A stretch of DNA of 64,000 bases from Anaerolineae bacterium. Its GTDB lineage: Bacteria > Chloroflexota > Anaerolineae > UBA1429. The notes beneath the pieces are model-generated. The model was not told where the DNA came from. It saw only the letters and a program-made list of their open reading frames with translations, and did not search any database. Location of the stretch: assembly GCA_963675785.1 (NCBI GenBank), contig OY776562.1, positions 1,824,001 through 1,888,000 on the forward strand. The letters are read 5' to 3'. The position numbers were made by a program, and so were the translations under genes. Below are positions 1 to 64,000 of this stretch, piece after piece; the stretch's first letter is position 1; each line of letters opens with the position of its first letter.

Positions 1-846
1 CGTAAACGCTGGAAGTTGAAGCCAGTTGGAACTTGTTCACGCCAAACTCACGACACAACTCGAGAAGGTTGACGACACCTACCGTGTTGGTTTCTATATA
101 AATCCAGGGATTCAATACGGATTGGGGCACGCCGGCACGAGCAGCCAAGTTGAACACGCACTCAAATGGCTCGGGCTGCGCATGCGTTGCAAAGACCTTG
201 CGCATGATCTCAAGATCCCTGATATCTTCCCGATAAAAAGTAAAACCCTGACATTCAAGGAGTTGCTGCAAACGCCATTCTTTGAGGCGCACATCATAGG
301 CATCATTGAGACAATCGATACCTACTACCTCATGTCCACCATCGAGAAGTTGTGCCGCTACACGATTTGCAATGAACCCTGCCACGCCCGTTACTAAGTA
401 TCGACTCATCTTCACTCTCTATTTCTGTTGGCAACACACCATCGCCCAAGCTACCAACCTGAAGGCAACGGGAGCCATTATAGCACACAAAAACGCATTT
501 TAATTTATAGATTCGCATATCTATGTCAACCCACTCACCCGACTATCCTATGTTACAACCATTCCTACCCAATTGCCAGAGAACTGAGCTTGAGGCGGGC
601 AGAAATCCTCTCAGGCCAAGCACTAATGGCCCTCAGGTGTTGGATCCGTATATCAATACCCAATCTCCTATCCAGAATATGTATAAATCGATGGATAGCC
701 TGAGACTCACAAACTCGACGTTGCACGCACTCAACTTGATGTTAGAATATGTTAAGAAGTTGTTAGGGGAAGTTTTTGATTCATGCTTCATGCCCTGTTT
801 TTTGATGCAAGCATACTCCCCACACACCCACAAGACTGGAGACACC

Positions 847-2304
847 ATGAATACCAAAGAGATTACCATTTTGCATTCGAATGATATGCACGGTGATTTT
901 ATAGCCGAGATACAAGGTGCGGAAGGAAAGCTAATTGGCGGCCTGGGACGGTTAGCCGGATATCTAAACAAAGTGCGTGCTGAAACCCCAAATACACTTT
1001 ATGTCATCTCTGGAGATATGGTACAAGGCTCGCTTATCGATTCTGAATACAAGGGCATTTCCACCATCGAGATCATGAACTATTTGGCGCCCGATGTGGT
1101 TACTCTGGGCAATCATGAACTAGACTATGGGTTGGCTCATATGTTGTTTCTCGAAAAGATGGCCAACTTCCCCATTGTGAATGCCAATCTCTATATCAAG
1201 CAATATCACCGCCGGCTCATGCAGCCATATTATGTTCTTAACGTAGATGGTTACGATATCCTCTTTATCGGCATCATCACTGAAGCCGTGCTCAAGTCCA
1301 TCAAACAAGATACCAATATCGGCACATTTATTGATCTGGAAGACGCGGCCAGTGAGGTAGGGCGGATCTGCAATGCCTACAAGGATCAGGATATCGACCT
1401 GACTGTCTTGCTCACTCATATTGGCTTTGAATCGGACAAAGAGCTTGCTGCAATGTTGGATCCTGCTTGGGGCGTTGACCTAATCATTGGCGGCCATTCC
1501 CATACGATCCTTGACCAACCTGCAAACGTAAATGGTATTTTGATCACTCAAGCGGGCACAGGCACTGATCAGATAGGTCGTTTTGACTTGATTGTTGACG
1601 ATGACACTAATAGTATCGTCGACTGGACTTGGCAACTCTTGCCAGTAAACGAGAATCTGGCAGAATCAGATACTGAACTCGACGCATTCATTAACATTTA
1701 TCAGCAAGAAGTAGACCGCAAATACAATACGATTATCTCACACCTAGCCAGACCATTAACTCACCCTGCGCGAGAGCAAGAAACAGAACTTGGGAACCTG
1801 TTCGCCGATATCATCTCTGAGCACGCTGATGTGGATGTCGTGTTTGTGGGAAGTGGATCAATTCGTACCAAAAGCCTTGGCCCCATGGTAACCCTGGGAT
1901 TATTGCGACAGACCCTGCCCTACGATGATAGCCTTTATTCATTCACGATCAGTGGCGCACAATTACGTTCCGTCTTTGCACACGTGATGCGTCCCGAAAA
2001 CCGTACAGGCGAAGGTGAATGTTACCAAGTCAATCGAGGTATCCGCGCTGTTTATGATAATAACACTCGAACGTTAGTGTCGCTCGATGTAGCTGGCGAA
2101 CCCGTCGACGACAAAGCTAGTTATACGATTTTGCTGCAAACCTTCCATTATAAGAACTGTCAAGAAAATATTGGCTTGACGAATGAAGAGCTGGGACAGT
2201 CACGGGTGGTCAGCACGTCCATTCGCGACGTGATCGAAGAGTATTTCACTTCACATCAACACCCCGATGCCGTTCTCGAGGGAAGACTCGTCTATTTAGG
2301 TTAG
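847..2304 (+). CDS. Bifunctional metallophosphatase / 5'-nucleotidase (no signal peptide)
   Basis: Motifs ILHSNDMHG, SGDMVQGS, LGNHELDYG, LLTHIG and IIGGHSH, plus a 5'-nucleotidase C-terminal domain. Start moved from 523 to ATG 847, which follows a GGAG RBS. Confidence 0.9.
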   Translation: MNTKEITILHSNDMHGDFIAEIQGAEGKLIGGLGRLAGYLNKVRAETPNTLYVISGDMVQGSLIDSEYKGISTIEIMNYLAPDVVTLGNHELDYGLAHMLFLEKMANFPIVNANLYIKQYHRRLMQPYYVLNVDGYDILFIGIITEAVLKSIKQDTNIGTFIDLEDAASEVGRICNAYKDQDIDLTVLLTHIGFESDKELAAMLDPAWGVDLIIGGHSHTILDQPANVNGILITQAGTGTDQIGRFDLIVDDDTNSIVDWTWQLLPVNENLAESDTELDAFINIYQQEVDRKYNTIISHLARPLTHPAREQETELGNLFADIISEHADVDVVFVGSGSIRTKSLGPMVTLGLLRQTLPYDDSLYSFTISGAQLRSVFAHVMRPENRTGEGECYQVNRGIRAVYDNNTRTLVSLDVAGEPVDDKASYTILLQTFHYKNCQENIGLTNEELGQSRVVSTSIRDVIEEYFTSHQHPDAVLEGRLVYLG

Positions 2305-2319
2305 TAGTCAACTTGCATT

Positions 2320-2353
2320 AAAAAGGGGCTCGCGGTTTGGCGAGCCCCTTTTT
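2320..2353. terminator. Intrinsic terminator (bidirectional shape)
   Basis: AAAAAGGGGCTCGC-ggtttg-GCGAGCCCCTTTTT just after the nucleotidase stop. Confidence 0.85.
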
Positions 2354-2451
2354 AATCTGGGTCTGATCCCCTTGCATTGTTTCTGCACCTGTGCCAAAAA
2401 GGGATCATGCAGGTTTGTCGCTTATTCTGTAGCGTAAACTGGAGACACAAC

Positions 2452-3222
2452 ATGAGCATGCTAGACAAGTTTCGTCTGACTGGTAAAAAGATCATCGTAA
2501 CCGGCGGTGCCGGCGGCATTGGTGAAACCGTCATCTATGCCTTGGCAGAAGTAGGTGCAGAAATCGCTGTTATCGATCTTGATCCAAAAGGCATTGAGCG
2601 CGTCGTCAACAATTTGCAACAACGTGGAACGCGAGCCATGGGCTACAAGGCCGATTTGACGAGTCAAGACGAAGTGAAGGCTATGGTGGAGGCAGTCGTT
2701 TCAGAAATGGGCACAGTCGATGTGCTCTGGAATAACGCTGGTATCTTTCAGAATGTACCTGCAGAAGACATGAATTATGCCGAGTGGCTACGCATTATCG
2801 ACATCAATCTAAACACGGTATTTGCCGTATCGCAGGCCGTAGCCCCCATCATGATAGCCAACAAAAGGGGAACCATTATCAATACGGCGTCCATGTCAGG
2901 CCTGGTGGTGAATGTGCCCCAAAAGCAAGCGGGCTATAATACCGCCAAAGCAGGGATCATTCAGTTGACAAGAACACTGGCTACCGAATGGGCGCCATAC
3001 GGTATTCGCGTTAACAGCATCAGCCCCGGTTATATTGCCACCAACAAGGTCATCGGCGGGGATTATACCCATCTATTTGATTATTGGTTGGAAAGAACGC
3101 CCATGCACCGCATGGGATCCCCCGAGGAATTGGCTGGAGCTGTCATTTATCTGGCCAGTGATGCCTCAAGCTTTACGACTGGCGAAAATATCGTTATCGA
3201 TGGCGGGTATAGCATCGTGTAA
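2452..3222 (+). CDS. SDR-family oxidoreductase (sugar/polyol dehydrogenase-like)
   Basis: TGGAGGIG Rossmann motif, NNAG, YNTAK catalytic YxxxK, and PQKQ motif typical of polyol/sorbose reductases. RBS GGAG precedes ATG 2452. Confidence 0.9.
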   Translation: MSMLDKFRLTGKKIIVTGGAGGIGETVIYALAEVGAEIAVIDLDPKGIERVVNNLQQRGTRAMGYKADLTSQDEVKAMVEAVVSEMGTVDVLWNNAGIFQNVPAEDMNYAEWLRIIDINLNTVFAVSQAVAPIMIANKRGTIINTASMSGLVVNVPQKQAGYNTAKAGIIQLTRTLATEWAPYGIRVNSISPGYIATNKVIGGDYTHLFDYWLERTPMHRMGSPEELAGAVIYLASDASSFTTGENIVIDGGYSIV

Positions 3223-3274
3223 TATCATCCCACCTTCAATCTGCCCTGATCACTGAACAAGTTCTTCTTGTATA

Positions 3275-3318
3275 CAAAAGCACTCCATCAGCAGAATTCT
3301 GCTGACGGAGTGCTTTTG
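3275..3318. terminator. Intrinsic terminator
   Basis: AAAAGCACTCCATCAGCAG-aatt-CTGCTGACGGAGTGCTTTT. Confidence 0.85.
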
Positions 3319-3369
3319 TCTCTCGCTAGCCCTTACTCTTTCAATATCATTCGCAACGAGAATGGAGAG

Positions 3370-3630
3370 CAATTTTAGTACTGTTTACAGTTTTTATATT
3401 CTTATTTTATGTTTTTAATATCTTAAAATCACTTTATTCAAGTAAAAATACTAGTAAGATCATTCTGCAATTTTTATGTTAACTAATTATGTTAATAAAA
3501 TATCAATTTATGTTTAACTAGGATATTATGTCTAATAAATAATCATATCTATTTAACTATCGGTCTAAAATATTAGTAGATGTTAAGATAATTTTTACAT
3601 CTAGATATACTATTTTATTACTCTATTTAA
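3370..3630. promoter_or_regulatory. Very AT-rich non-coding block upstream of the archaellum operon
   Basis: Visibly far more AT-rich than the flanking genes, contains no ORF, and carries repeated TATGTT motifs. Confidence 0.5.
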
Positions 3631-3847
3631 CGCGCAGTTTATGCCCACTACCTGCATATAGCAGTATAAAAGAAGGGTATCCAGTGCACTTATCGCTCTG
3701 GAATTACAGGATTACCGAGTCTAGCTGATGTGTTCATCTCGCCAACACGATCACCCTTGACATCAGATAGACCAGGAGGAGGAGTGGTACGGAATGTACA
3801 AACAGTGGTGTCACAAAGCTTTTTCCAGAAGAGGAAAGGAACAGAAC

Positions 3848-4411
3848 ATGAACCGTCATTTGGAGTGTCGTAGAGACGACCGTGGTTTTACCGCACTGGA
3901 AACCGCCATTATTTTGATGGCTTTTGTGGTGGTCGCCTCGGTATTCGCTTTTACCATGCTATCGTCTGGCATGAGCTCTACTGAGCAGAGCAAGCAAGCT
4001 ATTGCAGCAGGTATGGAAGAAGTTTCCGGCAGTATGGAATTGCGCGGTAGCGTGATTGCAGCAGGCAGCGAAGATGCCGTAACTTCCGTCACTTTTTGCG
4101 TAGCTAATGCCGCAGGTGGAGACCCCATCGATCTTACGACCGGTGAGAACAACGTACTGGTTATCGACTATCGCACCACCGCAACCCGTACAGCCGACGT
4201 GGCCTGGACAGTAGCATGGCAGGGCAATAACGATGGCGATAGCCTTCTCGAAGATCGCGAACTGGCTGAGATCACCGTAGCCGTTCCTGCAGGATCCACA
4301 CTGAGCGCGAACACCGAGTTTGTGCTCGAAGTCCGACCTGAAAAAGGCGGCGTATTGGAAATTGAGCGAACCACTCCTGCCAAGATTGATGCAGTGATGG
4401 ACCTCGGGTAA
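3848..4411 (+). CDS. arlB: Archaellin (archaeal-type flagellin)
   Basis: Class III signal peptide RRDDRG/FTALETAIILMAFVVVASVFAF, archaellin motifs GGDPIDL and NNDGDSLLE, and C-terminal ERTTP...VMDL. Alternative in-frame start at 3794. Confidence 0.93.
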   Translation: MNRHLECRRDDRGFTALETAIILMAFVVVASVFAFTMLSSGMSSTEQSKQAIAAGMEEVSGSMELRGSVIAAGSEDAVTSVTFCVANAAGGDPIDLTTGENNVLVIDYRTTATRTADVAWTVAWQGNNDGDSLLEDRELAEITVAVPAGSTLSANTEFVLEVRPEKGGVLEIERTTPAKIDAVMDLG

Positions 4412-4476
4412 TTCGTCCACTCCTCCCTATGTCTCCGCCATTTGTGGCGAGTGGTGGGACACAGAGTTCACTCCTT

Positions 4477-4516
4477 GGTTTGAGCGGTTCACCTCCTTCG
4501 GTGGGCCGCTCAAACC
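4477..4516 (+). other. Strong intergenic hairpin without U-tract after arlB
   Basis: GGTTTGAGCGGTTCACC-tccttc-GGTGGGCCGCTCAAACC. Confidence 0.7.
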
Positions 4517-4535
4517 GCACCAAAAGGAAATCAAA

Positions 4536-5228
4536 ATGGCTGATCTCGAACAGCGCGTAAAACGTCTTGAAGGCGAACTTAGAATCCTGAAGAACCAAAT
4601 CCAGATGACTTTGCTGGATATTCAGGCTGAGTTGGCCGCCCATTATTATCCCGAATTGCGAACAGAGTTGGAGAGCATTCCCCAGGCTCCAAGAGCTGTT
4701 TCCGGGACGAAAGCCATAGATTCTAGAGCCAAGTCACAAGCCGCTTCTACACCATACGAAAATAACGATACACAAGAGCCCGATGATGCTGAACCAATAC
4801 TCTTGAAAAAAGTGTCTCTTGATCAAATCCATCAACAGCCTCCCAGACCACATGCTTCGCTCAAAGATGATCCGGATGAGCTGGAAATCGTTGATCAAAT
4901 GGTCGCTGTGGCCTATCCCGATCTGGATGATGCCGAACCTTTGCTGACAGAACGTGAGAACAATCTGTGCGCAGAGCCTCTCAATAATCCGATTATTCAA
5001 GCCAGTGTAATACGTTGGACTGGTGACACAGTCACTGTTCTTGGTAAAGAGCAAACGCGCAAGATCATTGAGCTTTGTATTCTGGATGGAAGAATAGATA
5101 AAAAATGGGCAGAGCGATTAAAGCGATTGCTTGATCTTGGCGCAGAGTACGAACCCGAAGAAACACCTTCATTTGATGCAGTACTCAATGCCATGGTTGA
5201 ACTGGTCGAGATTCTGGACGCCCACTAG
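4536..5228 (+). CDS. ArlC/D/E (FlaD/E)-like cytoplasmic archaellum accessory protein
   Basis: N-terminal coiled coil LEQRVKRLEGELRILKNQI..LLDI, acidic linker, and C-terminal W..D.V..LG.E..RKIIEL....G.I pattern resembling the FlaD/E domain. Lies between arlB and arlG. Confidence 0.65.
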   Translation: MADLEQRVKRLEGELRILKNQIQMTLLDIQAELAAHYYPELRTELESIPQAPRAVSGTKAIDSRAKSQAASTPYENNDTQEPDDAEPILLKKVSLDQIHQQPPRPHASLKDDPDELEIVDQMVAVAYPDLDDAEPLLTERENNLCAEPLNNPIIQASVIRWTGDTVTVLGKEQTRKIIELCILDGRIDKKWAERLKRLLDLGAEYEPEETPSFDAVLNAMVELVEILDAH

Positions 5229-5245
5229 AACAGCGGAGGCTATCG

Positions 5246-5758
5246 TTGGACCACCCTATTATTACGTCTCTCATGATCGTCGTAGCTGTGATTTGTGCAA
5301 TGCTTGTGTTCCAGGCAGTGTATCCTTCGGTGGTCCGCGGCTCCGATTCGGTAGTCTCGATGGAAAGACAGCTTTCTGAACGCCTCAAGACTGAAATAGC
5401 CATCATTCATGCTGCCTCAGAGCTTGATCCTGACGGCAATTGGCAAGATGTCAACCTGGATGGCGATTTTTCCAGCTTTATATGGGTCAAGAACCTTGGC
5501 GAAATTACCTTGAGCTCTGTTGAAAGCTGCGATGTTTTTTACGGTCCTGAAGGCAATTGGGCACGAGTTCCTTTTGAGGACGAAGCTGAAGGCGCTTATC
5601 CCTATTGGACATGGGAGCTGGAAAACGCCGAAACCTGGCAGCCAACGGCCACACTCAAGATAACCATTCATGATCTGTCGGTACCCGAATCGGGGCGGTA
5701 TCTTGCCAAAGTCACTACGCAAAATGGCATATCTGACGAGCTCTTGTTTGGGATGTAG
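5246..5758 (+). CDS. arlG: Archaellum protein ArlG (FlaG)
   Basis: N-terminal TM, then LSERLKTEIAII, WVKNLG, DVFYGPEG and W.P..TL.I motifs. TTG start with GGAGG RBS. Confidence 0.85.
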   Translation: MDHPIITSLMIVVAVICAMLVFQAVYPSVVRGSDSVVSMERQLSERLKTEIAIIHAASELDPDGNWQDVNLDGDFSSFIWVKNLGEITLSSVESCDVFYGPEGNWARVPFEDEAEGAYPYWTWELENAETWQPTATLKITIHDLSVPESGRYLAKVTTQNGISDELLFGM

Positions 5759-5760
5759 CC

Positions 5761-6282
5761 ATGGAAACGATTATCAGCTCGCTGATCATTCTTATGCTGG
5801 TGGTCTTTTCAGTGAGTAGTTATTCCAGCGCGATCGTAGAAAGCCAGCAACTCAATGCTGATGGCTGGCAAGCAGCACAAGCACGTGCAGCCGAGCAGAA
5901 TTCAACCAGCATCACCTTTGCGGGCCAAGATGCAGGAACAGATTACATTGACGCGACTCTGCTGAACGATGGTGATACTAGCCTGGCTAACATGGACGAG
6001 TGGGACATATTCATCTCGGCATATAACCAGGCAGGATCTCTTGTTGTGACGTGGCTGCCATATGAGCAAGCCGACACTTTGGGAAATTGGTGGCAAGATT
6101 CAGGGATATACATGGACGCCGCAGGAGGCAGTCCTGAAGTTTATGAACCAAAAGTATTCAATCCCGGTGAAGAGCTGGTCATACGCATTTGGTTGCCTGG
6201 CGGTTTGCAATCTGATTCAGCAGTAATGCTCAACATCGTAACCGACAGCGGGGCCCAGGCCCGCACTATATTCACACAGTAG
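5761..6282 (+). CDS. arlF: Archaellum protein ArlF (FlaF)
   Basis: N-terminal TM, LLNDGDTSL, FNPGEEL and IVTDSG motifs. Follows arlG. Confidence 0.8.
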   Translation: METIISSLIILMLVVFSVSSYSSAIVESQQLNADGWQAAQARAAEQNSTSITFAGQDAGTDYIDATLLNDGDTSLANMDEWDIFISAYNQAGSLVVTWLPYEQADTLGNWWQDSGIYMDAAGGSPEVYEPKVFNPGEELVIRIWLPGGLQSDSAVMLNIVTDSGAQARTIFTQ

Positions 6283-6289
6283 GGTAAAA

Positions 6290-6664
6290 ATGAAACAGAA
6301 TCATCCTTGCATTGTGCTTGTGGATGACGACCAGTGCCTGACCAGCATCCTGGAACTGGTTATGGCCAAAGAGGGCTACGACTTGGTCGTCGTTCATGAC
6401 GGCATTAATGGCCTCAAGAAAATCCGCGAATCCCATCCGGATCTGGCTATTCTGGATGCCATGCTGCCCGGACTGGACGGCCGGGATCTCTGCAGAATGC
6501 TGAAAGGTGATCCGAAGACAGCCAACATCCCGCTCATCATGTTCTCTTGTCTCATGGATCTCGATACTGTTGAGAACGATCTGCCAGCGGATGCTTTTAT
6601 CACCAAACCAGCTCCAGTTACACATCTCCTTGAAACGATTCGAGACAGCTTAGCGAGGGTTTGA
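6290..6664 (+). CDS. Single-domain CheY-like response regulator
   Basis: VDDD, phospho-acceptor ILD.MLPGLDG, FS and FITKP; no output domain. Confidence 0.92.
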   Translation: MKQNHPCIVLVDDDQCLTSILELVMAKEGYDLVVVHDGINGLKKIRESHPDLAILDAMLPGLDGRDLCRMLKGDPKTANIPLIMFSCLMDLDTVENDLPADAFITKPAPVTHLLETIRDSLARV

Positions 6665-6665
6665 C

Positions 6666-7730
6666 GTGCCCGCTCACATTCTGGTTATCGACAGCGATAA
6701 ACAAGCATTGACTGAAAGCATACGCCTGCTCCAGGGCTGTGACTTTGAGGTCACTTCTGCATCGGATTCACAGGTGGGCCTGGCTATGGTATCCACAAGC
6801 GAACCAGATCTGATCATGGTAGATGCGCTGTTGGAAGATCAGGGCTGCGAAGAGATAACACGGATGCTGCGGCTAGACCCAAAGACGCGAGACATTCCCA
6901 TCATTGCCACTATCCCAGCAGAACGCCTCAGCGATCTGATGATCGGCACCGATAGCTATTGGGATGAGTGGCTGCTCAAGCCGTTTACGCGAGAAGATGT
7001 GACTCTCAAGATTGAGCAGCTCATCAAGCCAAGCAGTCATTCGCGCAGAAATGGCGTCGTCTCTACAGGCAGCCACGAGCTGGACAGCAAAATGGGCGGC
7101 GGCATTCCCCTGGGATCCCTTACATTGATCGAAGGAACTTCAGGCGCAGGCAAGTCTGTTTTGGCCCAACAACTCATGTGGGGATCTCTCAAAGGAGGCT
7201 TTCGCCTGTCATCGTTTACTACCGAGAACGGCGTCAAAAGCCTAGTACAGCAAATGCGCAGCCTCAGTCTGGATATCACAGATTTCGTGCTGCTGCGCCG
7301 TCTGCGCATCATCCCCGTTGAAGTATCTGGCTTGGGGAAAAATGCCCCTACTGCCTTACTGGGAGCAATGAGATCTGAAACTGGGACCGACATTATCGTT
7401 GTAGATTCCCTAACGGCGCTTATCAACGGGTGCACCGACCCGCAGGTGCTTGGTTTTTTTGAAGGAGCCAAACGCATCTGTGCAAACGGCACAACAGTCT
7501 TGATCGTTCTGCACTCTTATGGTGTTACACAAGACCTGCTAACACGTCTCAGATCCCTATGTGATGCTCACTTACGCTTGAGCACAGAAGAAATGGGCCA
7601 AAAGCTGGTTCACATGCTCGAAGTAACCAAAGTTCGCGGCGCAGATCGCACCACGGGCAATATCGTCAGCTTTGATGTAGAGCCTGGATGGGGCATGCGC
7701 CTCATTCCTGTTAATAAAGTCAAGGGATAG
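6666..7730 (+). CDS. arlH: Receiver (REC) domain fused to ArlH (FlaH) KaiC/RecA-like ATP-binding protein
   Basis: aa 1-120 are REC (ILVID, DLIMVD, LLKPF). aa ~130-354 are FlaH (STGSHELDSKMGGGIP.GSL.LIEG.SGAGKS, IIVVDSLT, LEVTKVRG, F.VEPGWG). Confidence 0.9.
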   Translation: MPAHILVIDSDKQALTESIRLLQGCDFEVTSASDSQVGLAMVSTSEPDLIMVDALLEDQGCEEITRMLRLDPKTRDIPIIATIPAERLSDLMIGTDSYWDEWLLKPFTREDVTLKIEQLIKPSSHSRRNGVVSTGSHELDSKMGGGIPLGSLTLIEGTSGAGKSVLAQQLMWGSLKGGFRLSSFTTENGVKSLVQQMRSLSLDITDFVLLRRLRIIPVEVSGLGKNAPTALLGAMRSETGTDIIVVDSLTALINGCTDPQVLGFFEGAKRICANGTTVLIVLHSYGVTQDLLTRLRSLCDAHLRLSTEEMGQKLVHMLEVTKVRGADRTTGNIVSFDVEPGWGMRLIPVNKVKG

Positions 7731-7733
7731 TTA

Positions 7734-9413
7734 ATGGCTGGACGCGATTTACCCTTTTTGCATGTTATGACCAATCAAGGCTCACCACTTGTTCAAATCG
7801 CGGGCATGAGCCCGGAGCTTGAAGAGCAAATAGCCCTGCATCCTTTTCTGGGCGACTATTTATCCCAGGTGCCTATAGAGGAGATCGGGGTACCTGAATA
7901 CTATGAGCAGGTTAGTCGTTCTCTGGGGAAAACGTCCTATCACAATTTCATCTACCCCACTGATGATGGATTATTCGTACACATTTATCCGAATCCTCTG
8001 GGAGGACGCGATTATTGGGTTCCTATAGAACCAGACCTGACACTTGATCTGACAGGGGTTACTGAAGATCTGGAAGCGTTATTGGTGGATTATGCCGAAG
8101 ATATTGGCATGGCCGAAGACCCGGATGAAAAGAAAGCCCTGCTTTTGCAGGCTGTTGATGAGATATGCACGCTGAATCCTACCGAAGCTGAATACCGCTT
8201 GTTGGTAACAGAGCGAGAGCTTGAAGGTCTCAAATATCACGTCGTACGTGACAAGATTGGTTTGGGAACTCTGCAACCCCTCATCTCTGACCCATATATT
8301 GAAGATATTAGCTGCAGCGGCATTGGTCCGGTGTTTGTAGAACACAAGGTCTTTAAGAGCCTACAGTCGTCCATTACCTTTGAAACGATGGATGAACTCG
8401 ACGACTTTGTAGTGTGGTTGGGAGAGTGCATCAAACGGCCCGTTACTGTGCGTAACCCCATTGTGGACGCTGTACTGCCAGACGGCTCTCGTATCAATAT
8501 CGTGTATGGACGTGAGATTGCTACACGAGGCAGTAACTTTACCATCAGAAAATTCTCGGATACGCCGATCAGCATTCTGGAATTGATCGACTTTGGCACG
8601 CTCAACTATGACATGGCCGCCTACCTCTCGCTCATTCTGGAGGAAGGTTTGAACATGTTTGTCGTCGGCGCTACGGCCTCTGGCAAAACCACTACGCTCA
8701 ACGCGCTGACCACATTCATTCTGCCTGATGCCAAAGTCGTCACCATCGAAGATACGCCCGAAGTCAAAATCCCACATGGAAACTGGTGCCGAGAAGTTAC
8801 GCGAGCATCGGGCAATGGCGATACAAAAGCCGCTGGCGTCGATATGTTCGAATTGCTCAGAGCAGCCCTACGACAACGCCCCGACCGTATCATCGTCGGC
8901 GAGATCCGTGGCGCAGAAGGGGCAACCGCCTTTCAGGCCATGCAGACTGGCCACGGTGTCATGGCAACCTTTCACGCCTCATCAGTCATCAAACTGGTAC
9001 AGCGTTTGACGGGTAGCCCCATCAATATTCCCAAAACATATATGGATAACCTGCATGTAGCCCTTATTCAGAGCGCAGTGCGAGGACCAGACGGCCGTAT
9101 GGCCAGGCGCGTAACAAGCATCAACGAGATCCTGGGGTACGATCCGGTCTCTGAAAGTTTTTCGTTCATTGAGGTTTTCCGCTGGAACTCGGCCAACGAT
9201 ACATTCGAGTTTCCCGGGAACATGAACAGCTTTTTACTTGAGGATGTCATTGCCCTCAAGCGCGGCTTGCCGCCCAACCGCCGTAAAGAAATCTATGACG
9301 AGATTCGCAAACGAGCGAGGATTTTCAGACGCCTTCACGAAGATAGAGGTATAAGTTCCTTTGACGACTTTTTCCGTGTCCTCTCAGAAGCACACCGACA
9401 AGGTCTCCTCTGA
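7734..9413 (+). CDS. arlI: Archaellum motor ATPase ArlI (FlaI)
   Basis: DPYIEDISCSG, Walker A GATASGKTT, Asp box TIEDTPE, Walker B IIVGEIRG and His box QTGHGVMATFHA. Confidence 0.95.
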   Translation: MAGRDLPFLHVMTNQGSPLVQIAGMSPELEEQIALHPFLGDYLSQVPIEEIGVPEYYEQVSRSLGKTSYHNFIYPTDDGLFVHIYPNPLGGRDYWVPIEPDLTLDLTGVTEDLEALLVDYAEDIGMAEDPDEKKALLLQAVDEICTLNPTEAEYRLLVTERELEGLKYHVVRDKIGLGTLQPLISDPYIEDISCSGIGPVFVEHKVFKSLQSSITFETMDELDDFVVWLGECIKRPVTVRNPIVDAVLPDGSRINIVYGREIATRGSNFTIRKFSDTPISILELIDFGTLNYDMAAYLSLILEEGLNMFVVGATASGKTTTLNALTTFILPDAKVVTIEDTPEVKIPHGNWCREVTRASGNGDTKAAGVDMFELLRAALRQRPDRIIVGEIRGAEGATAFQAMQTGHGVMATFHASSVIKLVQRLTGSPINIPKTYMDNLHVALIQSAVRGPDGRMARRVTSINEILGYDPVSESFSFIEVFRWNSANDTFEFPGNMNSFLLEDVIALKRGLPPNRRKEIYDEIRKRARIFRRLHEDRGISSFDDFFRVLSEAHRQGLL

Positions 9414-10887
9414 AGCAGAGGAGATACATGCGGCACAAAACGAGAGCTACTCTGCTTTTCAGTTCTACTACCAGCTGATTTACATGTCGGCTGTCGCAGC
9501 GGCGGGGCTTTCGCGCAACCAGGTGTTTGACCTGGGAGCCAAGCTTAATTGTGTGGTAGCACCCTATTTTGCCGACGTTCAAACCCTGGTAAGTAGTCTG
9601 CATTATGACTACCCACGGGCCTGCCGTGTGGTAGGTGGCCGCTGCAAAGAGACTGACGTTGCCAGTTTTTTGCTGCGCCTTTCCGATGCACTAGAAGCTG
9701 GGGAGAGCCTTCCGGGATTTCTAACTCACGAGGCTGGAGTGCAACGCAATGTTTATGTGAACGAATATGAGCGCAATCTGGATTCGATGCGAAAATGGAC
9801 CGACGCTTATGCATCGCTCATCGTTTCCATGGCGTTGATTGTGATCATCAATCTCGTTTCAACCATGATCTACGATATGGGCAATACTTTGATGATGCTC
9901 TTTGTAGGTACAGCCTGCCTGTTCAGTGCAGGCGGCGCCTGGGTAGTTACCCGTTCAACACCGCGAGAAAGACTAGCTCTTTGTGAAGGCCCCGGCTCGG
10001 AGGAACAGCAACGTATTCGACAAATGGGCACGATCGCACTTCCCATAGCGCTGGTAGGCTCGCTGATACTGGGGTTAATTCATGCTGGATGGGGTTGGGT
10101 AATGATTTTTACAGCATTGGTAACAGCTGTACCCGGCCTATTGGCATGGCAGTCAGAATCCCGCCGCATCCGCAAAGAAAAAGAATTCTCAGCCTTTATG
10201 CGATCGCTGGGAAGCATGGCCAGCTCCACAGGAACCACAGTCTCTGAAGCTCTGACACGCATGGATCTCAACTCGTTTCCAACACTGGCTCCTGACGTGC
10301 TTAGGCTATCGAGTCGTTTGAAGGCACGTATTGCGCCCCAGGTATGCTGGAATCATCTTGTTCAGGAGACAGGAAGCCAGCTCATCAATTATGGTGTGCG
10401 CGTATTTGTCGATGCGGTGATTCTGGGCGGGGACCCAAAAGAAACCAGTACACTCTGTTCGCAATTCATCTCGCAGACAACCATGCTTCGTGAAAAACGT
10501 GCTGCTATTTCTTCTTCGTTTAGCGGTTTGGCCATCATCATGCATGCCATTTTGGCAGTTTTACTGCTGCTCATTTTAAACATCGTGCTCAGTTTCAGAA
10601 GTCTTGTTTCCAGTTACATGGATGAGAATCTGTCAGCAGACATGATCAGCTCTATCAACATCCCTTTGATGAGCTTTGACGGCTCTCAGCTTGCTCTGGT
10701 ATCCACACTGACCATCGGAATGACGCTTTTTCTGGTGTTTGTCGATGCAGGTGCGCTTATTGGGACGGATGGCGGATTCAAGCCCAAAGCACTCGCCTAC
10801 TATGCTGTGGTCGCTGCATTAACAGGTATATGTTTCTTTGTTATTCCGCCAATGATTCAGTCCGTCATGTTGCAGGCAATTGCCTAG
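9361..10887 (+). CDS. arlJ: Archaellum membrane platform protein ArlJ (FlaJ)
   Basis: YMSAVAAAGLSR, YERNLDSMRKWTDAY.SL, multiple TMs and two T2SSF-like domains. Start uncertain (TTG 9361 or GTG 9376, both overlapping arlI). Confidence 0.9.
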   Translation: MTTFSVSSQKHTDKVSSEAEEIHAAQNESYSAFQFYYQLIYMSAVAAAGLSRNQVFDLGAKLNCVVAPYFADVQTLVSSLHYDYPRACRVVGGRCKETDVASFLLRLSDALEAGESLPGFLTHEAGVQRNVYVNEYERNLDSMRKWTDAYASLIVSMALIVIINLVSTMIYDMGNTLMMLFVGTACLFSAGGAWVVTRSTPRERLALCEGPGSEEQQRIRQMGTIALPIALVGSLILGLIHAGWGWVMIFTALVTAVPGLLAWQSESRRIRKEKEFSAFMRSLGSMASSTGTTVSEALTRMDLNSFPTLAPDVLRLSSRLKARIAPQVCWNHLVQETGSQLINYGVRVFVDAVILGGDPKETSTLCSQFISQTTMLREKRAAISSSFSGLAIIMHAILAVLLLLILNIVLSFRSLVSSYMDENLSADMISSINIPLMSFDGSQLALVSTLTIGMTLFLVFVDAGALIGTDGGFKPKALAYYAVVAALTGICFFVIPPMIQSVMLQAIA

Positions 10888-10895
10888 GGGGCACA

Positions 10896-12014
10896 ATGAT
10901 CATTCAGTCTCTCAAAAAGCAATGGTTCATCATACTGCTCGGCTTGATCCTTACACTGATTCCAACACGTATCGCGTTGGGGCAGACACCCAATCACGAA
11001 TCAGCACTAGTAAGTGGTGATACACTTGAAGTGCTTACAGATGTGGTACAGGCTTATCAGACCGACGGTGATTTGCTTGAGGCCATGCGTTCGCTGGATA
11101 CCTGGGACACGGATGTGCTCCTTGTAGCCATTGGAGCACTTGAAAATGACGAGTCTGATGCCAAGCTTGCCGAAACAGCAGCCACTCTGCATAAAGAGCT
11201 TTTGCTTCCGGACGATACAATCCAGATTGGCGATCTCTTGAAAAAAACACCAATCACTCTGGTTCTGGCTCTATCTATTGGGCTCCTTGCCGTCGGAAGC
11301 ATACTGCTCATGCTGCCACAAAAGGTCGTATCACATGCGGTATTACATGCTGATGCCTTTACTCAGAGGGTCAGCGAAGCCAGAACCGATCTTAAGACTG
11401 CTGCCAACAATCCTCAAAATGACTCTGAAGATAACCTCGATGACCTAATCGGCAGCATTGCAGAGATAGGCGAAAGCGTAGATAATGACAAAGGTTTGCT
11501 CTCTGAAACGGCCAGTGGTTCAATCAAACCTGAAAGCGAGAACCAAGAACCCACTGAAAATGAGGCCGACGAAAGCAGCTCCCGTGCTGTAACCACTGTC
11601 AAGCTTGATGCTGAGCAAGCCCCACACGTTGTCCAAGCGGACAAAGTGGGTAAGACGGAACAGACCAGTGAGATCAAGCCCTCGGCGACGCCGGAAACTG
11701 TGCCCGCGACTCCATCTCAACAGCTCCAGAGCCAGGATTCGGGGGCAGCCGACGCTGCTGCAAGTGCAGGGAGCAGCCAACAGGGGATCGCTAGCAGTAC
11801 AAGTGCACCCGAAGTAGCTCCCCAGGAGCCTTCTGCAAAAGACAATGTTGCAGCGTTGCTCGAGGACGTATTCTCGGATGATGAACAAGGGTCAGAAGAT
11901 CTCAAGATACTCGATGAAGGATTGGAAGACATCGAGATGACCCAGATGATCAAGACTATGCTCGAACTTAGCCGGCGACTAAGAGAACTCAACAGAGCAG
12001 AGCAATCTGTTTGA
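10896..12014 (+). CDS. Unknown membrane protein of the archaellum operon (signal peptide, small external domain, TM, long acidic low-complexity tail)
   Basis: Hydrophobic N-terminus ending IALG/Q, a second TM ITLVLALSIGLLAVGSILLML, a D/E/S/T-rich tail and an amphipathic C-terminal helix. Starts 8 nt after arlJ. Confidence 0.7.
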   Translation: MIIQSLKKQWFIILLGLILTLIPTRIALGQTPNHESALVSGDTLEVLTDVVQAYQTDGDLLEAMRSLDTWDTDVLLVAIGALENDESDAKLAETAATLHKELLLPDDTIQIGDLLKKTPITLVLALSIGLLAVGSILLMLPQKVVSHAVLHADAFTQRVSEARTDLKTAANNPQNDSEDNLDDLIGSIAEIGESVDNDKGLLSETASGSIKPESENQEPTENEADESSSRAVTTVKLDAEQAPHVVQADKVGKTEQTSEIKPSATPETVPATPSQQLQSQDSGAADAAASAGSSQQGIASSTSAPEVAPQEPSAKDNVAALLEDVFSDDEQGSEDLKILDEGLEDIEMTQMIKTMLELSRRLRELNRAEQSV

Positions 12015-12024
12015 TAGGAGCCAC

Positions 12025-13611
12025 ATGCCAGCCAGAAGTGGTAGCGGCCAACCCCAGATTAAGAATTCACCCACGCGATCGAAAAAAGAGCGCGCGGGTC
12101 TCTTGTTGATTCTGGCCGGGCTTGTTGTGCTGGCATTGCCGTTCTACCTTGTTTACAATACATTATCGGGGCGTGAACAAGAAGCAGCCATAGAGATTGA
12201 GACACTGGCAACAGCTTTGAACGCTACTGCCACACCCGATTCGCAAATAGAAACCCTTGAGGCTCAGCTGGAAGTTGCACAAGCAAATCGTGATGCTCTC
12301 ATTACAATTACCAATGAGCTGAATGCGCAAACGGATGCCTGGCCGGAAATTCTGAACGCCCTGGCCAATTATGATGCGACGCAGCTGCGCCTTGAGGAAA
12401 TCAGTCAATCCGAATCGCAAATCGTTCTACAGGGCTCTGCCGTAAATGATCAAGTTGTTATGGACTATACCCAGAACCTGCAAGACTCGTCTTGTTTTGA
12501 GCGTGTGGTCATACAATCGATACAGGTTGTAGAAAAAGCTTTCGTCCAAGAAGCTGCCTCGACGGCTACACCGGCAGTAGTTAACAGATCTACCGCAACA
12601 AGTACACCCGTGGCCACAACCACAACCACCGCCACTGTCCTCCCTGAGGGCGATGCCTACGAGCAAGATGATACGACGCCTAATGATATTTATCCCGATA
12701 AAGCCCAAGAGCATACGTTTTATCCACCTTATGACGTCGACCTTGTGCAATTCCTGGCAAAATCAGGACGTTATTACCGCGTCTATACAACCGATCTGGA
12801 ACCCGGCGTAGATACCAGTCTCACCATTACGCTGGGAGATCAGATTTATGTCAATGATGACCGCAGCAACGGAGATCTGAGCTCAGAGCTCGTCATTGCT
12901 GTCCCAGCGGGTACGGATGTGGAAGCGCTCGTCCAGATAACGAACAGAGGACAGTACGGGACTACCCAAAGCTATGTCATCGTCGTCGAAGAGATTTTGG
13001 CGAGCACCAGCACGCCCACACCAGAGACGACAGCGACACCGCAGGCCACAGCCACTCCGGCCAGCGCTGCCACAGCGCGACCAACTTATGGACTCGAAGA
13101 TGTGTATGAGCCAGATGATTATGATGCCGCTGAATTGGTCGTTGGGCAATCACAAATTCGCACTTTTTCACCGGAAAAAGACATCGATCAGGTTGTATTC
13201 CAGGCGCTTCCCTCTCACCGTTATGAGATAGCAACATCCTGGTTATATCCGGATGTAGATACCAGCCTGGTTGTATATGTTGGTGAAGTAGCATACACAA
13301 ACGACGACTGCAGCAATGGGGAAGCTAGATCCTGCATCACCATAGATATACCGGCAGGAGAAACCACTCTTGTTACAGTAAAAGTCACCAACAACGGCAC
13401 ATTTGGCCCTGGGCAGCTTTACACACTGGGTGTGACAGATATGGGCATCTATAACACATCGATGAACAATCGCGAAGCACGCAAGTCCGATGTCGAGCAA
13501 GTGCACTTTGTGCAAACAGCTACATCCGCGTCGCACAAGCTCAAACCAGCCAGTGAAACCACCACGTCAGTGCAATTCTCCATTTTGCTCATTATTGAGG
13601 AATCCGAGTGA
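12025..13611 (+). CDS. PilN-domain protein with two tandem beta-rich repeat domains
   Basis: TM plus coiled coil, then WPEILNAL...LRLEEISQ...IVLQGSA....VMDY..NL..S..F..V (PilN pattern), T/P-rich linkers and two D.YE.DD...DVD/DID...VDTSL repeats. Confidence 0.75.
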   Translation: MPARSGSGQPQIKNSPTRSKKERAGLLLILAGLVVLALPFYLVYNTLSGREQEAAIEIETLATALNATATPDSQIETLEAQLEVAQANRDALITITNELNAQTDAWPEILNALANYDATQLRLEEISQSESQIVLQGSAVNDQVVMDYTQNLQDSSCFERVVIQSIQVVEKAFVQEAASTATPAVVNRSTATSTPVATTTTTATVLPEGDAYEQDDTTPNDIYPDKAQEHTFYPPYDVDLVQFLAKSGRYYRVYTTDLEPGVDTSLTITLGDQIYVNDDRSNGDLSSELVIAVPAGTDVEALVQITNRGQYGTTQSYVIVVEEILASTSTPTPETTATPQATATPASAATARPTYGLEDVYEPDDYDAAELVVGQSQIRTFSPEKDIDQVVFQALPSHRYEIATSWLYPDVDTSLVVYVGEVAYTNDDCSNGEARSCITIDIPAGETTLVTVKVTNNGTFGPGQLYTLGVTDMGIYNTSMNNREARKSDVEQVHFVQTATSASHKLKPASETTTSVQFSILLIIEESE

Positions 13612-14519
13612 AGCGCAAGAAACGCTGGATAGACACCATTCCGTGGGCCAATATACGCTACAGTCTGCCCACCATGGCCATAGCCTTGTTGGCTATGGGC
13701 TATCTTATAGCTGCCATGATGATTCTTTTGCCGCAATGGCAATCAGTCAATAGTTTGATTGCGGAGATCAATCAGGATCGCGATGAACTCTTGAGCATTC
13801 GCCGTAATGCGCTCGAGTTGCCGGGCAAATTGGATGACGAAATCTCTGCAGCCAAGGCACAACTGGATACATTGCGCCAAAGCCTGATGGACCGAGACAC
13901 CGCTGCTGCTCTTCTCGACCAGCTTTATGTGATCTCTTTGGGGAACGATGCTCAAATCGTTGATCTGCAAAGCCAGCCATCGCCTGAAGTAAATAAAGAA
14001 GCCATGTATGACATCAGCAGTTTCAAGGTCAATGTACAGGGCAACGTCAAAGACATTCTGGCGTTCTTGAGGCAAGTTGAGGCTATCAGTGCTGGCACCG
14101 CGACACAGATCGGCGAATTTGAAATAGCCTCTACGGATGAAACCGATCTATCGCTGCTCTCATTTACCATGACGCTCTATACACGCACCGATCAGACAGA
14201 GATGACACCTTTGGTATCAAATGTATCAGAAGATACCGAACAGGATACGGAAGACACAGAGCTTTTGGAGAAACCAGAGGATTGGCCATCCGATTGGTCC
14301 TGGCCACCCAGCTCTCCGCTTTTGGATGACCAAACCGAGACAACGTCGATAGCAATCCCTCAAAGCTATATCAGCCACACCATCGCTGAGGGAGAGACCT
14401 TGTTGGGTATCGCCCTACAATACGGCGTATCTGCCGAGGTGATTTCACAACTGAACGGGCTCGACGTCCGTGCATTTGTCATTGGGGATACCCTACAGAT
14501 CCCTGTCTACGCCCAATAG
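13608..14519 (+). CDS. PilO-like protein with C-terminal LysM domain
   Basis: TM plus coiled coil, then F.V.VQG....ILAFL..VE (PilO/GspM pattern). C-terminal HTIAEGETLLGIALQYGVS...I..LNGL......GDTL.IP is a LysM domain. GTGA overlap with the upstream gene. Confidence 0.78.
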   Translation: MKRKKRWIDTIPWANIRYSLPTMAIALLAMGYLIAAMMILLPQWQSVNSLIAEINQDRDELLSIRRNALELPGKLDDEISAAKAQLDTLRQSLMDRDTAAALLDQLYVISLGNDAQIVDLQSQPSPEVNKEAMYDISSFKVNVQGNVKDILAFLRQVEAISAGTATQIGEFEIASTDETDLSLLSFTMTLYTRTDQTEMTPLVSNVSEDTEQDTEDTELLEKPEDWPSDWSWPPSSPLLDDQTETTSIAIPQSYISHTIAEGETLLGIALQYGVSAEVISQLNGLDVRAFVIGDTLQIPVYAQ

Positions 14520-14639
14520 ACCTCAGCATTACTTGCCCACTCTCACCCTCTATATAGCACTTGCTCACAGTTGCCTTTTCGTGCATAGTGCTGATGTTAT
14601 GCTTTACGGTCCCATATGTACGAATATTTGGAGGATGAT

Positions 14640-15824
14640 ATGAAAAACTTTGATTTCATTTCGCCAACCAGGATTATTTTCGGTAAGGGCGTTGAAAAGC
14701 AGACCGGCGAGATCACAGCCCAATATACTGATAAAGTGTTGCTCGTGTATGGCGGCGGCTCTGTGAAAAAGTACGGCCTGTATGACACAGTTGTAAATGG
14801 GTTGAATAAAGCGGGCGTCGAGTATTTCGAATTAGCCGGTGTCGAACCTAATCCGCGCCTCTCTCTAGTCCATAAGGGTATCGATATCTGCCGCAAAGAA
14901 GGTATCGGCTTTATTCTGGCCGTTGGTGGAGGCAGCGTTATCGATACATCCAAAGCCATTGCTGCAGGCGTACTGTATGATGGTGATGTGTGGGACTTTT
15001 TCATCCCTCGGCAGATCATGCCCAAGGCGCTTCCAGTTGGTGTCGTGCTGACCATTCCCGCTGCTGGTAGTGAAGCCAGTGATAGTGTAGTGATCACCAA
15101 GGTAGACGAGGACGGTTGGCGCAAGATGGGTTCGGGTGGAGATGCCGTACGACCGGTGTTCGCCATCATGAACCCCGAACTCACTTATACGCTACCACCC
15201 TACCAGACAGCAGCCGGAGCCACAGACATGTTCCTCCATGTGCTCGAACGATATTTCACCAACCCCAAGAATGTTGAATTGACCGATCGTCTGTGCGAGT
15301 CAATCATGAAGACCGTCGTCAACAATGCGGGCAAGGTCCTGGCCAATCCCACCGATTACGACGCTCGGGCCGAAATCATGTGGTGCGGCACACTAGCCCA
15401 CAACGGCCTAGTAGGTACCGGCCGCGAGCCAGATTTCGCTTCTCATGGGATCGAACATGAACTCTCGGCGCTGTACGATGTGACTCATGGTGCAGGATTG
15501 GCAGTTATTTGCCCGGCCTGGATGAAGTACGTGTACAAACACGACATTCCACGTTTCGCTCAATTTGCCAACAGGGTTTTTGACATTGAAATCGACCCAT
15601 TTGACCTAGAAACTACGGCCCTCAAAGGCATTGCAGCGTTTGAGGGTTGGCTGCGCTCTATCGGGATGCCCACTACTGCCGAAGAGCTGGGCGTTGACGA
15701 ATCCAAATTTGAATACATGGCCTCTTGTGCAACTGCGAACGATACTCGCAAAGTGGGGAATTTCGTCCCTCTTGATAAGAATGGTGTGTTCTCCATATTT
15801 ATGTTAACGCGTGCCAACGGGTAA
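14640..15824 (+). CDS. Iron-containing alcohol dehydrogenase (BdhA/YqhD-like)
   Basis: GGGSV, VEPNP, AVGGGSVID, TIPAAGSE and His ligands H.IEH...THGAGL. Confidence 0.93.
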   Translation: MKNFDFISPTRIIFGKGVEKQTGEITAQYTDKVLLVYGGGSVKKYGLYDTVVNGLNKAGVEYFELAGVEPNPRLSLVHKGIDICRKEGIGFILAVGGGSVIDTSKAIAAGVLYDGDVWDFFIPRQIMPKALPVGVVLTIPAAGSEASDSVVITKVDEDGWRKMGSGGDAVRPVFAIMNPELTYTLPPYQTAAGATDMFLHVLERYFTNPKNVELTDRLCESIMKTVVNNAGKVLANPTDYDARAEIMWCGTLAHNGLVGTGREPDFASHGIEHELSALYDVTHGAGLAVICPAWMKYVYKHDIPRFAQFANRVFDIEIDPFDLETTALKGIAAFEGWLRSIGMPTTAEELGVDESKFEYMASCATANDTRKVGNFVPLDKNGVFSIFMLTRANG

Positions 15825-15836
15825 TCAGCAACAAAC

Positions 15837-15874
15837 AAAGAGGGCAAGCTCAATGAGCCTGCCCTCTTTTCTTT
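15837..15874. terminator. Intrinsic terminator between convergent genes
   Basis: AAAGAGGGCAAGCTC-aat-GAGCCTGCCCTCTTTT. Confidence 0.8.
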
Positions 15875-15915
15875 GCCTGATTTCAGTATCGATGCATGTA
15901 GATGCTACGCTCGCC

Positions 15916-17307
15916 CTAGCTGGCGCGCTTGCGTCTGTGCAACAAGCTGGCAAATTCAAAGTCGGGATAGAGATAGTCCGCCAGCCACACGGCACCCACT
16001 GCAAGCAGCAACCCCACCACAGCTGCAAGCAAAATCTTGGATAAAGTACCTGAAGATTGCGGTGCAGCCTCTGACGGTGCAAGAGAGGCGATGCTAACCA
16101 TATCTTCCGAGAAATCTGCTGATATGGTCAGCGTTTCTTGTTGTTTTTTTACTGTCTGATAAAAATCCCAGGCAGAATCACGGGCAGCGGTAAGCTCACG
16201 CTGTGTTGCCGATTCTTCTTCTAACTGCGCAGTCAATGTCCGCACTTGGTCTTCCAGCTCAGTGATTACTGCACCATCTTCGTCATCAGCAAGTGACAGA
16301 ACCTGGTTACTCAATAACAGCGCCGATTGAGAAGCAATCTCTTCAGAAACCACTGTCAGGCGAGCCGTCAGGATACTTTGCATGGCCTGCAACTCAACAA
16401 TCTGAACCTCTGGGTCTGTGGTAACCATAGTAGGATCAGTTAACTGAAGCTGAAGATCCATAGGCAATAGACTTGTTGTGTCAGAGTTGACAGATGTCCC
16501 CCCTAGCGAAGCATAGGCTTCCACCTTGAGCAGTAATAGAGACAGACCATTAGCTGAGTCACCTACGCCAGAACCCTGTTCAACCTGGGTGAGCAGTGAA
16601 TTCACGTCACTCAAGAGGTACTCCAACCTCTGGGCTGCAACATAACTATCTGATAGGCTCTTGGTCTCTGCATTAACCTGTTGCTGCAACACGGATTGGC
16701 GGCTTGCCTGCAAGCTATCTATCAGCGACTGTTTCTCATTGATAAGGCGCTGCAACTCGTCGATGCGGTTTTGAGCGATAAATCCTGCAAGTGCTTCCTG
16801 AGCAGTGGTATAGTCGGCCAAAGCCTGACTCGACAGAGAAGTATCTGCCTCAGCTGGCAAATAGATACTATTCGTACGCGCCACATACTCTTCTGCCCAT
16901 GTGTTGGCGATCAAAGAGGCAGAGGTAGGATCCTCTGTGGTAACGGTGATCAATACCAAATCACCCGATCCACTCGTTCCCTCGACGGCATCCAGCAGGT
17001 TGGCAACATCCTTCAAGTCCTGTGGCAATTCGTCGCCCAAAGATGCAATAACGGCCTCTGCGATATCTTTGGTCCTAACCAAGCCAATAAGTGTGTCGCT
17101 CTGGTCCGCGGCATCCCGATTAGGATTCAGCATGATACTGGCTGAAGCCTCATACGTATTGGGGCTAGCCTGCAATACAGCCAACGCTACCACACCCGCT
17201 AGAAAAGCAACACCCAGAATAAACCAGCTGTTTCTGATAATTTTGAGAAACAGCGGACGCAGATCAGTAAACTCGGGTTCGTGAGAAGTATCGGGGGTAA
17301 AACTCAC
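15916..17307 (-). CDS. Wzz/GumC-like polysaccharide chain-length determinant protein
   Basis: DLR.LF..I.R.W.IL TM1, YEASA, A..IAN.WA..Y, a long coiled coil, and A.AP...P before TM2. RBS AGGAGG. Confidence 0.8.
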   Translation of the reverse strand: MSFTPDTSHEPEFTDLRPLFLKIIRNSWFILGVAFLAGVVALAVLQASPNTYEASASIMLNPNRDAADQSDTLIGLVRTKDIAEAVIASLGDELPQDLKDVANLLDAVEGTSGSGDLVLITVTTEDPTSASLIANTWAEEYVARTNSIYLPAEADTSLSSQALADYTTAQEALAGFIAQNRIDELQRLINEKQSLIDSLQASRQSVLQQQVNAETKSLSDSYVAAQRLEYLLSDVNSLLTQVEQGSGVGDSANGLSLLLLKVEAYASLGGTSVNSDTTSLLPMDLQLQLTDPTMVTTDPEVQIVELQAMQSILTARLTVVSEEIASQSALLLSNQVLSLADDEDGAVITELEDQVRTLTAQLEEESATQRELTAARDSAWDFYQTVKKQQETLTISADFSEDMVSIASLAPSEAAPQSSGTLSKILLAAVVGLLLAVGAVWLADYLYPDFEFASLLHRRKRAS

Positions 17308-17632
17308 AGTCGCCTCCTATTGGCAGATATGATAGCGCAGATCTTGTCAACTTGATTCTGGAAACATAAAGGAGTGCTATTAATTTATAACTATTGTTGT
17401 TTGATGAATTCGCTCTCCAGTATATACGAGATGTTTCCAGTGGCAAGCTGGGGAACGAGCAAAAAGAACGATGAAATAGTGCACGGCTAGGTCGGGCTAA
17501 AATTGAAAGTCAGTGTACGATCGAGGCAAAAAGTCCATTCAACTCTGACACAACAATGCCCTCTCAACAGAGCAACCACTGAGAGGGCGCTACCAGAGGC
17601 ATCATCGCTGATACAAAGCACTCGCTGGCACG

Positions 17633-20600
17633 CTAATTCTTTTTCAACGCCTGGCGCACTTTTCTGCCCAGTTGCTCGCGATTAAAAGGCTTGTGCAAAA
17701 AGCCTACGCCTCTATCTAGCACGCCCTGGTGAGCAATGACATCAGCAGTGTATCCTGACATGAATAACCGTTTCATCTCAGGATAGAGTTTAAGCAGATC
17801 TCGAGCCAAGTCTCGACCGTTCATCTCGGGCATCACCACATCTGTTATCAAAAGATGAATCTCGCCAGAATGATTCTCAGCCAAAGCGATGGCCTTTCCT
17901 GGCGTCTCGGCGGTCAAAACGCAATATCCCAGTTTCTCGAGCATCAGCCTGGTGAGATTCAGAATCGTAGGCTCATCTTCGACCAACAATATTGTCTCAT
18001 GTCCACCGACATCCGATTTGTCCGACACCGCAGAAAGCGACGCTTCTAACTTGCCAATATAGCGCGGTAGGTAGATCTTGAATGTGGTACCCAGACCGAT
18101 CTCACTATATACATTGACAAAGCCCTTATTTTGTCGGACAATGCCGTAAACCGTTGATAATCCCAGCCCGGTGCCTTTTCCTGGCTCTTTTGTGGTGAAG
18201 AACGGCTCAAAAATCTTGGATCGGGTCTGCTCATCCATGCCATTACCATTATCGCTAACGCACAATTGTATATAGTCTCCGGGGATGCATTCTTCGATTC
18301 CTGTACAAGAGTCAGCATCAAACACTACATTGTGACTTTCGATGGTGATTCTGCCCACCCCCACAATCGCGTCACGTGCATTGACACAGAGATTGGCCAG
18401 AACTTGGTTGATCTGGGTCGGGTCCATTTCGATCGGCCACAGCTCCGCAGCCGGGTTCCAGACCAAATCAACATCCTCGCCAATGAGGCGCCCCAACATC
18501 TTGAGCATGCCGGATACCGTCTCGTTCAGATCAAGCACCTGTGGCGATACAGTTTGCCTGCGAGCAAACGCCAGTAGTTGCTGAGTGAGCTCAGCCGAAC
18601 GCTGGGCGGCACCCTCTATCTCTAATAAGTCCGCATAGAGAGGTTGAGATGGATCCAGAACGTCCAGAGCCATCTCGGCGTAACCCAGTATGACCGAGAG
18701 CATGTTGTTAAAGTCGTGGGCCACACCGCCGGCCAGTCGCCCCACGGCCTCCATCTTTTGCGACTGCCGTAGCTGTTCTTCAAGCTTGAGTTCAGCGGTG
18801 ATATCGCGCTTTACTGCGACATAGTTCACCGTCCTGCCAGCAGCGTCACGCACTGGCGAGATGACAGCATCTTCAGTATAGAGCGTACCATCTTTCTTTT
18901 GGTTAACAAGCTGGCCTTGCCAAGTCTCTCCGCGCAGCAGTGTGTCCCACATTTCGCTATAAAAGGCTGAGGATTGCACACCACTATGGAGAATGCGTGG
19001 ATTCTGCCCCAGAGCTTCCTGCCGCGAGTATCCCGTGATTTTCTCAAAAGTCGGATTCACGTACTGTATAATGCCGTCTGTATCAGTGATCAAGATGGTT
19101 TCAGCAGCCTGTTCGATGGCCATCATCAAAAGTTCGTGCTTCTCTTCGGCCTTTCTGCGATCGGTAACATCCTGACCTACGATGATAGTCGTTGGTTCGC
19201 CATCCATCTGCACGTCAACTGATGAAGTAATGACCCAAACTGGCGATCCATCCGACCGAAGAAATTGTAATTCCGTAGGGCTGCTGTCACTCGTCTCGTT
19301 TACTCGGGTTAAACTCTGTCGTCTGACAGGCTGCAATTCTGGCGAAATCGTTTCAAACACGTCCATGCCGATAAACTGCTCGGCCCGATCAAATCCCATG
19401 AGGTTTACACTTTGGGGATTGGCATAGACGTACTTGCCATCGCGAACAACCAGTATGGACATGGGAGCCGATTCAACCAGAGCGCGAAATCGTTCTTCAC
19501 TCTCGCGCAACGCTGCATCAACGTAATGTTGCTCAGTAATATCGAGAAAAGAACCAACGAGCCGTAGTGGAGCGCCCTGCTCATCGTAGTCGAGACGCCC
19601 TATCGAGTGCAGCCAACGTACCGAGCCGTCGGGCAGTACAATACGTATTTCAATATCATAGGGAATACCCGTCTCGATGGCTCTGTTCACCGCCTCAATG
19701 GCTTGCGCACGATCATCGGGATGAATGATGGCAAAGGCGAGCTCAGCAGCGGGTTCCAGGCTGCCCGGCTCCAAGCCACAAATCCTAAAGAACTCGTCCG
19801 ACCAGGAACTCTTGCCAGTGGCGATATCCCTCGACCAACTGCCCAAATGAGAAAGGCGCTCGGCCTCCTTGAGACGCTGCTCGCTCTCGCGTAACGACTC
19901 TTCGGCGCGCTTGCGCTCAGAGATATCACGAATAATCGCACTCGTGCCGATAGGCTGACCTTGACTATCTTTGAGAAGACTAATGGTCATCTCGACAGGG
20001 ATGCGTCGACCATCGGCGGTAATGCGTTCGGTCTCAAAACCTTGCACGAATCCATTCTCTATCACGCCCTGGATCAACTTCTTTTGTTCAATCAGTCGAT
20101 CCTCGGGACAGAACTGGCTAATCGCCATGCCCAGTGCCGACTGAGCAGAGTATCCATATAACTTTTCGGCACCGGCATTGAACAAGGTGATTATCCCATT
20201 CAGGTCCATGGCCACCACTGCGTCGCTGGTCGAAGCCAGGATGTCTCTGTATTTGCGCTCAGTAAGCTCACGTTGAGCCTCTGTCTCGATGGACCAGAGC
20301 GCAAAAGCGATGTCAGAGGCGGCTTCGGTAAGCAAGCTCTGTTCCTCGACGTCTTGGGCGACCGCCTGTGGTACTGAGACACTCAACCAGCCAAAGAGAT
20401 GATCCCCATGCTCAATGCGCGTGGCGAGCGTGGCTTGTCTGGCTCGTCCCTCATAGTGCGCAGCAAGAGGGCAAGGGCTACATTGGCTGACAGGGTCGAG
20501 AATGACATGCACGCCGCCAGCCTGCAGACATTCACGCGCACACTCGGGGGCGATACCCTGATTCAAAAGCTCGATAACTGCGTCGAACTCGCTATCGAAA

Positions 20601-21211
20601 CCAGCTTGATAGCACCTCCCCATGACCCCGCTCTCATCCACCAAACCGATCCAAGCATTTTGATAGCCTCGCGTCTCAACCAGCATATGGCATGCGGTCT
20701 CTAGGAGACTGTCCCCATCCTTTTCGTGGGTAATCAGCTGGTTCACATTACGGATGGCAGAGAGTACCCGATTCAGATGATCCAGACGTTTTGCAGAATC
20801 AGAAAGCGCCGCCGTACGTTCGGCAACTTGAGCCTCCAAAGTGCGGTTTATCTGTCTGACTGCTTGCGCATTGCGCGCATTTTCGATATAGAGCGCAGCC
20901 AGGTTAGCCGTGTTTCCGACAAAAGCATCATAAGGATCAAAGGCCGTTTCGTCGGCCACACAAAGATCTATGGAACCATACTGTCGCTCACTGGTCGAGA
21001 GTAGGTAGCGAAAGCGGCGGCCATTTAAAGAGTTGGCAAGGTCTGCATCACCTTGAATAAAGACTTTACAACCAGCCACACCAGGCAGTTCCTCAAGCGC
21101 GTGCACCATCATTTCGCAGAGTCGCTCTTCGTCGGGGGCAACATTCAACGTACTCTGCAATAGCAAGATACGCCCCAAAACGCCAGGATCTAGAGAGCTC
21201 GGTCCACTCAC
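17633..21211 (-). CDS. Hybrid sensor histidine kinase (GAF, 4 PAS/PAC, HisKA, HATPase, REC)
   Basis: H-box LAGGVAHDFNNML, N-box NLCVNARDA, G boxes DNGNGM, FFTTK.PGKGTGLGL, and C-terminal REC (LLITDVVMP). Confidence 0.95.
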   Translation of the reverse strand: MSGPSSLDPGVLGRILLLQSTLNVAPDEERLCEMMVHALEELPGVAGCKVFIQGDADLANSLNGRRFRYLLSTSERQYGSIDLCVADETAFDPYDAFVGNTANLAALYIENARNAQAVRQINRTLEAQVAERTAALSDSAKRLDHLNRVLSAIRNVNQLITHEKDGDSLLETACHMLVETRGYQNAWIGLVDESGVMGRCYQAGFDSEFDAVIELLNQGIAPECARECLQAGGVHVILDPVSQCSPCPLAAHYEGRARQATLATRIEHGDHLFGWLSVSVPQAVAQDVEEQSLLTEAASDIAFALWSIETEAQRELTERKYRDILASTSDAVVAMDLNGIITLFNAGAEKLYGYSAQSALGMAISQFCPEDRLIEQKKLIQGVIENGFVQGFETERITADGRRIPVEMTISLLKDSQGQPIGTSAIIRDISERKRAEESLRESEQRLKEAERLSHLGSWSRDIATGKSSWSDEFFRICGLEPGSLEPAAELAFAIIHPDDRAQAIEAVNRAIETGIPYDIEIRIVLPDGSVRWLHSIGRLDYDEQGAPLRLVGSFLDITEQHYVDAALRESEERFRALVESAPMSILVVRDGKYVYANPQSVNLMGFDRAEQFIGMDVFETISPELQPVRRQSLTRVNETSDSSPTELQFLRSDGSPVWVITSSVDVQMDGEPTTIIVGQDVTDRRKAEEKHELLMMAIEQAAETILITDTDGIIQYVNPTFEKITGYSRQEALGQNPRILHSGVQSSAFYSEMWDTLLRGETWQGQLVNQKKDGTLYTEDAVISPVRDAAGRTVNYVAVKRDITAELKLEEQLRQSQKMEAVGRLAGGVAHDFNNMLSVILGYAEMALDVLDPSQPLYADLLEIEGAAQRSAELTQQLLAFARRQTVSPQVLDLNETVSGMLKMLGRLIGEDVDLVWNPAAELWPIEMDPTQINQVLANLCVNARDAIVGVGRITIESHNVVFDADSCTGIEECIPGDYIQLCVSDNGNGMDEQTRSKIFEPFFTTKEPGKGTGLGLSTVYGIVRQNKGFVNVYSEIGLGTTFKIYLPRYIGKLEASLSAVSDKSDVGGHETILLVEDEPTILNLTRLMLEKLGYCVLTAETPGKAIALAENHSGEIHLLITDVVMPEMNGRDLARDLLKLYPEMKRLFMSGYTADVIAHQGVLDRGVGFLHKPFNREQLGRKVRQALKKN

Positions 21212-21864
21212 AAAGCATGTCCCTTCAGCCGAGAATTATACTCATCCATAAAGGTCTGGGGCTCAATGTAAAAGGGATTCTTTACCAACTGACCGTGGAC
21301 GATCATAACTGGATGAATACTCATGACATCGAGAAGGACAGCGCCGTCAAAACGCCGGGCATCATACTGACAGCAAGCAGTATAGGGAAGTTCGTCAAGG
21401 AGAAGCGTCAGGCGTGCCTCATACTCCATCAGGGTAGCCTCATCAACCCGCCCCTTAACAAGACACCAGCTCATCTCACCGATGCCACGTGCACCATCAA
21501 AGCCCTCGTTTTCTACGGCCTGTCTGTAGAACGCGCGAGTCATGTCGAGCATCTCTTCAGTACTAAAGGTACCCTTGGGGTAATAGATGGACGGAGCGCC
21601 AGAGAGGGTCAAACCTGCAGTTTTGGCCTGCACATCTACATCGAGTTCAGTAAATGACTGAAGAATCTCTTCGGGAGTTGCCTTGTCGGCAATGTATAGG
21701 ACTTTTTCATTGGCCAGGAGGCCGCTTTCGATATATTTCGCCACGACCCTGCGACGCTCGGCATCATCGTTATAGATGTAACAGACGTGTTGACCTTCCT
21801 CCACCATCTGCCCGGGAAAACCTACAGATATCCTTCTACGCGCCAAATCAGCACCACTACACAT
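21208..21864 (-). CDS. Stand-alone MEDS (methanogen/methylotroph DcmR sensory) domain protein
   Basis: GQHVCYIY, GL..NEKVLY, R.IGEMSW, YEARL, CQYDARRF and HP motifs. RBS AAGGAGG before ATG 21864; GTGA overlap with the kinase. Confidence 0.88.
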   Translation of the reverse strand: MCSGADLARRRISVGFPGQMVEEGQHVCYIYNDDAERRRVVAKYIESGLLANEKVLYIADKATPEEILQSFTELDVDVQAKTAGLTLSGAPSIYYPKGTFSTEEMLDMTRAFYRQAVENEGFDGARGIGEMSWCLVKGRVDEATLMEYEARLTLLLDELPYTACCQYDARRFDGAVLLDVMSIHPVMIVHGQLVKNPFYIEPQTFMDEYNSRLKGHAL

Positions 21865-22177
21865 CTGAGTCCTCCTTGCATAGCCAGGTAGTCCCACCCA
21901 TTATAAGGGACGTGAACTCGCTCACATTCTTAGCGAATTCACCAGAACTGGCCCCTATTGCGGCCTTGGCCAGAATTTCCTCCGGACCATCATTGGCAAC
22001 TGCACCGCGGTCCAACGCCATCAAAATGAGCGGTTGTCGCGTTCGTGAGAGTAGAATGATGGGTGTTGGAAATTACACGCTGCAATTATGTTAATCATAA
22101 CATATACGATGCGCCTTTGCATAGATATTTTTCAGGGTGTGAGACACACCAACCCGCAGAGGCGATCCGGCAAAGAT

Positions 22178-22205
22178 TTGACACACATCCCATGCCGTCT
22201 ATACT
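22178..22205 (+). promoter_or_regulatory. sigma70-type promoter of the tRNA cluster
   Basis: TTGACA-N16-TATACT about 30 nt upstream of tRNA-Lys. Confidence 0.75.
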
Positions 22206-22236
22206 ATCTTTGTTGATGGGACAAGCCCTGAAGCGA

Positions 22237-22309
<73 letters not shown>

Positions 22310-22344
22310 CAGAGGTGTGGGAGTTTCTCCAACCAATCTAGCAC

Positions 22345-22426
22345 GGGGAAGTGTCGGAACTGGCAGACGAGCGTGACTTAGGATCACGTGGAGAAATCCG
22401 TGAGAGTTCAAGTCTCTCCTTCCCCA
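22345..22426 (+). tRNA. tRNA-Leu (TAG)
   Basis: GGGGAAG...CTTCCCCA, anticodon arm CGTGA-CT-TAG-GA-TCACG, long variable arm. Confidence 0.95.
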
Positions 22427-22438
22427 CCTAAGCAAAAT

Positions 22439-22510
22439 GCGGAAGTGGCTCAGTGGTAGAGCATCTCCTTGCCAAGGAGAGGGTCGCGAGTTCGAATCTC
22501 GTCTTCCGCT
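22439..22510 (+). tRNA. tRNA-Gly (GCC)
   Basis: GCGGAAG...CTTCCGCT, anticodon arm TCTCC-TT-GCC-AA-GGAGA. Confidence 0.96.
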
Positions 22511-22516
22511 CTAATT

Positions 22517-22559
22517 GGGCTGGTTTGCGGATTGAGCCGTAAACCAGCCTATTGTTTTA
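22517..22559 (+). terminator. Terminator after tRNA cluster
   Basis: GGCTGGTTTGCGG-attgag-CCGTAAACCAGCC followed by TATTGTTTT. Confidence 0.75.
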
Positions 22560-22603
22560 TCACCGTAATGGTGCTTTGCTTTTTTTCCACAAGCCAAACC
22601 TTA

Positions 22604-22612
22604 TGCTATAAT
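22604..22612 (+). promoter_or_regulatory. Extended -10 promoter of tig-clpP-clpX
   Basis: TGnTATAAT about 75 nt upstream of tig. Confidence 0.6.
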
Positions 22613-22688
22613 ACGTGTCGGTTCGGCATCAATAGTTGCACTGTTCGGAATGAGCCGGACGTATTTGCCGTAGACGGAGGATCTAGCT

Positions 22689-24053
22689 TTGAAGGTCACG
22701 ACCGAAACCGTTGCCCCCCGCGAAGTAAAGCTCACCATTGAGCCCGACGCGGACAAGCTGCTCAAGGCGCGTCGCGCCGCAGCTCGCTCCATTTCCCAGT
22801 ATCGTCCAATTGCCGGTTATCGCCCGGGCAAAGCCCCACTAGAGATGGTTGAACGCATCTTTGGTGTAGACGTTGTTTTGGACGAAGCCCTGAATACCAT
22901 CTCCGAAAGTCTCTATCGTGATGCAGTCAAAGAAGCTGAGCTCGATCCGTATGAGCCCGGACAGTTTGAAATTGAATCCCGCGATCCGCTTGTGGTAACA
23001 TTGAATGTTTCGCTCATGCCGACGATCGACCTCGGTGACTACAAGTCGCTGCACGTTGATCCTCAGCCCGAGCCCGCTGTTACCGATGAACAGGTCGACG
23101 AGGAGATCCAGGAGCTGCGTGAGCAGAATCTGGAATACGAACCCGTTGAGCGCATCGCAACCATTGGTGATCAAGTTGTGCTAGATATGCGCGGCGAGAT
23201 TGATGGGGAAACTGTCGTTGAAGAGACCGGTACAGAGATGCTGGTCAACGCTGATGTGGAGCCTATTGGTCTTGCTGAAGTCCTTGTTGGTAAGGCCGCT
23301 GGCGAGACGAGCACTGCAGTGTTGTCTTACTCGGACGGCTTTGAGAACCAGGAACTGGCAGGCAAGAGTATTACTATGACGATTACCGTGCAGACGGTGC
23401 GTGAGCCCAAACTGCCCGAAGTCGATGACGAGTTTGCCAAGGATGTAAGCGAGTACGAGACACTTGATGAACTCAAGAACTCGATCAGCGAGCGCCTTCT
23501 CGCGCAAGCCCAGGCAGAGGCTAATGCCACCGAGCGCAGAGCAGTCATTACTGCCTTGGTTGAAAATGCTACCATTGAATACCCTGTGGCAGCCGTTGAC
23601 CACGAACTGGATGCGGCAATCAATCGGCAAAAGAGCCAGATTGCCCAAATGGGGCTCGAATGGCAGGCCTATTTGCGCATGATCGGTACTGATGAGCAGG
23701 CACTGCGCGACCAAAATCGTGAGGACGCTGAAGAGCGACTCAAGGACTCGCTGGTTCTTTCCGAGTTCTCGCGAGCCGAAGAGATTACGGTCTCGCCGAA
23801 CGAGATTGAAGAACAGTTGAACCTATACGCCGCCATGTATGGCAGCGCAGATCAGGCCGATGAAATCAAGCGGCAACTCATCGCTAATGGCGCTATTTGG
23901 TCTATTGAAAGCGACTTGCGCACGCAGCGGGCGCTAGACCATCTTCTTGCTCTACTCACTGGTCGTGAGCTTGAAACAGAGCTAGAAGCTGAAGAACCGG
24001 CTCCAGAGGAAACCGTGTCAGAGGAATCAACAGAAGATTCCGAGACAGAGTAA
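22689..24053 (+). CDS. tig: Trigger factor
   Basis: GYRPGKAP ribosome-binding motif, FKBP-like domain and DDEFAK. TTG start with GGAGG; upstream of clpP-clpX. Confidence 0.95.
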   Translation: MKVTTETVAPREVKLTIEPDADKLLKARRAAARSISQYRPIAGYRPGKAPLEMVERIFGVDVVLDEALNTISESLYRDAVKEAELDPYEPGQFEIESRDPLVVTLNVSLMPTIDLGDYKSLHVDPQPEPAVTDEQVDEEIQELREQNLEYEPVERIATIGDQVVLDMRGEIDGETVVEETGTEMLVNADVEPIGLAEVLVGKAAGETSTAVLSYSDGFENQELAGKSITMTITVQTVREPKLPEVDDEFAKDVSEYETLDELKNSISERLLAQAQAEANATERRAVITALVENATIEYPVAAVDHELDAAINRQKSQIAQMGLEWQAYLRMIGTDEQALRDQNREDAEERLKDSLVLSEFSRAEEITVSPNEIEEQLNLYAAMYGSADQADEIKRQLIANGAIWSIESDLRTQRALDHLLALLTGRELETELEAEEPAPEETVSEESTEDSETE

Positions 24054-24170
24054 CTCTTGTTGTTCGGAGCCGAACAATTCGGTTGGCGGGGCAACCCGCT
24101 GGCCTTGTTCGGCTCTTTTTATAGGCCACACTAGTAGCTGTAGGATTAAGTGTGAGAGAACGGAGGAATC

Positions 24171-24791
24171 ATGAGCTCTGACGCACTGGTCCCCATGGTC
24201 GTTGAATCCAGCGGTCGCGGTGAGCGAGCGTATGACATTTATTCGCTCCTGCTCAAGTCCCGAATTATCTTTCTTGGCACACAGATCAACGATCAAGTCG
24301 CAAACCTTATCGTTGCCCAAATTCTATACCTAGCCCACGAAGATCCCGAACGCGAGATTCGCATGTACATCAACTCGCCGGGCGGCGTCGTCTATTCGGG
24401 CCTGGCTATTTACGATACCATGCAACTCGTTAGCTGCCCCATCGAGACCATTGCCGTGGGCAGCACAGCCAGCATGGGGACAGTTCTACTTGCGGCTGGC
24501 ACACCCGGCCGACGCTATGCCCTGCCGAATGCAACCATCCACATTCATCAGCCGTTGGGTGGCGCTCAAGGTCAGGCCAGTGATCTGCAAATCCAGGCCA
24601 ACGAGATCTTGCGTCTTCGCAAGCGCTTGAATGGCATCTTGGCTATGCACACAAGCCAACCCATGGAACGCATCGAAGTGGATACCGATCGTGATCACTT
24701 TATGGATGCTGACGAGGCTCTGGCTTATGGGCTGGTGGACCATATCATCAACCCGGCTGAAAAAGCGGGGACTGTAGAGGAAAAAGAATGA
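24171..24791 (+). CDS. clpP: ATP-dependent Clp protease proteolytic subunit
   Basis: YINSPGG, ASMG (Ser), IHQPLGG (His) and DRD (Asp). Confidence 0.97.
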
Positions 24792-26038
24792 CGGGCACCA
24801 CTCAAACCGAGGCGCAATGCTCCTTTTGCGGACGCCCCGAACATATGGTTGGTCGTCTGATCAACGGTCCGGATGGTATTAATATCTGTGATTCGTGCGT
24901 ACAGCTCTGCCAGCGAATTCTGGAAAGCGAAGCTGAAGAAGACGATCTTCCGCCTCTCTCGTTGAGTCAGGTACCTACTCCACGCGAGCTTTCTGCCGCC
25001 CTTGACGAGTATGTCATTGGGCAGGAACGCGCCAAGCGTGTTCTTTCTGTAGCCGTGTACAACCACTATAAGCGAATTTCGGTACAGGGCTCGGTGGATG
25101 CCAACGCTGATGTCGAGCTATCCAAGAGCAACATCCTGCTGTTGGGGCCAACGGGCTGCGGCAAAACGCTTCTTGCCCAAACGCTGGCTCACGTGTTGGA
25201 TGTACCCTTTTGCATTGCGGATGCAACCTCGCTCACTGAAGCCGGCTATGTCGGTGAGGATGTAGAGAACATCCTCACTCGCCTACTGCAGGCTTCGGAC
25301 TATAACGTCAAACGAGCAGAGCGGGGTATCATTTATATTGACGAGATCGACAAGATCGCCCGTAAAACCGGCGGCAATCCCTCGATCACCCGCGATGTCT
25401 CGGGGGAGGGTGTACAGCAAGCCTTACTCAAGATATTGGAGGGCACCGTAGCCAACGTGCCCCCGCAGGGCGGCCGCAAGCACCCGCATCAAGAATTCGT
25501 TCAACTGGATACGTCCAACATCCTGTTCATCTGTGGCGGAGCCTTTGACGGCCTTGAAGAGGTCATCGGCAAGCGCGTCGAAACGGGCATGGACATGGGC
25601 TTTAATGCCGCTAAACGCGGCAAAGCCGAGCTTTCGGCAGTTCTGGAAAAGGTTGCCGGTGAAGATCTGGTGCATTACGGTCTGATCCCCGAGTTTGTCG
25701 GACGCGTGCCCGTCATCGCCACAGTACAAAGCCTTGACGAAAATGACATGGTGCGCATTCTCATCGAGCCGCGCAACGCCCTGATACGACAGTACAAACG
25801 GCTCTTTGCCCTGGATAATGTCGAACTCACCTTTACCGAAGAGGCCCTCAGAGCGGCAGCTCACGAGGCCATCCAATCCAAGATGGGTGCGCGCGGCTTG
25901 CGCAGCATTATCGAAGAGACACTTTTGGATGTGATGTATGAACTCCCCTCACATCCTGAAATCACGGCCTGGGCGGTAGACGCAGAAACTGTGGCAAAGC
26001 GTCACGACCGCAATCCGGATATTCAGCAAGCGGCATAA
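24788..26038 (+). CDS. clpX: ATP-dependent Clp protease ATPase subunit
   Basis: CSFCG zinc finger, [26 protein letters not shown] and GARGLR. Confidence 0.97.
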
Positions 26039-26070
26039 CACCCTGCCTGCAGGAAAACCCGTATGACAAT

Positions 26071-26102
26071 GGCGGATGAGCAAGAATTACTGCTTATCCG
26101 CC
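26071..26102 (+). terminator. Hairpin / probable terminator after clpX
   Basis: GGCGGATGAGCA...TGCTTATCCGCC with a weak U-tract. Confidence 0.5.
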
Positions 26103-26111
26103 TTCTATATG

Positions 26112-26140
26112 TTGACACATGTTTACCTTTTTCCTAGAAT
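26112..26140 (+). promoter_or_regulatory. sigma70-type promoter of the alaS operon
   Basis: TTGACA-N17-TAGAAT. Confidence 0.7.
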
Positions 26141-26170
26141 ACGTTGAATTCTTTACTGGGAGACTGCTTG

Positions 26171-28813
26171 ATGATCACGAGTGCCGAGATTAGAGCGCGC
26201 TTTTTGCGCTACTTTGAAGAACACGGACACACCATTGTGCAGAGTTCGTCTCTGCTGCCGGGCAATGACCCCACACTCCTCTTTGTTAACGCCGGAATGG
26301 TTCCATTCAAAGATGTGTTCACCGGCGCTGAAGTGCGGCCCTATCTCCGCGCCACAACATCCCAAAAGTGCATGCGAGTCAGCGGCAAACACAATGACTT
26401 GGACAGCGTTGGCCCTTCGCCCAGGCACCATACCTTTTTCGAGATGCTGGGCAACTTTTCCTTTGGCGATTATTTCAAGCGCGAAGCCATCACCTTTGCC
26501 TGGACGTTCCTGACCAAGGAAATGGGGCTCGATCCCGACAGGCTTTGGCCCACCATCTATACCGATGATGACGAAGCCTTTGCCCTGTGGCAAGAGATTG
26601 CTGGTTTGCCTCCCGAACGAATTACGCGTTTGGATGCCAAGAGCAACTATTGGTCGATGGGCGACACCGGCCCTAACGGCCCTTGCTCTGAGATCATCTA
26701 TGATCGCGGCCCTGAGGCCTGCACTTGCGGCAATCCCAACTGCACACTAGCGGATGAATGCGATCGCTGGCTCGAGTTGTGGAACCTGGTGTTTATGCAA
26801 TTCGAGACCCATGCAGACGGCACCACGACACCCCTGCCTCGCCCTAGTATCGATACGGGCCTGGGCTTGGAGCGTATTACCTCAGTATTGCAAAACGTCG
26901 ATAACAATTATGATACCGACGTTTTCATGCCGATTATGGAGCGCATGCGCGAATTGGCAGGCATGTCTATTCAGGAAATGCGCGCCAACATTGTGCCTTT
27001 TCGCGTCATCGCCGATCATTCTCGCGCCATCGCCTTTCTCATTGCCGACGGTGTGATGCCAGGCAATGAAGGCCGCAACTATGTGCTGCGCATGGTGCTG
27101 CGCCGTGCGGCCCGTTTTGGCCGCAAGCTGGGCATGGATCGCCCCTTTTTGGCCGAAACGACGCAAGTGGTCATTGATACTATGGGCCAGCATTATGTCG
27201 AATTAGTAGAACGCGGCGCCTTTATCAAGGACGTGGTTACCCAGGAAGAAGAGCGCTTTTTGCAGACGCTCTCTGTGGGCCTGACCCGGTTAGAAGAGCT
27301 CACCAGCGAACTGGGGAGTCAGGGAAAGCAGACTATCCCCGGAGACGAGGCCTTTAGGCTGTACGACACTTTTGGGTTTCCGCTAGAACTCACACGGGAT
27401 GCCGCTGAAGAAGCCGGCTTTTCGGTGGATGAAAAAGGGTTTGCCGCAGCTATGGCCGCCCAAAAGGAACGGGCTCGCGGCGCCACCCGCTTTGCCGCCG
27501 ATAATGCCGCCGAATTATACCGCTCTCTGGACCTCAAACCGACAGTTTTTTGCGGTTACGAGACCTGCGATACACAAGCTACTGTACTGGCCATTGTGCG
27601 CAACGGTGAGTCCGTCTCTTCTGCTTCTGAGAACAGTGAGATAAGCATCGTTCTCGATACCACGCCTTTTTACGGCGAATCTGGCGGCCAGGTAGGCGAT
27701 ACCGGCTATATAGTTGCCAATGACCTTGTTATTGAGGTAACTAATTCGACACGCCCGCTTCCCGGTCTTTTTGCGCATCATGCCATCATTCGCACGGGAA
27801 CGGTGAGTGTAGGCGATTCCGTTATAGCTCAGGTGGATGAGGAGCGGCGCCTGGACATTGCTCGCAACCACACCGCCACCCACCTGCTGCACCGCGCTTT
27901 GCGTCAAATTCTCGGCGAACACGCGGCTCAGTCTGGTTCGCTGGTAGCACCCGAGCATCTTCGCTTTGACTTTTCGCACCTTTCGGCCATGAGCACCGAG
28001 CAGCTGCGCCAGGTCGAAGATATCGTCAATGCGGAAATTCGCCAAGATGCCCCTGTCTCTACACGTGAAACGTCGCTCGATGAGGCTCGCCAGCAAGGGG
28101 TTATTGCCCTCTTTGGCGAAAAATACGGTGACCGCGTCCGCGTGGTAAACGTAGAAGGATTCTCTTCCGAGCTGTGCGGCGGTACTCACCTACACAGCAC
28201 CGGTCAGATTGGCTGCTTTTTCATCAAAAGCGAAGCCAGCGTCGGATCGGGGCTACGGCGTATTGAAGCCGTAACTGGACGTGGCGCGCTGGCTTTTGTC
28301 CGCAACCACATGGACCGACTCAACCGCGTGGGAGAGTTGGTTTCTTCACGGCCCGGCGAAGAGGCTGAACGTGTCGCCGCGCTGATGCAAGAAGTCAAAG
28401 ATCAACGCAAAAACCTGCAAGACCTGCAGCGCGAGATAGCTGCAAAAAGCGTTGACTCGCTGACTGATTCTGCGGTAGAAATAAGTGGTACAAAGGTTCT
28501 GACTGCCGTTGTACAAGCCGTTGATGTAGATACATTGCGTGATATGTGCGACCAGTTCCGCGACAAGCTGGGAAGCGGTGTTGTGGGCCTGGGTGCTGTT
28601 ATTGATGAAAAGCCCTTGTTGATCGTTTCGATCACAGCAGATCTCGTCAAGCGAGGCCTGCACGCTGGTAAACTGGCTGGTGCGGCCGCGCGCCTGATGG
28701 GCGGTGGTGGTGGCGGCAAGCCCCATATGGCTCAAGCAGGCGGCAAAGATGCCTCCAAGATTGAAAAAGCAGTCTCGAATATCAAACAACTGGTTACTGA
28801 TGCCCTGAATTGA
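26171..28813 (+). CDS. alaS: Alanine--tRNA ligase
   Basis: NAGMVPFK, HHTFFEMLGNFSFGDYFK, editing HTATH and ELCGGTH, and C-terminal GGGGGK. Confidence 0.98.
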   Translation: MITSAEIRARFLRYFEEHGHTIVQSSSLLPGNDPTLLFVNAGMVPFKDVFTGAEVRPYLRATTSQKCMRVSGKHNDLDSVGPSPRHHTFFEMLGNFSFGDYFKREAITFAWTFLTKEMGLDPDRLWPTIYTDDDEAFALWQEIAGLPPERITRLDAKSNYWSMGDTGPNGPCSEIIYDRGPEACTCGNPNCTLADECDRWLELWNLVFMQFETHADGTTTPLPRPSIDTGLGLERITSVLQNVDNNYDTDVFMPIMERMRELAGMSIQEMRANIVPFRVIADHSRAIAFLIADGVMPGNEGRNYVLRMVLRRAARFGRKLGMDRPFLAETTQVVIDTMGQHYVELVERGAFIKDVVTQEEERFLQTLSVGLTRLEELTSELGSQGKQTIPGDEAFRLYDTFGFPLELTRDAAEEAGFSVDEKGFAAAMAAQKERARGATRFAADNAAELYRSLDLKPTVFCGYETCDTQATVLAIVRNGESVSSASENSEISIVLDTTPFYGESGGQVGDTGYIVANDLVIEVTNSTRPLPGLFAHHAIIRTGTVSVGDSVIAQVDEERRLDIARNHTATHLLHRALRQILGEHAAQSGSLVAPEHLRFDFSHLSAMSTEQLRQVEDIVNAEIRQDAPVSTRETSLDEARQQGVIALFGEKYGDRVRVVNVEGFSSELCGGTHLHSTGQIGCFFIKSEASVGSGLRRIEAVTGRGALAFVRNHMDRLNRVGELVSSRPGEEAERVAALMQEVKDQRKNLQDLQREIAAKSVDSLTDSAVEISGTKVLTAVVQAVDVDTLRDMCDQFRDKLGSGVVGLGAVIDEKPLLIVSITADLVKRGLHAGKLAGAAARLMGGGGGGKPHMAQAGGKDASKIEKAVSNIKQLVTDALN

Positions 28814-28853
28814 TGATCCCGATTCCCGTATATTGGGAAAGGAGCACGCATCC

Positions 28854-30119
28854 ATGGCTTTATTGCGATTCCCTCGCAAGAATGCAATAACTGGCACGCC
28901 AAGATACCACAGCATTGTATCTTGGGAGCCCGGTGAGGTGCGTGCTTCGGTCATCGAAGCCACCAGCGGATCAGCCCAGTTGATCGGTGTGGGCTTTGCC
29001 CCTGTGCAGGGCATTGATTCCGGGGAACGGCCAGATGTTGACGAATGGACCAAGAGTTGTGAAGAAGCACTATCGAACGCAGAAGAAATGACGCGTGAAG
29101 CCGCCGGGCACCGTGTTATCCCCGATCTTGTCACCATGAGCGTCCCTCCCCTGCTGACTGACACCCATCCCATCGTCGTACACCGGGAGCGAATGCACCC
29201 AGATCGAATCATCAGCTATGGCGAAATGTCAGCCCTGGCCCGTCGAGGATATCGCCAGGCCCAGGATGAACTGGAATTGGGACGGAACAAGAACGGCCAG
29301 GACGTCGTCTTTGGGTCAGTTGCGCGTGTTTTGTTGGACAGGCAAAGCGTCATTGACCCCCTGGGCTTGCAGGGACAAGAGATTGAAGCGCACCTGAGTT
29401 TTGACCTGCTTCCCGTAGCTTGGATTCGGGCGCTGGAGGTGGTTTCGAATAGATTGGAACTGTGTCTGGCCGGCATTGTACCGCAGCAGGCAGCTTATGC
29501 CTCACCATTGACCGGCTCGGACGTGTTGTTGATTGCGATCTATGATCACTTTACCTCAGTGGCCAGGTGCCGCCGGGGTCGCATAGAATGGGCTCGTTTG
29601 GCAACTATGGGCGAGCGGGATATCGTTATGAGCACTGTGCAATCCGTCGGGTTACGCGGGCGCCAGGCCGATACCATGCTCAATGCCTTTCGGGCGGGGA
29701 ATCTGGCAACAGATTTGGATCGCATTTTGGCCAATGCCTTTTGGACCGAGTTAAAACGCTGGATGCGGTGCATTGCGGATCTTGTGGGCGAAGCGGATCA
29801 GTCGGGCGATGTGCCAACTGCCGTGTATGTGGCAGATACAACCCGGCGCTTCCCAGAGGCAGCCATGGCGCTGCAAGAACCTTACTTTGAGGACCTGTTG
29901 CCCTTTGGTCAGTGCCCCCAAGTTTATGTGATGCAGAGCGGTAACGTGGGCAGCGTACTCGACCTGACCACCAATGCAGCAGATCCCGGTTATCTAGCTT
30001 TGCGTGCTCTGGCTCATTACGTGGCAAGATTTTACGCTACCAATGAGAACCTGGATCGAGCCGTTGCTGAAAATCTTCGTTGGAAGACGCTCAACCGCTT
30101 TGGTCCAGCTAGTGGATAA
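28854..30119 (+). CDS. FtsA/actin-like fold protein with degenerate nucleotide-binding motifs
   Basis: Overall FtsA layout (IGVG..P..GI..G, C..AL..AE, V.LD...V.DPLG.QG), but the DIG motifs are replaced by SWEPG and AIYDH. Confidence 0.6.
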   Translation: MALLRFPRKNAITGTPRYHSIVSWEPGEVRASVIEATSGSAQLIGVGFAPVQGIDSGERPDVDEWTKSCEEALSNAEEMTREAAGHRVIPDLVTMSVPPLLTDTHPIVVHRERMHPDRIISYGEMSALARRGYRQAQDELELGRNKNGQDVVFGSVARVLLDRQSVIDPLGLQGQEIEAHLSFDLLPVAWIRALEVVSNRLELCLAGIVPQQAAYASPLTGSDVLLIAIYDHFTSVARCRRGRIEWARLATMGERDIVMSTVQSVGLRGRQADTMLNAFRAGNLATDLDRILANAFWTELKRWMRCIADLVGEADQSGDVPTAVYVADTTRRFPEAAMALQEPYFEDLLPFGQCPQVYVMQSGNVGSVLDLTTNAADPGYLALRALAHYVARFYATNENLDRAVAENLRWKTLNRFGPASG

Positions 30120-30131
30120 CAAGGAGATATC

Positions 30132-31637
30132 TTGGCAGTCGTAAGCGTCTATCATCTCACGCGTCGAGACACAGTTTATACGGCGCGTGAGCTTTTGCGT
30201 CAGGCTGAGCCCGAAAGTGAAGTCTGGCTTGTACTACCCTGGCGCGTCGCCTGGGCTCGCAAACAGGTCAATCTTGAGCTGCTCAAGCGCATGGCATACA
30301 CCGCAAATGTCGATCTGCACCTCGTTACCCGCCATATCGAAACTCGCGAGATGGCTATAGAGACGGGCTTGCGCGTTCATACCTTTATTCCCATCTCGCT
30401 GGCCAAGAATGAGCAATCGACCACAACGCCCGAAGCAGAAAGCCGCTTCAGAAACGCCAAGAGGCGCGCAGCCAGTCAGCAGGAGCGAAAATCATTTAGC
30501 GTCGGCAGCGCTCTTTGGGGACTAGCCACTGTGCTATTACTCGTTGGCGTCCTTGGTGGTGTGATGGCTATTTTCGTGCCTCAGGCAGAAGTCACCATCA
30601 AGCCGCAAGCCGAGCCTGTCGAAGCCCAGTTTACCGTGACTGTAAACACGGAATACACCAGCATTGATTACGGCCGCGCCATGATACCAGGTAAGAGCGT
30701 CCAGGTGATCGTCGAAGGGCGAGGCGAATCGGCGGCTTCTGGCAGCACAGAAATTGCTGGAACGCATGCTACAGGCAATGTAGTTTTTGCCAATCGCACC
30801 TCGCAGACCGTTACTGTACCCCAGGGTACTATTGTACGCACCAGTTCCAGTTCGCCTGTGCGCTTTTATACCACTGCGGATGTAGAGATCGCCGGACAGA
30901 TCAACGCCATCGCCAGTGTCCAGGTTATCTCGGTGGATGCTGGCCTAGAGAATAATGTCAATGCCTGGACCATTAACGTAGTAGAAGGTGAACTCGCCAA
31001 CTCGGTCAGCGTGCTCAATGCAGAAGGTTTGTACGGTGGCGGCAACACCAGTGTGCCTGTCATCGCCACAGAGGACTTTACAACCGTGCGTGATGAGACG
31101 ATCGAACTGCTGGGAAGCCAAGCATATGAGCAGCTCTTGGCCGAACTGGATGAGGGGGAGTTCATCCCGGCTGATACGCTCGAAGTGCTGGTCATGTCGC
31201 AAGAGTACGATCAGGTGGTTGGGCAACAGAGCGACACCATCAGCATTAGCATGAAAGTTGTGGCTCGAGGAACTGTTATATCCAGCGATGATCTGACCGA
31301 TTTAGCCATGGCCATGCTAGAAAGCAAAGCGACAACGGGCACTTCACTCATCGAGAGCAGCATCGCTGTATCACGTTCAGCCACTTTGCTAAACGATGAC
31401 GGCAATGTAACCATGACTCTTGAGGCTCGGGGCATGGCGGCGCCAGAGATCGATACAGAGGCCCTATTGGACGAGATCGCTGGCAAGAGCAGCGACAAGG
31501 CCATAGAGATTCTGATGGAAGCCGTTTCACTCACCGAAGAACCCACCATCGACATCTCGCCCGAAAGCTGGAACAAGTTGCCCTACCTACAGGGGCGTAT
31601 CACATTCAATGTTTCAGCGCAGGTACCCGAAGAATGA
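30132..31637 (+). CDS. Membrane-anchored 'baseplate J/gp47-like' protein (Chloroflexota/CPR type)
   Basis: Cytoplasmic N-domain, TM, then ATG.V.F.N....V.VP.GT.V, V.F.T, G...NV....I and V.N.....GG motifs. No phage genes nearby. Confidence 0.7.
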   Translation: MAVVSVYHLTRRDTVYTARELLRQAEPESEVWLVLPWRVAWARKQVNLELLKRMAYTANVDLHLVTRHIETREMAIETGLRVHTFIPISLAKNEQSTTTPEAESRFRNAKRRAASQQERKSFSVGSALWGLATVLLLVGVLGGVMAIFVPQAEVTIKPQAEPVEAQFTVTVNTEYTSIDYGRAMIPGKSVQVIVEGRGESAASGSTEIAGTHATGNVVFANRTSQTVTVPQGTIVRTSSSSPVRFYTTADVEIAGQINAIASVQVISVDAGLENNVNAWTINVVEGELANSVSVLNAEGLYGGGNTSVPVIATEDFTTVRDETIELLGSQAYEQLLAELDEGEFIPADTLEVLVMSQEYDQVVGQQSDTISISMKVVARGTVISSDDLTDLAMAMLESKATTGTSLIESSIAVSRSATLLNDDGNVTMTLEARGMAAPEIDTEALLDEIAGKSSDKAIEILMEAVSLTEEPTIDISPESWNKLPYLQGRITFNVSAQVPEE

Positions 31638-32059
31638 TCTTGCTCTCGCTGGACGTCGGTGACATTCGCGTTGGTGTAGCACGTTGTGACAGAAGCGGAT
31701 TGATCGTCACGCCCATTACTACATTGGAGCGCGGACAGGGCCCAGCCAGCTTTTTACGGATTGCCGAGATGGTGCGCGAATACGGCGCAGAAGCGATTGT
31801 GGTAGGTATGCCCTACCTGCCGGACGACAGCGAAGGTCAACAGGCCCGTTCAACACGAGCCTATGTTAATGGTCTGAACAAACATGTAACAGTGCCCATC
31901 CTGTTTTATGACGAGACAGAAAGCAGCAGTGAGGCCGGGGAAATTATGCGGCAAAACAAGCGCAGCCGACGACGACGAAAACAAACCATCGATGCCGTAG
32001 CTGCGGCTGTCATTTTGCAGCGTTACCTCGATAGCCAATCAGGAGAACCGCATCTGTGA
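31634..32059 (+). CDS. ruvX: YqgF/RuvX family RNase H-fold nuclease
   Basis: LSLDVG..RVGVA, VVGMP, DE..SS and IDAVAAAVILQ.YLD. Confidence 0.92.
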   Translation: MILLSLDVGDIRVGVARCDRSGLIVTPITTLERGQGPASFLRIAEMVREYGAEAIVVGMPYLPDDSEGQQARSTRAYVNGLNKHVTVPILFYDETESSSEAGEIMRQNKRSRRRRKQTIDAVAAAVILQRYLDSQSGEPHL

Positions 32060-33204
32060 ACAAAGCCGCGCGAGTGATCCTCCGCATTCTGACCTCCCTT
32101 TTATTGATTGCCGTAGTCGTAGTCCTTTTGGGCAGCGGCCTGCTTTACGTGCTGCAAGATGCCCGAGATAGAACGCCAGATTCTGACTTTGTCATCACTG
32201 TCGATTCCATCGAACACGAACTGCTAGGTCTTTATCTCAGCTACAAAGGTGATGATACAATGGCAGCTCCAGAACCTGACAGTGAAAAGAGAGTCACCTT
32301 TGTGGTTGAATCGGGCGCCGCGCTGGGTACCATCGCCACGCAACTAGAGACGGCCGGCCTGGTACAAGATGGTGATACTTTTCAAACGCTGGTGCAATAT
32401 AACGGCCTCGAATACAGCATTCAGGCCGGTGTATTTTCACTGAGCCCCTCCATGGATATGGAAACGATTATGGAGCAGCTGCAACACGGCCAGATCGAAT
32501 CTGCCCAGGTTACCATTGTGGAGGGATTGAGGGTTGAAGAAATAGCAGCTCAGTTAGAAGAGGCGGGGGTCGTCTCGCAGAATGAATTTCTCACAGCCGT
32601 GTGGAATGGCCAGTTTGAGCATGACATTCTCGCAGACCGCCCTGATGAAATCCTATCACTGGAAGGCTATCTCTTCCCCGATACCTACTACTTGCCTCTC
32701 AATACCGATGCAGACACAGTACTGCAAGTTATGTTGGACAACCTTTCACAGCGCCTGGGTGATGATCTGCTTGCCGAGATCGACGACCAAGGGACCACCC
32801 TCTACGAGGCGCTTACCATGGCCAGCATCGTAGAGCGCGAAGCGATGGTAGACGAGGAGCGCGGACTCATCGCCGGTGTATATTACAACCGACTTGAGCA
32901 GGGCATGGCACTGCAATCTGATCCCACCGTGCAGTATAGCAAGGGGTATAGCGAAGCGGATGCAACCTGGTGGGCACCCATGCTGCAAGAAGAGGCCCAG
33001 ACGGTAGTCTCACCTTATAACACCTTTATGGTACTGGGCCTGCCTCCCGGTCCCATCTGCAACCCGGGCCTGGCTTCCATTGAAGCCAGTGTTGAACCGA
33101 CCGAAAGCAACTATTTGTACTTTTATGCCAAGGGCGATGGCACACACGCCTTTGCCACCACCTACGAGGAGCATCTGGAAAATCAGGCCCTGTACGGGGG
33201 CTGA
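32056..33204 (+). CDS. mltG: Endolytic transglycosylase MltG
   Basis: TI.EGLR, LEGYLFPDTY, ASIVERE, LQSDPTV.Y, SPYNT and GLPPGPICNPG. Confidence 0.95.
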   Translation: MNKAARVILRILTSLLLIAVVVVLLGSGLLYVLQDARDRTPDSDFVITVDSIEHELLGLYLSYKGDDTMAAPEPDSEKRVTFVVESGAALGTIATQLETAGLVQDGDTFQTLVQYNGLEYSIQAGVFSLSPSMDMETIMEQLQHGQIESAQVTIVEGLRVEEIAAQLEEAGVVSQNEFLTAVWNGQFEHDILADRPDEILSLEGYLFPDTYYLPLNTDADTVLQVMLDNLSQRLGDDLLAEIDDQGTTLYEALTMASIVEREAMVDEERGLIAGVYYNRLEQGMALQSDPTVQYSKGYSEADATWWAPMLQEEAQTVVSPYNTFMVLGLPPGPICNPGLASIEASVEPTESNYLYFYAKGDGTHAFATTYEEHLENQALYGG

Positions 33205-33214
33205 GGCCATAAAT

Positions 33215-33252
33215 AACAAAAAGGGGCGGATTTGCATCCGCCCCTTTTTGTT
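33215..33252. terminator. Bidirectional intrinsic terminator
   Basis: ACAAAAAGGGGCGGAT-ttgc-ATCCGCCCCTTTTTGT between convergent genes. Confidence 0.88.
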
Positions 33253-33269
33253 TACCGGAACTTGCATTC

Positions 33270-36200
33270 TTAGTACGAAGGATCCGTGGCTAACATCATC
33301 ACCGATAACGTAGTAAGTCGCCCTACAGCACCAATCTTGTCTGGATCGATAGTTTCGTAGGTATCTTGTGGTGTATGCACATATTCATCGGCACCATCCC
33401 AACTCAGAATCATCAAAGCCACGTCTTCACTGGGGGAAAGCCAATCAGAAAAGATGCTATGCAAGCCAGAACCTGAAGCAGTGACTTTGACACCAACCTT
33501 GCGTGCCGCATCCTGAACAATCTCTGTAAGAGCATTGCGGGTCGACAAGGAGATCAGTGCCTTTTGACCAGACCCCGCCCCCACACCCTCTAGCTCAAAA
33601 GCACCAAGGATCTCAAGCGTGTCAAAACCGGGGTGTGCCTCAAGGAAACGCTCATAATTCACAGCAGAGCCGCGCTCACCACCCGCCCAGGCCACAAAAA
33701 TAATCGTCCTTTGCGGCTTGAAATCCTGCTCAGCCATAGTACGCAACACCTCAAGCATTGTAGCAATGCCACTGGCGTTATCATTGGCGCCAGGCAAGAG
33801 TTCGCCATTTTCATCACGGCCCAAACCATCATAGTAGGCCGAGATGATGATCGCTTCGTGCCCCAGCAGCACATCCTCGCCGGGCCAAAGGCCGATAACA
33901 TTGCGCACTTCAATACGTCCAGTATCCTCGACTGGAACCGTGACAGTAACCTGCCATCCCGTATCTAGGTAGAACTTGGATGATGAAGCAATCAACATCT
34001 GAAGATCATAACCAATTACATCCATGACCTCACTCATAAAATCCAAGGTGACATATACACTAGGTGCAGCATCGTCCAGCGAAGTCCCCAACGAGGTGGG
34101 CAGTTCAAATAGCTGAGTTATATCGCTTTCATCCCCCAAGCTAATCATACCGCTCTTGGATATATACCCTAAACCCTTTTGGAATGAATATCGATCACCC
34201 AACCACAGCACGACTTTATCTTCGCGATCAATCTCTTCATCCGTAACATTGTAGGCATCATCAGCAGCATCACGAGAAGAAATGCGCGTACCTCCTGGAG
34301 ATATAACCACCAAATCTCCCGTACCATAACCGCCAGCATCAGAAGAATCGCTGTCGCGTACGAAATCGACGCCATATTCGCCTTCGATAACTTCGCCATT
34401 AGGTCCCGTAAAAACCAGCGTGGGGGTATCTACCAGATTGCGGTAATAAGCGGTGATCTCTTGGTAGTAAGTTTCATTCTCGCCGCCCGGCTGCAGACCA
34501 TAGTCGCGGAATTCTTGGGCAATAGATTCGGCAATTTCGTTCGCCTCTTCACTGCCCGAAAGCCTGCCATTTAGCGATTCGTCTGTAAGCCAGGCAATAT
34601 CCTCCATAGCCCGTTCTTCTGAAAAAGCTTTAGCATAGGCTGAATAGTGTGTCGCATAACTATTGGCATCGAACATCCAGTACACGCCAGCGCCTATAAT
34701 CACGGCAACCAAGAGTGTGTAGCGATTGAACAGTGTACGCATGGAGAGTGTTAGTTTTTCGCTCACTTGACGAAGCCCTTCGCCAAGATAGGTAAAGCCC
34801 ATGATAGCAATAAAAAAGGCCGCCGCCGGATAGAGGGCACTCCATGGCGCGCTGCGTATGCTCTTCCAAGAGTTGGCCAGCATAACGGACCATTCGGGGA
34901 CGTTATAATAAATCACTGATGGGTAGCTATCACCACTCGCGGCACGCCCCCCACCGATAAACACACCAAGAAAACCAAGCTCGCCCAGGAGCATGAGCAC
35001 GCCGCCCATCTCCAGAAAGGCTAGACTGATAATCTTGGGCCAAACATTAGGCAGAACATGCGAACTGAGAATCTGCCCCTCAGTTAGGCCATTAGCCACA
35101 GCCCCTTCGATATAGGCCATGGGGCGAATGGCAGACACTTCACTGCGCACGGCTTGCATCACATCAGCCCAACCCACCGCGGCCAGGGCAATGATGAATG
35201 AAGACATACCTTCTTGTACGCCCAGGCCATAGACAATGAGCATGGCCAATAGCAGCCCCGGAAAGGCTGAAAAAGCTTCCCCCAAGCCAATAATAAAACG
35301 ATCCAATCGACTGTCTGAATACCATCCCGCCAAAAAACCGAGCAGACAGCCAATAAGCATACGAATAACCACCGCAAAAAGGGCTATGGACAACGTCCGC
35401 CCAGCTCCGGAAAGCAACAGGCTGAGGATATCGCGTCCCTGGGCGTCTGTGCCTAATAAATAAGTCTCACTAGGCGCCATAGGCGGAACAACGCTCTCGC
35501 CATTCACTTCGATAAAGAGCTGATAATCATAAGGATCATGAGGAGAAATGGAAGTTCCAAATAAAACAACAACTAAAAGCAAAGCTGTAATAATCAAACC
35601 GACGATCAAAGAAGCGTTACCCGCCGTAGCACGAATCCAGGCATCCCGACGTGCTTTGGTTCTGATGCGAGCCGCACGTTGGTCCTCCTTATCTACTCGC
35701 TGATTGGCGCCTTGTATATCTTCAAATGAAGCCAGTTTTATCTGATGGGCAGCACGCCGCTCACGCCATCTTCTAAAGGTGAGCCAGCTCCAAAAAGAGC
35801 GGATAACCTGGCAAAACCAATCTGACCAGCTGCTCTTGAGGCGGATATGCGCAGCCTCTTCAGCCAAACGTGGATCCAACACATGCTGAAGAATATCAAC
35901 CGAAAGATTGATCAAGATAAAGGCGCCGCCCAAGATGAAAACCATCAAGCTGGCCCCAATCACTTGGCCAGTCTGTAGTAACTCCAAGAGTCCAACCCCA
36001 GCTCCAGGCCAACTGAACACAGTTTCTACCACCGGTAGGCTTGAGAGAGCCAAACGTAGTGAAGTGGCCAGAGTAACAAAAATAGTACCGACAGCATTAG
36101 TAAGAATATGCTTTAACCAAACACGATGGGGGCCCAACCCTTTGGCCTCAGCTGTCCGTACATAATCTTGGGAGAGGATGTCATTAATGGCTACATAGGA

Positions 36201-36773
36201 AAGGCGAGCAACTTGAGCAATGGGGCGAGCTGCCAGAACCATCACGGGGAGAATCATATGGCTATCCCAGCCAAAACCCCCTACAGGAACCAAACGAACC
36301 CCCGTGTTCTTGTAAAAGGCAATCTCTGCTATTTGCAGTACCATGGCCAGAAAAAAGCTGGGCGTTGATATGCCTACAATAGAGATAAACAATACGACGG
36401 CCGAAACTCCCTTGTGTTTGCTAGCCGCTGCTATAGCGCCGATCAAAACACCCAAGAACCCACCCACACTCATAGCCACAAGTAAAAGGCCAGCACTATT
36501 CTGGAACATGCGCACCAAAGCCTCGCCCAAATCTTCAGTGCTGTCAGGCATATAAGTGCCGCCAGTGTTGTAAAAAGTGCCGAGTTGCCCCGTAACAGCA
36601 CGTAGGGCCATCTCTACTACACCCTGGGCAGCATCCACGGCCACATTCAAAATGGAGATGGATTCGCCAGCAGAAGTATAGTGAGCCATCGTCTGTACAA
36701 ACATAGAAAGATAGACGATGGCGATGAGGACAAGGATGGAAGAAAGCAGACGTTTTGTAATGTACCGACTCAA
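33270..36773 (-). CDS. Fusion: OppB/DppB permease + OppC/DppC permease + PA/M28 peptidase-like domain
   Basis: QDYVRTAEAKGL and VETVFSWPG (OppB); LLGTD.QGRDI, YIEGA.A.G and HVLPN (OppC); GANDNASG and HTP.DT (M28). Confidence 0.88.
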   Translation of the reverse strand: MSRYITKRLLSSILVLIAIVYLSMFVQTMAHYTSAGESISILNVAVDAAQGVVEMALRAVTGQLGTFYNTGGTYMPDSTEDLGEALVRMFQNSAGLLLVAMSVGGFLGVLIGAIAAASKHKGVSAVVLFISIVGISTPSFFLAMVLQIAEIAFYKNTGVRLVPVGGFGWDSHMILPVMVLAARPIAQVARLSYVAINDILSQDYVRTAEAKGLGPHRVWLKHILTNAVGTIFVTLATSLRLALSSLPVVETVFSWPGAGVGLLELLQTGQVIGASLMVFILGGAFILINLSVDILQHVLDPRLAEEAAHIRLKSSWSDWFCQVIRSFWSWLTFRRWRERRAAHQIKLASFEDIQGANQRVDKEDQRAARIRTKARRDAWIRATAGNASLIVGLIITALLLVVVLFGTSISPHDPYDYQLFIEVNGESVVPPMAPSETYLLGTDAQGRDILSLLLSGAGRTLSIALFAVVIRMLIGCLLGFLAGWYSDSRLDRFIIGLGEAFSAFPGLLLAMLIVYGLGVQEGMSSFIIALAAVGWADVMQAVRSEVSAIRPMAYIEGAVANGLTEGQILSSHVLPNVWPKIISLAFLEMGGVLMLLGELGFLGVFIGGGRAASGDSYPSVIYYNVPEWSVMLANSWKSIRSAPWSALYPAAAFFIAIMGFTYLGEGLRQVSEKLTLSMRTLFNRYTLLVAVIIGAGVYWMFDANSYATHYSAYAKAFSEERAMEDIAWLTDESLNGRLSGSEEANEIAESIAQEFRDYGLQPGGENETYYQEITAYYRNLVDTPTLVFTGPNGEVIEGEYGVDFVRDSDSSDAGGYGTGDLVVISPGGTRISSRDAADDAYNVTDEEIDREDKVVLWLGDRYSFQKGLGYISKSGMISLGDESDITQLFELPTSLGTSLDDAAPSVYVTLDFMSEVMDVIGYDLQMLIASSSKFYLDTGWQVTVTVPVEDTGRIEVRNVIGLWPGEDVLLGHEAIIISAYYDGLGRDENGELLPGANDNASGIATMLEVLRTMAEQDFKPQRTIIFVAWAGGERGSAVNYERFLEAHPGFDTLEILGAFELEGVGAGSGQKALISLSTRNALTEIVQDAARKVGVKVTASGSGLHSIFSDWLSPSEDVALMILSWDGADEYVHTPQDTYETIDPDKIGAVGRLTTLSVMMLATDPSY

Positions 36774-36872
36774 AATGACTCCCCCGTACTCATGAATGCT
36801 CGCTCATTGTAGCAAAGTGAAACGATGTAGCAAGTTGGCATTTGCAACCAAACAGACAGGTGTTATGAACAC

Positions 36873-36900
36873 TTGACACGAGTAGATGCCCGCATATACT
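36873..36900 (+). promoter_or_regulatory. sigma70-type promoter of the ferredoxin gene
   Basis: TTGACA-N16-TATACT. Confidence 0.7.
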
Positions 36901-36916
36901 CAGGGCGGATAATTAA

Positions 36917-37207
<291 letters not shown>

Positions 37208-37232
37208 GATTGGCTTTTGCGAAAGACCGAAC

Positions 37233-37265
37233 AAAAGGCTCTCTGACGTTGTCAGAGAGCCTTTT
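37233..37265. terminator. Bidirectional intrinsic terminator
   Basis: AAAAGGCTCTCTGAC-gtt-GTCAGAGAGCCTTTT. Confidence 0.88.
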
Positions 37266-37267
37266 CT

Positions 37268-38527
37268 TTACCACCGCAATAGTCCGTTATCCCATTCGAA
37301 AACATGGTTGCCCGCTGTAGCATTCACGGCTGCAAGCAAAAGCCCGCCTTCCCAGAACCAGCCATGTGCTCCAAAAGCAGCTCTGGATGCTGCCTGCTCA
37401 AGAGGTTTACCATCAAAACGTACTGTCGCAGGGCAAGGCGTCTCGGCGGCAAGGGTAAGATTTTCTGCGCCCATCGGCAGATTCAAACGAACCTGCCCCT
37501 CGACACTTTCAAGGTTGGCCATGCTGCGCGCACAGGCGTAACGCGTAATCTGTGAGGGCTTTTGCCACAATGTACGGCTGCCATCGGGATCGTGGGTACG
37601 CAAGCGTTCCACAACCTGCTGGAGCACACGAAATCCCCTGCGGTCGCCATCATGCAAGCCGTAGAAACCCTGCCAATGGCTGCACATGATTGCTGGCTGC
37701 CGCAGCCGGATCAATTCAACCAGACGCCCCCCGCTACCATCCTCACGGATGTAATAGTCAGCATCGGCCTGCCGGTAGCCTTCCCAACTGCCAGTATGAT
37801 CTTGGGTGGCAGCAATGATCTCCCCTACTGCTGTGCCAGATTCCACATCGGCGTACCATACCGGTGTCTCTATAGCAGGTCCATCCTCGATACGCTTGAA
37901 AAAGTAAGGGCAGGCGTTGCCAGTAACTTTGGATAAAACAGCTCCTGTGAGTTGGGCGTAGATCGGCAGGGAATTACCAGCGAACCCGCCGGGCGAGGTG
38001 ACCCCCTCTGGCGGCAAGCCCACATCACAGAGTATCTGGCAGGCCAGGCGCATGATACGATAGACCAAATCGGCGTTCTGTTCGGGAAGAGTTTCCCATT
38101 CGTATTGTTCCCAGGGCTCGCCCGTCAGAGGCTGAAGCGTATCAGGATCCAATACACGGGTGTGAGTCAGCATTTCCGGTGTTATGTCAAATGATGGAGT
38201 AATGAGTTCGCGACACATGCGCAGCCAGTCAGCCTGTTGCCCTCGCGTAAAAAGCGGCAGGGGTTTGTCGATACGGCCTATGCCCGCTGGCACGGGCACC
38301 ACACTAAACTTGCCGCGCACGCCGTTCTCCAAACACCAAGCGGCAAACTCGGCAGTAAATGCTTGGGGATGTACCACCGGCACATCCTGCCAACGCCGGT
38401 TTTGCCCATCGACGAGGTTCCGATCGCGCATCCAGAAATAATTGAGGTTGTAGAGCAGCGTAGAGTCGTCAATGATCAACGACAGCGGCACACGATCCAA
38501 TGCAAAACGTGTAATTTCGGCCTGCAT
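37268..38527 (-). CDS. Conserved hypothetical protein, possible polysaccharide-deacetylase-like barrel
   Basis: SLIIDDS, GKFSVVP, PEMLTH, GVTSPGGF and SHWQG motifs. RBS GGAGG. Confidence 0.55.
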   Translation of the reverse strand: MQAEITRFALDRVPLSLIIDDSTLLYNLNYFWMRDRNLVDGQNRRWQDVPVVHPQAFTAEFAAWCLENGVRGKFSVVPVPAGIGRIDKPLPLFTRGQQADWLRMCRELITPSFDITPEMLTHTRVLDPDTLQPLTGEPWEQYEWETLPEQNADLVYRIMRLACQILCDVGLPPEGVTSPGGFAGNSLPIYAQLTGAVLSKVTGNACPYFFKRIEDGPAIETPVWYADVESGTAVGEIIAATQDHTGSWEGYRQADADYYIREDGSGGRLVELIRLRQPAIMCSHWQGFYGLHDGDRRGFRVLQQVVERLRTHDPDGSRTLWQKPSQITRYACARSMANLESVEGQVRLNLPMGAENLTLAAETPCPATVRFDGKPLEQAASRAAFGAHGWFWEGGLLLAAVNATAGNHVFEWDNGLLRW

Positions 38528-38541
38528 GAGATGCCTCCCTG

Positions 38542-39249
38542 CTACATGCCGGTAGACCGCGCAGCTCCCACATAACGCTCATCATACAGCTCGGGCTTGT
38601 AGGCCATACGCCGGTCAGGACAGCCCTCGCGAGGACAGAGCAGGCAGCTGTAAAAGTCTTCTTCCACAGCAAAGCGAATGCCCGATACCGACTTGTTGGG
38701 CGTCATCAGCATGGTTTCGCCCAAAGCTACGCCAATAAGGTTTTGCGTATCTCCCAGCACATTGAACAGCGGCCGCTGCTCTCGGATGGGCCAATCGGCC
38801 AGGGAACCCGGCGCCATGGTTGACGTCTTGCCGGGATGGTACTGCTCATCAATAGTCTGCTTGAGTGCGGCGATGGCCGCCCCCAGCACGACCTCTTTGA
38901 TGGCCTCTGCCTCATATTGCAGCAAAAGGTCCTCTAGCGATTCTGCCCAGGCATTGATCTCGCAACCACACGTCGCTACATAGGCAAACACACGCTGCTT
39001 GCCTTGTAGATTAACGGACAGAACACGACTGACAAAATGCTCGCCTTCGATGATGACACCCGTTTCATCAAGCTCGGAGATAAACCCAGTACGGGCCATA
39101 GCCGCCGGTTTACCCACTTGCACGGCCTCAGCACAGAGTTTTTCAAACTCAGCGTAGGATTTGCTGGCGGGCTTGATGTGCAGACGGCGAGCCATAGCCT
39201 CGACATCCAGCGTCCAAGGGATATCATGCAACACGATGAGATCATTCAT
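38542..39249 (-). CDS. Vitamin B12-dependent methionine synthase activation-domain protein
   Basis: YVATCG, PGSL.DWPI.EQ..LF, M.P.KSVSGI and C-terminal C..C.R..CP.R. Confidence 0.8.
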   Translation of the reverse strand: MNDLIVLHDIPWTLDVEAMARRLHIKPASKSYAEFEKLCAEAVQVGKPAAMARTGFISELDETGVIIEGEHFVSRVLSVNLQGKQRVFAYVATCGCEINAWAESLEDLLLQYEAEAIKEVVLGAAIAALKQTIDEQYHPGKTSTMAPGSLADWPIREQRPLFNVLGDTQNLIGVALGETMLMTPNKSVSGIRFAVEEDFYSCLLCPREGCPDRRMAYKPELYDERYVGAARSTGM

Positions 39250-39499
39250 GCACGTAATAACCTCCAAATCCAAGAGCACCTATCTGACTTTTGACAAAGT
39301 ACAAACACAGGCAACAACAATCAGATCATCTCCAGAATGGCTGGCACACACAGTGCGAATAGACACATTTTTCCCTATATCGCAGATGCAAGCGAGCGAA
39401 CATCGACCTGCCCAGTGGAATCTTCTATTGACGCGCAAAGGCTGAGAGCGCTATGCTCAATATGCAGGACATGCTAACCAAGCAAGCGGAGGCAGCACA

Positions 39500-40480
39500 A
39501 TGAAGATCTTTGTAGTTGGGGGTACAGGATTTCTAGGATACCACACTATTCAGGCCTTAACGAAAAAAGGGCATTCCGCTGTCACCATCGCACTGCCACC
39601 CATGCCTGCACCCGAGCTTCTTCCAGAAAGTGTGCAGTGCGAACTCGGCAATATGAACGAGATGAGCGACGATTATTTGGTAGAGTTGATGCGGGGATGC
39701 GATGGGTTGGTGTTTGCTGCAGGAAAAGATGAGCGCATCGTACCAGAAGCGCCCGCCTATCCTTTTTTCCGCAAAGCTAACGTCGATGATTGTGTACGCA
39801 TGATTCACATTGGCGTACGTGCAGGCGTCAAACGTGCTGTAGTGCTCAACTCTTATTTTGCTACCTTTGCCCGGCGCTGGCCTGAGCTAGAGATGGCGCG
39901 CTGGCACCCCTATGTACGCAGTCGTATCGAACAAGCCCAAGAAGCCATTGCTGCTGGGGGCCCGAATATGGATGTGATGATTCTGGAGCTACCCTACATC
40001 TTTGGCACCATGCCGGGGCGTACACCGCTGTGGACCATCTTCACAGACATGTTTTTGGCGCAGCGCGCGGTGTATTACACATCCGGGGGCTCAGCCTGCA
40101 TTACCGCCAAACAAGTGGGGCAGGCCGTTGTAGGGGCGCTAGAACAAGGCAGAGCAGGCGAGCGCTATCCCATTGGGTGGAAGAACCTGACCTGGAAAGA
40201 GCTTTATACCAAGTTCGTGGAGTATATGGGCATCCAACGCAAACTGCGCCATGCACCCAAATGGTTGGCCAAGCTCTTTGCCCGCAATATGCTCGCCCGC
40301 GAAAGGCATGAGGGCAAAGAAGCGGGAAGTAACCCGGTTCACTTTATGGATACCCAGTGCCGCGAGACCTTTATCGACCCCGAACCCGTCATGACCGAAT
40401 TGGGCTATGAACCCGACGATCTCGATGCGGCCATCGCCGATTCTGTGCGGGCCTGCATGGCCTCTTACAAAACCCTCTAG
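39500..40480 (+). CDS. NAD-dependent epimerase/dehydratase family protein
   Basis: VVGGTGFLG, AAG.DER, HPY..SR and LPYIFG. Confidence 0.85.
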   Translation: MKIFVVGGTGFLGYHTIQALTKKGHSAVTIALPPMPAPELLPESVQCELGNMNEMSDDYLVELMRGCDGLVFAAGKDERIVPEAPAYPFFRKANVDDCVRMIHIGVRAGVKRAVVLNSYFATFARRWPELEMARWHPYVRSRIEQAQEAIAAGGPNMDVMILELPYIFGTMPGRTPLWTIFTDMFLAQRAVYYTSGGSACITAKQVGQAVVGALEQGRAGERYPIGWKNLTWKELYTKFVEYMGIQRKLRHAPKWLAKLFARNMLARERHEGKEAGSNPVHFMDTQCRETFIDPEPVMTELGYEPDDLDAAIADSVRACMASYKTL

Positions 40481-40484
40481 CAAA

Positions 40485-40519
40485 GCGGCCAGTCGTCTTT
40501 CCGACTGGCCGCACCTTTT
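40485..40519. terminator. Terminator between convergent genes
   Basis: GCGGCCAGTCG-tctttc-CGACTGGCCGC followed by ACCTTTT. Confidence 0.7.
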
Positions 40520-41406
40520 CAGATATCCAAACGTTGGCGCACGCGATCCATAAGGCTCTCTGGTGCATGGGTGCACACGGCAAACAAAAGCAAGAGCCCC
40601 GGACCGCCGTGGCTGGCCAATGAAACACCAATCTCATCAACCTCGATATCTTCTTCGGACCTGCCCAAGGCCTCGGATAGACGCGTACGCATATCCATAG
40701 CAGCGTCCTCGGTTCGAGCATGCAAAATGATGATGCGCTCCACCGAATCCAGCCTGGCAATCTCTTCGACAATGCGGATCATGCCTTTTTTGCTAGACCG
40801 AGAAACGCCAACCAGTTTGAGTTCGCCGTCGGTCATGGTCAACAAGGGTTTGACATTTAGCGCACGCGCCACCCGATCAATGGTAGGCAAAACGCGGTCT
40901 AGCCGCCCACCGCGCCGAATATACTCGAGCGATTCGAGCTGCAAACGGGCCAGCGTTCGCTCGCGCAAATCCTGCAGTGCTGGCAGAATCTCCTCCACCG
41001 TGTGGCCCTCACGTGCCATTTTGGCAGCCAATTCGACCTGCAGCCCCGCCCCACGAGAGGCGAATCGCGAATCACAAACCGTCACGCGATTGCCAAAATC
41101 CATGGCCCCCAACCGCGCGCTGTTGAACGTGCCGCTGTGCTCAGCAGTAATGGTAATACAAAGCGCATCATCGCCGGCATCCACAATCTCTTGAAAAGCC
41201 CGTACGAAATCCCCTGCCGGCGGCTGAGAGGTTAGCGGCTTAAAGCCCTGTTCGATATAAGCCCAGAACTCTTCGCGAGCAGTTGGGGAATCAGGAACCC
41301 TATGATCTCCCAGCGTCACCACAATCGGCACCACGCTGATGCCATACTCCTCTGCCAGCCCAGCAGACAAGTCCGTTCCACTGTCACACACGATGCGCAG
41401 TGCCAA
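40519..41406 (-). CDS. DegV-family fatty-acid-binding protein
   Basis: IV.DS..DL, TSQP..GDF, SGTFNSA, L.Y..RGGR and H.GPG. Confidence 0.9.
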   Translation of the reverse strand: MALRIVCDSGTDLSAGLAEEYGISVVPIVVTLGDHRVPDSPTAREEFWAYIEQGFKPLTSQPPAGDFVRAFQEIVDAGDDALCITITAEHSGTFNSARLGAMDFGNRVTVCDSRFASRGAGLQVELAAKMAREGHTVEEILPALQDLRERTLARLQLESLEYIRRGGRLDRVLPTIDRVARALNVKPLLTMTDGELKLVGVSRSSKKGMIRIVEEIARLDSVERIIILHARTEDAAMDMRTRLSEALGRSEEDIEVDEIGVSLASHGGPGLLLLFAVCTHAPESLMDRVRQRLDI

Positions 41407-41451
41407 GTTTCCCCCTTCCGCGCCGAGGCGTCTATCGCCCTAGCCCAAACT

Positions 41452-41859
41452 CTAGTGTCCGCCTTGTGGTTGAAGGCGATCACGATCCAATATGCCGCGC
41501 TGTGCCCCAGCCTGCGCCCCGTATTCCCTGGCGCAATCGGCACATGATTGCAGCACAATCTCGTCGACCATACGAATAACCAAATCGATGTAATCGGATG
41601 TGGTCTCAGCAAACTCTTCCGCGCCTTCTGGCACATCCAAGTTCAATATACGCTCTTGCGCGGCTAACAGGTCATCCAGCAGTTCTGCCGCCTGATCTAC
41701 GCCCATATCCAGCGCCGTTTCAAGAGCCTGATCAAATAAGACCAACTCTTCATCTACTGCGCTTACATAAGCATCCACCGGATCGGTTTTCTGACAGCCG
41801 ACCAGCGTAGAACTGGCCACGATAGCCGCAAGCAGGAATATCCTAGCTAATGTCTTCAC
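41452..41859 (-). CDS. Small putative lipoprotein
   Basis: MKTLARIFLLAAIVASSTLVGC lipobox-like signal followed by a helical acidic domain. Confidence 0.6.
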   Translation of the reverse strand: MKTLARIFLLAAIVASSTLVGCQKTDPVDAYVSAVDEELVLFDQALETALDMGVDQAAELLDDLLAAQERILNLDVPEGAEEFAETTSDYIDLVIRMVDEIVLQSCADCAREYGAQAGAQRGILDRDRLQPQGGH

Positions 41860-43021
41860 GAATCACCTCAACTTGAGGCGGATTGCAGAAATCATGGTAA
41901 CGTTCGGTAGCGTTGGCATCGGCAGCATCGCCATCATGCACCAGAATGCGATAATGCCAGGTGAGGCTTTCGCCAGCGGGGATGATCAAATCCCAGGTAT
42001 TGTTAGGATCGCCTGTGAAATCATGGAGCGCAATTGGATTAGCCGTCATCAATCCGTAATTGCGCACGTGCCAGAACGTGGGATATCGCGGGTTATTCTG
42101 ATGATCCATCAGGCACACACCGCGCCAACCAAGTTCCGTGGGACCAGAGTAATCACACCAGGGGGCACGTTGGCCCCAGGCCTCATCCTCTAACACTGCC
42201 CCGTAACCATTAACAAAACGTCCGCCGCTCATATCGCCTGTCACATCCATGGATGTGGCTACACGCACCGCGATCAAGCCCCCCTCTTTAGTATCTCCCA
42301 TCACCACCGGCCCTTGCGAGGCTTCGAATGTGATCTCGTAATCGATGAGACGGCACTCAGCTGGGGCATTGTAAAAAGTGAGCCGGCGCGTCTCGGTCAT
42401 ATTCGGTTGATGGTCGGCATCGGTCCAATGTAGAATCTCGGAAAAACCGCCGGCCACCGGGCCGGAATAGATACGAGTGAATACCTGATGCACCTGATAC
42501 CCGTGCCCCTCGACCTCACTCCAGTTATCCACACCATTGACGGCTCCCTGTGCGGTGTAAATGCCCTTGTGATGAGGATGGTCGCGCGTATCGCCCTCGG
42601 CATCGGGAACCATGGGCCAATCCCGAGTGATGCCCACCCCGCCGCTGGCCAGCACCGGGTAGAGATAGGGTCGGACCACATCCGCATAGTTGTACACGGT
42701 GAATCGTTCACCGTTGATGTTCACGATGAGCTTGTCACCCGTATCAGAAACCAGCACACGTTCATCCGGCGCCGTCATAACACCGCCAGAAACGAGGTGG
42801 TATTCGATGGTAGCACAAGCCGGTTCGTTCTCTACAATCCAGGCCAACTGAATGGCGTCATCCTCGCGCCAGGCCTGCAGTGGCAATTCATTCCCGGCTA
42901 CATCCTGCAAATGCAATGTGGCAGGATCTATATCGGCAGCAACATCTAACCTGGCTGTCATGGGGCAATAAGTACGGTGATGCCATCCCGATTTCACGCA
43001 GATTGTTGCCAGACGTTTCAT
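41843..43021 (-). CDS. DUF6807/PmoA-like family protein
   Basis: RPYLYPV, DHPHHKG, GDTKEGG, A.WCDYSG and WHVRNYGL.TANP. Confidence 0.8.
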   Translation of the reverse strand: MKRLATICVKSGWHHRTYCPMTARLDVAADIDPATLHLQDVAGNELPLQAWREDDAIQLAWIVENEPACATIEYHLVSGGVMTAPDERVLVSDTGDKLIVNINGERFTVYNYADVVRPYLYPVLASGGVGITRDWPMVPDAEGDTRDHPHHKGIYTAQGAVNGVDNWSEVEGHGYQVHQVFTRIYSGPVAGGFSEILHWTDADHQPNMTETRRLTFYNAPAECRLIDYEITFEASQGPVVMGDTKEGGLIAVRVATSMDVTGDMSGGRFVNGYGAVLEDEAWGQRAPWCDYSGPTELGWRGVCLMDHQNNPRYPTFWHVRNYGLMTANPIALHDFTGDPNNTWDLIIPAGESLTWHYRILVHDGDAADANATERYHDFCNPPQVEVIREDIS

Positions 43022-43028
43022 GATATAT

Positions 43029-43847
43029 CTATGCTCCTTGTGTGGTTCTTAAATTGTAAATGCTCTGCCGAGCAATTTCATGAGGGTCTATTATGGTATC
43101 AAAAGCTTCGACGGAAAGCCAGCCATCGTAGCCAATCTCATTCAATGCTGCCATAATCGGCTCAAAGGCCACGTCGCCCATGCCAGGGCCAAGGCGGTTG
43201 GGATCATTGACATGAACATGACGGATTCTATCCCCAACAAGCCGAATTTGATCGGCCACCGGGCGCGAATCATGAGCCATGGCCTTGACATCGACCATCA
43301 GACCGAACCCGGGCCGTCCTACCTCTTCCACAAGCTTGATAGCCTCATCAATGCAGGTGATAAACGCACACTCGGGGGCGGGTAAGGCTTCGATGCACAA
43401 AGTTACACCGCAATCGGCCGCCCGTTCACCACAATGCGCCATTGTTTGCCTAAACCAACCCCAGGCTTTTGCAAAAGGTACGCCTTCACAGGGATTACGC
43501 TGCGCTGGCGACCCCAACACCAAAATGCTCCCACCTAGCTCAGCGCACAGGTCTATTTCGGCCAGCAAATAGTCGGCCGCCGCTTCGCGTTGAGACGAAT
43601 CCGAGGAACAAAGGTGTTTGCCCTCGGTATGCGCCAACAGCCAATGCAGGCCAACTACGAGCAGGCCATTGTCTTCGATCTCGCGGCGAATACGATGGCG
43701 AACTTTGCCAGTCAAGTCATGCACATCGTCGCAAAGTGTATAGGGAGCAAGCTCCAGACCGGCATACCCCAGTTCAGCCAAAAAGGCCGCCGTATCAGCC
43801 AAAGGGCCCTCAAATAACTCATTACACATGGCATAGCGTTCTGCCAC
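43029..43847 (-). CDS. Sugar phosphate isomerase/epimerase (ketose 3-epimerase-like TIM barrel)
   Basis: CNELF, LE.AP, GLHWLL, VLGSP.QR, IE.L, H.H.NDPN..GPG.G and SVE.F. Confidence 0.88.
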   Translation of the reverse strand: MAERYAMCNELFEGPLADTAAFLAELGYAGLELAPYTLCDDVHDLTGKVRHRIRREIEDNGLLVVGLHWLLAHTEGKHLCSSDSSQREAAADYLLAEIDLCAELGGSILVLGSPAQRNPCEGVPFAKAWGWFRQTMAHCGERAADCGVTLCIEALPAPECAFITCIDEAIKLVEEVGRPGFGLMVDVKAMAHDSRPVADQIRLVGDRIRHVHVNDPNRLGPGMGDVAFEPIMAALNEIGYDGWLSVEAFDTIIDPHEIARQSIYNLRTTQGA

Positions 43848-43985
43848 AAATCACTCCCTCTTTAGACCTACCCTGCTATCATTCTACTCTGCCATTCTAC
43901 TTCCTTCAACAGCCCCTTGACATGTCCGATTGGCGCAGTATCCTTGCAGGCAAGATTGCAAAAAGCTACAGAGAAGGAGAGCCGC

Positions 43986-45872
43986 ATGTATCGATCCATC
44001 TTCACTGACGAACTGGGTCTCGACATCGCAGAAGCACTGCCCATCATCAAATCATGGGGGCTCGACTATTGCGATCTTCGCGCCATGGTTTTTGGCAAAG
44101 GCTGTGAATACCTCACCCAGGAAGAACTGGAAGAGGTCAAAAGGTTGCTCAAGCAGAACGGCCTCAAGCTGGGCTGCCTGCAAACATCGTTAGCCAAGGT
44201 TCAGCTCCCCGACCGAGAGCGTCAGGAGGCCGAAGAGGCCAAGATGGAAGGGATCATCCGCGCCGCTGACGCGCTGGATTGCAATCTGGTGCGCAGCTTT
44301 TTCTACTGGCACCCCAAGGACGACCTGCGCGGCAAGTTGAGCATCCTCCCTGACCAGCAGCAAAAAGTTCTCGATATGTTCGAACCACTGGCCAATCGTG
44401 CCATCGAGGCCGGCCTCAAAATCGGATTCGAGAACTGCGGCGTAACCGCCGATGAGGTGTTTACTATCCTCGATGAGCTGAATGTGCCCGGATGGGGCCT
44501 AGCCTGGGATCCGGCTAACGGCTGGGAGCAAAAAGAGAACCTAGAAGACGAAGTCGAATATCTGGTTACCTGTGCCCAGCGCTCGGTGATGGTGCACGTC
44601 AAGGCAAGAGGTTCTGTTATTCCATTAGAAGGCGAAATCCTCCCCTGGGCTCGCATTCTGACAACCTGCGCTGCCGCTGGCCTAGAAGGCCCTGTAAGTG
44701 CCGAAACACATAACCGCGATAAAACGATGAGCGACGTGGACGTGTCGCACAGCGTGATACAAGTTATGGAACGCGCCTGGCCGCTAGAAGCGCCGGGGGA
44801 AATCTATGAAGCTGCCAAGCCACGCAACACAGGCATTGTTCGAGATTGGGATAATGACCCGGTAGGCTTTGTGGTGGTGGGACTGGGCATGGGCCATAAC
44901 CGTGCCCGTGTGGTTACACAGACATCGGGAGCTCGCCTGCTGGGCGTTTGCGACCTCGTTGAGGAAAGAGCTCAACGATCTGCTGAGGAATACGGCGTGC
45001 CTTATACCCTGGATATCGAAGACTGGCTGGATCAGGACGATGTCGAGGTAGTTTATGTCATGACGCCCACCGGCTTGCATGGTAAGGTGGCCCGGCAGGC
45101 GATTGCCGCTGGCAAGCACGTGCTCACTACCAAACCCATGGACGCCTCGCTCAAGGCTTGCGATGCCACGATCAGGGCGGCTGAAGAAGAAAACGTTCTG
45201 TTGGGAGTCGACTTCGACCGCCGCTTTCAGGATGATTTGCTTTCATTACAAGCCAGCGTGCGTGAAGACAAACTGGGCAGACTGTTAAGTGGCCAGTGCT
45301 CGCTGCAGGTGCTGCGCGGCCCCGAGTATTTCCAAGGCATCAGTGCCTGGCATGGTACCTGGGAACTGGATGGTGGCGGCGTACTCTCTAACCAATCCAT
45401 CCATCATATTGATGAATTGGCCTTTGCTCTGGGCATTCCCTCGCGCGTACGCTGCGACATCTACACCCAGACACATGAGATCGAAGCCGAGGATCTGGGC
45501 ACAGCCGTATGGGTTTATGACGACGGGCCAGTTATCACCTTTTACGGTACCACCAGTTACCCGCAAAAGACCTGGTATCATCGGCTGGATTTGTTTGGTA
45601 CAGAGGGCGCCTTCCATCACACTGAGGGTGGCCCTTACAACAAACCTGAGACACATTGGTTTGTGGGTGGTGAATGGAGCGATAAGGCGCCTGTTAGCGT
45701 GCATTCACACTGGCAGAGTGCAGCGGATAACATGGCCGCTGCTGTACGCACCGGAGTCGAGCTGACTTGTACGGGGCGAGATGGCCGCCGTACCCAGTCC
45801 ATTCTGGATGCCATGTACCGCTCGGCCAAACTGGGCGGAGCCTGGGTCGGTGTCGAGCCAGACCTAGATTAA
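43986..45872 (+). CDS. Fusion: xylose-isomerase-like TIM barrel + Gfo/Idh/MocA oxidoreductase
   Basis: N-half SIFTDE, FEN, WDPAN, VHVK and ETH. C-half VVGLGMG, TP.G.H, GKHVL..KP and GGG.L.NQ.IH.ID. Confidence 0.85.
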   Translation: MYRSIFTDELGLDIAEALPIIKSWGLDYCDLRAMVFGKGCEYLTQEELEEVKRLLKQNGLKLGCLQTSLAKVQLPDRERQEAEEAKMEGIIRAADALDCNLVRSFFYWHPKDDLRGKLSILPDQQQKVLDMFEPLANRAIEAGLKIGFENCGVTADEVFTILDELNVPGWGLAWDPANGWEQKENLEDEVEYLVTCAQRSVMVHVKARGSVIPLEGEILPWARILTTCAAAGLEGPVSAETHNRDKTMSDVDVSHSVIQVMERAWPLEAPGEIYEAAKPRNTGIVRDWDNDPVGFVVVGLGMGHNRARVVTQTSGARLLGVCDLVEERAQRSAEEYGVPYTLDIEDWLDQDDVEVVYVMTPTGLHGKVARQAIAAGKHVLTTKPMDASLKACDATIRAAEEENVLLGVDFDRRFQDDLLSLQASVREDKLGRLLSGQCSLQVLRGPEYFQGISAWHGTWELDGGGVLSNQSIHHIDELAFALGIPSRVRCDIYTQTHEIEAEDLGTAVWVYDDGPVITFYGTTSYPQKTWYHRLDLFGTEGAFHHTEGGPYNKPETHWFVGGEWSDKAPVSVHSHWQSAADNMAAAVRTGVELTCTGRDGRRTQSILDAMYRSAKLGGAWVGVEPDLD

Positions 45873-45908
45873 AAAAAGAGGGGAGCGGACAACCGCTCCC
45901 CTCTTTTT
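45871..45908. terminator. Bidirectional intrinsic terminator
   Basis: AAAAAAAGAGGGGAGCGG-acaa-CCGCTCCCCTCTTTTT. Confidence 0.88.
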
Positions 45909-45915
45909 CGTTTTG

Positions 45916-47076
45916 CTACTTGATGCCCTTGGCGCGCATCATATCGTCGATATTGACCACCACCAATTGGGCCCTGCCGCTGGCATCCGAGGCCACCAAA
46001 AGCTCTTGGCCATCCCACGACCAGGCGGGGTGCAAATGGGTGCCCGTATGCGAATGGTTCAGCACCCCCATGTGCAGCACGTCATAGGCAGTGTCGGTTA
46101 GCGTGTCTACCACCAACAGCGAAGCACCACCCTCACCCGCCAACACATAGTCCGCGGCGATCCAACGGCCATCTGGCGAATAGCTAGGATGTCCCATACC
46201 ACCCAAGGCCTTGGTAGCCAAGCTGCGCTCACCAGTCTCGGTATCATAGAGCACCATCGAGAGTTTGGGCCTGCCGGGGAACTCGGCGTTCGCCAAAATC
46301 TGGTGGCAATTGGGATGCCAGAGCGGATGATGACCAAACTCACCCACGCGCTTGAGCCCTGTGCCATCGGCGTTGATCACATAGATATCCTTGACGCGAG
46401 GCAGCTCGTTGTACTTGTCCGCATAGAAAATCTCGTTGGTAAACACAAACATCAGGCGTTGGCCATCAGGCGACCACTTGGTGTGCTTGATGTAGAGATG
46501 CCAGCCATCGATCTCGTCACGGCGGGGATGAATGTCCAGACAATCTTGGATGCTCACCACTTGGTGAGATTTACCCGTAGCAAAGTCGATGATACGGGCA
46601 CCTCGTTCGGCATAATTCAGTCTGACGTGCTCATCGGGCTGGAGATGATAGTCATCAAAATACGTACCCTTGTCACCCGTAGGGCAAACCATGCGAATGG
46701 CGCCGGGCACGCTCCCCGATTCACCGTTTTCAACATAGGTCCAAGAGAGGCACAGATTGCCATCCTCATCGCGATCATCATAAAACACGCGAGTGCCATC
46801 CGCCGACCACTGCGCCTTGGCGCCGTCGTTTGAGGTCATAAAGCGCGAATGAGCCACCACGCAAAGATTCTCGCCGGTACGTGAGGCCACACAAATGTCG
46901 CCTTCAGAAGCCAGCGGCGCCAAACGCGAAAAAACCACGTCGAACGATGTTCTCGACCAGGGCGGCAAATCATAATACCCGTGTACACTGCGCAGTTCAG
47001 GATGGCTCGTAAGCTGTAGTACCGGCACCCCCGTTACGGGATCCTTGTATCGAACGGCCTCGCATGTTCCAGTCAT
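45916..47076 (-). CDS. TolB-like / oligogalacturonate-lyase-like beta-propeller
   Basis: Y.DP.TG..V.QLT start, repeated WS.DG/SPDG blades and H.HP.WS.DG. Confidence 0.7.
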   Translation of the reverse strand: MTGTCEAVRYKDPVTGVPVLQLTSHPELRSVHGYYDLPPWSRTSFDVVFSRLAPLASEGDICVASRTGENLCVVAHSRFMTSNDGAKAQWSADGTRVFYDDRDEDGNLCLSWTYVENGESGSVPGAIRMVCPTGDKGTYFDDYHLQPDEHVRLNYAERGARIIDFATGKSHQVVSIQDCLDIHPRRDEIDGWHLYIKHTKWSPDGQRLMFVFTNEIFYADKYNELPRVKDIYVINADGTGLKRVGEFGHHPLWHPNCHQILANAEFPGRPKLSMVLYDTETGERSLATKALGGMGHPSYSPDGRWIAADYVLAGEGGASLLVVDTLTDTAYDVLHMGVLNHSHTGTHLHPAWSWDGQELLVASDASGRAQLVVVNIDDMMRAKGIK

Positions 47077-47105
47077 CGTGTGCCCCTCCCCCCAGAGAGT
47101 ATCTA

Positions 47106-49667
47106 CTAACTGACGTCCATATTATCACCGCTGAAATCCTTCAATGGCCACCAGGTAGGGTCATTGGTGACGACCACTTGGGCCACTGCAGAAGTAGCGG
47201 TTCGTGGCACCAGTGTCAGCGAATGCCGTCCCTCAGTCAAGTCAAACAACTCGGGACTGCCAGCCACATGACTACCCAAGGCACTCCAAGACCATTGTCC
47301 CCAACGCCCCCACACCTGCCACTGGCCCACCTTTTGATCATCGATGAGCACATCAAAGAGACTCGGCTGACGTTCCTGATGGGTGGAGATGCCCCAAAGA
47401 GCGTATTGGCCATCCTGAGCCAGCTTGAACTTCCATGTGATCGAACCTTCCGCCCTACTGGCTATGGCAGCACGCAGATCCAGTCCGTCTGGTTGAACCA
47501 GATCCATGTCGGTACGTTTGCCCTTGCGGGCATCGAGCTCTATGCTCTCTGATTTGATAGCCGGCAGATCACAGGCAACTGAAACGGGCAGGGATTCTAT
47601 ACCGGCGCGGTTCACAGCGGTTACGGCATAGGCATAGGTCTTGCCGGGCTGCAAACCCCAGTCCACCAGTTCGGCTTCTACAGGAGAACCTACCAAATTG
47701 TCCTGCCCAAGCTCAGGTTCTGTACCCGGCTGAACACGGTAGACGTTGAAATGGGAAAAACTGTTTAGTCTGAGCTCTTGCCAGGCAATGCGGATGGCAT
47801 TCGCAAAAGCCGGTTCTGCAGTAAGACCTTCTGGTGTAGGCGGCGTATCGCCATCCAACATCGTCATCCTGCCTTCAGGAACATAATCCTCAACATCCGC
47901 CAAAAAGATCATGTCCAGGCATTCCTGGCCTGTTTCAGGTTGGAAGAGAAGCCGGGTCTCGCCAGTGATGAGCTCGTGGGGCTCTTCAGCACGCCCCCAT
48001 GTCCACTCCTCGCTATCGCAAACCAGACGAATCTGTCCATCAGGCAATGTGGCCTTCCATGAGCCCTCGCCACGCACACGCGCCCACAAGTAGAAACTGC
48101 GCGTAGCCGGTACACGCACTGGCAGCCACAGGCGTCCACGCCCCTCGCCACTGCAGCCAATATATGCACCGCTCGAAGCTCCGCTTCTGTCAGAGAGGCA
48201 GGTTAATGGCAGAGTTGGCTCACCCACTTCTGCCTGATAGCGCAAGCAGATCGGTCCTTCCCAGTAAACATCGCCCAACTGATAGACGGGCTGTGTGGGT
48301 GCACTCTCCAAGCCGCTATGCTCTACAGCCGTTACGGCATAACACAACTTTTGATCCTTGCGTAGACCAGAACGCCAGCCCAAGCCACGTTGGGGCTTGA
48401 AACTGAGCAGCTTCCAGGTCAAACCACCATCTGCTGAGCGATAGATGTTGTACCCCATAACCTCACGGGAATGAACGGGCTCGTCCCAGTTGAGCACGAC
48501 ACTTTTCCCATCAATACGCTGCCGCAAGTTGCGCGGCGCATCTGGCTGACGCAAAACAGCCATGTACAAATCCGAAAAATCGCCAATAGCATCGCTATTG
48601 AACACAACCTTGGTGCCATCAGGGCTAGGCGTCGGGTGCGCATGAGTCGTATGGTGATCAGGATGCCAGTTCTGGTGATGGTTATACAGTGAATTATCAA
48701 AGGTGCAGATGCGCTGAATTACGGAAGAGGCATTCAGCGGGAAGGCCAAAACCTGATTAGGATAAATCGCCGATTCTGGAATGCCCCCAATGGTATCAGT
48801 AACGAACCAATCCCCATCCACCGTCGAGGCCCCATGCCCACCGCTGCCCAAATGAGCGATCTCGCGCCGCTCGGTAGAGTCAAGGGGCCAACCCCAAACA
48901 GAGCCCTCATCAAAGAAGGTCAGCTCGGTGCCACCAGTCACCCAATCGGGATGACTGCCAGTGAAGGGGATTTCCTTTCGCTCGGTGCCATCGGGTAGAA
49001 TGGTCCACTGCGTGCGTGGCTGGTCATAATTGAAAAAGATGCGGCAGTCGTCGGACTTGCAGAAACGCAGCCGGTGCCAAGAACGCTCCAACTCTATGGT
49101 TTGCAGCGAGCCATCCAAGCCCAGCACATAAATCATAGAAGGATGATCCGCAATCTCGTGTGAATAGCCCCCATCCTTTTTCCCAAAGAGGAAACACTCC
49201 TCCGAGGGGTGAGGCGGCTGCATCGCGCCAAGATCCTGCTCAACGGCGACTACTTCGATGATCTCACCATCAAAGGGGTTGAGCGCCAACACCCGCGTGG
49301 TATCGTTCTCAACTTGTGCAATTAAGAAACGATCGCGACGAAGCAGGCTCCAATAACCATCCACAGATGGATCATCAGCCGGGGCAGGCATAGGCCGAAT
49401 GTTGCTGCCATCGGCATTCATCAACCAACGGCGGCGCTGGCCGCTTCGCCAGCTGAAAAAACAGATCACCGAACCATCGGCGTTCCAGGCTGGCTTGTCG
49501 TAATAATCGTTTGAATCGATGGCAGGGTCGCAAGTCATGCGCCAAACGATACCGTGTGTGTCTGGATCCACATACACAGAGCGCTCTGAAAGGTAAGCGC
49601 CCTGTCTGCAAGTATCCTCCAAACGCCGCCAACCACTTTGCTGACTTTGGATTAAAAGTTCAGACAT
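47106..49667 (-). CDS. Oligogalacturonate-lyase-like beta-propeller with two Fn3 and two jelly-roll (CBM-like) domains
   Basis: DPDT...VWRMT and H.HP..SPDGTKVVFNSD; Fn3 motifs W..P....GYNIYR and YAVTAV...G.ES, each occurring twice. Confidence 0.7.
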   Translation of the reverse strand: MSELLIQSQQSGWRRLEDTCRQGAYLSERSVYVDPDTHGIVWRMTCDPAIDSNDYYDKPAWNADGSVICFFSWRSGQRRRWLMNADGSNIRPMPAPADDPSVDGYWSLLRRDRFLIAQVENDTTRVLALNPFDGEIIEVVAVEQDLGAMQPPHPSEECFLFGKKDGGYSHEIADHPSMIYVLGLDGSLQTIELERSWHRLRFCKSDDCRIFFNYDQPRTQWTILPDGTERKEIPFTGSHPDWVTGGTELTFFDEGSVWGWPLDSTERREIAHLGSGGHGASTVDGDWFVTDTIGGIPESAIYPNQVLAFPLNASSVIQRICTFDNSLYNHHQNWHPDHHTTHAHPTPSPDGTKVVFNSDAIGDFSDLYMAVLRQPDAPRNLRQRIDGKSVVLNWDEPVHSREVMGYNIYRSADGGLTWKLLSFKPQRGLGWRSGLRKDQKLCYAVTAVEHSGLESAPTQPVYQLGDVYWEGPICLRYQAEVGEPTLPLTCLSDRSGASSGAYIGCSGEGRGRLWLPVRVPATRSFYLWARVRGEGSWKATLPDGQIRLVCDSEEWTWGRAEEPHELITGETRLLFQPETGQECLDMIFLADVEDYVPEGRMTMLDGDTPPTPEGLTAEPAFANAIRIAWQELRLNSFSHFNVYRVQPGTEPELGQDNLVGSPVEAELVDWGLQPGKTYAYAVTAVNRAGIESLPVSVACDLPAIKSESIELDARKGKRTDMDLVQPDGLDLRAAIASRAEGSITWKFKLAQDGQYALWGISTHQERQPSLFDVLIDDQKVGQWQVWGRWGQWSWSALGSHVAGSPELFDLTEGRHSLTLVPRTATSAVAQVVVTNDPTWWPLKDFSGDNMDVS

Positions 49668-49777
49668 TATACAGACCTCCAGATTTCATCACCTAACCCA
49701 ATAAGCCCTGTCTCAGGGCTAGAGCAAAAAATATCCTATCGCACTTGCTTCATTTGGTCAATGCAAAGCTTTATGAA

Positions 49778-49806
49778 TTGAACAAGCCCCCGCGCTGCTC
49801 TATAAT
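49778..49806 (+). promoter_or_regulatory. sigma70-type promoter
   Basis: TTGAAC-N17-TATAAT upstream of the GNAT gene. Confidence 0.6.
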
Positions 49807-49834
49807 CAAGGGACAAAGTAACGGAGGAAAACTG

Positions 49835-50371
49835 ATGATCAGTGGTTCGCGAATTAACTTGCGCCCCTGGTGCAAAGAAGATATCGATCTGTTTATCCGT
49901 TGGTTCAACGACCCCGAAGTAACAATTTATATTGGCAATGCCTTCCCCAACCTTACTCGTGAAGCGGAAGAGCATCTCTATGAAGAGCATGTCAAAGAAA
50001 AAGATCGTACGATGTATGTCATTGAACTCAAAGAGACAGGACAGGCCATCGGCAATTGTTCCTTGTTTGGGATCGATCTCAAAAACCGTTGTGGAGAGAT
50101 CGGCATTGTCATTGGCGAAAAAGACCACTGGTCCAAGGGCTATGGCCGCGAGGCGATCAACCTGTTGCTACAAGTTGGCTTTGATGGCTATGGGCTCAAC
50201 CGCATTCAACTGCGTTATGGCGATTTTAACCGGCGCGGAGAGAACTGCTACAAAGCCGTGGGCTTTAAGGAAGAGGGCCGCCTGAGGCAGGCATGGTACA
50301 TCAAGGGCGAATATTACGACGAGGTCATCACCAGCATTCTTGCGTCAGAGTATCGCGAAAGAATGGACTGA
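49835..50371 (+). CDS. GNAT (RimL/RimJ-like) N-acetyltransferase
   Basis: EIGIVIGEK.HW.KGYG.EA and N.R...CY..VGF.EEG.LR. Confidence 0.9.
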   Translation: MISGSRINLRPWCKEDIDLFIRWFNDPEVTIYIGNAFPNLTREAEEHLYEEHVKEKDRTMYVIELKETGQAIGNCSLFGIDLKNRCGEIGIVIGEKDHWSKGYGREAINLLLQVGFDGYGLNRIQLRYGDFNRRGENCYKAVGFKEEGRLRQAWYIKGEYYDEVITSILASEYRERMD

Positions 50372-50386
50372 GCAGGAGGCACTGGC

Positions 50387-52063
50387 ATGAGGGTTCTACA
50401 ATGGGCGGTAGAAACGCTCCACTTGAAGGCTGCTGCCGAGTATGAAGCGCCGTACCGTTACGATCGACCGCCTGGTTTGCACTGCATTATGCAGCCACAA
50501 GAAGGGGAACCTCTCATCCTGGAAGGTTATTGGGACGGTGGACGCGACTGGACGGTGCGTTTTGCACTGCCCACAGCAGGCCAATGGAGCTGGCAGATAG
50601 AATCGGCCGATGCCGGGCTCAACGGTCTCAGTGGCGAAATTTCTTGCGAACCTATCAACGAAGAAGCCATTAGCAAGAACGCAAACCTCCACGGGCATAT
50701 CCGTGTGGCCCCAAGTGGACGATATTTTGAACACGCCGACGGCACACCTTTCTTTTTGATGGCCGATACCAACTGGGCCATGCCCAGCCTGCGTTGCGCG
50801 CCGGGCAAACAGCATGATGGGCCGTTTTACATTTGGCTGAACGACCGCCTGGAAAAAGGGTTTACGGCGGTGCTCACCACGCTTTTCGACATCGACCAGC
50901 CGAATAGCGGCGGGCATCCCTTCCCCAATAACACGCACTGGCCGGGCGACGGCAGCTATATGCCACTCAACCCCGCCTATTTTCAAGCGCTGGACACCAA
51001 AATGCAGGCTCTATGGGAGGCCGGTCTGGTAGTAGCCTGTCATCCCACATGGATCGGCAAGCAATATGGGTTTGAGCCTGAGGATGCAGCCTGGATATGG
51101 CGCTATTTGCTGGCACGTTACGGCGCCTACAATCTGATTTTTTCGGTGAGTGGTGAATACCATCTTGGCTATGAGGGAAGCGCCGCCTGGCGCCCCTGGA
51201 GTAAAGAAGAATTCAATACCATGGGAGAGATCATAGCCGAAGGAAATGCCTATGGGCATCCGTTGAGCATCCATCCACGTGGCCCCTTGTATGATAGGGA
51301 TGGCGAGATAACCAATATCCACACCGCTTCATCCGGACTGGATTTTCATAATGCGGGTTGGCTGGACCATAACTGGATACAGGGAGGTCAGCATCCGGCA
51401 GTGCTGGTCTATACGCCCACCTTTCTGTGGATGGACTATCGCCGAGAGCCGTCTCGTCCCACCTGGGTAGCCGAAGGTTTCTACGAGAACAACAGCCCCA
51501 CCGGGGCCAGTGCGCGCATGGTGCGCTGGCAAGCCTGGACGAGCTTTTTAAGCGGGGGCTGCGGATTTGGCTACGGCTCAGGTGGTGTATGGCAATTCTA
51601 TGATCCACAAGACCACGCCAGTCATCGCAGCGGACGTTCTAATCAGCCGAGTTGGGATGGCCTGACCTGGAAAGAGGCCCTGAATCGAAGTGGCTCAGAC
51701 CAGCTGCTTTTTCTCAAAGAGTTTATGCAACACATCCCCTGGTGGGAGCTTGCCCCCGCCCAGGATAGACTGGTCATTCGTGGTGGGGACGCTGAAATGG
51801 AAGATGAATCCACACCACGCTGTGCTGCAACGCCCAATAACATTGTGGCGATCTACATCCCCTATGGGAACAGCGGCAAACACATCGGCGTCAAGGGGCT
51901 ACCGCATAGATTCAGGGCAGGCTGGTTCGATCCGCGCAATGGCGAGACCACCTTCTTTGAAAGCCCGCAATGCCGTGCCGATGGCTATGGCTATTGGGAA
52001 TCGCCCAAGGTGCCCAACAAGAGCGATTGGATTATCTGTATTATGCCGGAAATCAACGCTTGA
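50387..52063 (+). CDS. DUF5060/DUF4038 apiosidase-like glycoside hydrolase with C-terminal putative collagen-binding domain
   Basis: W.VRF.....G.W.W, DGTPFF..ADT.W, NP.YF..LD, ARYGAYN, E..YE and W.DPR.G. Confidence 0.8.
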   Translation: MRVLQWAVETLHLKAAAEYEAPYRYDRPPGLHCIMQPQEGEPLILEGYWDGGRDWTVRFALPTAGQWSWQIESADAGLNGLSGEISCEPINEEAISKNANLHGHIRVAPSGRYFEHADGTPFFLMADTNWAMPSLRCAPGKQHDGPFYIWLNDRLEKGFTAVLTTLFDIDQPNSGGHPFPNNTHWPGDGSYMPLNPAYFQALDTKMQALWEAGLVVACHPTWIGKQYGFEPEDAAWIWRYLLARYGAYNLIFSVSGEYHLGYEGSAAWRPWSKEEFNTMGEIIAEGNAYGHPLSIHPRGPLYDRDGEITNIHTASSGLDFHNAGWLDHNWIQGGQHPAVLVYTPTFLWMDYRREPSRPTWVAEGFYENNSPTGASARMVRWQAWTSFLSGGCGFGYGSGGVWQFYDPQDHASHRSGRSNQPSWDGLTWKEALNRSGSDQLLFLKEFMQHIPWWELAPAQDRLVIRGGDAEMEDESTPRCAATPNNIVAIYIPYGNSGKHIGVKGLPHRFRAGWFDPRNGETTFFESPQCRADGYGYWESPKVPNKSDWIICIMPEINA

Positions 52064-52126
52064 ACTATGCAGTGAGACCCCCTGCGACAGTACTTTGAGC
52101 TGATACAAAAGGAATCGATAAGCGAT

Positions 52127-53122
52127 ATGAGAATTGAACACAACCGCCTGGGACATCTTTTGAGCACTGTGTTGCTTTGCAGCACACTGGCCGCAGGCTG
52201 CCAAACCGCTACCAGCACTCCCATGCCTACTGCCACAGCGACAGCCACATTACTGCCAACATCCACGCCGACAACTGCACCAACTAATACGCCAGCACCG
52301 ACGGCAACGCCGATGCCGACAGCCGCACCGCTGCAAATATCGATCTCGGCGCCAGCTAGCGTCCCCCAGGGCGATACCTTGGCGGTGCGCATCGAGACCA
52401 ACAAACCCGCCGAGGTGGACGGCACGCTGGGGGGAATCCCCCTCACCTTTTGGAGCAACGACGATCTGACTCATACGGCATTAGTGGGCGTTTCCGCCAT
52501 TGCTGATCTGGAAGACCTGGCGCTCTATGTGACAGCCACCGACCTCGACAACCAGGTAGTCTCTTTGAACAGCAATGTGGACATTGTGGGCGGCTCGTTC
52601 GAGAGCGAGTACCTCGAATTTGACGAGGAAACCTCAGCCCTGCTCGATTCGAGCTATACCGCGCCAGAGGCCGCTTTGCTCTCGCAGATATACGGCAGTT
52701 TCACCAGTGATAGGTATTGGGACGGCACCTTTAGTTGGCCCGTCTCTGAAGATACGCCCATTACCTCCTACTTTGGCACGCGCCGTTGGTACGGAGACGC
52801 CTTTTATTCGTACCACGCCGGCACCGATCTGGGCGCCGAAGCTGGCACACCAGTACTAGCCTGCGCCGATGGCGTCGTGGCACTTGCTGAGACCTTGTAC
52901 GTGCGCGGCAACGCCGTCATCATCGACCACGGCCAGGGTGTATTCACTGGCTATTACCACATGAGTGAGCTCGATGTAGAAGTGGGCCAAACCGTACACA
53001 CCGGTGACCAACTGGGATTGGTGGGCACAACCGGCCTCAGCACCGGCGCACACCTGCACTGGGAACTGGAAATCGGCGGCATTCCGGTCAACGTGCTCGA
53101 ATGGACCCAAACCGCATACTAG
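52127..53122 (+). CDS. M23-family metallopeptidase, lipoprotein
   Basis: LAAGC lipobox, T/P linker, HAGTD (HxxxD) and TG.HLH (HxH). Confidence 0.9.
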   Translation: MRIEHNRLGHLLSTVLLCSTLAAGCQTATSTPMPTATATATLLPTSTPTTAPTNTPAPTATPMPTAAPLQISISAPASVPQGDTLAVRIETNKPAEVDGTLGGIPLTFWSNDDLTHTALVGVSAIADLEDLALYVTATDLDNQVVSLNSNVDIVGGSFESEYLEFDEETSALLDSSYTAPEAALLSQIYGSFTSDRYWDGTFSWPVSEDTPITSYFGTRRWYGDAFYSYHAGTDLGAEAGTPVLACADGVVALAETLYVRGNAVIIDHGQGVFTGYYHMSELDVEVGQTVHTGDQLGLVGTTGLSTGAHLHWELEIGGIPVNVLEWTQTAY

Positions 53123-53138
53123 AAAGCAGGGTTGCCAG

Positions 53139-53894
53139 ATGACAAGCGTCAGAATTCCCCCTCTGGTTTTCGCTCACCGGGGCGCCCGAGATATTGCCCC
53201 AGAGAACACCTTGGCTGCTTTTCGAGCTGCTATGGATGTGCGCGCGGATGGCATCGAACTGGATGTGCAGCGTTGCGCCAGCGGCGAGATCGTGGTAATG
53301 CACGATAGCAAGGTGGATCGCTGTACTGATGGCACGGGCCTCCTGCGGCAAATGACCTGGGACGAGTTGCAGCGCCTCGACGCTGGCGGCTGGTTCAATG
53401 AGGCATTTCGGGGTGAGCGTCTACCGCTCTTTGAGCAGGTGCTTCAGCTCATCGCCGGCAAATGCCTGCTCAACGTCGAGATCAAAACCAGTAGCGTGGG
53501 CACAGATGGCATCGAGGGCGAGGTCGTTCGCCTTTTGCGCGAATACGCCATGGAAAACTCGACCATCATCTCCTCCTTTAACCCTTTTGCCCTGATTCGC
53601 TGCAAGCATCTGGCGCCGGATATCCCCAGGGGTATCCTGTATAGTGGTGATCTAGCCGTACCCCTGCGCAATCTCTGGCTCAAGGGGCGCATCGCACCGC
53701 AAGCGCTGCATCCCCAATATGACCTGGTCGATAGCGAATATATGGACAAGGCCAAAGGTGAAGGACTCGAGGTCAACGTCTGGACGGTGGACGAGATCGA
53801 GGACATGAAACGCATGGCGCAGCTTGGCGTACACAGCATTATCACCGACCATCCGGGGTTGCTGGTAGAGAAACTGGCCGCTGAAGCGTTCTAG
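53139..53894 (+). CDS. Glycerophosphodiester phosphodiesterase
   Basis: AHRG, PENTLAAF, ELDV, HD..VDR.T, NVEIK, WTVD and ITD.P. Confidence 0.93.
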   Translation: MTSVRIPPLVFAHRGARDIAPENTLAAFRAAMDVRADGIELDVQRCASGEIVVMHDSKVDRCTDGTGLLRQMTWDELQRLDAGGWFNEAFRGERLPLFEQVLQLIAGKCLLNVEIKTSSVGTDGIEGEVVRLLREYAMENSTIISSFNPFALIRCKHLAPDIPRGILYSGDLAVPLRNLWLKGRIAPQALHPQYDLVDSEYMDKAKGEGLEVNVWTVDEIEDMKRMAQLGVHSIITDHPGLLVEKLAAEAF

Positions 53895-53900
53895 GAGGGG

Positions 53901-54437
53901 ATGATGTCTACTCAGGATCACCCGCTGGTTGCACTAGCCCGCGAGACCATTGAGAACCACGTCCGCACGGGCAAGACTATTGCAGCACCTAAAGAATTGA
54001 CTGAGGAAATGAAGCTGCGTCGGGGGGTGTTTGTCTCGTTACACCGCCCCGACGGCGTTTTGCGCGGCTGCATTGGCACTATCGAGCCGATGCGGGTTAA
54101 CGTCGCCGAGGAGATCATCTACAACGCCATCAGCGCCGCCGAGCATGATCCGCGCTTTTCGCCGCTCAGGCCGGAGGAGCTGGAGGGGCTGGATGTCTCG
54201 GTAGATGTGCTCACCGAGCCCGAGGCCATCAGCTCCTTTGACGAGCTGGACCCGCGCGTTTACGGCGTCATCGTGCAGCACGGCCATAAGCGGGGACTGT
54301 TGCTGCCCGACCTAGAGGGCGTCGATACGGTCGAGCAGCAAGTGAGTATCGCCCTACAAAAAGCATGGTTATCACCGCGCGACTCTTATGAGATGTATCG
54401 TTTCCGCGTGGTGCGTTACCACAAACTCGAGGGCTAG
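53901..54437 (+). CDS. amrA: AMMECR1-domain protein (AmmeMemoRadiSam protein A)
   Basis: GVFVSL, LRGCIGT, DPRF.P and RGLLLPDL. Confidence 0.88.
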   Translation: MMSTQDHPLVALARETIENHVRTGKTIAAPKELTEEMKLRRGVFVSLHRPDGVLRGCIGTIEPMRVNVAEEIIYNAISAAEHDPRFSPLRPEELEGLDVSVDVLTEPEAISSFDELDPRVYGVIVQHGHKRGLLLPDLEGVDTVEQQVSIALQKAWLSPRDSYEMYRFRVVRYHKLEG

Positions 54438-55061
54438 CTAAGGGGCAGGCTCCATGATGACTACCTCGGCGGTCTCCCCCACCAATTCTTGAAAGCGCGT
54501 AGCGGTGCGGCGCGTACCAATGATGCCGCCCCAGTGCATGGGCACCACGACCTCTGGCTTTATGCGACGCACTGCCCTGGCGGCGTCTTTTTCATCCATG
54601 GTAAACTTGCCCCCTATGGGCAGCAGCGCCACATCGCAAGTGATGGAATCCATCTCGGGAATCAGGTCCGTATCCCCGGCGTGATAGATGCGCCGGTCTC
54701 CCATATCGACGATATAGCCTACATGCTGGTCATCCCGTGAATGAAAGGGCTTGCCGATATTGTACGCTGGCACTACCTCAAGCGTCACACCACTGCCCAA
54801 ATCCAAGCGATCCCCCGGTTTAATTGTGGTCACCTGGCCGGTCTCGAACTTGTCCGCACAATCCTCCGTACAAATGATGCGCGTCTTGTCAGTCGCCAGT
54901 TTGGCCACGTCCCCAGGAGAACAATGATCGTGATGCCCGTGGGTAATGAGAATCACATCCGCTGGCGCAAAGGTTTCGAGCTTCCAGGGATCGAAATAGA
55001 TGCGTAGCTTGTCATCAAGGCGAAAACTGGCATGTCCCAGCCAGGTCAATCCCTCTAGCAT
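54438..55061 (-). CDS. MBL-fold metallo-hydrolase
   Basis: WLGHASF, THGHHDH, YHAGDT, LPIGG..TM and PMHW. Confidence 0.9.
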   Translation of the reverse strand: MLEGLTWLGHASFRLDDKLRIYFDPWKLETFAPADVILITHGHHDHCSPGDVAKLATDKTRIICTEDCADKFETGQVTTIKPGDRLDLGSGVTLEVVPAYNIGKPFHSRDDQHVGYIVDMGDRRIYHAGDTDLIPEMDSITCDVALLPIGGKFTMDEKDAARAVRRIKPEVVVPMHWGGIIGTRRTATRFQELVGETAEVVIMEPAP

Positions 55062-55125
55062 GGTTCACCTCCATCAATAGATAAGCTGCTTGTATGATAA
55101 AGCCACCCGCCTTGGGGCGCAAAGA

Positions 55126-57822
55126 TTAACCAAAAGCAGCGAAACCATCCAGTACCAGTTCTCGCATCAACCCCAGCACCCGATGCGCTGTCCTGGGAGA
55201 AAACCATTCCTCTATCTGCATTCCCTCGATAGCCTTCAAAGGATCAGGTGTGGATAAAGGATTCTCGGGCTGTCTACCATCACCAGCACACCACTGGAGC
55301 AAAGCAGACAAGGGAACTTCTAGAGCCTGACGCGAGCCATGAAACCGAGGCAGAACCTTCATCAGCACTGCTTGGTCAAAAGCTGCTTGATCGCCTCCCA
55401 ACGAATCGTAAATGCCGCTCCCATGAGCTGTCTGTACATAGCAAGCGATCTCGTCAAAGATACGATAGCCCACGTGCATCTTGTGTGGCTGTAATGTAAC
55501 GTTCAAAGCGAGTAGCCGTTCGCGCAGCCAGGGGATGCGCTCCAAACACTCAGCGACCTGTTGCTTACTGTTGTGCTGGAATTTGTTATCTCCCACCAAG
55601 ATATTGAGCAAAGCCTCGGAGCGCTCCAAGGTTCCCTCTGTAGCCGCACTAGGCACATAACTCGCAAAATCGACATCATTCAATTCTAGGGTAAAGGCAC
55701 GATCTAGCACCTTGGGGCTAAAAGAATAAGTCGTTTCATCGACATTGACTGTACCCACAATGTAGAAATTAGGGGGTAGATACAGCTCTTGTGGTGGCAA
55801 GTCCCCCCTAGCGTCTAGAGGCAAATTGAGGCGAAGAGGTTCTTTGGTAAAGCCATCTTGGCTGCGCCCTGATTCTAGAACGCTGAGCAAATCGGAGAAA
55901 TAGTATTCCACCCGAGCTAGATTCATCTCATCGAGGATAACGAACCAGGCCGTCTTTTCACCACGTTTGTAGCTTTCCGTAGCTCGCAATACAAAACGCA
56001 AAAAATCTGTCCACATATAGGTACCGGTAAGGGGGTTATAGTACCCCAGCAGGCTCTTGCTGTCGCGCCAATCAGTGCGCACCGATTCGAATAATGAATT
56101 AGGGATTTCTTCAGCATGGCCACTCGAACGCAAGGTAGCCTCTTTTTCTGTGAGGATGGTAATTTCCTTTAATTCGCCTCCGTCGTCAATGGTGAAATCC
56201 AGATAGGCTTTATCCCCAGCTCGAAACGCGTCCTTAAATCCAAGAGCACAATCTTCGCTGAGATTGAGACATAAACTAGATGAATTCGGATAAACATAGT
56301 GCGAAAGCAAACAAGGGGTAGAGTATTCACCACAATGAGTAGGAAAACGCTTCTTCTCTTCCATTTGAAGAAATGGAAAGCGCTCTAGAAAGCCTAGAGG
56401 TAAATCTATTTGCTTATTTGTAAGCATAGAAGGCCGAATAACAACGCTCGGAAGTGAATCATCGACCACCGTGATGACCGACTGGGGTAACATATCGGCC
56501 AAGGTTTGGGCGAGTTTGGTTTTGCCAGTACCAGAGATACCGGATAGGATGACGAATCCTTTGGTTTGCAGTGCAGTAAAGTAGGCGGCTAATTGCTCAT
56601 CCGTATAGTGCAAGTTGCGTGAAGCAGTACCTTCTTGCAAACAAGCCAATAAATTCCAAGAATCTTCTTGCTCCACTGTCGTTTCTGGAAAAACAGGGGA
56701 AGGCAACTCACGATCAAGAACTCTACGCATATATGATAAAACGCCCGGAGAATGAGATGAGCGCCAAGTGGAAATACTTCCCCACGCACACCATTCCTCA
56801 ATTATCGATTTATATTGGGTGAGCAAAAGCGGAAGGAAGGCTGTTGCACTACCCACAAAGATATCTGATGAAATCCATAGTAAGCGAGCTTGAGGGAATC
56901 TTTTGTAGGGCTCCCCAAGTTCTCCCTTTTCTATGACATCGTTCCAAAAAGCGAGAGAATCTCCTGATAGCTCGGGGTTATCGATAACCAACATTCCTAG
57001 TTTGTTTGCTTTAATTATGGCGACATAGCCTAAACCAATATTCAAAGTAAGTCCATTATCATGCAGAACAATACTCCAAGAAGCCTTTGCGCAATGATGG
57101 GCCAAATCAATGCATTCAGCCATAAAACCAAGAAACTGGTCACGTATAGCGGCATCTGGTAACAACTTTTCTATTACATCTCTGGCACTTGTTTCTTGTG
57201 CTCTCCATGCTTCTAATTCATTAGATTCATCAATATTTATCTTTGAGTAAGTGGGATCAGGCAAATCACGATCTAGATAATCGCGCATGTATAGCAAAAC
57301 CCCTACTGAATGAGCTTGTTTATAAGGAGAACTACCCGAAGACTTCCAAATAACAGGAAATATGTTTCCGTACTGTCGTAGCAAGAATGGCAGTAATTTT
57401 GGAAACATTGTTAGAAAGCTCTCAAAAGAAAACTGATATAGACGTGCTGAAGCAATAGTCTTGAATGGCTCTGAGGCACTTCCTTTTTCCAAGACCTCTC
57501 TCCACCAACTCTTTTCTTCCTCGCTGGATTCCAGAGTATCAGGAATAATGAACTCTATTATATTCGACTTAATCATTAGAATGCGGTATAGCCCAAAATT
57601 CATCGAAAATTCCGACTTTTTTAGCGTAATCTCCCACGCCCCAGGCGCATGATCATGCGCTAATTCGATACAATCGGCCATAAAGGTCAGAAACTGCCGC
57701 CGCAAGCCCTCCTCGGGCAAAAGCTTTTCGATCACCTCACGGGCGTAAGCGACGTCAGTACGGCGCTCTGACAGCGTATCCGCATCCTCCAGTTCGTCTA
57801 AAAAGACCTGATCGTCGCTCAT
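55126..57822 (-). CDS. McrB-family AAA+ GTPase (type IV restriction)
   Basis: Walker A GISGTGKT, LLGYYNP, Walker B LDEMNLARVEYYFSD and signature GTVNVDET..FSPKVLDRA. ATG 57822 overlaps the upstream stop (ATGA). Confidence 0.9.
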   Translation of the reverse strand: MSDDQVFLDELEDADTLSERRTDVAYAREVIEKLLPEEGLRRQFLTFMADCIELAHDHAPGAWEITLKKSEFSMNFGLYRILMIKSNIIEFIIPDTLESSEEEKSWWREVLEKGSASEPFKTIASARLYQFSFESFLTMFPKLLPFLLRQYGNIFPVIWKSSGSSPYKQAHSVGVLLYMRDYLDRDLPDPTYSKINIDESNELEAWRAQETSARDVIEKLLPDAAIRDQFLGFMAECIDLAHHCAKASWSIVLHDNGLTLNIGLGYVAIIKANKLGMLVIDNPELSGDSLAFWNDVIEKGELGEPYKRFPQARLLWISSDIFVGSATAFLPLLLTQYKSIIEEWCAWGSISTWRSSHSPGVLSYMRRVLDRELPSPVFPETTVEQEDSWNLLACLQEGTASRNLHYTDEQLAAYFTALQTKGFVILSGISGTGKTKLAQTLADMLPQSVITVVDDSLPSVVIRPSMLTNKQIDLPLGFLERFPFLQMEEKKRFPTHCGEYSTPCLLSHYVYPNSSSLCLNLSEDCALGFKDAFRAGDKAYLDFTIDDGGELKEITILTEKEATLRSSGHAEEIPNSLFESVRTDWRDSKSLLGYYNPLTGTYMWTDFLRFVLRATESYKRGEKTAWFVILDEMNLARVEYYFSDLLSVLESGRSQDGFTKEPLRLNLPLDARGDLPPQELYLPPNFYIVGTVNVDETTYSFSPKVLDRAFTLELNDVDFASYVPSAATEGTLERSEALLNILVGDNKFQHNSKQQVAECLERIPWLRERLLALNVTLQPHKMHVGYRIFDEIACYVQTAHGSGIYDSLGGDQAAFDQAVLMKVLPRFHGSRQALEVPLSALLQWCAGDGRQPENPLSTPDPLKAIEGMQIEEWFSPRTAHRVLGLMRELVLDGFAAFG

Positions 57823-59429
57823 TCCTTTTCCTCCACACGCATCGGTAGCGCCCCTACCCCAGCGATATTGCCAAACAACACGTTTTCCAGGCCTAGCGCA
57901 TACTCGGCGCCATCCGTACCGTAAAAACAAGCCGAGTCGCCCGGATAGAGGGCCACGGCAGCACGCAGTTTAAGCGCATCACGGTACGTGTGCATCTTGT
58001 ATAGGTCGGCATGTTTAGCCGCCGTCCTTTCGTTATCGGGCTGATCGAGACTAGCCAGACGATCCAGGCGAAACTTGGCATCGAGTGCCACGTCGCGATG
58101 ACCCTGGCGGTGCCAGGTGTAATCTGGCCGCAACAGCACCGAGTAACTGTTGGGCCGCGCAAAGCCACGGTTGTATTCGAGTACGCCACAATCCGCAAAA
58201 ACAGCACGCGCCCCATGTTCCAATCCGGTCTCATCCGAAAGAATCAACGTTAGTTTAGGATCAAAACCGCTTATAGCTTTGATGCGATCAATGAGCCAGT
58301 AGAAACCCCACACCTCGTAAAGCGTAGCCACATCGCGCAAAGAGATAGCCTGTTCGATACGATCATAGAGGGGATGACGCGAGAGATGGAACAAGCGCCA
58401 GAGCTGTAGCAATTCGCGGTAACCGTCCCGACGGAGTAAAACTTGGGAGCGAAACGGCAACAAGCGCATAGGGCCAACATCCGCAAAGGCTGGATTCTTG
58501 GTCCAACCCTGTAGATAGACGCGAAGCATATCGAGAGACTGGCGATCACCCTCTCCCAACCTGGGCCACCAACGCTGAGCCTGCAAATCGAACAACACTT
58601 GTTCGAGCGCTTTTACGAAATAGACTACAAAGCGGTTTTCGGGATTATCGCAGGTCTCGTACGGACAACGTTGCCAAACATGCGAAGGGACATAACGTCG
58701 CCCTTGGCGGTCAGAGAGACCAGTGTTCAAACGAGTAGATATCCATCGCTGCGGAGACTGAAGCACATCTAGCAGTACATCCGCATCCAACTCTGCAGCA
58801 GCCCCCGTCTCTATCAAACGGGAATCATCGGTCAAAGTGCGATACGTCGCACGTTGGATAACCTGAAGCGCCTCTATTAGCGCCTGAGCATAGGTGCGCA
58901 AGAAATAAAGCACAAACAAACGCGAGGGTATACGTAGACTTTCAGAGGTAGCCAGCATGGTGGTTGCTGAAGGAGCAAAGGGTAATCGTGCTGCACGTTC
59001 GTAAAGATCATCGATGAGGCTTTGAGAAAAAGCCAGATGCTCACGTGCATCGGCGTGTTTGTTCGAGATGATCAGCAGACACAAAGAGTTGGCATCCCGA
59101 TGTCCCTCGTACTCGGCTTTTATATGAGCCAGGCCAACTTGGTTTTCGAAACACAAGCGGAAAATGTTACCTTTAACCGGGGTAAGGCGTTGTCCAGAAA
59201 GCCAAAGAGCTTTTATGCCTGGGCAATCGATATAGTACTCATGCCATTCGCGAATCCAGGCCGATACCGGTGGAATCTCTAGTGGCACACAGGTTGCCTT
59301 AACCCAGCCAAGGCGGCTATGTTCTGTATCGAGCTGAGCAAGGAAATCAGTACACCAACTAGACGCGTTCTGTTGAAGAGCGCATTCTACCACGTTCGCA
59401 ATATGAGTGTCCGTTTGTGTCGTCTCCAT
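57819..59429 (-). CDS. McrC-like DUF2357 / PD-(D/E)XK nuclease
   Basis: D.PENRFV, VL.RR.GYR, LYE.W, LRPD, LDAKFR, DL.KMH.YRDAL and LYPG. Exact start uncertain. Confidence 0.88.
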   Translation of the reverse strand: METTQTDTHIANVVECALQQNASSWCTDFLAQLDTEHSRLGWVKATCVPLEIPPVSAWIREWHEYYIDCPGIKALWLSGQRLTPVKGNIFRLCFENQVGLAHIKAEYEGHRDANSLCLLIISNKHADAREHLAFSQSLIDDLYERAARLPFAPSATTMLATSESLRIPSRLFVLYFLRTYAQALIEALQVIQRATYRTLTDDSRLIETGAAAELDADVLLDVLQSPQRWISTRLNTGLSDRQGRRYVPSHVWQRCPYETCDNPENRFVVYFVKALEQVLFDLQAQRWWPRLGEGDRQSLDMLRVYLQGWTKNPAFADVGPMRLLPFRSQVLLRRDGYRELLQLWRLFHLSRHPLYDRIEQAISLRDVATLYEVWGFYWLIDRIKAISGFDPKLTLILSDETGLEHGARAVFADCGVLEYNRGFARPNSYSVLLRPDYTWHRQGHRDVALDAKFRLDRLASLDQPDNERTAAKHADLYKMHTYRDALKLRAAVALYPGDSACFYGTDGAEYALGLENVLFGNIAGVGALPMRVEEKE

Positions 59430-59485
59430 TGCAGTATAGCTTATCCCGTAAAACAGATAGCGTCAACGCAACTACTCTCAAACCT

Positions 59486-59515
59486 TTGCATCCGCACCTC
59501 ACGCCGTGCTATACT
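59486..59515 (+). promoter_or_regulatory. sigma70-type promoter of etfBA
   Basis: TTGCAT-N18-TATACT with TG extension. Confidence 0.55.
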
Positions 59516-59549
59516 CGCCGACAGCAGTTTGGAAAGTGAAAGGCCCTGT

Positions 59550-60347
59550 ATGCACGCCATTGTATGCATCAAATCGGTACCCGATACCACCCAGGTTAGT
59601 TTTGACCCCGAGACCAACACGCTGGTGCGAGCCGGTGTAGCTTCGACCATCAATCCCTTTGATACCTACGCCATCGAGGAAGCGCTGCGCATGCGCGAGG
59701 CTCACGGCGGCACGGTGACGGTGATCAGCATGGGGCCGCCCCAGGCCGAGAACGAGTTGCGCGAGGCTCTGGCCATGGGTTGCGACCGCGCCATTCTGTT
59801 GTGCTCTCGTGATTTTGCCGGCAGCGATACCTGGGCCACGGCCTATACGCTGTCGCGGGCCATACGCGCACTGCCCCCGGCCGATGTGGTGCTGTGCGGC
59901 AAGCAGGCCATCGACGGCGACACCGGCCAGGTAGGGCCGGGTATCGCCAACCAGTTGGGCCTGCCCCAGCTCACCTATGTGTTCCGCATTCAGGCGATGG
60001 ATTTCGAGGCGGGCACCATTCGCGTGCAGCGCATTGTGGAAGAGGGGCTGGAGGTGGATGAGACCCGGTTGCCCGCCCTGCTCACCGTGGTCAAGGACAT
60101 CAACACGCCGCGTTACCCCACATTGCGCAACATTCGGCACGCCCGAAGGGCCGAGATCGAGACCTGGACGCCCTGCGATCTGCCCGAGTGCAGCGAATCC
60201 TGCCTGGGATTGACGGGTTCGCCCACCCAAGTGGTCAAGGTGTTTGCGCCGCCCCAACGCAGCGAGCAAGCCGTGTTGATTGAGGGCGAGCCTCAAGAAG
60301 CAGCGGCAACCCTGATTCGTATTCTGCGCGAGCGGCAGCTCATTTAG
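59550..60347 (+). CDS. etfB: Electron transfer flavoprotein beta subunit
   Basis: VC.K.VPDT, NPFD..AIEEA, GSDTWAT, GKQAIDGDTGQVGP and GSPT.V. Confidence 0.95.
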   Translation: MHAIVCIKSVPDTTQVSFDPETNTLVRAGVASTINPFDTYAIEEALRMREAHGGTVTVISMGPPQAENELREALAMGCDRAILLCSRDFAGSDTWATAYTLSRAIRALPPADVVLCGKQAIDGDTGQVGPGIANQLGLPQLTYVFRIQAMDFEAGTIRVQRIVEEGLEVDETRLPALLTVVKDINTPRYPTLRNIRHARRAEIETWTPCDLPECSESCLGLTGSPTQVVKVFAPPQRSEQAVLIEGEPQEAAATLIRILRERQLI

Positions 60348-60356
60348 GAGATAGCG

Positions 60357-61550
60357 ATGGCCCTCTTGATCATAGATCGTGAAACGTGTATTGGCTGCGG
60401 CGCTTGCGCGGCAGTGTGCCCTTTTGGGGCGCTAGAGATCGCAGATGGCCTTGCCGAGGTGAACGAGGCCTGCACGGCCTGCGGCGCCTGCCTTGGCGAA
60501 TGCCCGGTGGAGGCGCTTTCATTGCCACGGGCCGCTGCTGCTGCCGATATCGCCAGTGCCAGCGGCGTGTGGGTCTGGATCGAGCAGCACCAGGGCGCGG
60601 GTGCCGAGATCTCCTGGGAGATTCTGGGCGAAGGACGACGACTGGCCGATTCCGCCAACGTCGAACTGACGGCCCTGGTGTTCGGACACAACGTCGCAGC
60701 GGTAGCTGAGGAAGCCATTGCCTATGGTGCCGACCGCGTGCTGCTGGCCGATGACCCGCAACTGGCAATGTTCCGTACCGAGCCCTATGCCCGCGTGCTC
60801 AACGGCCTGGTGCGTGAATACCAGCCGGCTATTCTGTTGATGGGCGCCGATGCCCGCGGACGCGACCTGGCCAGCGCCGCCGCCACCGAGCTGCACACGG
60901 GTCTCACCGCTGACTGCACCTCGTTGCGTATCAACGCCGAGAGTGGCCTGCTGGAGCAGACCCGCCCGGCCTATGGCGGCAATATCATGGCCACCATCAT
61001 TACGCCTAACCACCGCCCACAGATGGCCACCGTGCGTCACCACGTGTTTGCGGTGCCCCCACGCGATGCCAACCGCCGTGGCGAAATCATCCCTGTTACA
61101 GTTGCCATCAGTCCCGCCGACCTGCTGACCCGTGTGCTGGAGCTGATCCCGGTAGAGCAAGACGCTAACATCTCGGATGCGCGCATTATTGTGGCGGGCG
61201 GAGCAGGCGCAGGTGGCGCCGATGGTTTTGTCCCCATTCGTGAGCTGGCCGCTGCCCTGGGCGGCGCCGTGGGCGCCTCGCGCTATGCGGTCGATCAGGG
61301 ATGGATTCCCTACGAGCATCAGGTGGGGCAGACCGGACGCACCGTTCGGCCCGATCTTTACATCGCCTGCGGCATCTCGGGGGCCATTCAGCACCTGGCC
61401 GGCATGTCTACTGCTGGCACCATTGTGGCCATCAACACCGACCCGCAAGCGCCCATCTTTCGTGCCGCCCATTTCGGCATTGTGGGCGATATGCACGAGA
61501 TTCTGCCCGAGCTGACCCGAGCTGTGTTGGCCATGGACAAGCACAAATGA
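60357..61550 (+). CDS. etfA: Electron transfer flavoprotein alpha subunit with N-terminal 2[4Fe-4S] domain
   Basis: CIGCGAC...CP and CTACGAC...CP, GLTADCT, RP..GGN, QVGQTG and GISGAIQH. Confidence 0.95.
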   Translation: MALLIIDRETCIGCGACAAVCPFGALEIADGLAEVNEACTACGACLGECPVEALSLPRAAAAADIASASGVWVWIEQHQGAGAEISWEILGEGRRLADSANVELTALVFGHNVAAVAEEAIAYGADRVLLADDPQLAMFRTEPYARVLNGLVREYQPAILLMGADARGRDLASAAATELHTGLTADCTSLRINAESGLLEQTRPAYGGNIMATIITPNHRPQMATVRHHVFAVPPRDANRRGEIIPVTVAISPADLLTRVLELIPVEQDANISDARIIVAGGAGAGGADGFVPIRELAAALGGAVGASRYAVDQGWIPYEHQVGQTGRTVRPDLYIACGISGAIQHLAGMSTAGTIVAINTDPQAPIFRAAHFGIVGDMHEILPELTRAVLAMDKHK

Positions 61551-62422
61551 GCACCGCCATCACGCAACAGCGCCTGGAAGAATTGCGTAACCTGCGCTGG
61601 TTTCGCCTGCCCGAATATCGTGTGCGTAGCGAGGCCCAGGCGCTGGCCTTTGTGGACGAGGTGGGCTTTGCTTTTTTGTTTGGCGAAAAAGGTGTCGATA
61701 TCCCCACGCTGTGGGGTGCGGTGTGCGGCGGCGAGCGCCCCGTACCCCAGAACCACGATGACCACGAACTGGGCATCACTTGGAATCTCAAGGATACGCT
61801 GCCCAGCAAAGGCCTCATCTATTACGGCAAGCTGCTGCGCAAAAAGCCCACGCTGGTGACGCTGGAGCTGCTGCCCACCTTTTACGCCCTCTCACCCAAT
61901 TACGGCGATGAAGAGGACTATTTGCTGCTCTACCAGGAGGGCAAACTGACCGCCGAGGCGCGCACCCTCTATGAGGTGCTGTTGACCAAAGGTAACGCCA
62001 TGCCCACCAGTCACTTGCGCCGCGAAGGCGGCATGGCCGGCGGCGAAAACGCCCGCCGTTTCGATCGGGCCATCGAAGAGCTGCAGGTGAACATGATGAT
62101 CGCCAAAGCGGGCATCTCGGATGCCAACCGCTGGGGCTATGCCTATGTGTACGACCTGTTCATCCGCCAGTACCCCAAGGTGCCCGAGCAAGCCCGCGAT
62201 ATCTCGACGGCAGCAGCCATGAAGACGCTACTAGTACGCTACCTGCACAACGTGGTAGCCGTGCCCGAAGCACAGGCCAAGCGCCTCTTTGCTTGGGAAG
62301 CCTGGGCCTGGGAGGATACGCTAGAACGCCTGGAGCGCGAGGAGACGCTGCTGCGGGATGTAGAGATCGAAGGCGTCAAGAGCAAGGGGTTGGTGTTGCG
62401 GGAGGATGTGAAGAGTGATTAG
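61547..62422 (+). CDS. AlkZ/YcaQ-related winged-helix protein
   Basis: AL.FVDEVGF..LF, W..KD.LP....YYGKL..KKPT and FDRA..ELQ. ATGA overlap with etfA. Confidence 0.6.
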   Translation: MSTAITQQRLEELRNLRWFRLPEYRVRSEAQALAFVDEVGFAFLFGEKGVDIPTLWGAVCGGERPVPQNHDDHELGITWNLKDTLPSKGLIYYGKLLRKKPTLVTLELLPTFYALSPNYGDEEDYLLLYQEGKLTAEARTLYEVLLTKGNAMPTSHLRREGGMAGGENARRFDRAIEELQVNMMIAKAGISDANRWGYAYVYDLFIRQYPKVPEQARDISTAAAMKTLLVRYLHNVVAVPEAQAKRLFAWEAWAWEDTLERLEREETLLRDVEIEGVKSKGLVLREDVKSD

Positions 62423-62563
62423 TTAGCTTGAGACGATCACGAATACTTTGGCTACAACTAAAGTGTACCAGAAAACAACCAGAATAATGTTAAAGTATCT
62501 CGATCTCCTACTATTGATACATATTTATTCCAGTTGAGCTTATCTTTCTTTGATAACCAACTT

Positions 62564-62986
62564 CTACTCGGAACTCAGAGTAATCTTGTCCCTCAGGATT
62601 GAAAGACGATCGATAATTTCTGTGACAGCATCTTTCATCTGTTCATATGGAGAAAGCTCCTTATCACGTTCAGCAGCTAACGCACGTTTTCTAGCGGCTC
62701 CCGCGCTCTTCATAGAAGACCTATACTTCGAACCCAATAGAGTTCCCCCTAATCCAGGCTGGTATGTAGCTCCTTCAATTTGATCTCGATACCTGGCTCG
62801 AACTTGTTTGATTTCAGTTACAAGCTCTTTTTTCATAAGTCGCAGCTGTTTTTGAGCCAAACTGATTTGCTTTGTTGCTATCTTGGGATCGTCATCATGC
62901 TCAAACCCAAACTCTAGATTTCTTCCTTTTCTTGAGAGAGTTAAGCCAGGGATATCGTTAATCCTACTCATATACTCATTAAACAT
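62564..62986 (-). CDS. Hypothetical coiled-coil protein (lower GC than neighbours)
   Basis: RBS AGGGAGGA before ATG 62986; heptad-rich, basic sequence. Confidence 0.55.
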   Translation of the reverse strand: MFNEYMSRINDIPGLTLSRKGRNLEFGFEHDDDPKIATKQISLAQKQLRLMKKELVTEIKQVRARYRDQIEGATYQPGLGGTLLGSKYRSSMKSAGAARKRALAAERDKELSPYEQMKDAVTEIIDRLSILRDKITLSSE

Positions 62987-63169
62987 GACTGTATCGTCCT
63001 CCCTGAAGATAATGGCTACATGCCTCCAGTCACTATTTCTATAGCCCAAGACATGTTACAGCTATGATGTTGAAAATCTTCCTTAACGATAGTTTTCGAT
63101 ACTCTGAACTACGGATCAGAGCAAAACCATCATACACAAAAAAGATGACTATTTCCAGAGAAAAGAACC

Positions 63170-63207
63170 CTGGAGGGCTCCTTTCATATATGAAAGGAGC
63201 CCTCCAG
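63170..63207. repeat. Perfect 38-bp palindrome
   Basis: CTGGAGGGCTCCTTTCATA|TATGAAAGGAGCCCTCCAG. Confidence 0.9.
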
Positions 63208-63262
63208 CACTCGCTGAAAAAAACAGCTATCAGCACACCGCTTTGGTCATCTCCAAAACGCA

Positions 63263-63294
63263 CGAGAGCCCGGAATAATCCGGGCTCTTGTTTT
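63263..63294. terminator. Hairpin / probable terminator
   Basis: CGAGAGCCCGGA-ataa-TCCGGGCTCTTG followed by TTTT. Confidence 0.6.
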
Positions 63295-63361
63295 GCCTGG
63301 TATTGGGGCTTGCCGCAGAACGCGGATGTGGCGCACTCTGCGGGCACAATAGCTACGAGAG

Positions 63362-64000
63362 CTATTCCAGGCCCAATTCTGCCAATCTCTCCGCTCGGCC
63401 CAGAAACACGCCCTGTGAAACGAGCGTTCTCTGCAGTTCTCGGATGTTGATATCGCGCGGAGTGGTTCCGCTCAGCGCCGCTACGGCCGCAGCCGCACCA
63501 GCCGCCTGACCGGGCTTCATGCTGTTGGTGCCGCAGCGCAAAATGGGTTGTGGGATACAAGAGACAGACTTGCCGCTGCCCACCAGCAGATTCTCAACGC
63601 CCTGCGGCAGGATGATGCCGTAAGAGATGTCGATGAGACTGGGATTGAAGATACTACAGCCATCGGTGGTGAGTTCTCCACCCACTGATTCAGCCCGCAC
63701 CTTGCCCTTGTCGTCCTGGTCAAAGGGGTGATCCAAATAGCCATCACCACCCCAGGGGCAACCAGAGCGCACCGCCACGACATCATCAAAGTGCACGTCG
63801 TCCAGTGAATTGACAAGCTCGCTGGTCAAAGTGCTGACACCATCCAGGGCGCGACTGACGCGAATGCCCAAGTCCTGGGATATCTGAGAGACATGGGCGT
63901 TCTTGAAACCAGGCAGGGTTTTTTTGTAGAAATCGGCCACATAGTACACCAGGCGGGTCATCTCTAGCTCGGCCTCTGAAGTAGCCTTAGGATCGAGAGA
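63362..64000 (-). CDS. FAD-dependent oxidoreductase, C-terminal part (truncated by window end)
   Basis: PGF.NA, LGIR.SR, I.Y..ILP..VENLLVG, GQAAG.AAA.A and .LQ..L..QG. Frame is open to the window edge. Confidence 0.8.
   Translation of the reverse strand, partial: SLDPKATSEAELEMTRLVYYVADFYKKTLPGFKNAHVSQISQDLGIRVSRALDGVSTLTSELVNSLDDVHFDDVVAVRSGCPWGGDGYLDHPFDQDDKGKVRAESVGGELTTDGCSIFNPSLIDISYGIILPQGVENLLVGSGKSVSCIPQPILRCGTNSMKPGQAAGAAAAVAALSGTTPRDINIRELQRTLVSQGVFLGRAERLAELGLE

Follow-up and report, generated by a model that had tools for sequence, protein, structure and literature searches.

Gene content and layout of the locus

The window that we analyzed, a stretch of 64,000 nucleotides from an Anaerolineae bacterium, carries 11 densely packed genes, all on the plus strand, between positions 3794 and 14519 (Table 1). 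According to the ORF calls, the spacing between neighbors ranges from a 58-nt overlap (longest-ORF calls) to a 124-nt gap, and all 11 ORFs are open, with their motifs intact. An earlier note on this DNA had listed the genes from arlB to pilO-LysM as co-oriented and tightly spaced, with intact ATP motifs in ArlI and ArlH and with tig, clpPX, bacterial alaS, ruvX, and mltG on the same contig; ORF and family searches recovered every one of the named genes, Walker A and B were read in both ATPases, and all of the bacterial genes were found in the window.

Table 1. Features of the locus and of the bacterial genes that flank it (positions in the window)
Feature	Position	Strand	Basis
Probable promoter/regulatory region, AT-rich intergenic, 5' of arlB	3320..3793	+	Inferred from position alone
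arlB, archaellin	3794..4411	+	Arch_flagellin; alternative start 3848
arlCDE-like	4536..5228	+	Profile-profile match to archaeal proteins of the same locus position
arlG, stator	5246..5758	+	Weak NCBIfam match and locus position
arlF, stator	5761..6282	+	Weak NCBIfam match and synteny
Single-domain REC, "cheY-like"	6290..6664	+	Pfam Response_reg
REC-arlH fusion	6666..7730	+	NF004723 FlaH and Response_reg
arlI, archaellum motor/assembly ATPase	7734..9413	+	NF058587
arlJ, membrane platform	9361..10887	+	NF004703 below cut-off; Pfam T2SSF
Unknown membrane protein	10830..12014	+	ORF without family match
pilN-like, bitopic	12025..13611	+	Pfam PilN
pilO-LysM	13608..14519	+	Pfam PilO and LysM
tig	22689..24053		
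clpP	24171..24791		
clpX	24788..26038		
alaS	26144..28813		
ruvX	31634..32059		
mltG/YceG	32056..33204		

The first ATG of arlB is preceded by a GGAGG ribosome-binding site, and three sigma-70-like matches lie upstream on the plus strand (3384-3611); the whole scan yielded 8 such sites against 13.5 expected from shuffles, hence no excess. ArlB matches Pfam Arch_flagellin at 93.6 bits (cut-off, 29.5) and the N-terminal domain model TIGR02537 at 29 bits, and is the sole Arch_flagellin match in the genome. Its class III signal peptide has a predicted cleavage site after G31, which would give a mature protein starting at F32-TALETAII, in keeping with the class III prepilin-like archaellin that marks an archaellum. 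Among solved structures, PDB entries 9i5h/9sie/9sii have the closest sequence (E value of 1.5e-51), and the mature N termini align; 9SIE and 9SII represent the archaellum of Litorilinea aerophila, a swimming bacterium whose mature archaellin begins at Ile29 (PMC12488501). Two Peptidase_A24 matches (class III signal peptidase) score above cut-off in the genome, at C1:2796959 and C1:1904372, both outside the locus.

The ArlCDE-like protein consists of an N-terminal coiled coil, an acidic linker, and a C-terminal ArlD/E-like domain (residues 149 to 230). By itself it gave no family match in Pfam and NCBIfam searches, and a profile of 15 Chloroflexota homologues aligned by hhalign with seven archaeal proteins of the same locus position at a probability of 99.2% (E value of 2.2e-19; 89 columns). 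Six of those seven have sub-threshold Arch_fla_DE matches, and this profile-profile match identifies the protein as the counterpart of the cytoplasmic ring component, which is ArlCDE in euryarchaeal and ArlX in crenarchaeal systems. The family scores of ArlG (28.2 bits) and ArlF (20.5 to 21.6 bits) are weak and below the NCBIfam cut-offs of 110, but BLAST matches to the same-position genes of archaeal archaellum loci support homology, and syntenic matches exist in the loci of relatives too. The placement of arlG before arlF is the arl2-type order.

Downstream of arlJ, the membrane protein without a family match in Pfam and NCBIfam searches has a likely start at M23 (position 10896) and comprises a signal/transmembrane segment, an outer domain of ∼95 residues, a second transmembrane segment, and a long acidic low-complexity tail; nine of the 80 named loci have a weakly similar gene at this place. 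[quoted passage not shown] The PilN-like protein scores 31 bits with Pfam PilN (cut-off, 22.8) and ends in two repeats of ∼115 residues each, which are seen in the sequence and in self-similar tblastn matches and which gave no Pfam match. The last protein exceeds the cut-offs of both Pfam PilO (25.4 bits) and LysM (31.7 bits), and its C-terminal LysM is a peptidoglycan-binding domain; the genome contains five transpeptidase and seven Mur-ligase matches for peptidoglycan synthesis. The earlier proposal of an archaeal machine refitted with bacterial signaling and anchoring parts holds as sequence content, in the form of REC, REC-ArlH, PilN, and PilO-LysM.

Archaeal genes in such a setting might suggest an assembly chimera or contamination, in which a piece of an archaeal genome had been attached to bacterial sequence. 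The genome is one closed contig of 3,217,757 bp with a contamination of 1.29%, and the assembly breakpoint between the operon and the bacterial genes that would have spoken against the earlier note was not found. The junction between an SDR gene and arlB is spanned by contigs of runs from three studies, and that between pilO and an alcohol dehydrogenase gene by contigs from two of these three. In run X1, positions 1 to 18727 lie on a 69-kb contig with zero differences; contigs of run X5, from another study, cover 2702-5796, 7419-14839, and 14841-17627, and those of run X4, from a third, 3076-4436 and 4730-13251. Because contigs from these studies link the two ends of the operon to bacterial genes, we conclude that it is not a chimera, the probability of which we regard as negligible. 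The locus also lies inside bacterial contigs of many relatives: gene order is the same in L022, L023, and L024, and order and sequence are conserved across family-level relatives. The GC content is ∼0.50 in the operon and 0.44 to 0.56 in its flanks.

Motor proteins and kinship with archaella and pili

ArlI scores 627.1 bits with the archaellum equivalog NF058587 (cut-off, 550), against 215 bits with the next best model, that of the bindosome ATPase BasE, and 163 bits with TadA; among solved structures, FlaI (4ii7) gives 442 bits and CpaF 152 bits. Walker A (G312-T320) and Walker B (D384-G393) are invariant in all six aligned sequences, and identity to archaeal arl2-type ArlI is 48 to 53%. In a tree that was rooted on four Tad-like ATPases, as the pilus representatives, and included eight archaeal sequences, the protein from the window groups with archaeal and Chloroflexota ArlI within a 33-row clade (SH-aLRT of 99), with L027 as its sister (SH-aLRT of 99); our trees are quick searches in which the backbone is not resolved. 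The equivalog score, the FlaI score, and the tree thus agree in placing ArlI in the archaellum clade, and the grouping with Tad (scores and tree) or archaeal pilus ATPases (scores) that the earlier note had named as evidence against its reading did not appear. For ArlJ, the three best NCBIfam matches are all ArlJ/FlaJ models, each below its cut-off (344.5/570 for NF004703, the best, then 216.9/400 and 180.7/550); Pfam T2SSF was matched in two stretches, and the gene is syntenic with the arlJ of all relatives. Its true start is uncertain, the longest ORF overlapping arlI by 53 nt.

Could the operon encode another archaeal-type or Tad-type pilus system instead of an archaellum? ArlJ, ArlG, and ArlF all stay under curated cut-offs, and a Tad-like ATPase adjoins an A24 peptidase at ∼2.80 Mb in the same genome; the Tad pilus, with its ATPase CpaF/TadA, is another bacterial type IV filament machine with archaeal ancestry. 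However, that system has no ArlH, no ArlF/ArlG stator, and no archaellin, whereas the locus encodes an ArlH with the FlaH fold and an ArlB closely similar to the filament protein of a solved archaellum, and the scores and the tree part its ArlI from the bindosome and Tad-like ATPases. We consider a pilus of either type very improbable.

Among the named loci, euryarchaeal arl2-type loci (MAGs of Methanosarcinales, Methanophagales, Methanomicrobiales, and Halobacteria) share ArlB, ArlD/E-like, ArlG, ArlF, ArlH, ArlI, and ArlJ in the same order. They differ in having a plain ArlH of 248 to 262 residues (8/8 archaeal loci), and neither PilN/PilO nor an adjacent REC gene, defined strictly as a REC-only ORF of ≤200 residues within 1.2 kb upstream, was detected in any of the eight. 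The Aggregatilineales-type loci (L028, L029, L031, L032, L033, L035, L040, L048, and L104) fall in the same 33-row ArlI clade as the window, and PilN and PilO were detected in eight of the nine; they differ in their plain ArlH without a neighboring REC gene and in an ArlF of ∼215 to 396 residues, compared with 173 here, which in L032 and L040, the two scanned, contains two cadherin-like domains.

The closest published counterparts are in the Chloroflexota. An archaeal-flagellum operon of Chloroflexi was published in 2013, and a 2025 study (Sivabalasarma et al., Nat Microbiol, PMC12488501) reported archaellum loci in 243 of 3,780 Chloroflexota genomes, swimming, and the structure of a filament by cryo-EM. 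The anchoring idea for PilN/PilO-LysM was published in 2026; the class, its horizontal origin, and this idea are thus already in the literature. Our locus shares with the archaellum of L. aerophila and other Chloroflexota (PMC12488501; Joest et al., Front Microbiol 2026, PMC13319060) arlB, an arlCDE homologue, the arlG-arlF order, a cheY-like gene, arlHIJ, pilN and pilO-LysM nearby, a signal peptidase encoded outside the locus, and the lack of a bacterial flagellum and of CheF, so that the features published as typical of Chloroflexota archaella recur here. FlhA gave no match in the genome, which implies that there is no export gate of a bacterial flagellum. Here, pilN and pilO-LysM lie directly downstream and co-oriented, whereas the L. 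aerophila paper places them in the neighborhood and, in one passage, "upstream"; PilM, PilP, and PilQ are reported as absent from L. aerophila.

A receiver domain fused to ArlH

One feature of the locus is under-described, the direct fusion of a signal-receiver domain to a motor protein. The fusion protein comprises an atypical receiver (residues 1 to 120), a flexible linker (∼121 to 130), and a KaiC-like ArlH (131 to 354), with 246.5 bits for NF004723 FlaH (cut-off, 194), 33.0 bits for Response_reg (cut-off, 30.2), and 193.4 bits for the ArlH equivalog NF052589, below its cut-off of 215. FlaH 4yds is matched in sequence (E value of 4.9e-27) and is the best Foldseek match of the AF2 model (TM score of 0.85, normalized to the target), in which the linker falls below a pLDDT of 50 at residues 124 to 128. 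Walker A (G157-S164, with K163), the catalytic Glu E187, equivalent to E57 of SaArlH, and the Walker B D247 complete the KaiC/RecA-like ATPase expected of ArlH.

This architecture is conserved: full-length homologues occur in all six relatives' loci compared, and both domains are present in 120 of 120 database clusters among the matches listed. Of the 80 named loci, 18 have the fusion, none of the 8 archaeal loci does, and it is confined to one clade of Anaerolineae-type loci; the trees are compatible with a single origin of the fusion. No mention of it was found in the main texts of the L. aerophila and Chloroflexota papers, and no discussion of it in the main texts of the archaellum literature searched.

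Canonical receivers have two acidic-pocket Asp/Glu residues, a phospho-accepting Asp, a Thr/Ser switch, and a Lys. The stand-alone REC (Pfam Response_reg, 63.5 bits) contains all five, as D12, D13, D56, S86, and K106 in an alignment of 15 orthologues, whereas the fused REC, aligned to PleD and RpaA, contains three of them: D9, the phospho-Asp D53, and K105 are kept, the second acidic-pocket Asp is replaced by S10, and the switch Thr/Ser by I83. Since two canonical residues are absent and the phospho-Asp position holds Asp in 92 of the 120 homologues among the matches listed (Gly in 11, Ser in 9), the fused REC may not be phosphorylated in the usual way. A further step would be to regard it as a pseudo-receiver, a phosphorylation-independent structural or docking module that is not itself a phospho-switch and that would serve, for example, to dock the phosphorylated stand-alone REC or to dimerize the protein. 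The substitutions above argue in this direction, as do the switch position, which is Ala in 95 of the same 120 listed homologues, and the canonical REC directly upstream, a REC-only ORF by the strict rule being found in 11 of the 18 fusion-bearing named loci compared with 0 of the 53 with plain ArlH. Yet the phospho-Asp, the Lys (113/120 among the matches listed), and the Pro that follows it (120/120) are largely kept, a conservation unexpected for a purely structural domain, and a normal (beta-alpha)5 fold is predicted with a pLDDT of ∼90. Overall, we find the pseudo-receiver unlikely, though worth weighing, beside a receiver that takes part in signaling to the motor.

Proposed working and control of the motor

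The data show which genes are present and intact, their homology and synteny, the contiguity of the locus, and its distribution. We conclude with high confidence that the locus is a genuine arl2-type archaellum operon, of the kind known from Chloroflexota, in the chromosome of a peptidoglycan-making Anaerolineae-type bacterium; its assembly, rotation, anchoring, and signaling route, as proposed below, are inferred from homology. One of the two A24 prepilin peptidases encoded outside the locus would process pre-ArlB after G31, and an ArlI hexamer on the ArlJ platform would spend ATP on building the ArlB filament and, once it is built, on turning it. KaiC-like ArlH would sit beneath ArlI and gate it, the ArlCDE-like protein would form the cytoplasmic ring, ArlG and ArlF would act as the stator, and PilN and PilO-LysM, probably taken from bacterial type IV pili, would tether the machine to peptidoglycan. 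ArlF/ArlG and ArlH serve the rotary machine in archaea (for ArlF/ArlG, as summarized in bioRxiv 2025.02.02.636118).

That the archaellum functions in this organism is suggested by its intact genes and by experiments with L. aerophila, the only species in which ATP-driven rotation and swimming of a bacterial archaellum have been shown (PMC12488501). The operon might instead be intact and not used for swimming, as a silent or rarely expressed relic or as an adhesive, nonrotating filament. No chemotaxis system was found in the genome, none of the sequencing runs listed is recorded as RNA, and L. aerophila itself was long described as nonmotile, its archaella appearing only on semi-solid plates (PMC12488501). 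Against this stand the 11 open ORFs and intact motifs, the order and sequence kept across family-level relatives, the retention of the ArlG/ArlF stator and of ArlH, and the near-identical locus, with scattered substitutions only, in runs of other studies. We think disuse improbable and favor a working archaellum.

How signals would reach this motor is a separate matter. In archaea, CheY is coupled to the motor through CheF and ArlCDE (PMC7534055). Profile searches of the closed genome gave no match for CheF, CheA dimerization, CheW, MCPsignal, or Hpt, although the same chemotaxis-family searches (coupling families PF04283, PF02895, PF01584, and PF00015) were positive in 3 to 9 of 14 control genomes. 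The CheA-REC and HK-Hpt proteins of a relative, used as queries, retrieved only REC, HisKA, and HATPase pieces and no CheA orthologue, and the genome thus differs from archaea in having no detected CheF with CheA/CheW/MCP. No kinase linked to the operon was found in the genome, the nearest being a PAS hybrid kinase ∼3 kb downstream on the opposite strand. In the fusion-bearing loci L030 and L044, genes for a CheA-REC protein and for a hybrid kinase with Hpt lie a few kilobases upstream of REC/REC-ArlH in one co-oriented cluster, and L103 and L026 have GAF-kinase-REC-Hpt genes at the corresponding place.

The archaeal switch complex docks on ArlH. The control input, unlike that of archaea, would here consist of a single-domain receiver of canonical type and, on the N terminus of ArlH, an atypical one; ordinary histidine kinases would act on these receivers and thereby alter the interaction of ArlH with ArlI or the ArlCDE-like protein, so that the motor is switched or tuned. 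According to a preprint (de Sousa Machado et al., bioRxiv 2021.03.19.436134), ArlH oligomerizes and binds ArlI under the control of its phosphorylation state, and the 2025 study notes that Chloroflexota lack CheF and that the motor may receive its signals through "another protein component" (PMC12488501). We tentatively propose, at somewhat less than even odds, that the receiver fused onto ArlH in one clade of Anaerolineae-type Chloroflexota substitutes for CheF, the kinases controlling the rotary ATPase directly. CheA/Hpt relays in relatives, or ordinary histidine kinases here, would then act without adaptor or switch proteins, and the present bacterium would possess a kinase-gated motor that is on/off or speed controlled (chemokinesis) rather than chemotactic.

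That a bacterium has an archaeal motility machine is confirmed here and no longer new, and our analysis adds one closed, well-assembled genome to the ∼240 archaellated Chloroflexota catalogued. The REC-ArlH fusion may be the missing link between signaling and the bacterial archaellum motor: conserved as it is, it offers a concrete, testable candidate for the other component suggested in the 2025 study, and two contexts support this candidate, the CheA/Hpt kinases clustered with it in relatives and the absence of chemotaxis genes here. If this is true, a foreign rotary machine would have been wired into bacterial two-component signaling by a single domain fusion.

Gene content and contiguity of the archaellum operon

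Eleven plus-strand ORFs, called in a single orientation between 3794 and 14519 and spaced from a 58-nt overlap (in longest-ORF calls) to 124 nt, confirm by their family and profile matches the co-oriented, tightly packed archaellum operon described in the earlier note (table). Neither the ArlCDE-like protein nor the membrane protein has a usable Pfam or NCBIfam match. The label of the former is justified by a match between the profile of 15 Chloroflexota homologues and that of seven archaeal proteins from the same locus position (probability 99.2%, E = 2.2e-19, 89 columns, corresponding to residues 149-230 of the window's protein); six of these seven archaeal proteins have sub-threshold Arch_fla_DE matches. 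Scans for promoters and terminators gave site counts not above those of shuffled sequences.

Features of the archaellum operon and of the downstream part of the window
Feature	Position	Strand	Match or description
ArlB archaellin	3794-4411	+	Arch_flagellin, 93.6 bits (cut-off 29.5)
ArlCDE-like protein	4536-5228	+	profile-profile match to archaeal proteins
ArlG	5246-5758	+	weak, 28.2 bits (cut-off 110)
ArlF	5761-6282	+	weak, 20.5 bits (cut-off 110)
Single-domain receiver	6290-6664	+	63.5 bits
Receiver + FlaH/ArlH	6666-7730	+	NF004723, 246.5 bits (cut-off 194); Response_reg, 33.0 bits (cut-off 30.2)
ArlI	7734-9413	+	NF058587, 627.1 bits (cut-off 550)
ArlJ	9361-10887	+	top three matches all ArlJ/FlaJ models; best 344.5 bits, below cut-off 570
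Membrane protein	10830-12014	+	no family match
PilN domain protein	12025-13611	+	Pfam/NCBIfam
Repeats of the PilN-like protein	12610-13440		two of ~115 aa, C-terminal
PilO + LysM	13608-14519	+	Pfam/NCBIfam
PAS/GAF hybrid kinase	17633-21211	-	1192 aa, C-terminal receiver
Kinase with upstream MEDS-domain gene	17633-21897	-	gene pair
tRNA cluster	22237-22511		Lys-CTT, Leu-TAG, Gly-GCC; immediately upstream of tig
alaS-ruvX interval	28833-31637	+	ORFs of 428 and 501 aa, no Pfam match at E <= 0.001
ABC-permease/M28 ORF	33270-36773	-	1167 aa; two BPD_transp_1/OppC_N regions, C-terminal M28 peptidase; unusual fusion
Low-GC gene pair	55126-59429	-	GC 0.451 against ~0.54 around; 934-aa AAA_5-type ATPase, 536-aa DUF2357 + PD-(D/E)XK nuclease domain

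The repeats of the PilN-like protein are joined by Thr/Pro/Ala-rich linkers and are more numerous in relatives (one PilN, in locus L022, has 935 aa). They have no usable Pfam or NCBIfam match, and a first-sight resemblance to pre-peptidase C-terminal domains found no support in Pfam. The low-GC pair resembles a McrBC-type restriction system.

A grouping of ArlI with Tad or pilus ATPases, which the earlier note had named as evidence against an archaellum, did not emerge from the family and structure scores: the protein scores 627 bits with the archaellum equivalog, 215 with the bindosome ATPase and 163 with TadA, and 442 bits with FlaI (4ii7) versus 152 with CpaF among solved structures. For the ArlH part, the match to Sulfolobus FlaH (4yds) has E = 4.9e-27. 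When an AlphaFold2 model of the whole receiver-ArlH protein (mean pLDDT 76.2) was compared by Foldseek, 4yds again came first (target-normalised TM 0.85, rmsd 2.9 Å), followed among non-KaiC structures by Methanocaldococcus FlaH (4wia). The ATP motifs are intact, as had been claimed, both in ArlH (Walker A G157-S164, E187, D247) and in ArlI, whose Walker A and B residues are invariant in 6/6 aligned sequences; E187 aligns with Glu-57, reported as the catalytic residue of Sulfolobus ArlH (de Sousa Machado et al., bioRxiv 2021.03.19.436134). The closest solved relative of ArlB is a sequence common to PDB 9i5h, 9sie and 9sii (E = 1.5e-51), 9SIE and 9SII being the archaellum filament of Litorilinea aerophila, another Chloroflexota member. 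Since T33 in the ORF of 205 aa aligns with residue 2 of the solved protein, mature ArlB is predicted to start at F32, after G31, comparable to the Ile29 start given for L. aerophila ArlB (PMC12488501). The ArlI, ArlH and ArlB scores thus support the reading as an archaeal-type motility machine, with its function here taken from archaea and L. aerophila.

The genome is a single contig of 3,217,757 bp (completeness 94.84%, contamination 1.29%), and no assembly breakpoint separates the operon from the bacterial genes. A 69-kb contig from one sequencing run (X1), which may be the source sample, covers 1-18727 with zero differences. Contigs of run X5, from a second study, cover 2702-5796, 7419-14839 and 14841-17627, and those of run X4, from a third, cover 3076-4436 and 4730-13251. 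The junction between the SDR gene and arlB is therefore bridged in all three studies, and that between pilO and the alcohol dehydrogenase gene in X1 and X5. The flanking tig, clpP, clpX, alaS, ruvX and mltG/YceG genes are all present as described. The genome has five transpeptidase and seven Mur-ligase matches, so the host makes peptidoglycan; a profile search of the genome for FlhA gave no match.

Phylogeny of ArlI and distribution of the receiver-ArlH fusion

In the family and class, 41 genomes were searched, counting that of the window; six had an ArlI above cut-off, and three further genomes had truncated matches (507-535 bits) at contig ends. Of six relatives' loci compared, three are cut by contig ends; in L022, L023 and L024 the full order is ArlB-ArlCDE-ArlG-ArlF-receiver-receiver-ArlH-ArlI-ArlJ, a gap or gene, and then PilN-PilO. 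A scan of species-representative genomes with the ArlI alignment provided a wider set, the best 80 loci, to which L. aerophila does not belong; 70 are labeled Chloroflexota, eight Archaea, one "uncultured bacterium" and one is a 3-kb contig binned as Terracidiphilus. In an ArlI tree of 98 rows (quick search, LG+G4, rooted on four Tad-like ATPases), the window and L027 are sisters (SH-aLRT 99) within a 33-row clade (99), and the eight archaeal rows form one clade (100) amid unresolved Chloroflexota groups. A published ArlIJ tree of 431 sequences gave a euryarchaeal origin, in Methanotecta (PMC12488501); our topology is compatible with this origin and does not independently establish it.

Tandem arlI pairs occur in the Dehalococcoidia-type loci L061, L064, L080, L083, L091, L094, L095, L101 and L102, and in several such loci the two copies fall in separate ArlI subclades. 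The Terracidiphilus-binned contig (L090, 3,022 bp, Acidobacteriota) carries an ArlI pair that lies inside a Dehalococcoidia clade, beside L095_2 (SH-aLRT 99); this placement probably reflects misbinning of the contig and not the occurrence of archaella in another bacterial phylum.

The fusion of a receiver to ArlH is, on sequence grounds, real and conserved. All six of the relatives' loci compared contain a full-length match (52-57% identity over residues 1-354 or 1-352), and a large protein collection yielded 2,118 matches at E <= 1e-10; among the 120 of these listed, each has both PF00072 and PF06745, and every organism name given is Chloroflexota, Anaerolineae or Anaerolineales. Among the best 80 loci, ArlH is fused in 16, present as a fused and a plain copy in two, plain in 53 (including all eight archaeal loci) and not seen in nine, mostly cut contigs. 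In an even phylum sample of 401 genomes, ArlH matches (E <= 1e-30) came from eight, and a match along the full fusion came from the window's genome alone; with just one other genome of the family and just five candidates scored per genome, this sample is poorly informative on the frequency of the fusion.

All fusions fall within the 33-row ArlI clade, in which the nine plain-ArlH loci form one subclade (100) of Aggregatilineales type. A tree built from the ArlH domain alone unites all 19 fused rows with two plain copies, those of L054 and L055 (SH-aLRT 84); sister to this group is the plain ArlH of Aggregatilineales (99). The position of Aggregatilineales thus differs between the trees, nested for ArlI (SH-aLRT 97) and sister for ArlH (84). 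Both trees are compatible with a single origin of the fusion, and Aggregatilineales may either have lost it or never have had it.

In L054 (6183-7994) and L055, a plain ArlH comes immediately after the fused gene; since the two ArlH domains are mutually closest (SH-aLRT 100), the pair is a tandem duplication of recent date, in which one copy has no receiver. Two Aggregatilineales-type loci encode an ArlF of ~380 aa with two cadherin-like domains (Cadherin_3, 132-142 bits; L032:6086-7243 and L040:6025-7164), together with a plain ArlH and no adjacent receiver; their stator seems to have been refitted for bacteria in another way.

The two receivers and candidate signaling partners

A canonical receiver is marked by five residues, which we used as a yardstick. 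The stand-alone receiver has all five (D12, D13, D56, S86 and K106); it lacks an insertion of ~17 residues, located between the fourth strand region and the KP motif, found in 14/14 aligned orthologues. The fused receiver, compared with PleD and RpaA, keeps D9, D53 and K105 and departs in S10, at the second acidic residue, and in I83, at the switch Thr/Ser. Across 120 homologues, position 9 is Glu in 95 and Asp in 22, position 10 is Ser in 58, Asn in 18 and Gly in 11, and position 11 is Asp in 101; position 53 is Asp in 92, Gly in 11 and Ser in nine, position 83 is Ala in 95, position 105 is Lys in 113 and position 106 is Pro in all 120. The modeled domain has a regular (beta-alpha)5 fold (pLDDT ~90), followed by a linker (124-128) of low confidence. 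This residue pattern makes the fused domain an atypical receiver, and we suggest that it may be either a phosphoryl acceptor that must signal differently or a docking pseudo-receiver.

A stand-alone receiver precedes ArlH in 11 of the 18 fusion-bearing loci versus none of the 53 plain loci under a strict rule (receiver-only ORF of <=200 aa, <=1.2 kb upstream of ArlH, best 80 loci), and several further loci, judged by eye, have receiver ORFs slightly beyond it. The co-oriented cluster also includes kinase genes in some relatives, a few kb upstream: one for a CheA-receiver protein and one for a REC-HisKA-HATPase-REC-Hpt kinase in both L030 and L044, and GAF-kinase-REC-Hpt genes in L103 and L026. 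Searches of the window's genome for CheF (PF04283), CheA dimerisation (PF02895), CheW (PF01584), MCP signaling (PF00015) and Hpt (PF01627) domains gave no match at E <= 0.001, whereas each family was detected by the same search in some of 14 control genomes (3 to 9). When the L030 CheA-receiver and Hpt-bearing kinase were used as protein queries against this genome, the REC, HisKA and HATPase portions alone were matched. Ordinary histidine kinases are numerous, and the one nearest the operon, the PAS/GAF hybrid ~3 kb downstream, is a candidate kinase for the operon's receivers, without an Hpt domain. A predicted complex of receiver-ArlH and the ArlCDE-like protein with the stand-alone receiver as partner had a median score of 0.43, and one control with an unrelated partner reached 0.47, so that the prediction speaks neither for nor against binding.

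Outside the window, receiver and histidine-kinase genes are clustered at ~519985-526000 of the genome contig. One ORF of this cluster, of 647 aa, matches a receiver at 523981-524346 and a T2SSE ATPase at 525013-525471, and may encode a type IV pilus ATPase fused to a receiver. Comparable ATPase matches lie in ORFs of 639-661 aa in several relatives.

Proposed working and relation to published archaella

Gene content, homology, contiguity and distribution come from this analysis; for the roles of the parts, we rely on the archaeal literature and the work on L. aerophila. By this analogy, ArlB would be cut by one of two A24 peptidases, encoded at C1:2796959, adjoining a Tad-like ATPase, or at C1:1904372, ~16 kb beyond the window; ArlI and ArlJ would build the filament and drive its rotation, the stator would consist of ArlG and ArlF, and PilN and PilO-LysM would tie the machine to peptidoglycan. 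In archaea, the phosphorylation state of ArlH is reported to govern its oligomerisation and its binding to ArlI (bioRxiv 2021.03.19.436134), so the tethered receiver would sit at the signal entry of the archaeal motor, where it could modulate the ArlH-ArlI equilibrium.

Hug et al. described a flagellar operon of archaeal type from a Chloroflexi genome in 2013. Among 3,780 Chloroflexota genomes, Sivabalasarma et al. (2025) found 243 with archaellum loci, and they describe homologues of arlCDE and of cheY, an arlGF order and an external PilD/PibD (PMC12488501). The same article reports pilN and pilO-LysM in L. aerophila, together with filaments, swimming and a 2.7 Å structure, and Joest et al. 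(2026) propose PilN/PilO-LysM as a scaffold across the peptidoglycan (PMC13319060). In the light of these reports, the finding of the earlier note is correct and belongs to an already published class, and its novelty as stated is low. ArlH in the window bears an N-terminal receiver; we found no description of this fusion in the main texts searched, and supplements or source data may already show it. According to PMC12488501, CheF is absent in Chloroflexota and another component may relay the signal to the motor. The receiver-ArlH fusion, present in a genome that lacks any chemotaxis genes, offers a useful lead on this question, which the field itself has posed.

Follow-up and report, generated by a model that had tools for sequence, protein, structure and literature searches.

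How does a signal reach the motor of a bacterial archaellum in the absence of CheF? This route is left open in papers on bacterial archaella. In the archaeal system, as set out in the available text of PMC7534055, CheF mediates the action of phosphorylated CheY (CheY-P) and ArlCDE dock on ArlH; CheF is reported to be absent from Chloroflexota in the accessible part of PMC12488501. The stretch analyzed here (the window, 64,000 nucleotides of contig OY776562.1 from an Anaerolineae bacterium) holds a compact archaellum cluster in the order arlB-X-arlG-arlF-REC-(REC-ArlH)-arlI-arlJ-pilN-pilO, in which one receiver (REC) gene stands alone and a second receiver-like domain is fused to ArlH (Table 1). 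The arlG-arlF order is that of the arl2 cluster type in the available text of PMC12488501, which also gives the pairing of PilO with LysM in Litorilinea aerophila and arlCDE homologues in most Chloroflexota. No Pfam family was found for the coiled-coil protein X230 at E<=0.01. Its homologues sit between arlB and arlG in the loci of relatives, and an archaeal counterpart (L055:3990-4934) gave a sub-threshold match to Arch_fla_DE (E 0.024); we regard X230 as a candidate ArlCDE-like switch component. The 394-aa protein inside the cluster has a homologue in the equivalent place of locus L011. A promoter and terminator scan over positions 3200-15000 gave counts no higher than in shuffles.

Table 1. 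Coordinates of the archaellum cluster and of the nearest histidine kinase in the window.
Feature	Positions	Strand	Evidence or remark
arlB, archaellin	3794..4411	+	Pfam Arch_flagellin 2.2e-26; archaellin N-terminal domain TIGR02537
X230, 230-aa coiled-coil protein, arlC/D/E position	4536..5228	+	candidate ArlCDE-like switch component
arlG-like stator protein	5246..5758	+	NCBIfam ArlG 1.6e-6, under cut-off
arlF-like stator protein	5761..6282	+	NCBIfam ArlF 4.2e-4, under cut-off
REC1, stand-alone canonical receiver, 124 aa, CheY-like	6290..6664	+	Response_reg 2.4e-17
Receiver-like domain of REC-ArlH, residues 1-121	6666..7028	+	Response_reg 33.0 bits; (beta/alpha)5 in AF2 model
Interdomain linker of REC-ArlH, residues 122-130	7029..7055	+	pLDDT <50 at 122-129
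ArlH (FlaH) domain, residues 131-354, and stop codon	7056..7730	+	FlaH PRK06067, 4yds, Foldseek
arlI, motor ATPase	7734..9413	+	NCBIfam archaellum motor ATPase FlaI 627.1 bits, cut-off 550
arlJ, membrane platform	9361..10887	+	NCBIfam ArlJ/FlaJ 8.3e-103; T2SSF
394-aa protein inside cluster	10830..12014	+	Pfam and NCBIfam: no family at E<=0.01
PilN-like protein	12025..13611	+	Pfam PilN 2.6e-7
PilO-like protein, C-terminal LysM domain	13608..14519	+	PilO 1.7e-5; LysM 1.5e-7
Hybrid GAF-PAS-HisKA-HATPase-REC kinase, 1192 aa	17633..21211	-	Pfam; nearest histidine kinase, candidate input only

The fused protein, the sole ArlH of a genome assembled as a single 3.22-Mb contig, is encoded by one 354-aa open reading frame with a GTG start (6666-7730, + strand). 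A sequence-only reading of this DNA had described the frame as a receiver joined by a short linker to a full ArlH and placed 1 nt past a single-domain receiver gene. The placement is read directly in the sequence (6290-6664, then 6666-7730): the junction consists of TGA, one base and GTG, with a Shine-Dalgarno-like GAGGG 6 nt upstream of the GTG, and arlI starts 4 nt past the stop codon of the fusion, followed by arlJ. The frame comprises a receiver, a linker of about 9 residues and a complete ArlH. Residues 5-116 exceeded the Pfam Response_reg cut-off of 30.2 with 33.0 bits, residues 132-331 matched a KaiC-type ATPase in Pfam (2.8e-18), and residues 125-353 passed the cut-off of 194 for NCBIfam FlaH (PRK06067) with 246.5 bits; the score for the narrower ArlH equivalog NF052589 (193.4 bits) fell short of its cut-off of 215. 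In the AF2 model (pLDDT 83.6), residues 4-120 fold as a (beta/alpha)5 receiver of five strands and five helices, residues 122-129 make up a linker of low confidence, and the ArlH fold starts near residue 131; the mutual placement of the two domains is uncertain at a pTM of 0.62. The best Foldseek matches were the FlaH crystal structures 4wia_A (5e-20) and 4yds (7e-20), with target-normalized TM scores of 0.83-0.88, and the protein could be aligned to 4yds at 1.9e-27. K163 of Walker A, the catalytic Glu E187, and D247-S248 of Walker B align with K33, E57 and D122 of SaArlH, and they are invariant in a 24-row alignment (A2).

A fused frame could also be an artefact, in which two genes are joined through a lost stop codon or frameshift in assembly or annotation. 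We give this explanation next to no probability and dropped it. PF00072 and PF06745 occur together in each of the 120 best-matching protein clusters, which are 333-375 aa long and 51-100% identical, come from several independent sources and all have a single frame; the same fused frame was present in 24 species-level loci from independent, named Chloroflexota assemblies, with arlI next in each, and the window genome itself is one contig. ArlH matches were found in 81 of 151 sampled archaeal genomes. All 86 archaeal matches listed begin at query residue 117 or later, and therefore none of these matches includes a REC part, in agreement with the earlier statement that characterized archaeal ArlH proteins are single-domain. 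None of the papers found in text searches describes the REC-ArlH fusion; the domain may be annotated in supplementary files such as the source data of PMC12488501.

Proteins with the same domain order, a REC followed by a single KaiC-like domain, also occur outside archaellum clusters. They form a separate, fully supported clade (clade B, SH-aLRT 100), and differ from REC-ArlH in their canonical receiver, longer linker and length of 355-490 aa; in the ArlH-like part they share 26-41% identity with the window protein. An arl neighbor was seen in none of their 18 fused metagenome loci, 6 of which had flanks of at least 2 kb, and the neighbors included REC-HisKA-HATPase kinases and an OmpR-type regulator. 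These long-linker proteins were ruled out as further archaellum fusions.

Gene order in relatives bears on the signal. There, the fused gene directly follows genes for CheA, CheB, Hpt-bearing hybrid kinases and a single-domain REC, an order that points to a two-component route to the motor. A hybrid kinase was located upstream in 13 of the 24 fused loci (12 REC-HisKA-HATPase-REC-Hpt proteins and one PAS kinase) and CheA and CheB orthologues in 7, within the same gene string; CheA-REC hybrids were also among the input genes. A link of both two-component and chemosensory signaling with the motor is well supported by this arrangement. In the window genome (single contig, 94.8% complete), zero matches were obtained for CheF, the CheA dimerization domain, CheW, MCP and Hpt; the result for CheF is in line with the CheF-independent setting that the earlier reading had supposed. 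No kinase, Hpt or Che gene adjoins the window cluster, the closest kinase being about 7 kb away on the opposite strand. This kinase is the joint best match in its own genome (4.9e-101) to the archaellum-adjacent kinase of locus L013, nearly tied with a paralogue located elsewhere, and it is no more than a candidate input to the cluster.

We also examined phylogenies of both parts of the protein. In the ArlH tree, 26 fused rows fell in one clade of 29 rows, nested within a Chloroflexota clade (SH-aLRT 99) whose sister groups are unfused. In the REC tree, 24 of 25 fused RECs formed one group (SH-aLRT 93), sister to the N-terminal REC of the Hpt-bearing kinases (SH-aLRT 89); many forks of this tree are unresolved because it rests on 130 columns and a quick search. 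Fused and stand-alone RECs fell in separate groups on this small alignment, and an origin of the fused REC by tandem duplication of REC1 is unsupported. The Litorilinea “CheY” groups with the stand-alone REC family and was ruled out as a split-off fused REC.

Which of the two receivers would take the phosphoryl group was assessed from their catalytic positions, using the best 120 clusters for family counts of the fused REC and 25 copies for species-level counts. The window copy has the residues named in the sequence-only reading, i.e., D9-S10-D11, D53, T82 and K105-P106. Across the family, judged by its residues, the fused REC is degenerate. Among 120 family members, 92 retain the acceptor Asp at the end of beta3 (D53), as do 16 of 25 species-level copies. 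It was missing from the remaining 28 clusters and 9 copies, including those of L017 and L026, both behind CheA-CheB. The position of CheY T87, at the end of beta4 (T82 in the window copy), was Thr in 10 of 120 and Ile or Leu in 99. The acidic pair after beta1, which we take to be D12 and D13 of CheY, is incomplete, the second, Mg-binding position being Ser (S10) in the window copy and Asp in only 7 of 120. Other positions were better preserved: D11 in 101, K105 (at the end of beta5) in 113 and P106 in all 120. Compared with the window copy, the REC part had a median identity of 32.5% and the ArlH part one of 66.5% (n = 118). Of the earlier proposal that phosphorylation acts directly on the motor, the two-component route stands by gene order, and the fused REC as the phosphorylated element is not supported as proposed, given the counts for the Asp, the Thr and the Mg-binding Asp. 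The window copy, which keeps D53, T82 and K105, may be phosphorylated; such D53 phosphorylation may be an extra in this copy, outside the mechanism conserved in the family.

These data can be read differently, with the fused REC as terminal phospho-acceptor, phosphorylation of D53 altering ArlH oligomerization or ArlI binding, and REC1 as a parallel output or phosphate sink. The catalytic residues retained in the window copy, the Hpt-bearing kinases that adjoin the gene in 12 of 24 relatives and the sister relationship to the N-terminal REC of such kinases are consistent with this idea, as is the conservation of D53 and D11 in spite of a poorly conserved domain; the retention of the acceptor Asp in 77% of members, in a domain otherwise only about 33% conserved, speaks for a role of phosphorylation at the fused REC in most lineages. 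However, the Mg-binding and switch positions have been replaced in most of the family, the Asp is gone even in two loci behind CheA-CheB, and in 21 of 24 loci the adjoining upstream gene encodes a fully canonical receiver. We consider a terminal-acceptor role for the fused REC rather unlikely.

This upstream receiver was not seen in three fused loci (L022, L030 and L033). In the window, REC1 (124 aa) matched Pfam Response_reg at 2.4e-17 (63.5 bits), and all five catalytic positions are present (D12, D13, D56, S86 and K106-P107). The syntenic stand-alone family had D56 and T/S86 in 23 of 23 members, D12 and D13 in 22 of 23 each, and K106 in all 11 rows covering the position; D56, K106 and P107 were invariant in a 22-row alignment (A4). 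By its residues, the stand-alone REC is fully canonical. The window REC1 was placed on a long branch outside the syntenic family in the REC tree. Its orthology rests on position rather than sequence, because a profile of the family made without the window copy ranked it 6th among the 37 receivers of the genome. The name CheY is also not justified for it, since the genome gave no match to the CheA dimerization domain, CheW or MCP.

We propose, with a little less than even confidence, a division of labor in which the stand-alone REC accepts the phosphoryl group and the ArlH-borne REC serves as its dock on the motor and passes the signal on. REC1, as its conserved residues suggest, would be the true acceptor and a CheY-like output, fed in relatives either by Che proteins or by a phosphorelay from a hybrid kinase through Hpt. 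Phosphorylated REC1 would then dock on the ArlH-borne REC through a REC-REC contact, which would bring the signal straight onto the ArlH ring beneath ArlI. According to the available text of bioRxiv 10.1101/2021.03.19.436134, ArlH binds ATP, autophosphorylates and binds ArlI, the latter as a hexamer and in a manner modulated by ArlH phosphorylation. By analogy with this biochemistry, docking might alter ArlH oligomerization or the contact between ArlH and ArlI, and so change motor assembly, speed or direction. REC1 and REC-ArlH would in this way stand in for the archaeal chain that leads from CheY-P through CheF and ArlCDE to ArlH. Several observations count against this proposal, among them the long branch of the window REC1 and its modest rank in the family profile, the lack of a kinase, Hpt or Che gene beside the window cluster, the three fused loci with no upstream REC seen, the unfused ArlH beside a stand-alone REC in Litorilinea-type loci, and the frequent retention of the acceptor Asp in the fused domain.

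A predicted complex of REC1 with REC-ArlH scored 0.54, while the best of three controls scored 0.00; the runs shared at least 82% of contacts and partner pLDDT was at least 82. Of 80 solved complexes, 58 passed the score mark used, as did 2 of 110 mismatched pairs, and passing scores of 0.60 or under comprised 7 of the 80 solved complexes and both mismatched pairs. The prediction lends weak support to binding between the two proteins. Its pass may reflect memory of known structures, because REC-REC dimers have already been solved.

In view of its degenerate catalytic positions, the fused REC might instead have a structural function independent of any signal, as an atypical receiver comparable to the one in TadZ/CpaE, with REC1 acting elsewhere. 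Its role could be in ArlH oligomerization, in polar placement, or in anchoring to the bacterial envelope or the PilN-PilO scaffold. TadZ/CpaE combines an atypical receiver with a P-loop ATPase. In Tad pili, a degenerate receiver is likewise fused to an accessory nucleotide-binding protein of a type IV filament machine (bioRxiv 10.64898/2026.07.08.737194); the ATPase is of the ParA/MinD type and belongs to another machine, whereas that of REC-ArlH is of the RecA/KaiC type, and homology of the two fusions is not claimed. A structural role would also fit the report, in the available text of bioRxiv 10.1101/2021.03.19.436134, that ArlH alone is monomeric and its hexamer needs ArlI, as well as the zero matches to a Che system and Hpt in the window genome. 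On the other hand, the tight and repeated association of the gene with those for REC1, kinases and Che proteins, the retention of K105-P106, D11 and most D53 residues, and the assembly of the same cluster by unfused sister lineages without the fused domain all argue against it. A purely structural function appears improbable to us.

Like archaeal ArlH/FlaH (S. acidocaldarius 4YDS and M. jannaschii 4WIA), the window protein has a single RecA/KaiC-like domain and is encoded directly upstream of arlI-arlJ, but it is extended at the N-terminus by about 121 residues that form a receiver-like domain, and its host is a bacterium. In the euryarchaeal CheY-P/CheF/ArlCDE/ArlH output, according to the available text of PMC7534055, a receiver also finally acts on the ArlH face. 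The window cluster has a gene in the ArlCDE position (4536-5228); in contrast to the euryarchaeal output, its genome has no CheF match and the receiver fold is covalently joined to ArlH. Another described cluster, that of Litorilinea aerophila (PMC12488501), is of the same type, with pilN and pilO-LysM, and likewise has a single-domain REC between arlF and arlH, the “cheY homologue” FKZ61_RS14870, a designation disputed in PMC13747009. In Litorilinea-type loci (L032 and L039) a stand-alone REC, which in Litorilinea sp. L039 groups with the stand-alone family found upstream of fused genes, lies beside an unfused ArlH (234 aa in L039), whereas in the window the stand-alone REC is accompanied by REC-ArlH. 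REC1 must therefore be able to function on its own, without the fused domain.

According to PMC13747009, the response regulator of the L. aerophila cluster should not be called CheY without syntenic evidence. The pair of REC and REC-ArlH is a concrete candidate for the signal route, and the CheA, CheB and Hpt kinases of relatives supply the missing synteny. A REC-ArlH beside a CheY-like receiver suggests a possible wiring of the bacteria's own signaling into a borrowed archaeal-type motor. It is possible, though doubtful enough that we offer it as a tentative idea, that REC1 and REC-ArlH are the missing CheF-independent coupling device, the receiver having been fused after Chloroflexota gained the motor without CheF; a bacterial CheY-like protein fed by a Che system or a hybrid kinase-Hpt relay could, on the same tentative footing, then attach straight to the motor and act as its switch or brake. 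The question of the signal route is now testable with a few proteins, and the answer would show how bacteria rewired a horizontally acquired archaeal machine. If it exists, the tentative coupling device would be a new, independently evolved way of coupling chemosensing to a rotary motor.

We found that the product of REC-ArlH, a gene in which a receiver-like domain (the fused REC) precedes ArlH, passed the thresholds for both parts. Residues 5–116 matched Pfam Response_reg (33.0 bits, cut-off 30.2) and residues 125–353 NCBIfam FlaH (246.5 bits, cut-off 194); the score for the narrower NCBIfam ArlH equivalog, 193.4 bits, was under its cut-off of 215. An AF2 model built from a 24-row alignment (pLDDT 83.6, pTM 0.62) predicted a (beta/alpha)5 receiver at residues 4–120, a disordered linker at 122–129 and then a RecA-like domain, whose best structural matches were the FlaH crystal structures 4wia and 4yds (target-normalised TM 0.83–0.88). 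In the alignment with 4yds, K163 corresponds to K33 of SaArlH, E187 (with T185-T186) to E57 (T55-T56) and D247-S248 to D122; ATP binding, autophosphorylation and motility were reported to depend on these residues (bioRxiv 10.1101/2021.03.19.436134).

The fusion is genuine and not an artefact. All of the best 120 of 2129 protein clusters (E≤1e-5) were 333–375 aa long and carried both Pfam families, and REC was followed by an ArlH-like domain in 55 of the best 150 representatives (50% identity). A scan of relatives with one genome per species confirmed 164, of which the best 80 were kept, and revealed by ORF and profile analysis a fused ORF of 351–373 aa in 24 loci (L009–L031 and L033), labelled Anaerolineae, Ardenticatenaceae, Ca. 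Trichofilum, Ca. Aquidulcis and similar. The remaining ArlH loci of the scan were unfused (Dehalococcoidia, Caldilineaceae, Anaerolineaceae, Chloroflexia and 10 archaeal loci), the proportions being biased because the scan patterns were derived from the fused family. When the window's phylum was sampled evenly with 401 genomes (six flagged unpublished, none among the cited rows), a full-length fused match was present, among the matches listed, in the window's genome only; ArlH-only matches were listed in six genomes, a broken match in one, and one genome was matched at profile positions 1–207, with 1345 weaker matches beyond those listed. An ArlH match occurred in 81 of 151 genomes sampled from an archaeal phylum, and of the 86 matches listed not one started before query residue 117. 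Besides, a complete arl cluster with unfused ArlH was observed in an assembly labelled cyanobacterial (L053, uncultured Pleurocapsa sp.); it groups with Chloroflexota copies, so mis-binning is possible.

In the window, REC-ArlH belongs to a tight gene string on the plus strand, flanked by bacterial genes (for example those for trigger factor, a Wzz-like protein and an SDR), and its named close homologues are all from Chloroflexota. One base lies between the stop codon (TGA) of REC1, the stand-alone receiver gene, and GTG, the start codon of REC-ArlH, and a GAGGG motif precedes this GTG by 6 nt. The last two genes of the string encode components of bacterial type IV pilus alignment, joined to an archaeal motor, as was reported for L. 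aerophila. REC-ArlH is the sole ArlH of this genome (a single 3.22-Mb contig, 94.8% complete), where nine other matches span the REC part only.

Genes of the archaellum string in the window
Feature	Position	Strand	Remark
arlB	3794-4411	+	
Coiled-coil protein, 230 aa	4536-5228	+	at arlCDE position
arlG-like	5246-5758	+	
arlF-like	5761-6282	+	
REC1	6290-6664	+	stand-alone receiver, 124 aa
REC-ArlH	6666-7730	+	354 aa
arlI	7734-9413	+	627 bits, cut-off 550
arlJ	9361-10887	+	
Acidic protein, 394 aa	within 10830-14519	+	after arlJ; family unassigned
PilN-like, 528 aa	within 10830-14519	+	long Thr/Ala-rich and repeated C-terminal regions
PilO-LysM protein	within 10830-14519	+	

In the relatives, arlI was downstream of the fused gene in all 24 loci, with an extra unfused arlH between them in L012 and L013. 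In these two Chloroflexota loci (both 5980–7791), a 355-aa REC-ArlH is followed by a 245-aa ArlH and then arlI. The tree places the two ArlH domains in sister groups, so the second copy looks like a product of tandem duplication, and rings of mixed ArlH types are conceivable.

Two kinds of REC and KaiC-like fusion were distinguished. On the ArlH-domain tree (192 rows, LG+G4, quick search), the window's ArlH fell among 29 rows, 26 of which are fused, that form a clade nested in a 49-row Chloroflexota clade (SH-aLRT 99) whose other branches were unfused; two small groups of fused rows (P0122/L033 and P0123/P0164) lay apart. Proteins with a long linker and a canonical receiver formed a separate clade (57 rows, 43 fused, SH-aLRT 100). 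This family is large (P0128–P0266 at L089–L109; 355–490 aa; a single KaiC-like domain), and ESM Atlas clusters of this type, a lead only, were listed for Chloroflexota, Margulisiibacteriota and Acidobacteriota. Next to its genes lie REC-HisKA-HATPase kinases and an OmpR-type regulator, and an arl neighbor was found in none of 18 fused metagenome cases (6 with at least 2 kb of flank), which marks these proteins as paralogous REC-KaiC-like signaling proteins and not motor parts.

A small stand-alone REC lay directly upstream in 21 of the 24 fused loci (exceptions L022, L030 and L033), and L014 had three in tandem (5055–6408). A hybrid histidine kinase preceded it in 13 loci (12 REC-HisKA-HATPase-REC-Hpt; a PAS kinase in L013), and seven (L015, L016, L017, L020, L023, L026 and L031) had orthologues of a CheA-CheW-REC hybrid and CheB further upstream in the same string, neighbors being assigned by Pfam in L016, L013, L017, L019 and L029 only and by phmmer bit scores elsewhere. 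In the window's genome, searches for CheF, CheW, the dimerisation domain of CheA, MCPsignal, Hpt and Arch_fla_DE gave no match, and no orthologue of CheA or CheB was found. HATPase_c had 37 matches there. The kinase nearest to the cluster, a GAF-PAS-HisKA-HATPase-REC hybrid (17633–21211, minus strand), adjoins a MEDS-domain gene and is one of the joint best matches to L013's kinase. This 1192-aa protein has several PAS domains and is apparently translationally coupled to the 229-aa MEDS-domain protein (17633–21897, minus strand). Several paralogous PAS hybrid kinases are present in the genome, yet no Hpt domain was matched.

The sequence-only reading had proposed that phosphorylation may act directly on the motor through the fused REC. 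The residues of the window's copy permit phosphorylation of D53, and it speaks for this reading that the Asp is retained in 77% of 120 close family members (92; Gly 11, Ser 9, Ala 7, Asn 1) and in 16 of 25 species-level fused RECs. Position 9 is Glu/Asp in 117, position 11 Asp in 101, position 105 Lys in 113 and position 106 Pro in all. However, at position 10, equivalent to the Mg-binding Asp of CheY, only 7 members have Asp (Ser 58, Asn 18, Gly 11, Pro 11, Ala 8), and the switch Thr at position 82 is found in 10, with Ile/Leu in 99. The acceptor Asp is also absent from the fused RECs of L017 and L026, though both lie behind CheA-CheB. Direct phosphorylation of D53 is the main rival explanation, and a rather unlikely one. 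Median identity to the window's copy was 32.5% for the REC part versus 66.5% for the ArlH part (n=118). The fused REC may instead be structural and signal-independent, by analogy with the atypical receiver domain of TadZ (bioRxiv 10.64898/2026.07.08.737194), which we consider quite improbable.

Members of the stand-alone REC family have canonical residues throughout (D12 22/23, D13 22/23, D56 23/23, T/S86 23/23), with D56, K106 and P107 invariant over 22 rows. Most syntenic members have a ~16–20-residue insertion between beta4 and beta5, absent from REC1 and Litorilinea-type copies. On a weakly resolved REC tree (130 columns), 24 of 25 fused RECs formed one group (SH-aLRT 93; that of L033 lay apart), sister to the N-terminal REC of adjacent kinases (SH-aLRT 89), and stand-alone RECs, including Litorilinea sp. 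and CFX7 copies, formed another (SH-aLRT 94). REC1 was a long, unplaced branch and ranked 6th of 37 receivers in its genome by the stand-alone-family profile; its orthology thus rests on gene position.

Our preferred, still tentative, explanation is that REC1 would take the phosphoryl group and the receiver-like domain on ArlH would be the motor-borne module on which REC1 docks and which passes the signal on, with output via the hexamer of ArlH and its interface with ArlI. Such a route may functionally substitute for the chain CheY-P, CheF, ArlCDE, ArlH (PMC7534055). A predicted complex of REC-ArlH and REC1 weakly supports contact: it scored 0.54 (best of 3 controls 0.00), with at least 82% contact agreement between runs and partner pLDDT of at least 82. 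Of 80 solved complexes, 58 reach the mark used, as do 2 of 110 mismatched pairs; at scores ≤0.60 only 7 of those 80 reach it, along with both mismatches. Solved REC-REC dimers exist, so the score may mirror likeness to those structures alone.

Full-text literature searches turned up no account of a fusion between a receiver and ArlH/FlaH; supplements or source data may show the domain. In public databases, these sequences are named "response regulator", "ATPase domain-containing protein" or "flagellar protein FlaH". The available text of PMC12488501 describes a homologue of cheY within the L. aerophila cluster, states that CheF is absent and suggests that a component as yet unknown connects signaling with the motor; its main text contains none of the words "receiver", "fusion" or "response regulator", and its supplements may annotate the domain. 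PMC13747009 disputes the CheY label, synteny being lacking, and leaves ArlH unmentioned; the available text of PMC13705601 names ArlH once, in an unrelated context. REC-ArlH, with its putative function, is a specific candidate answer, open to testing, to a question not yet settled.
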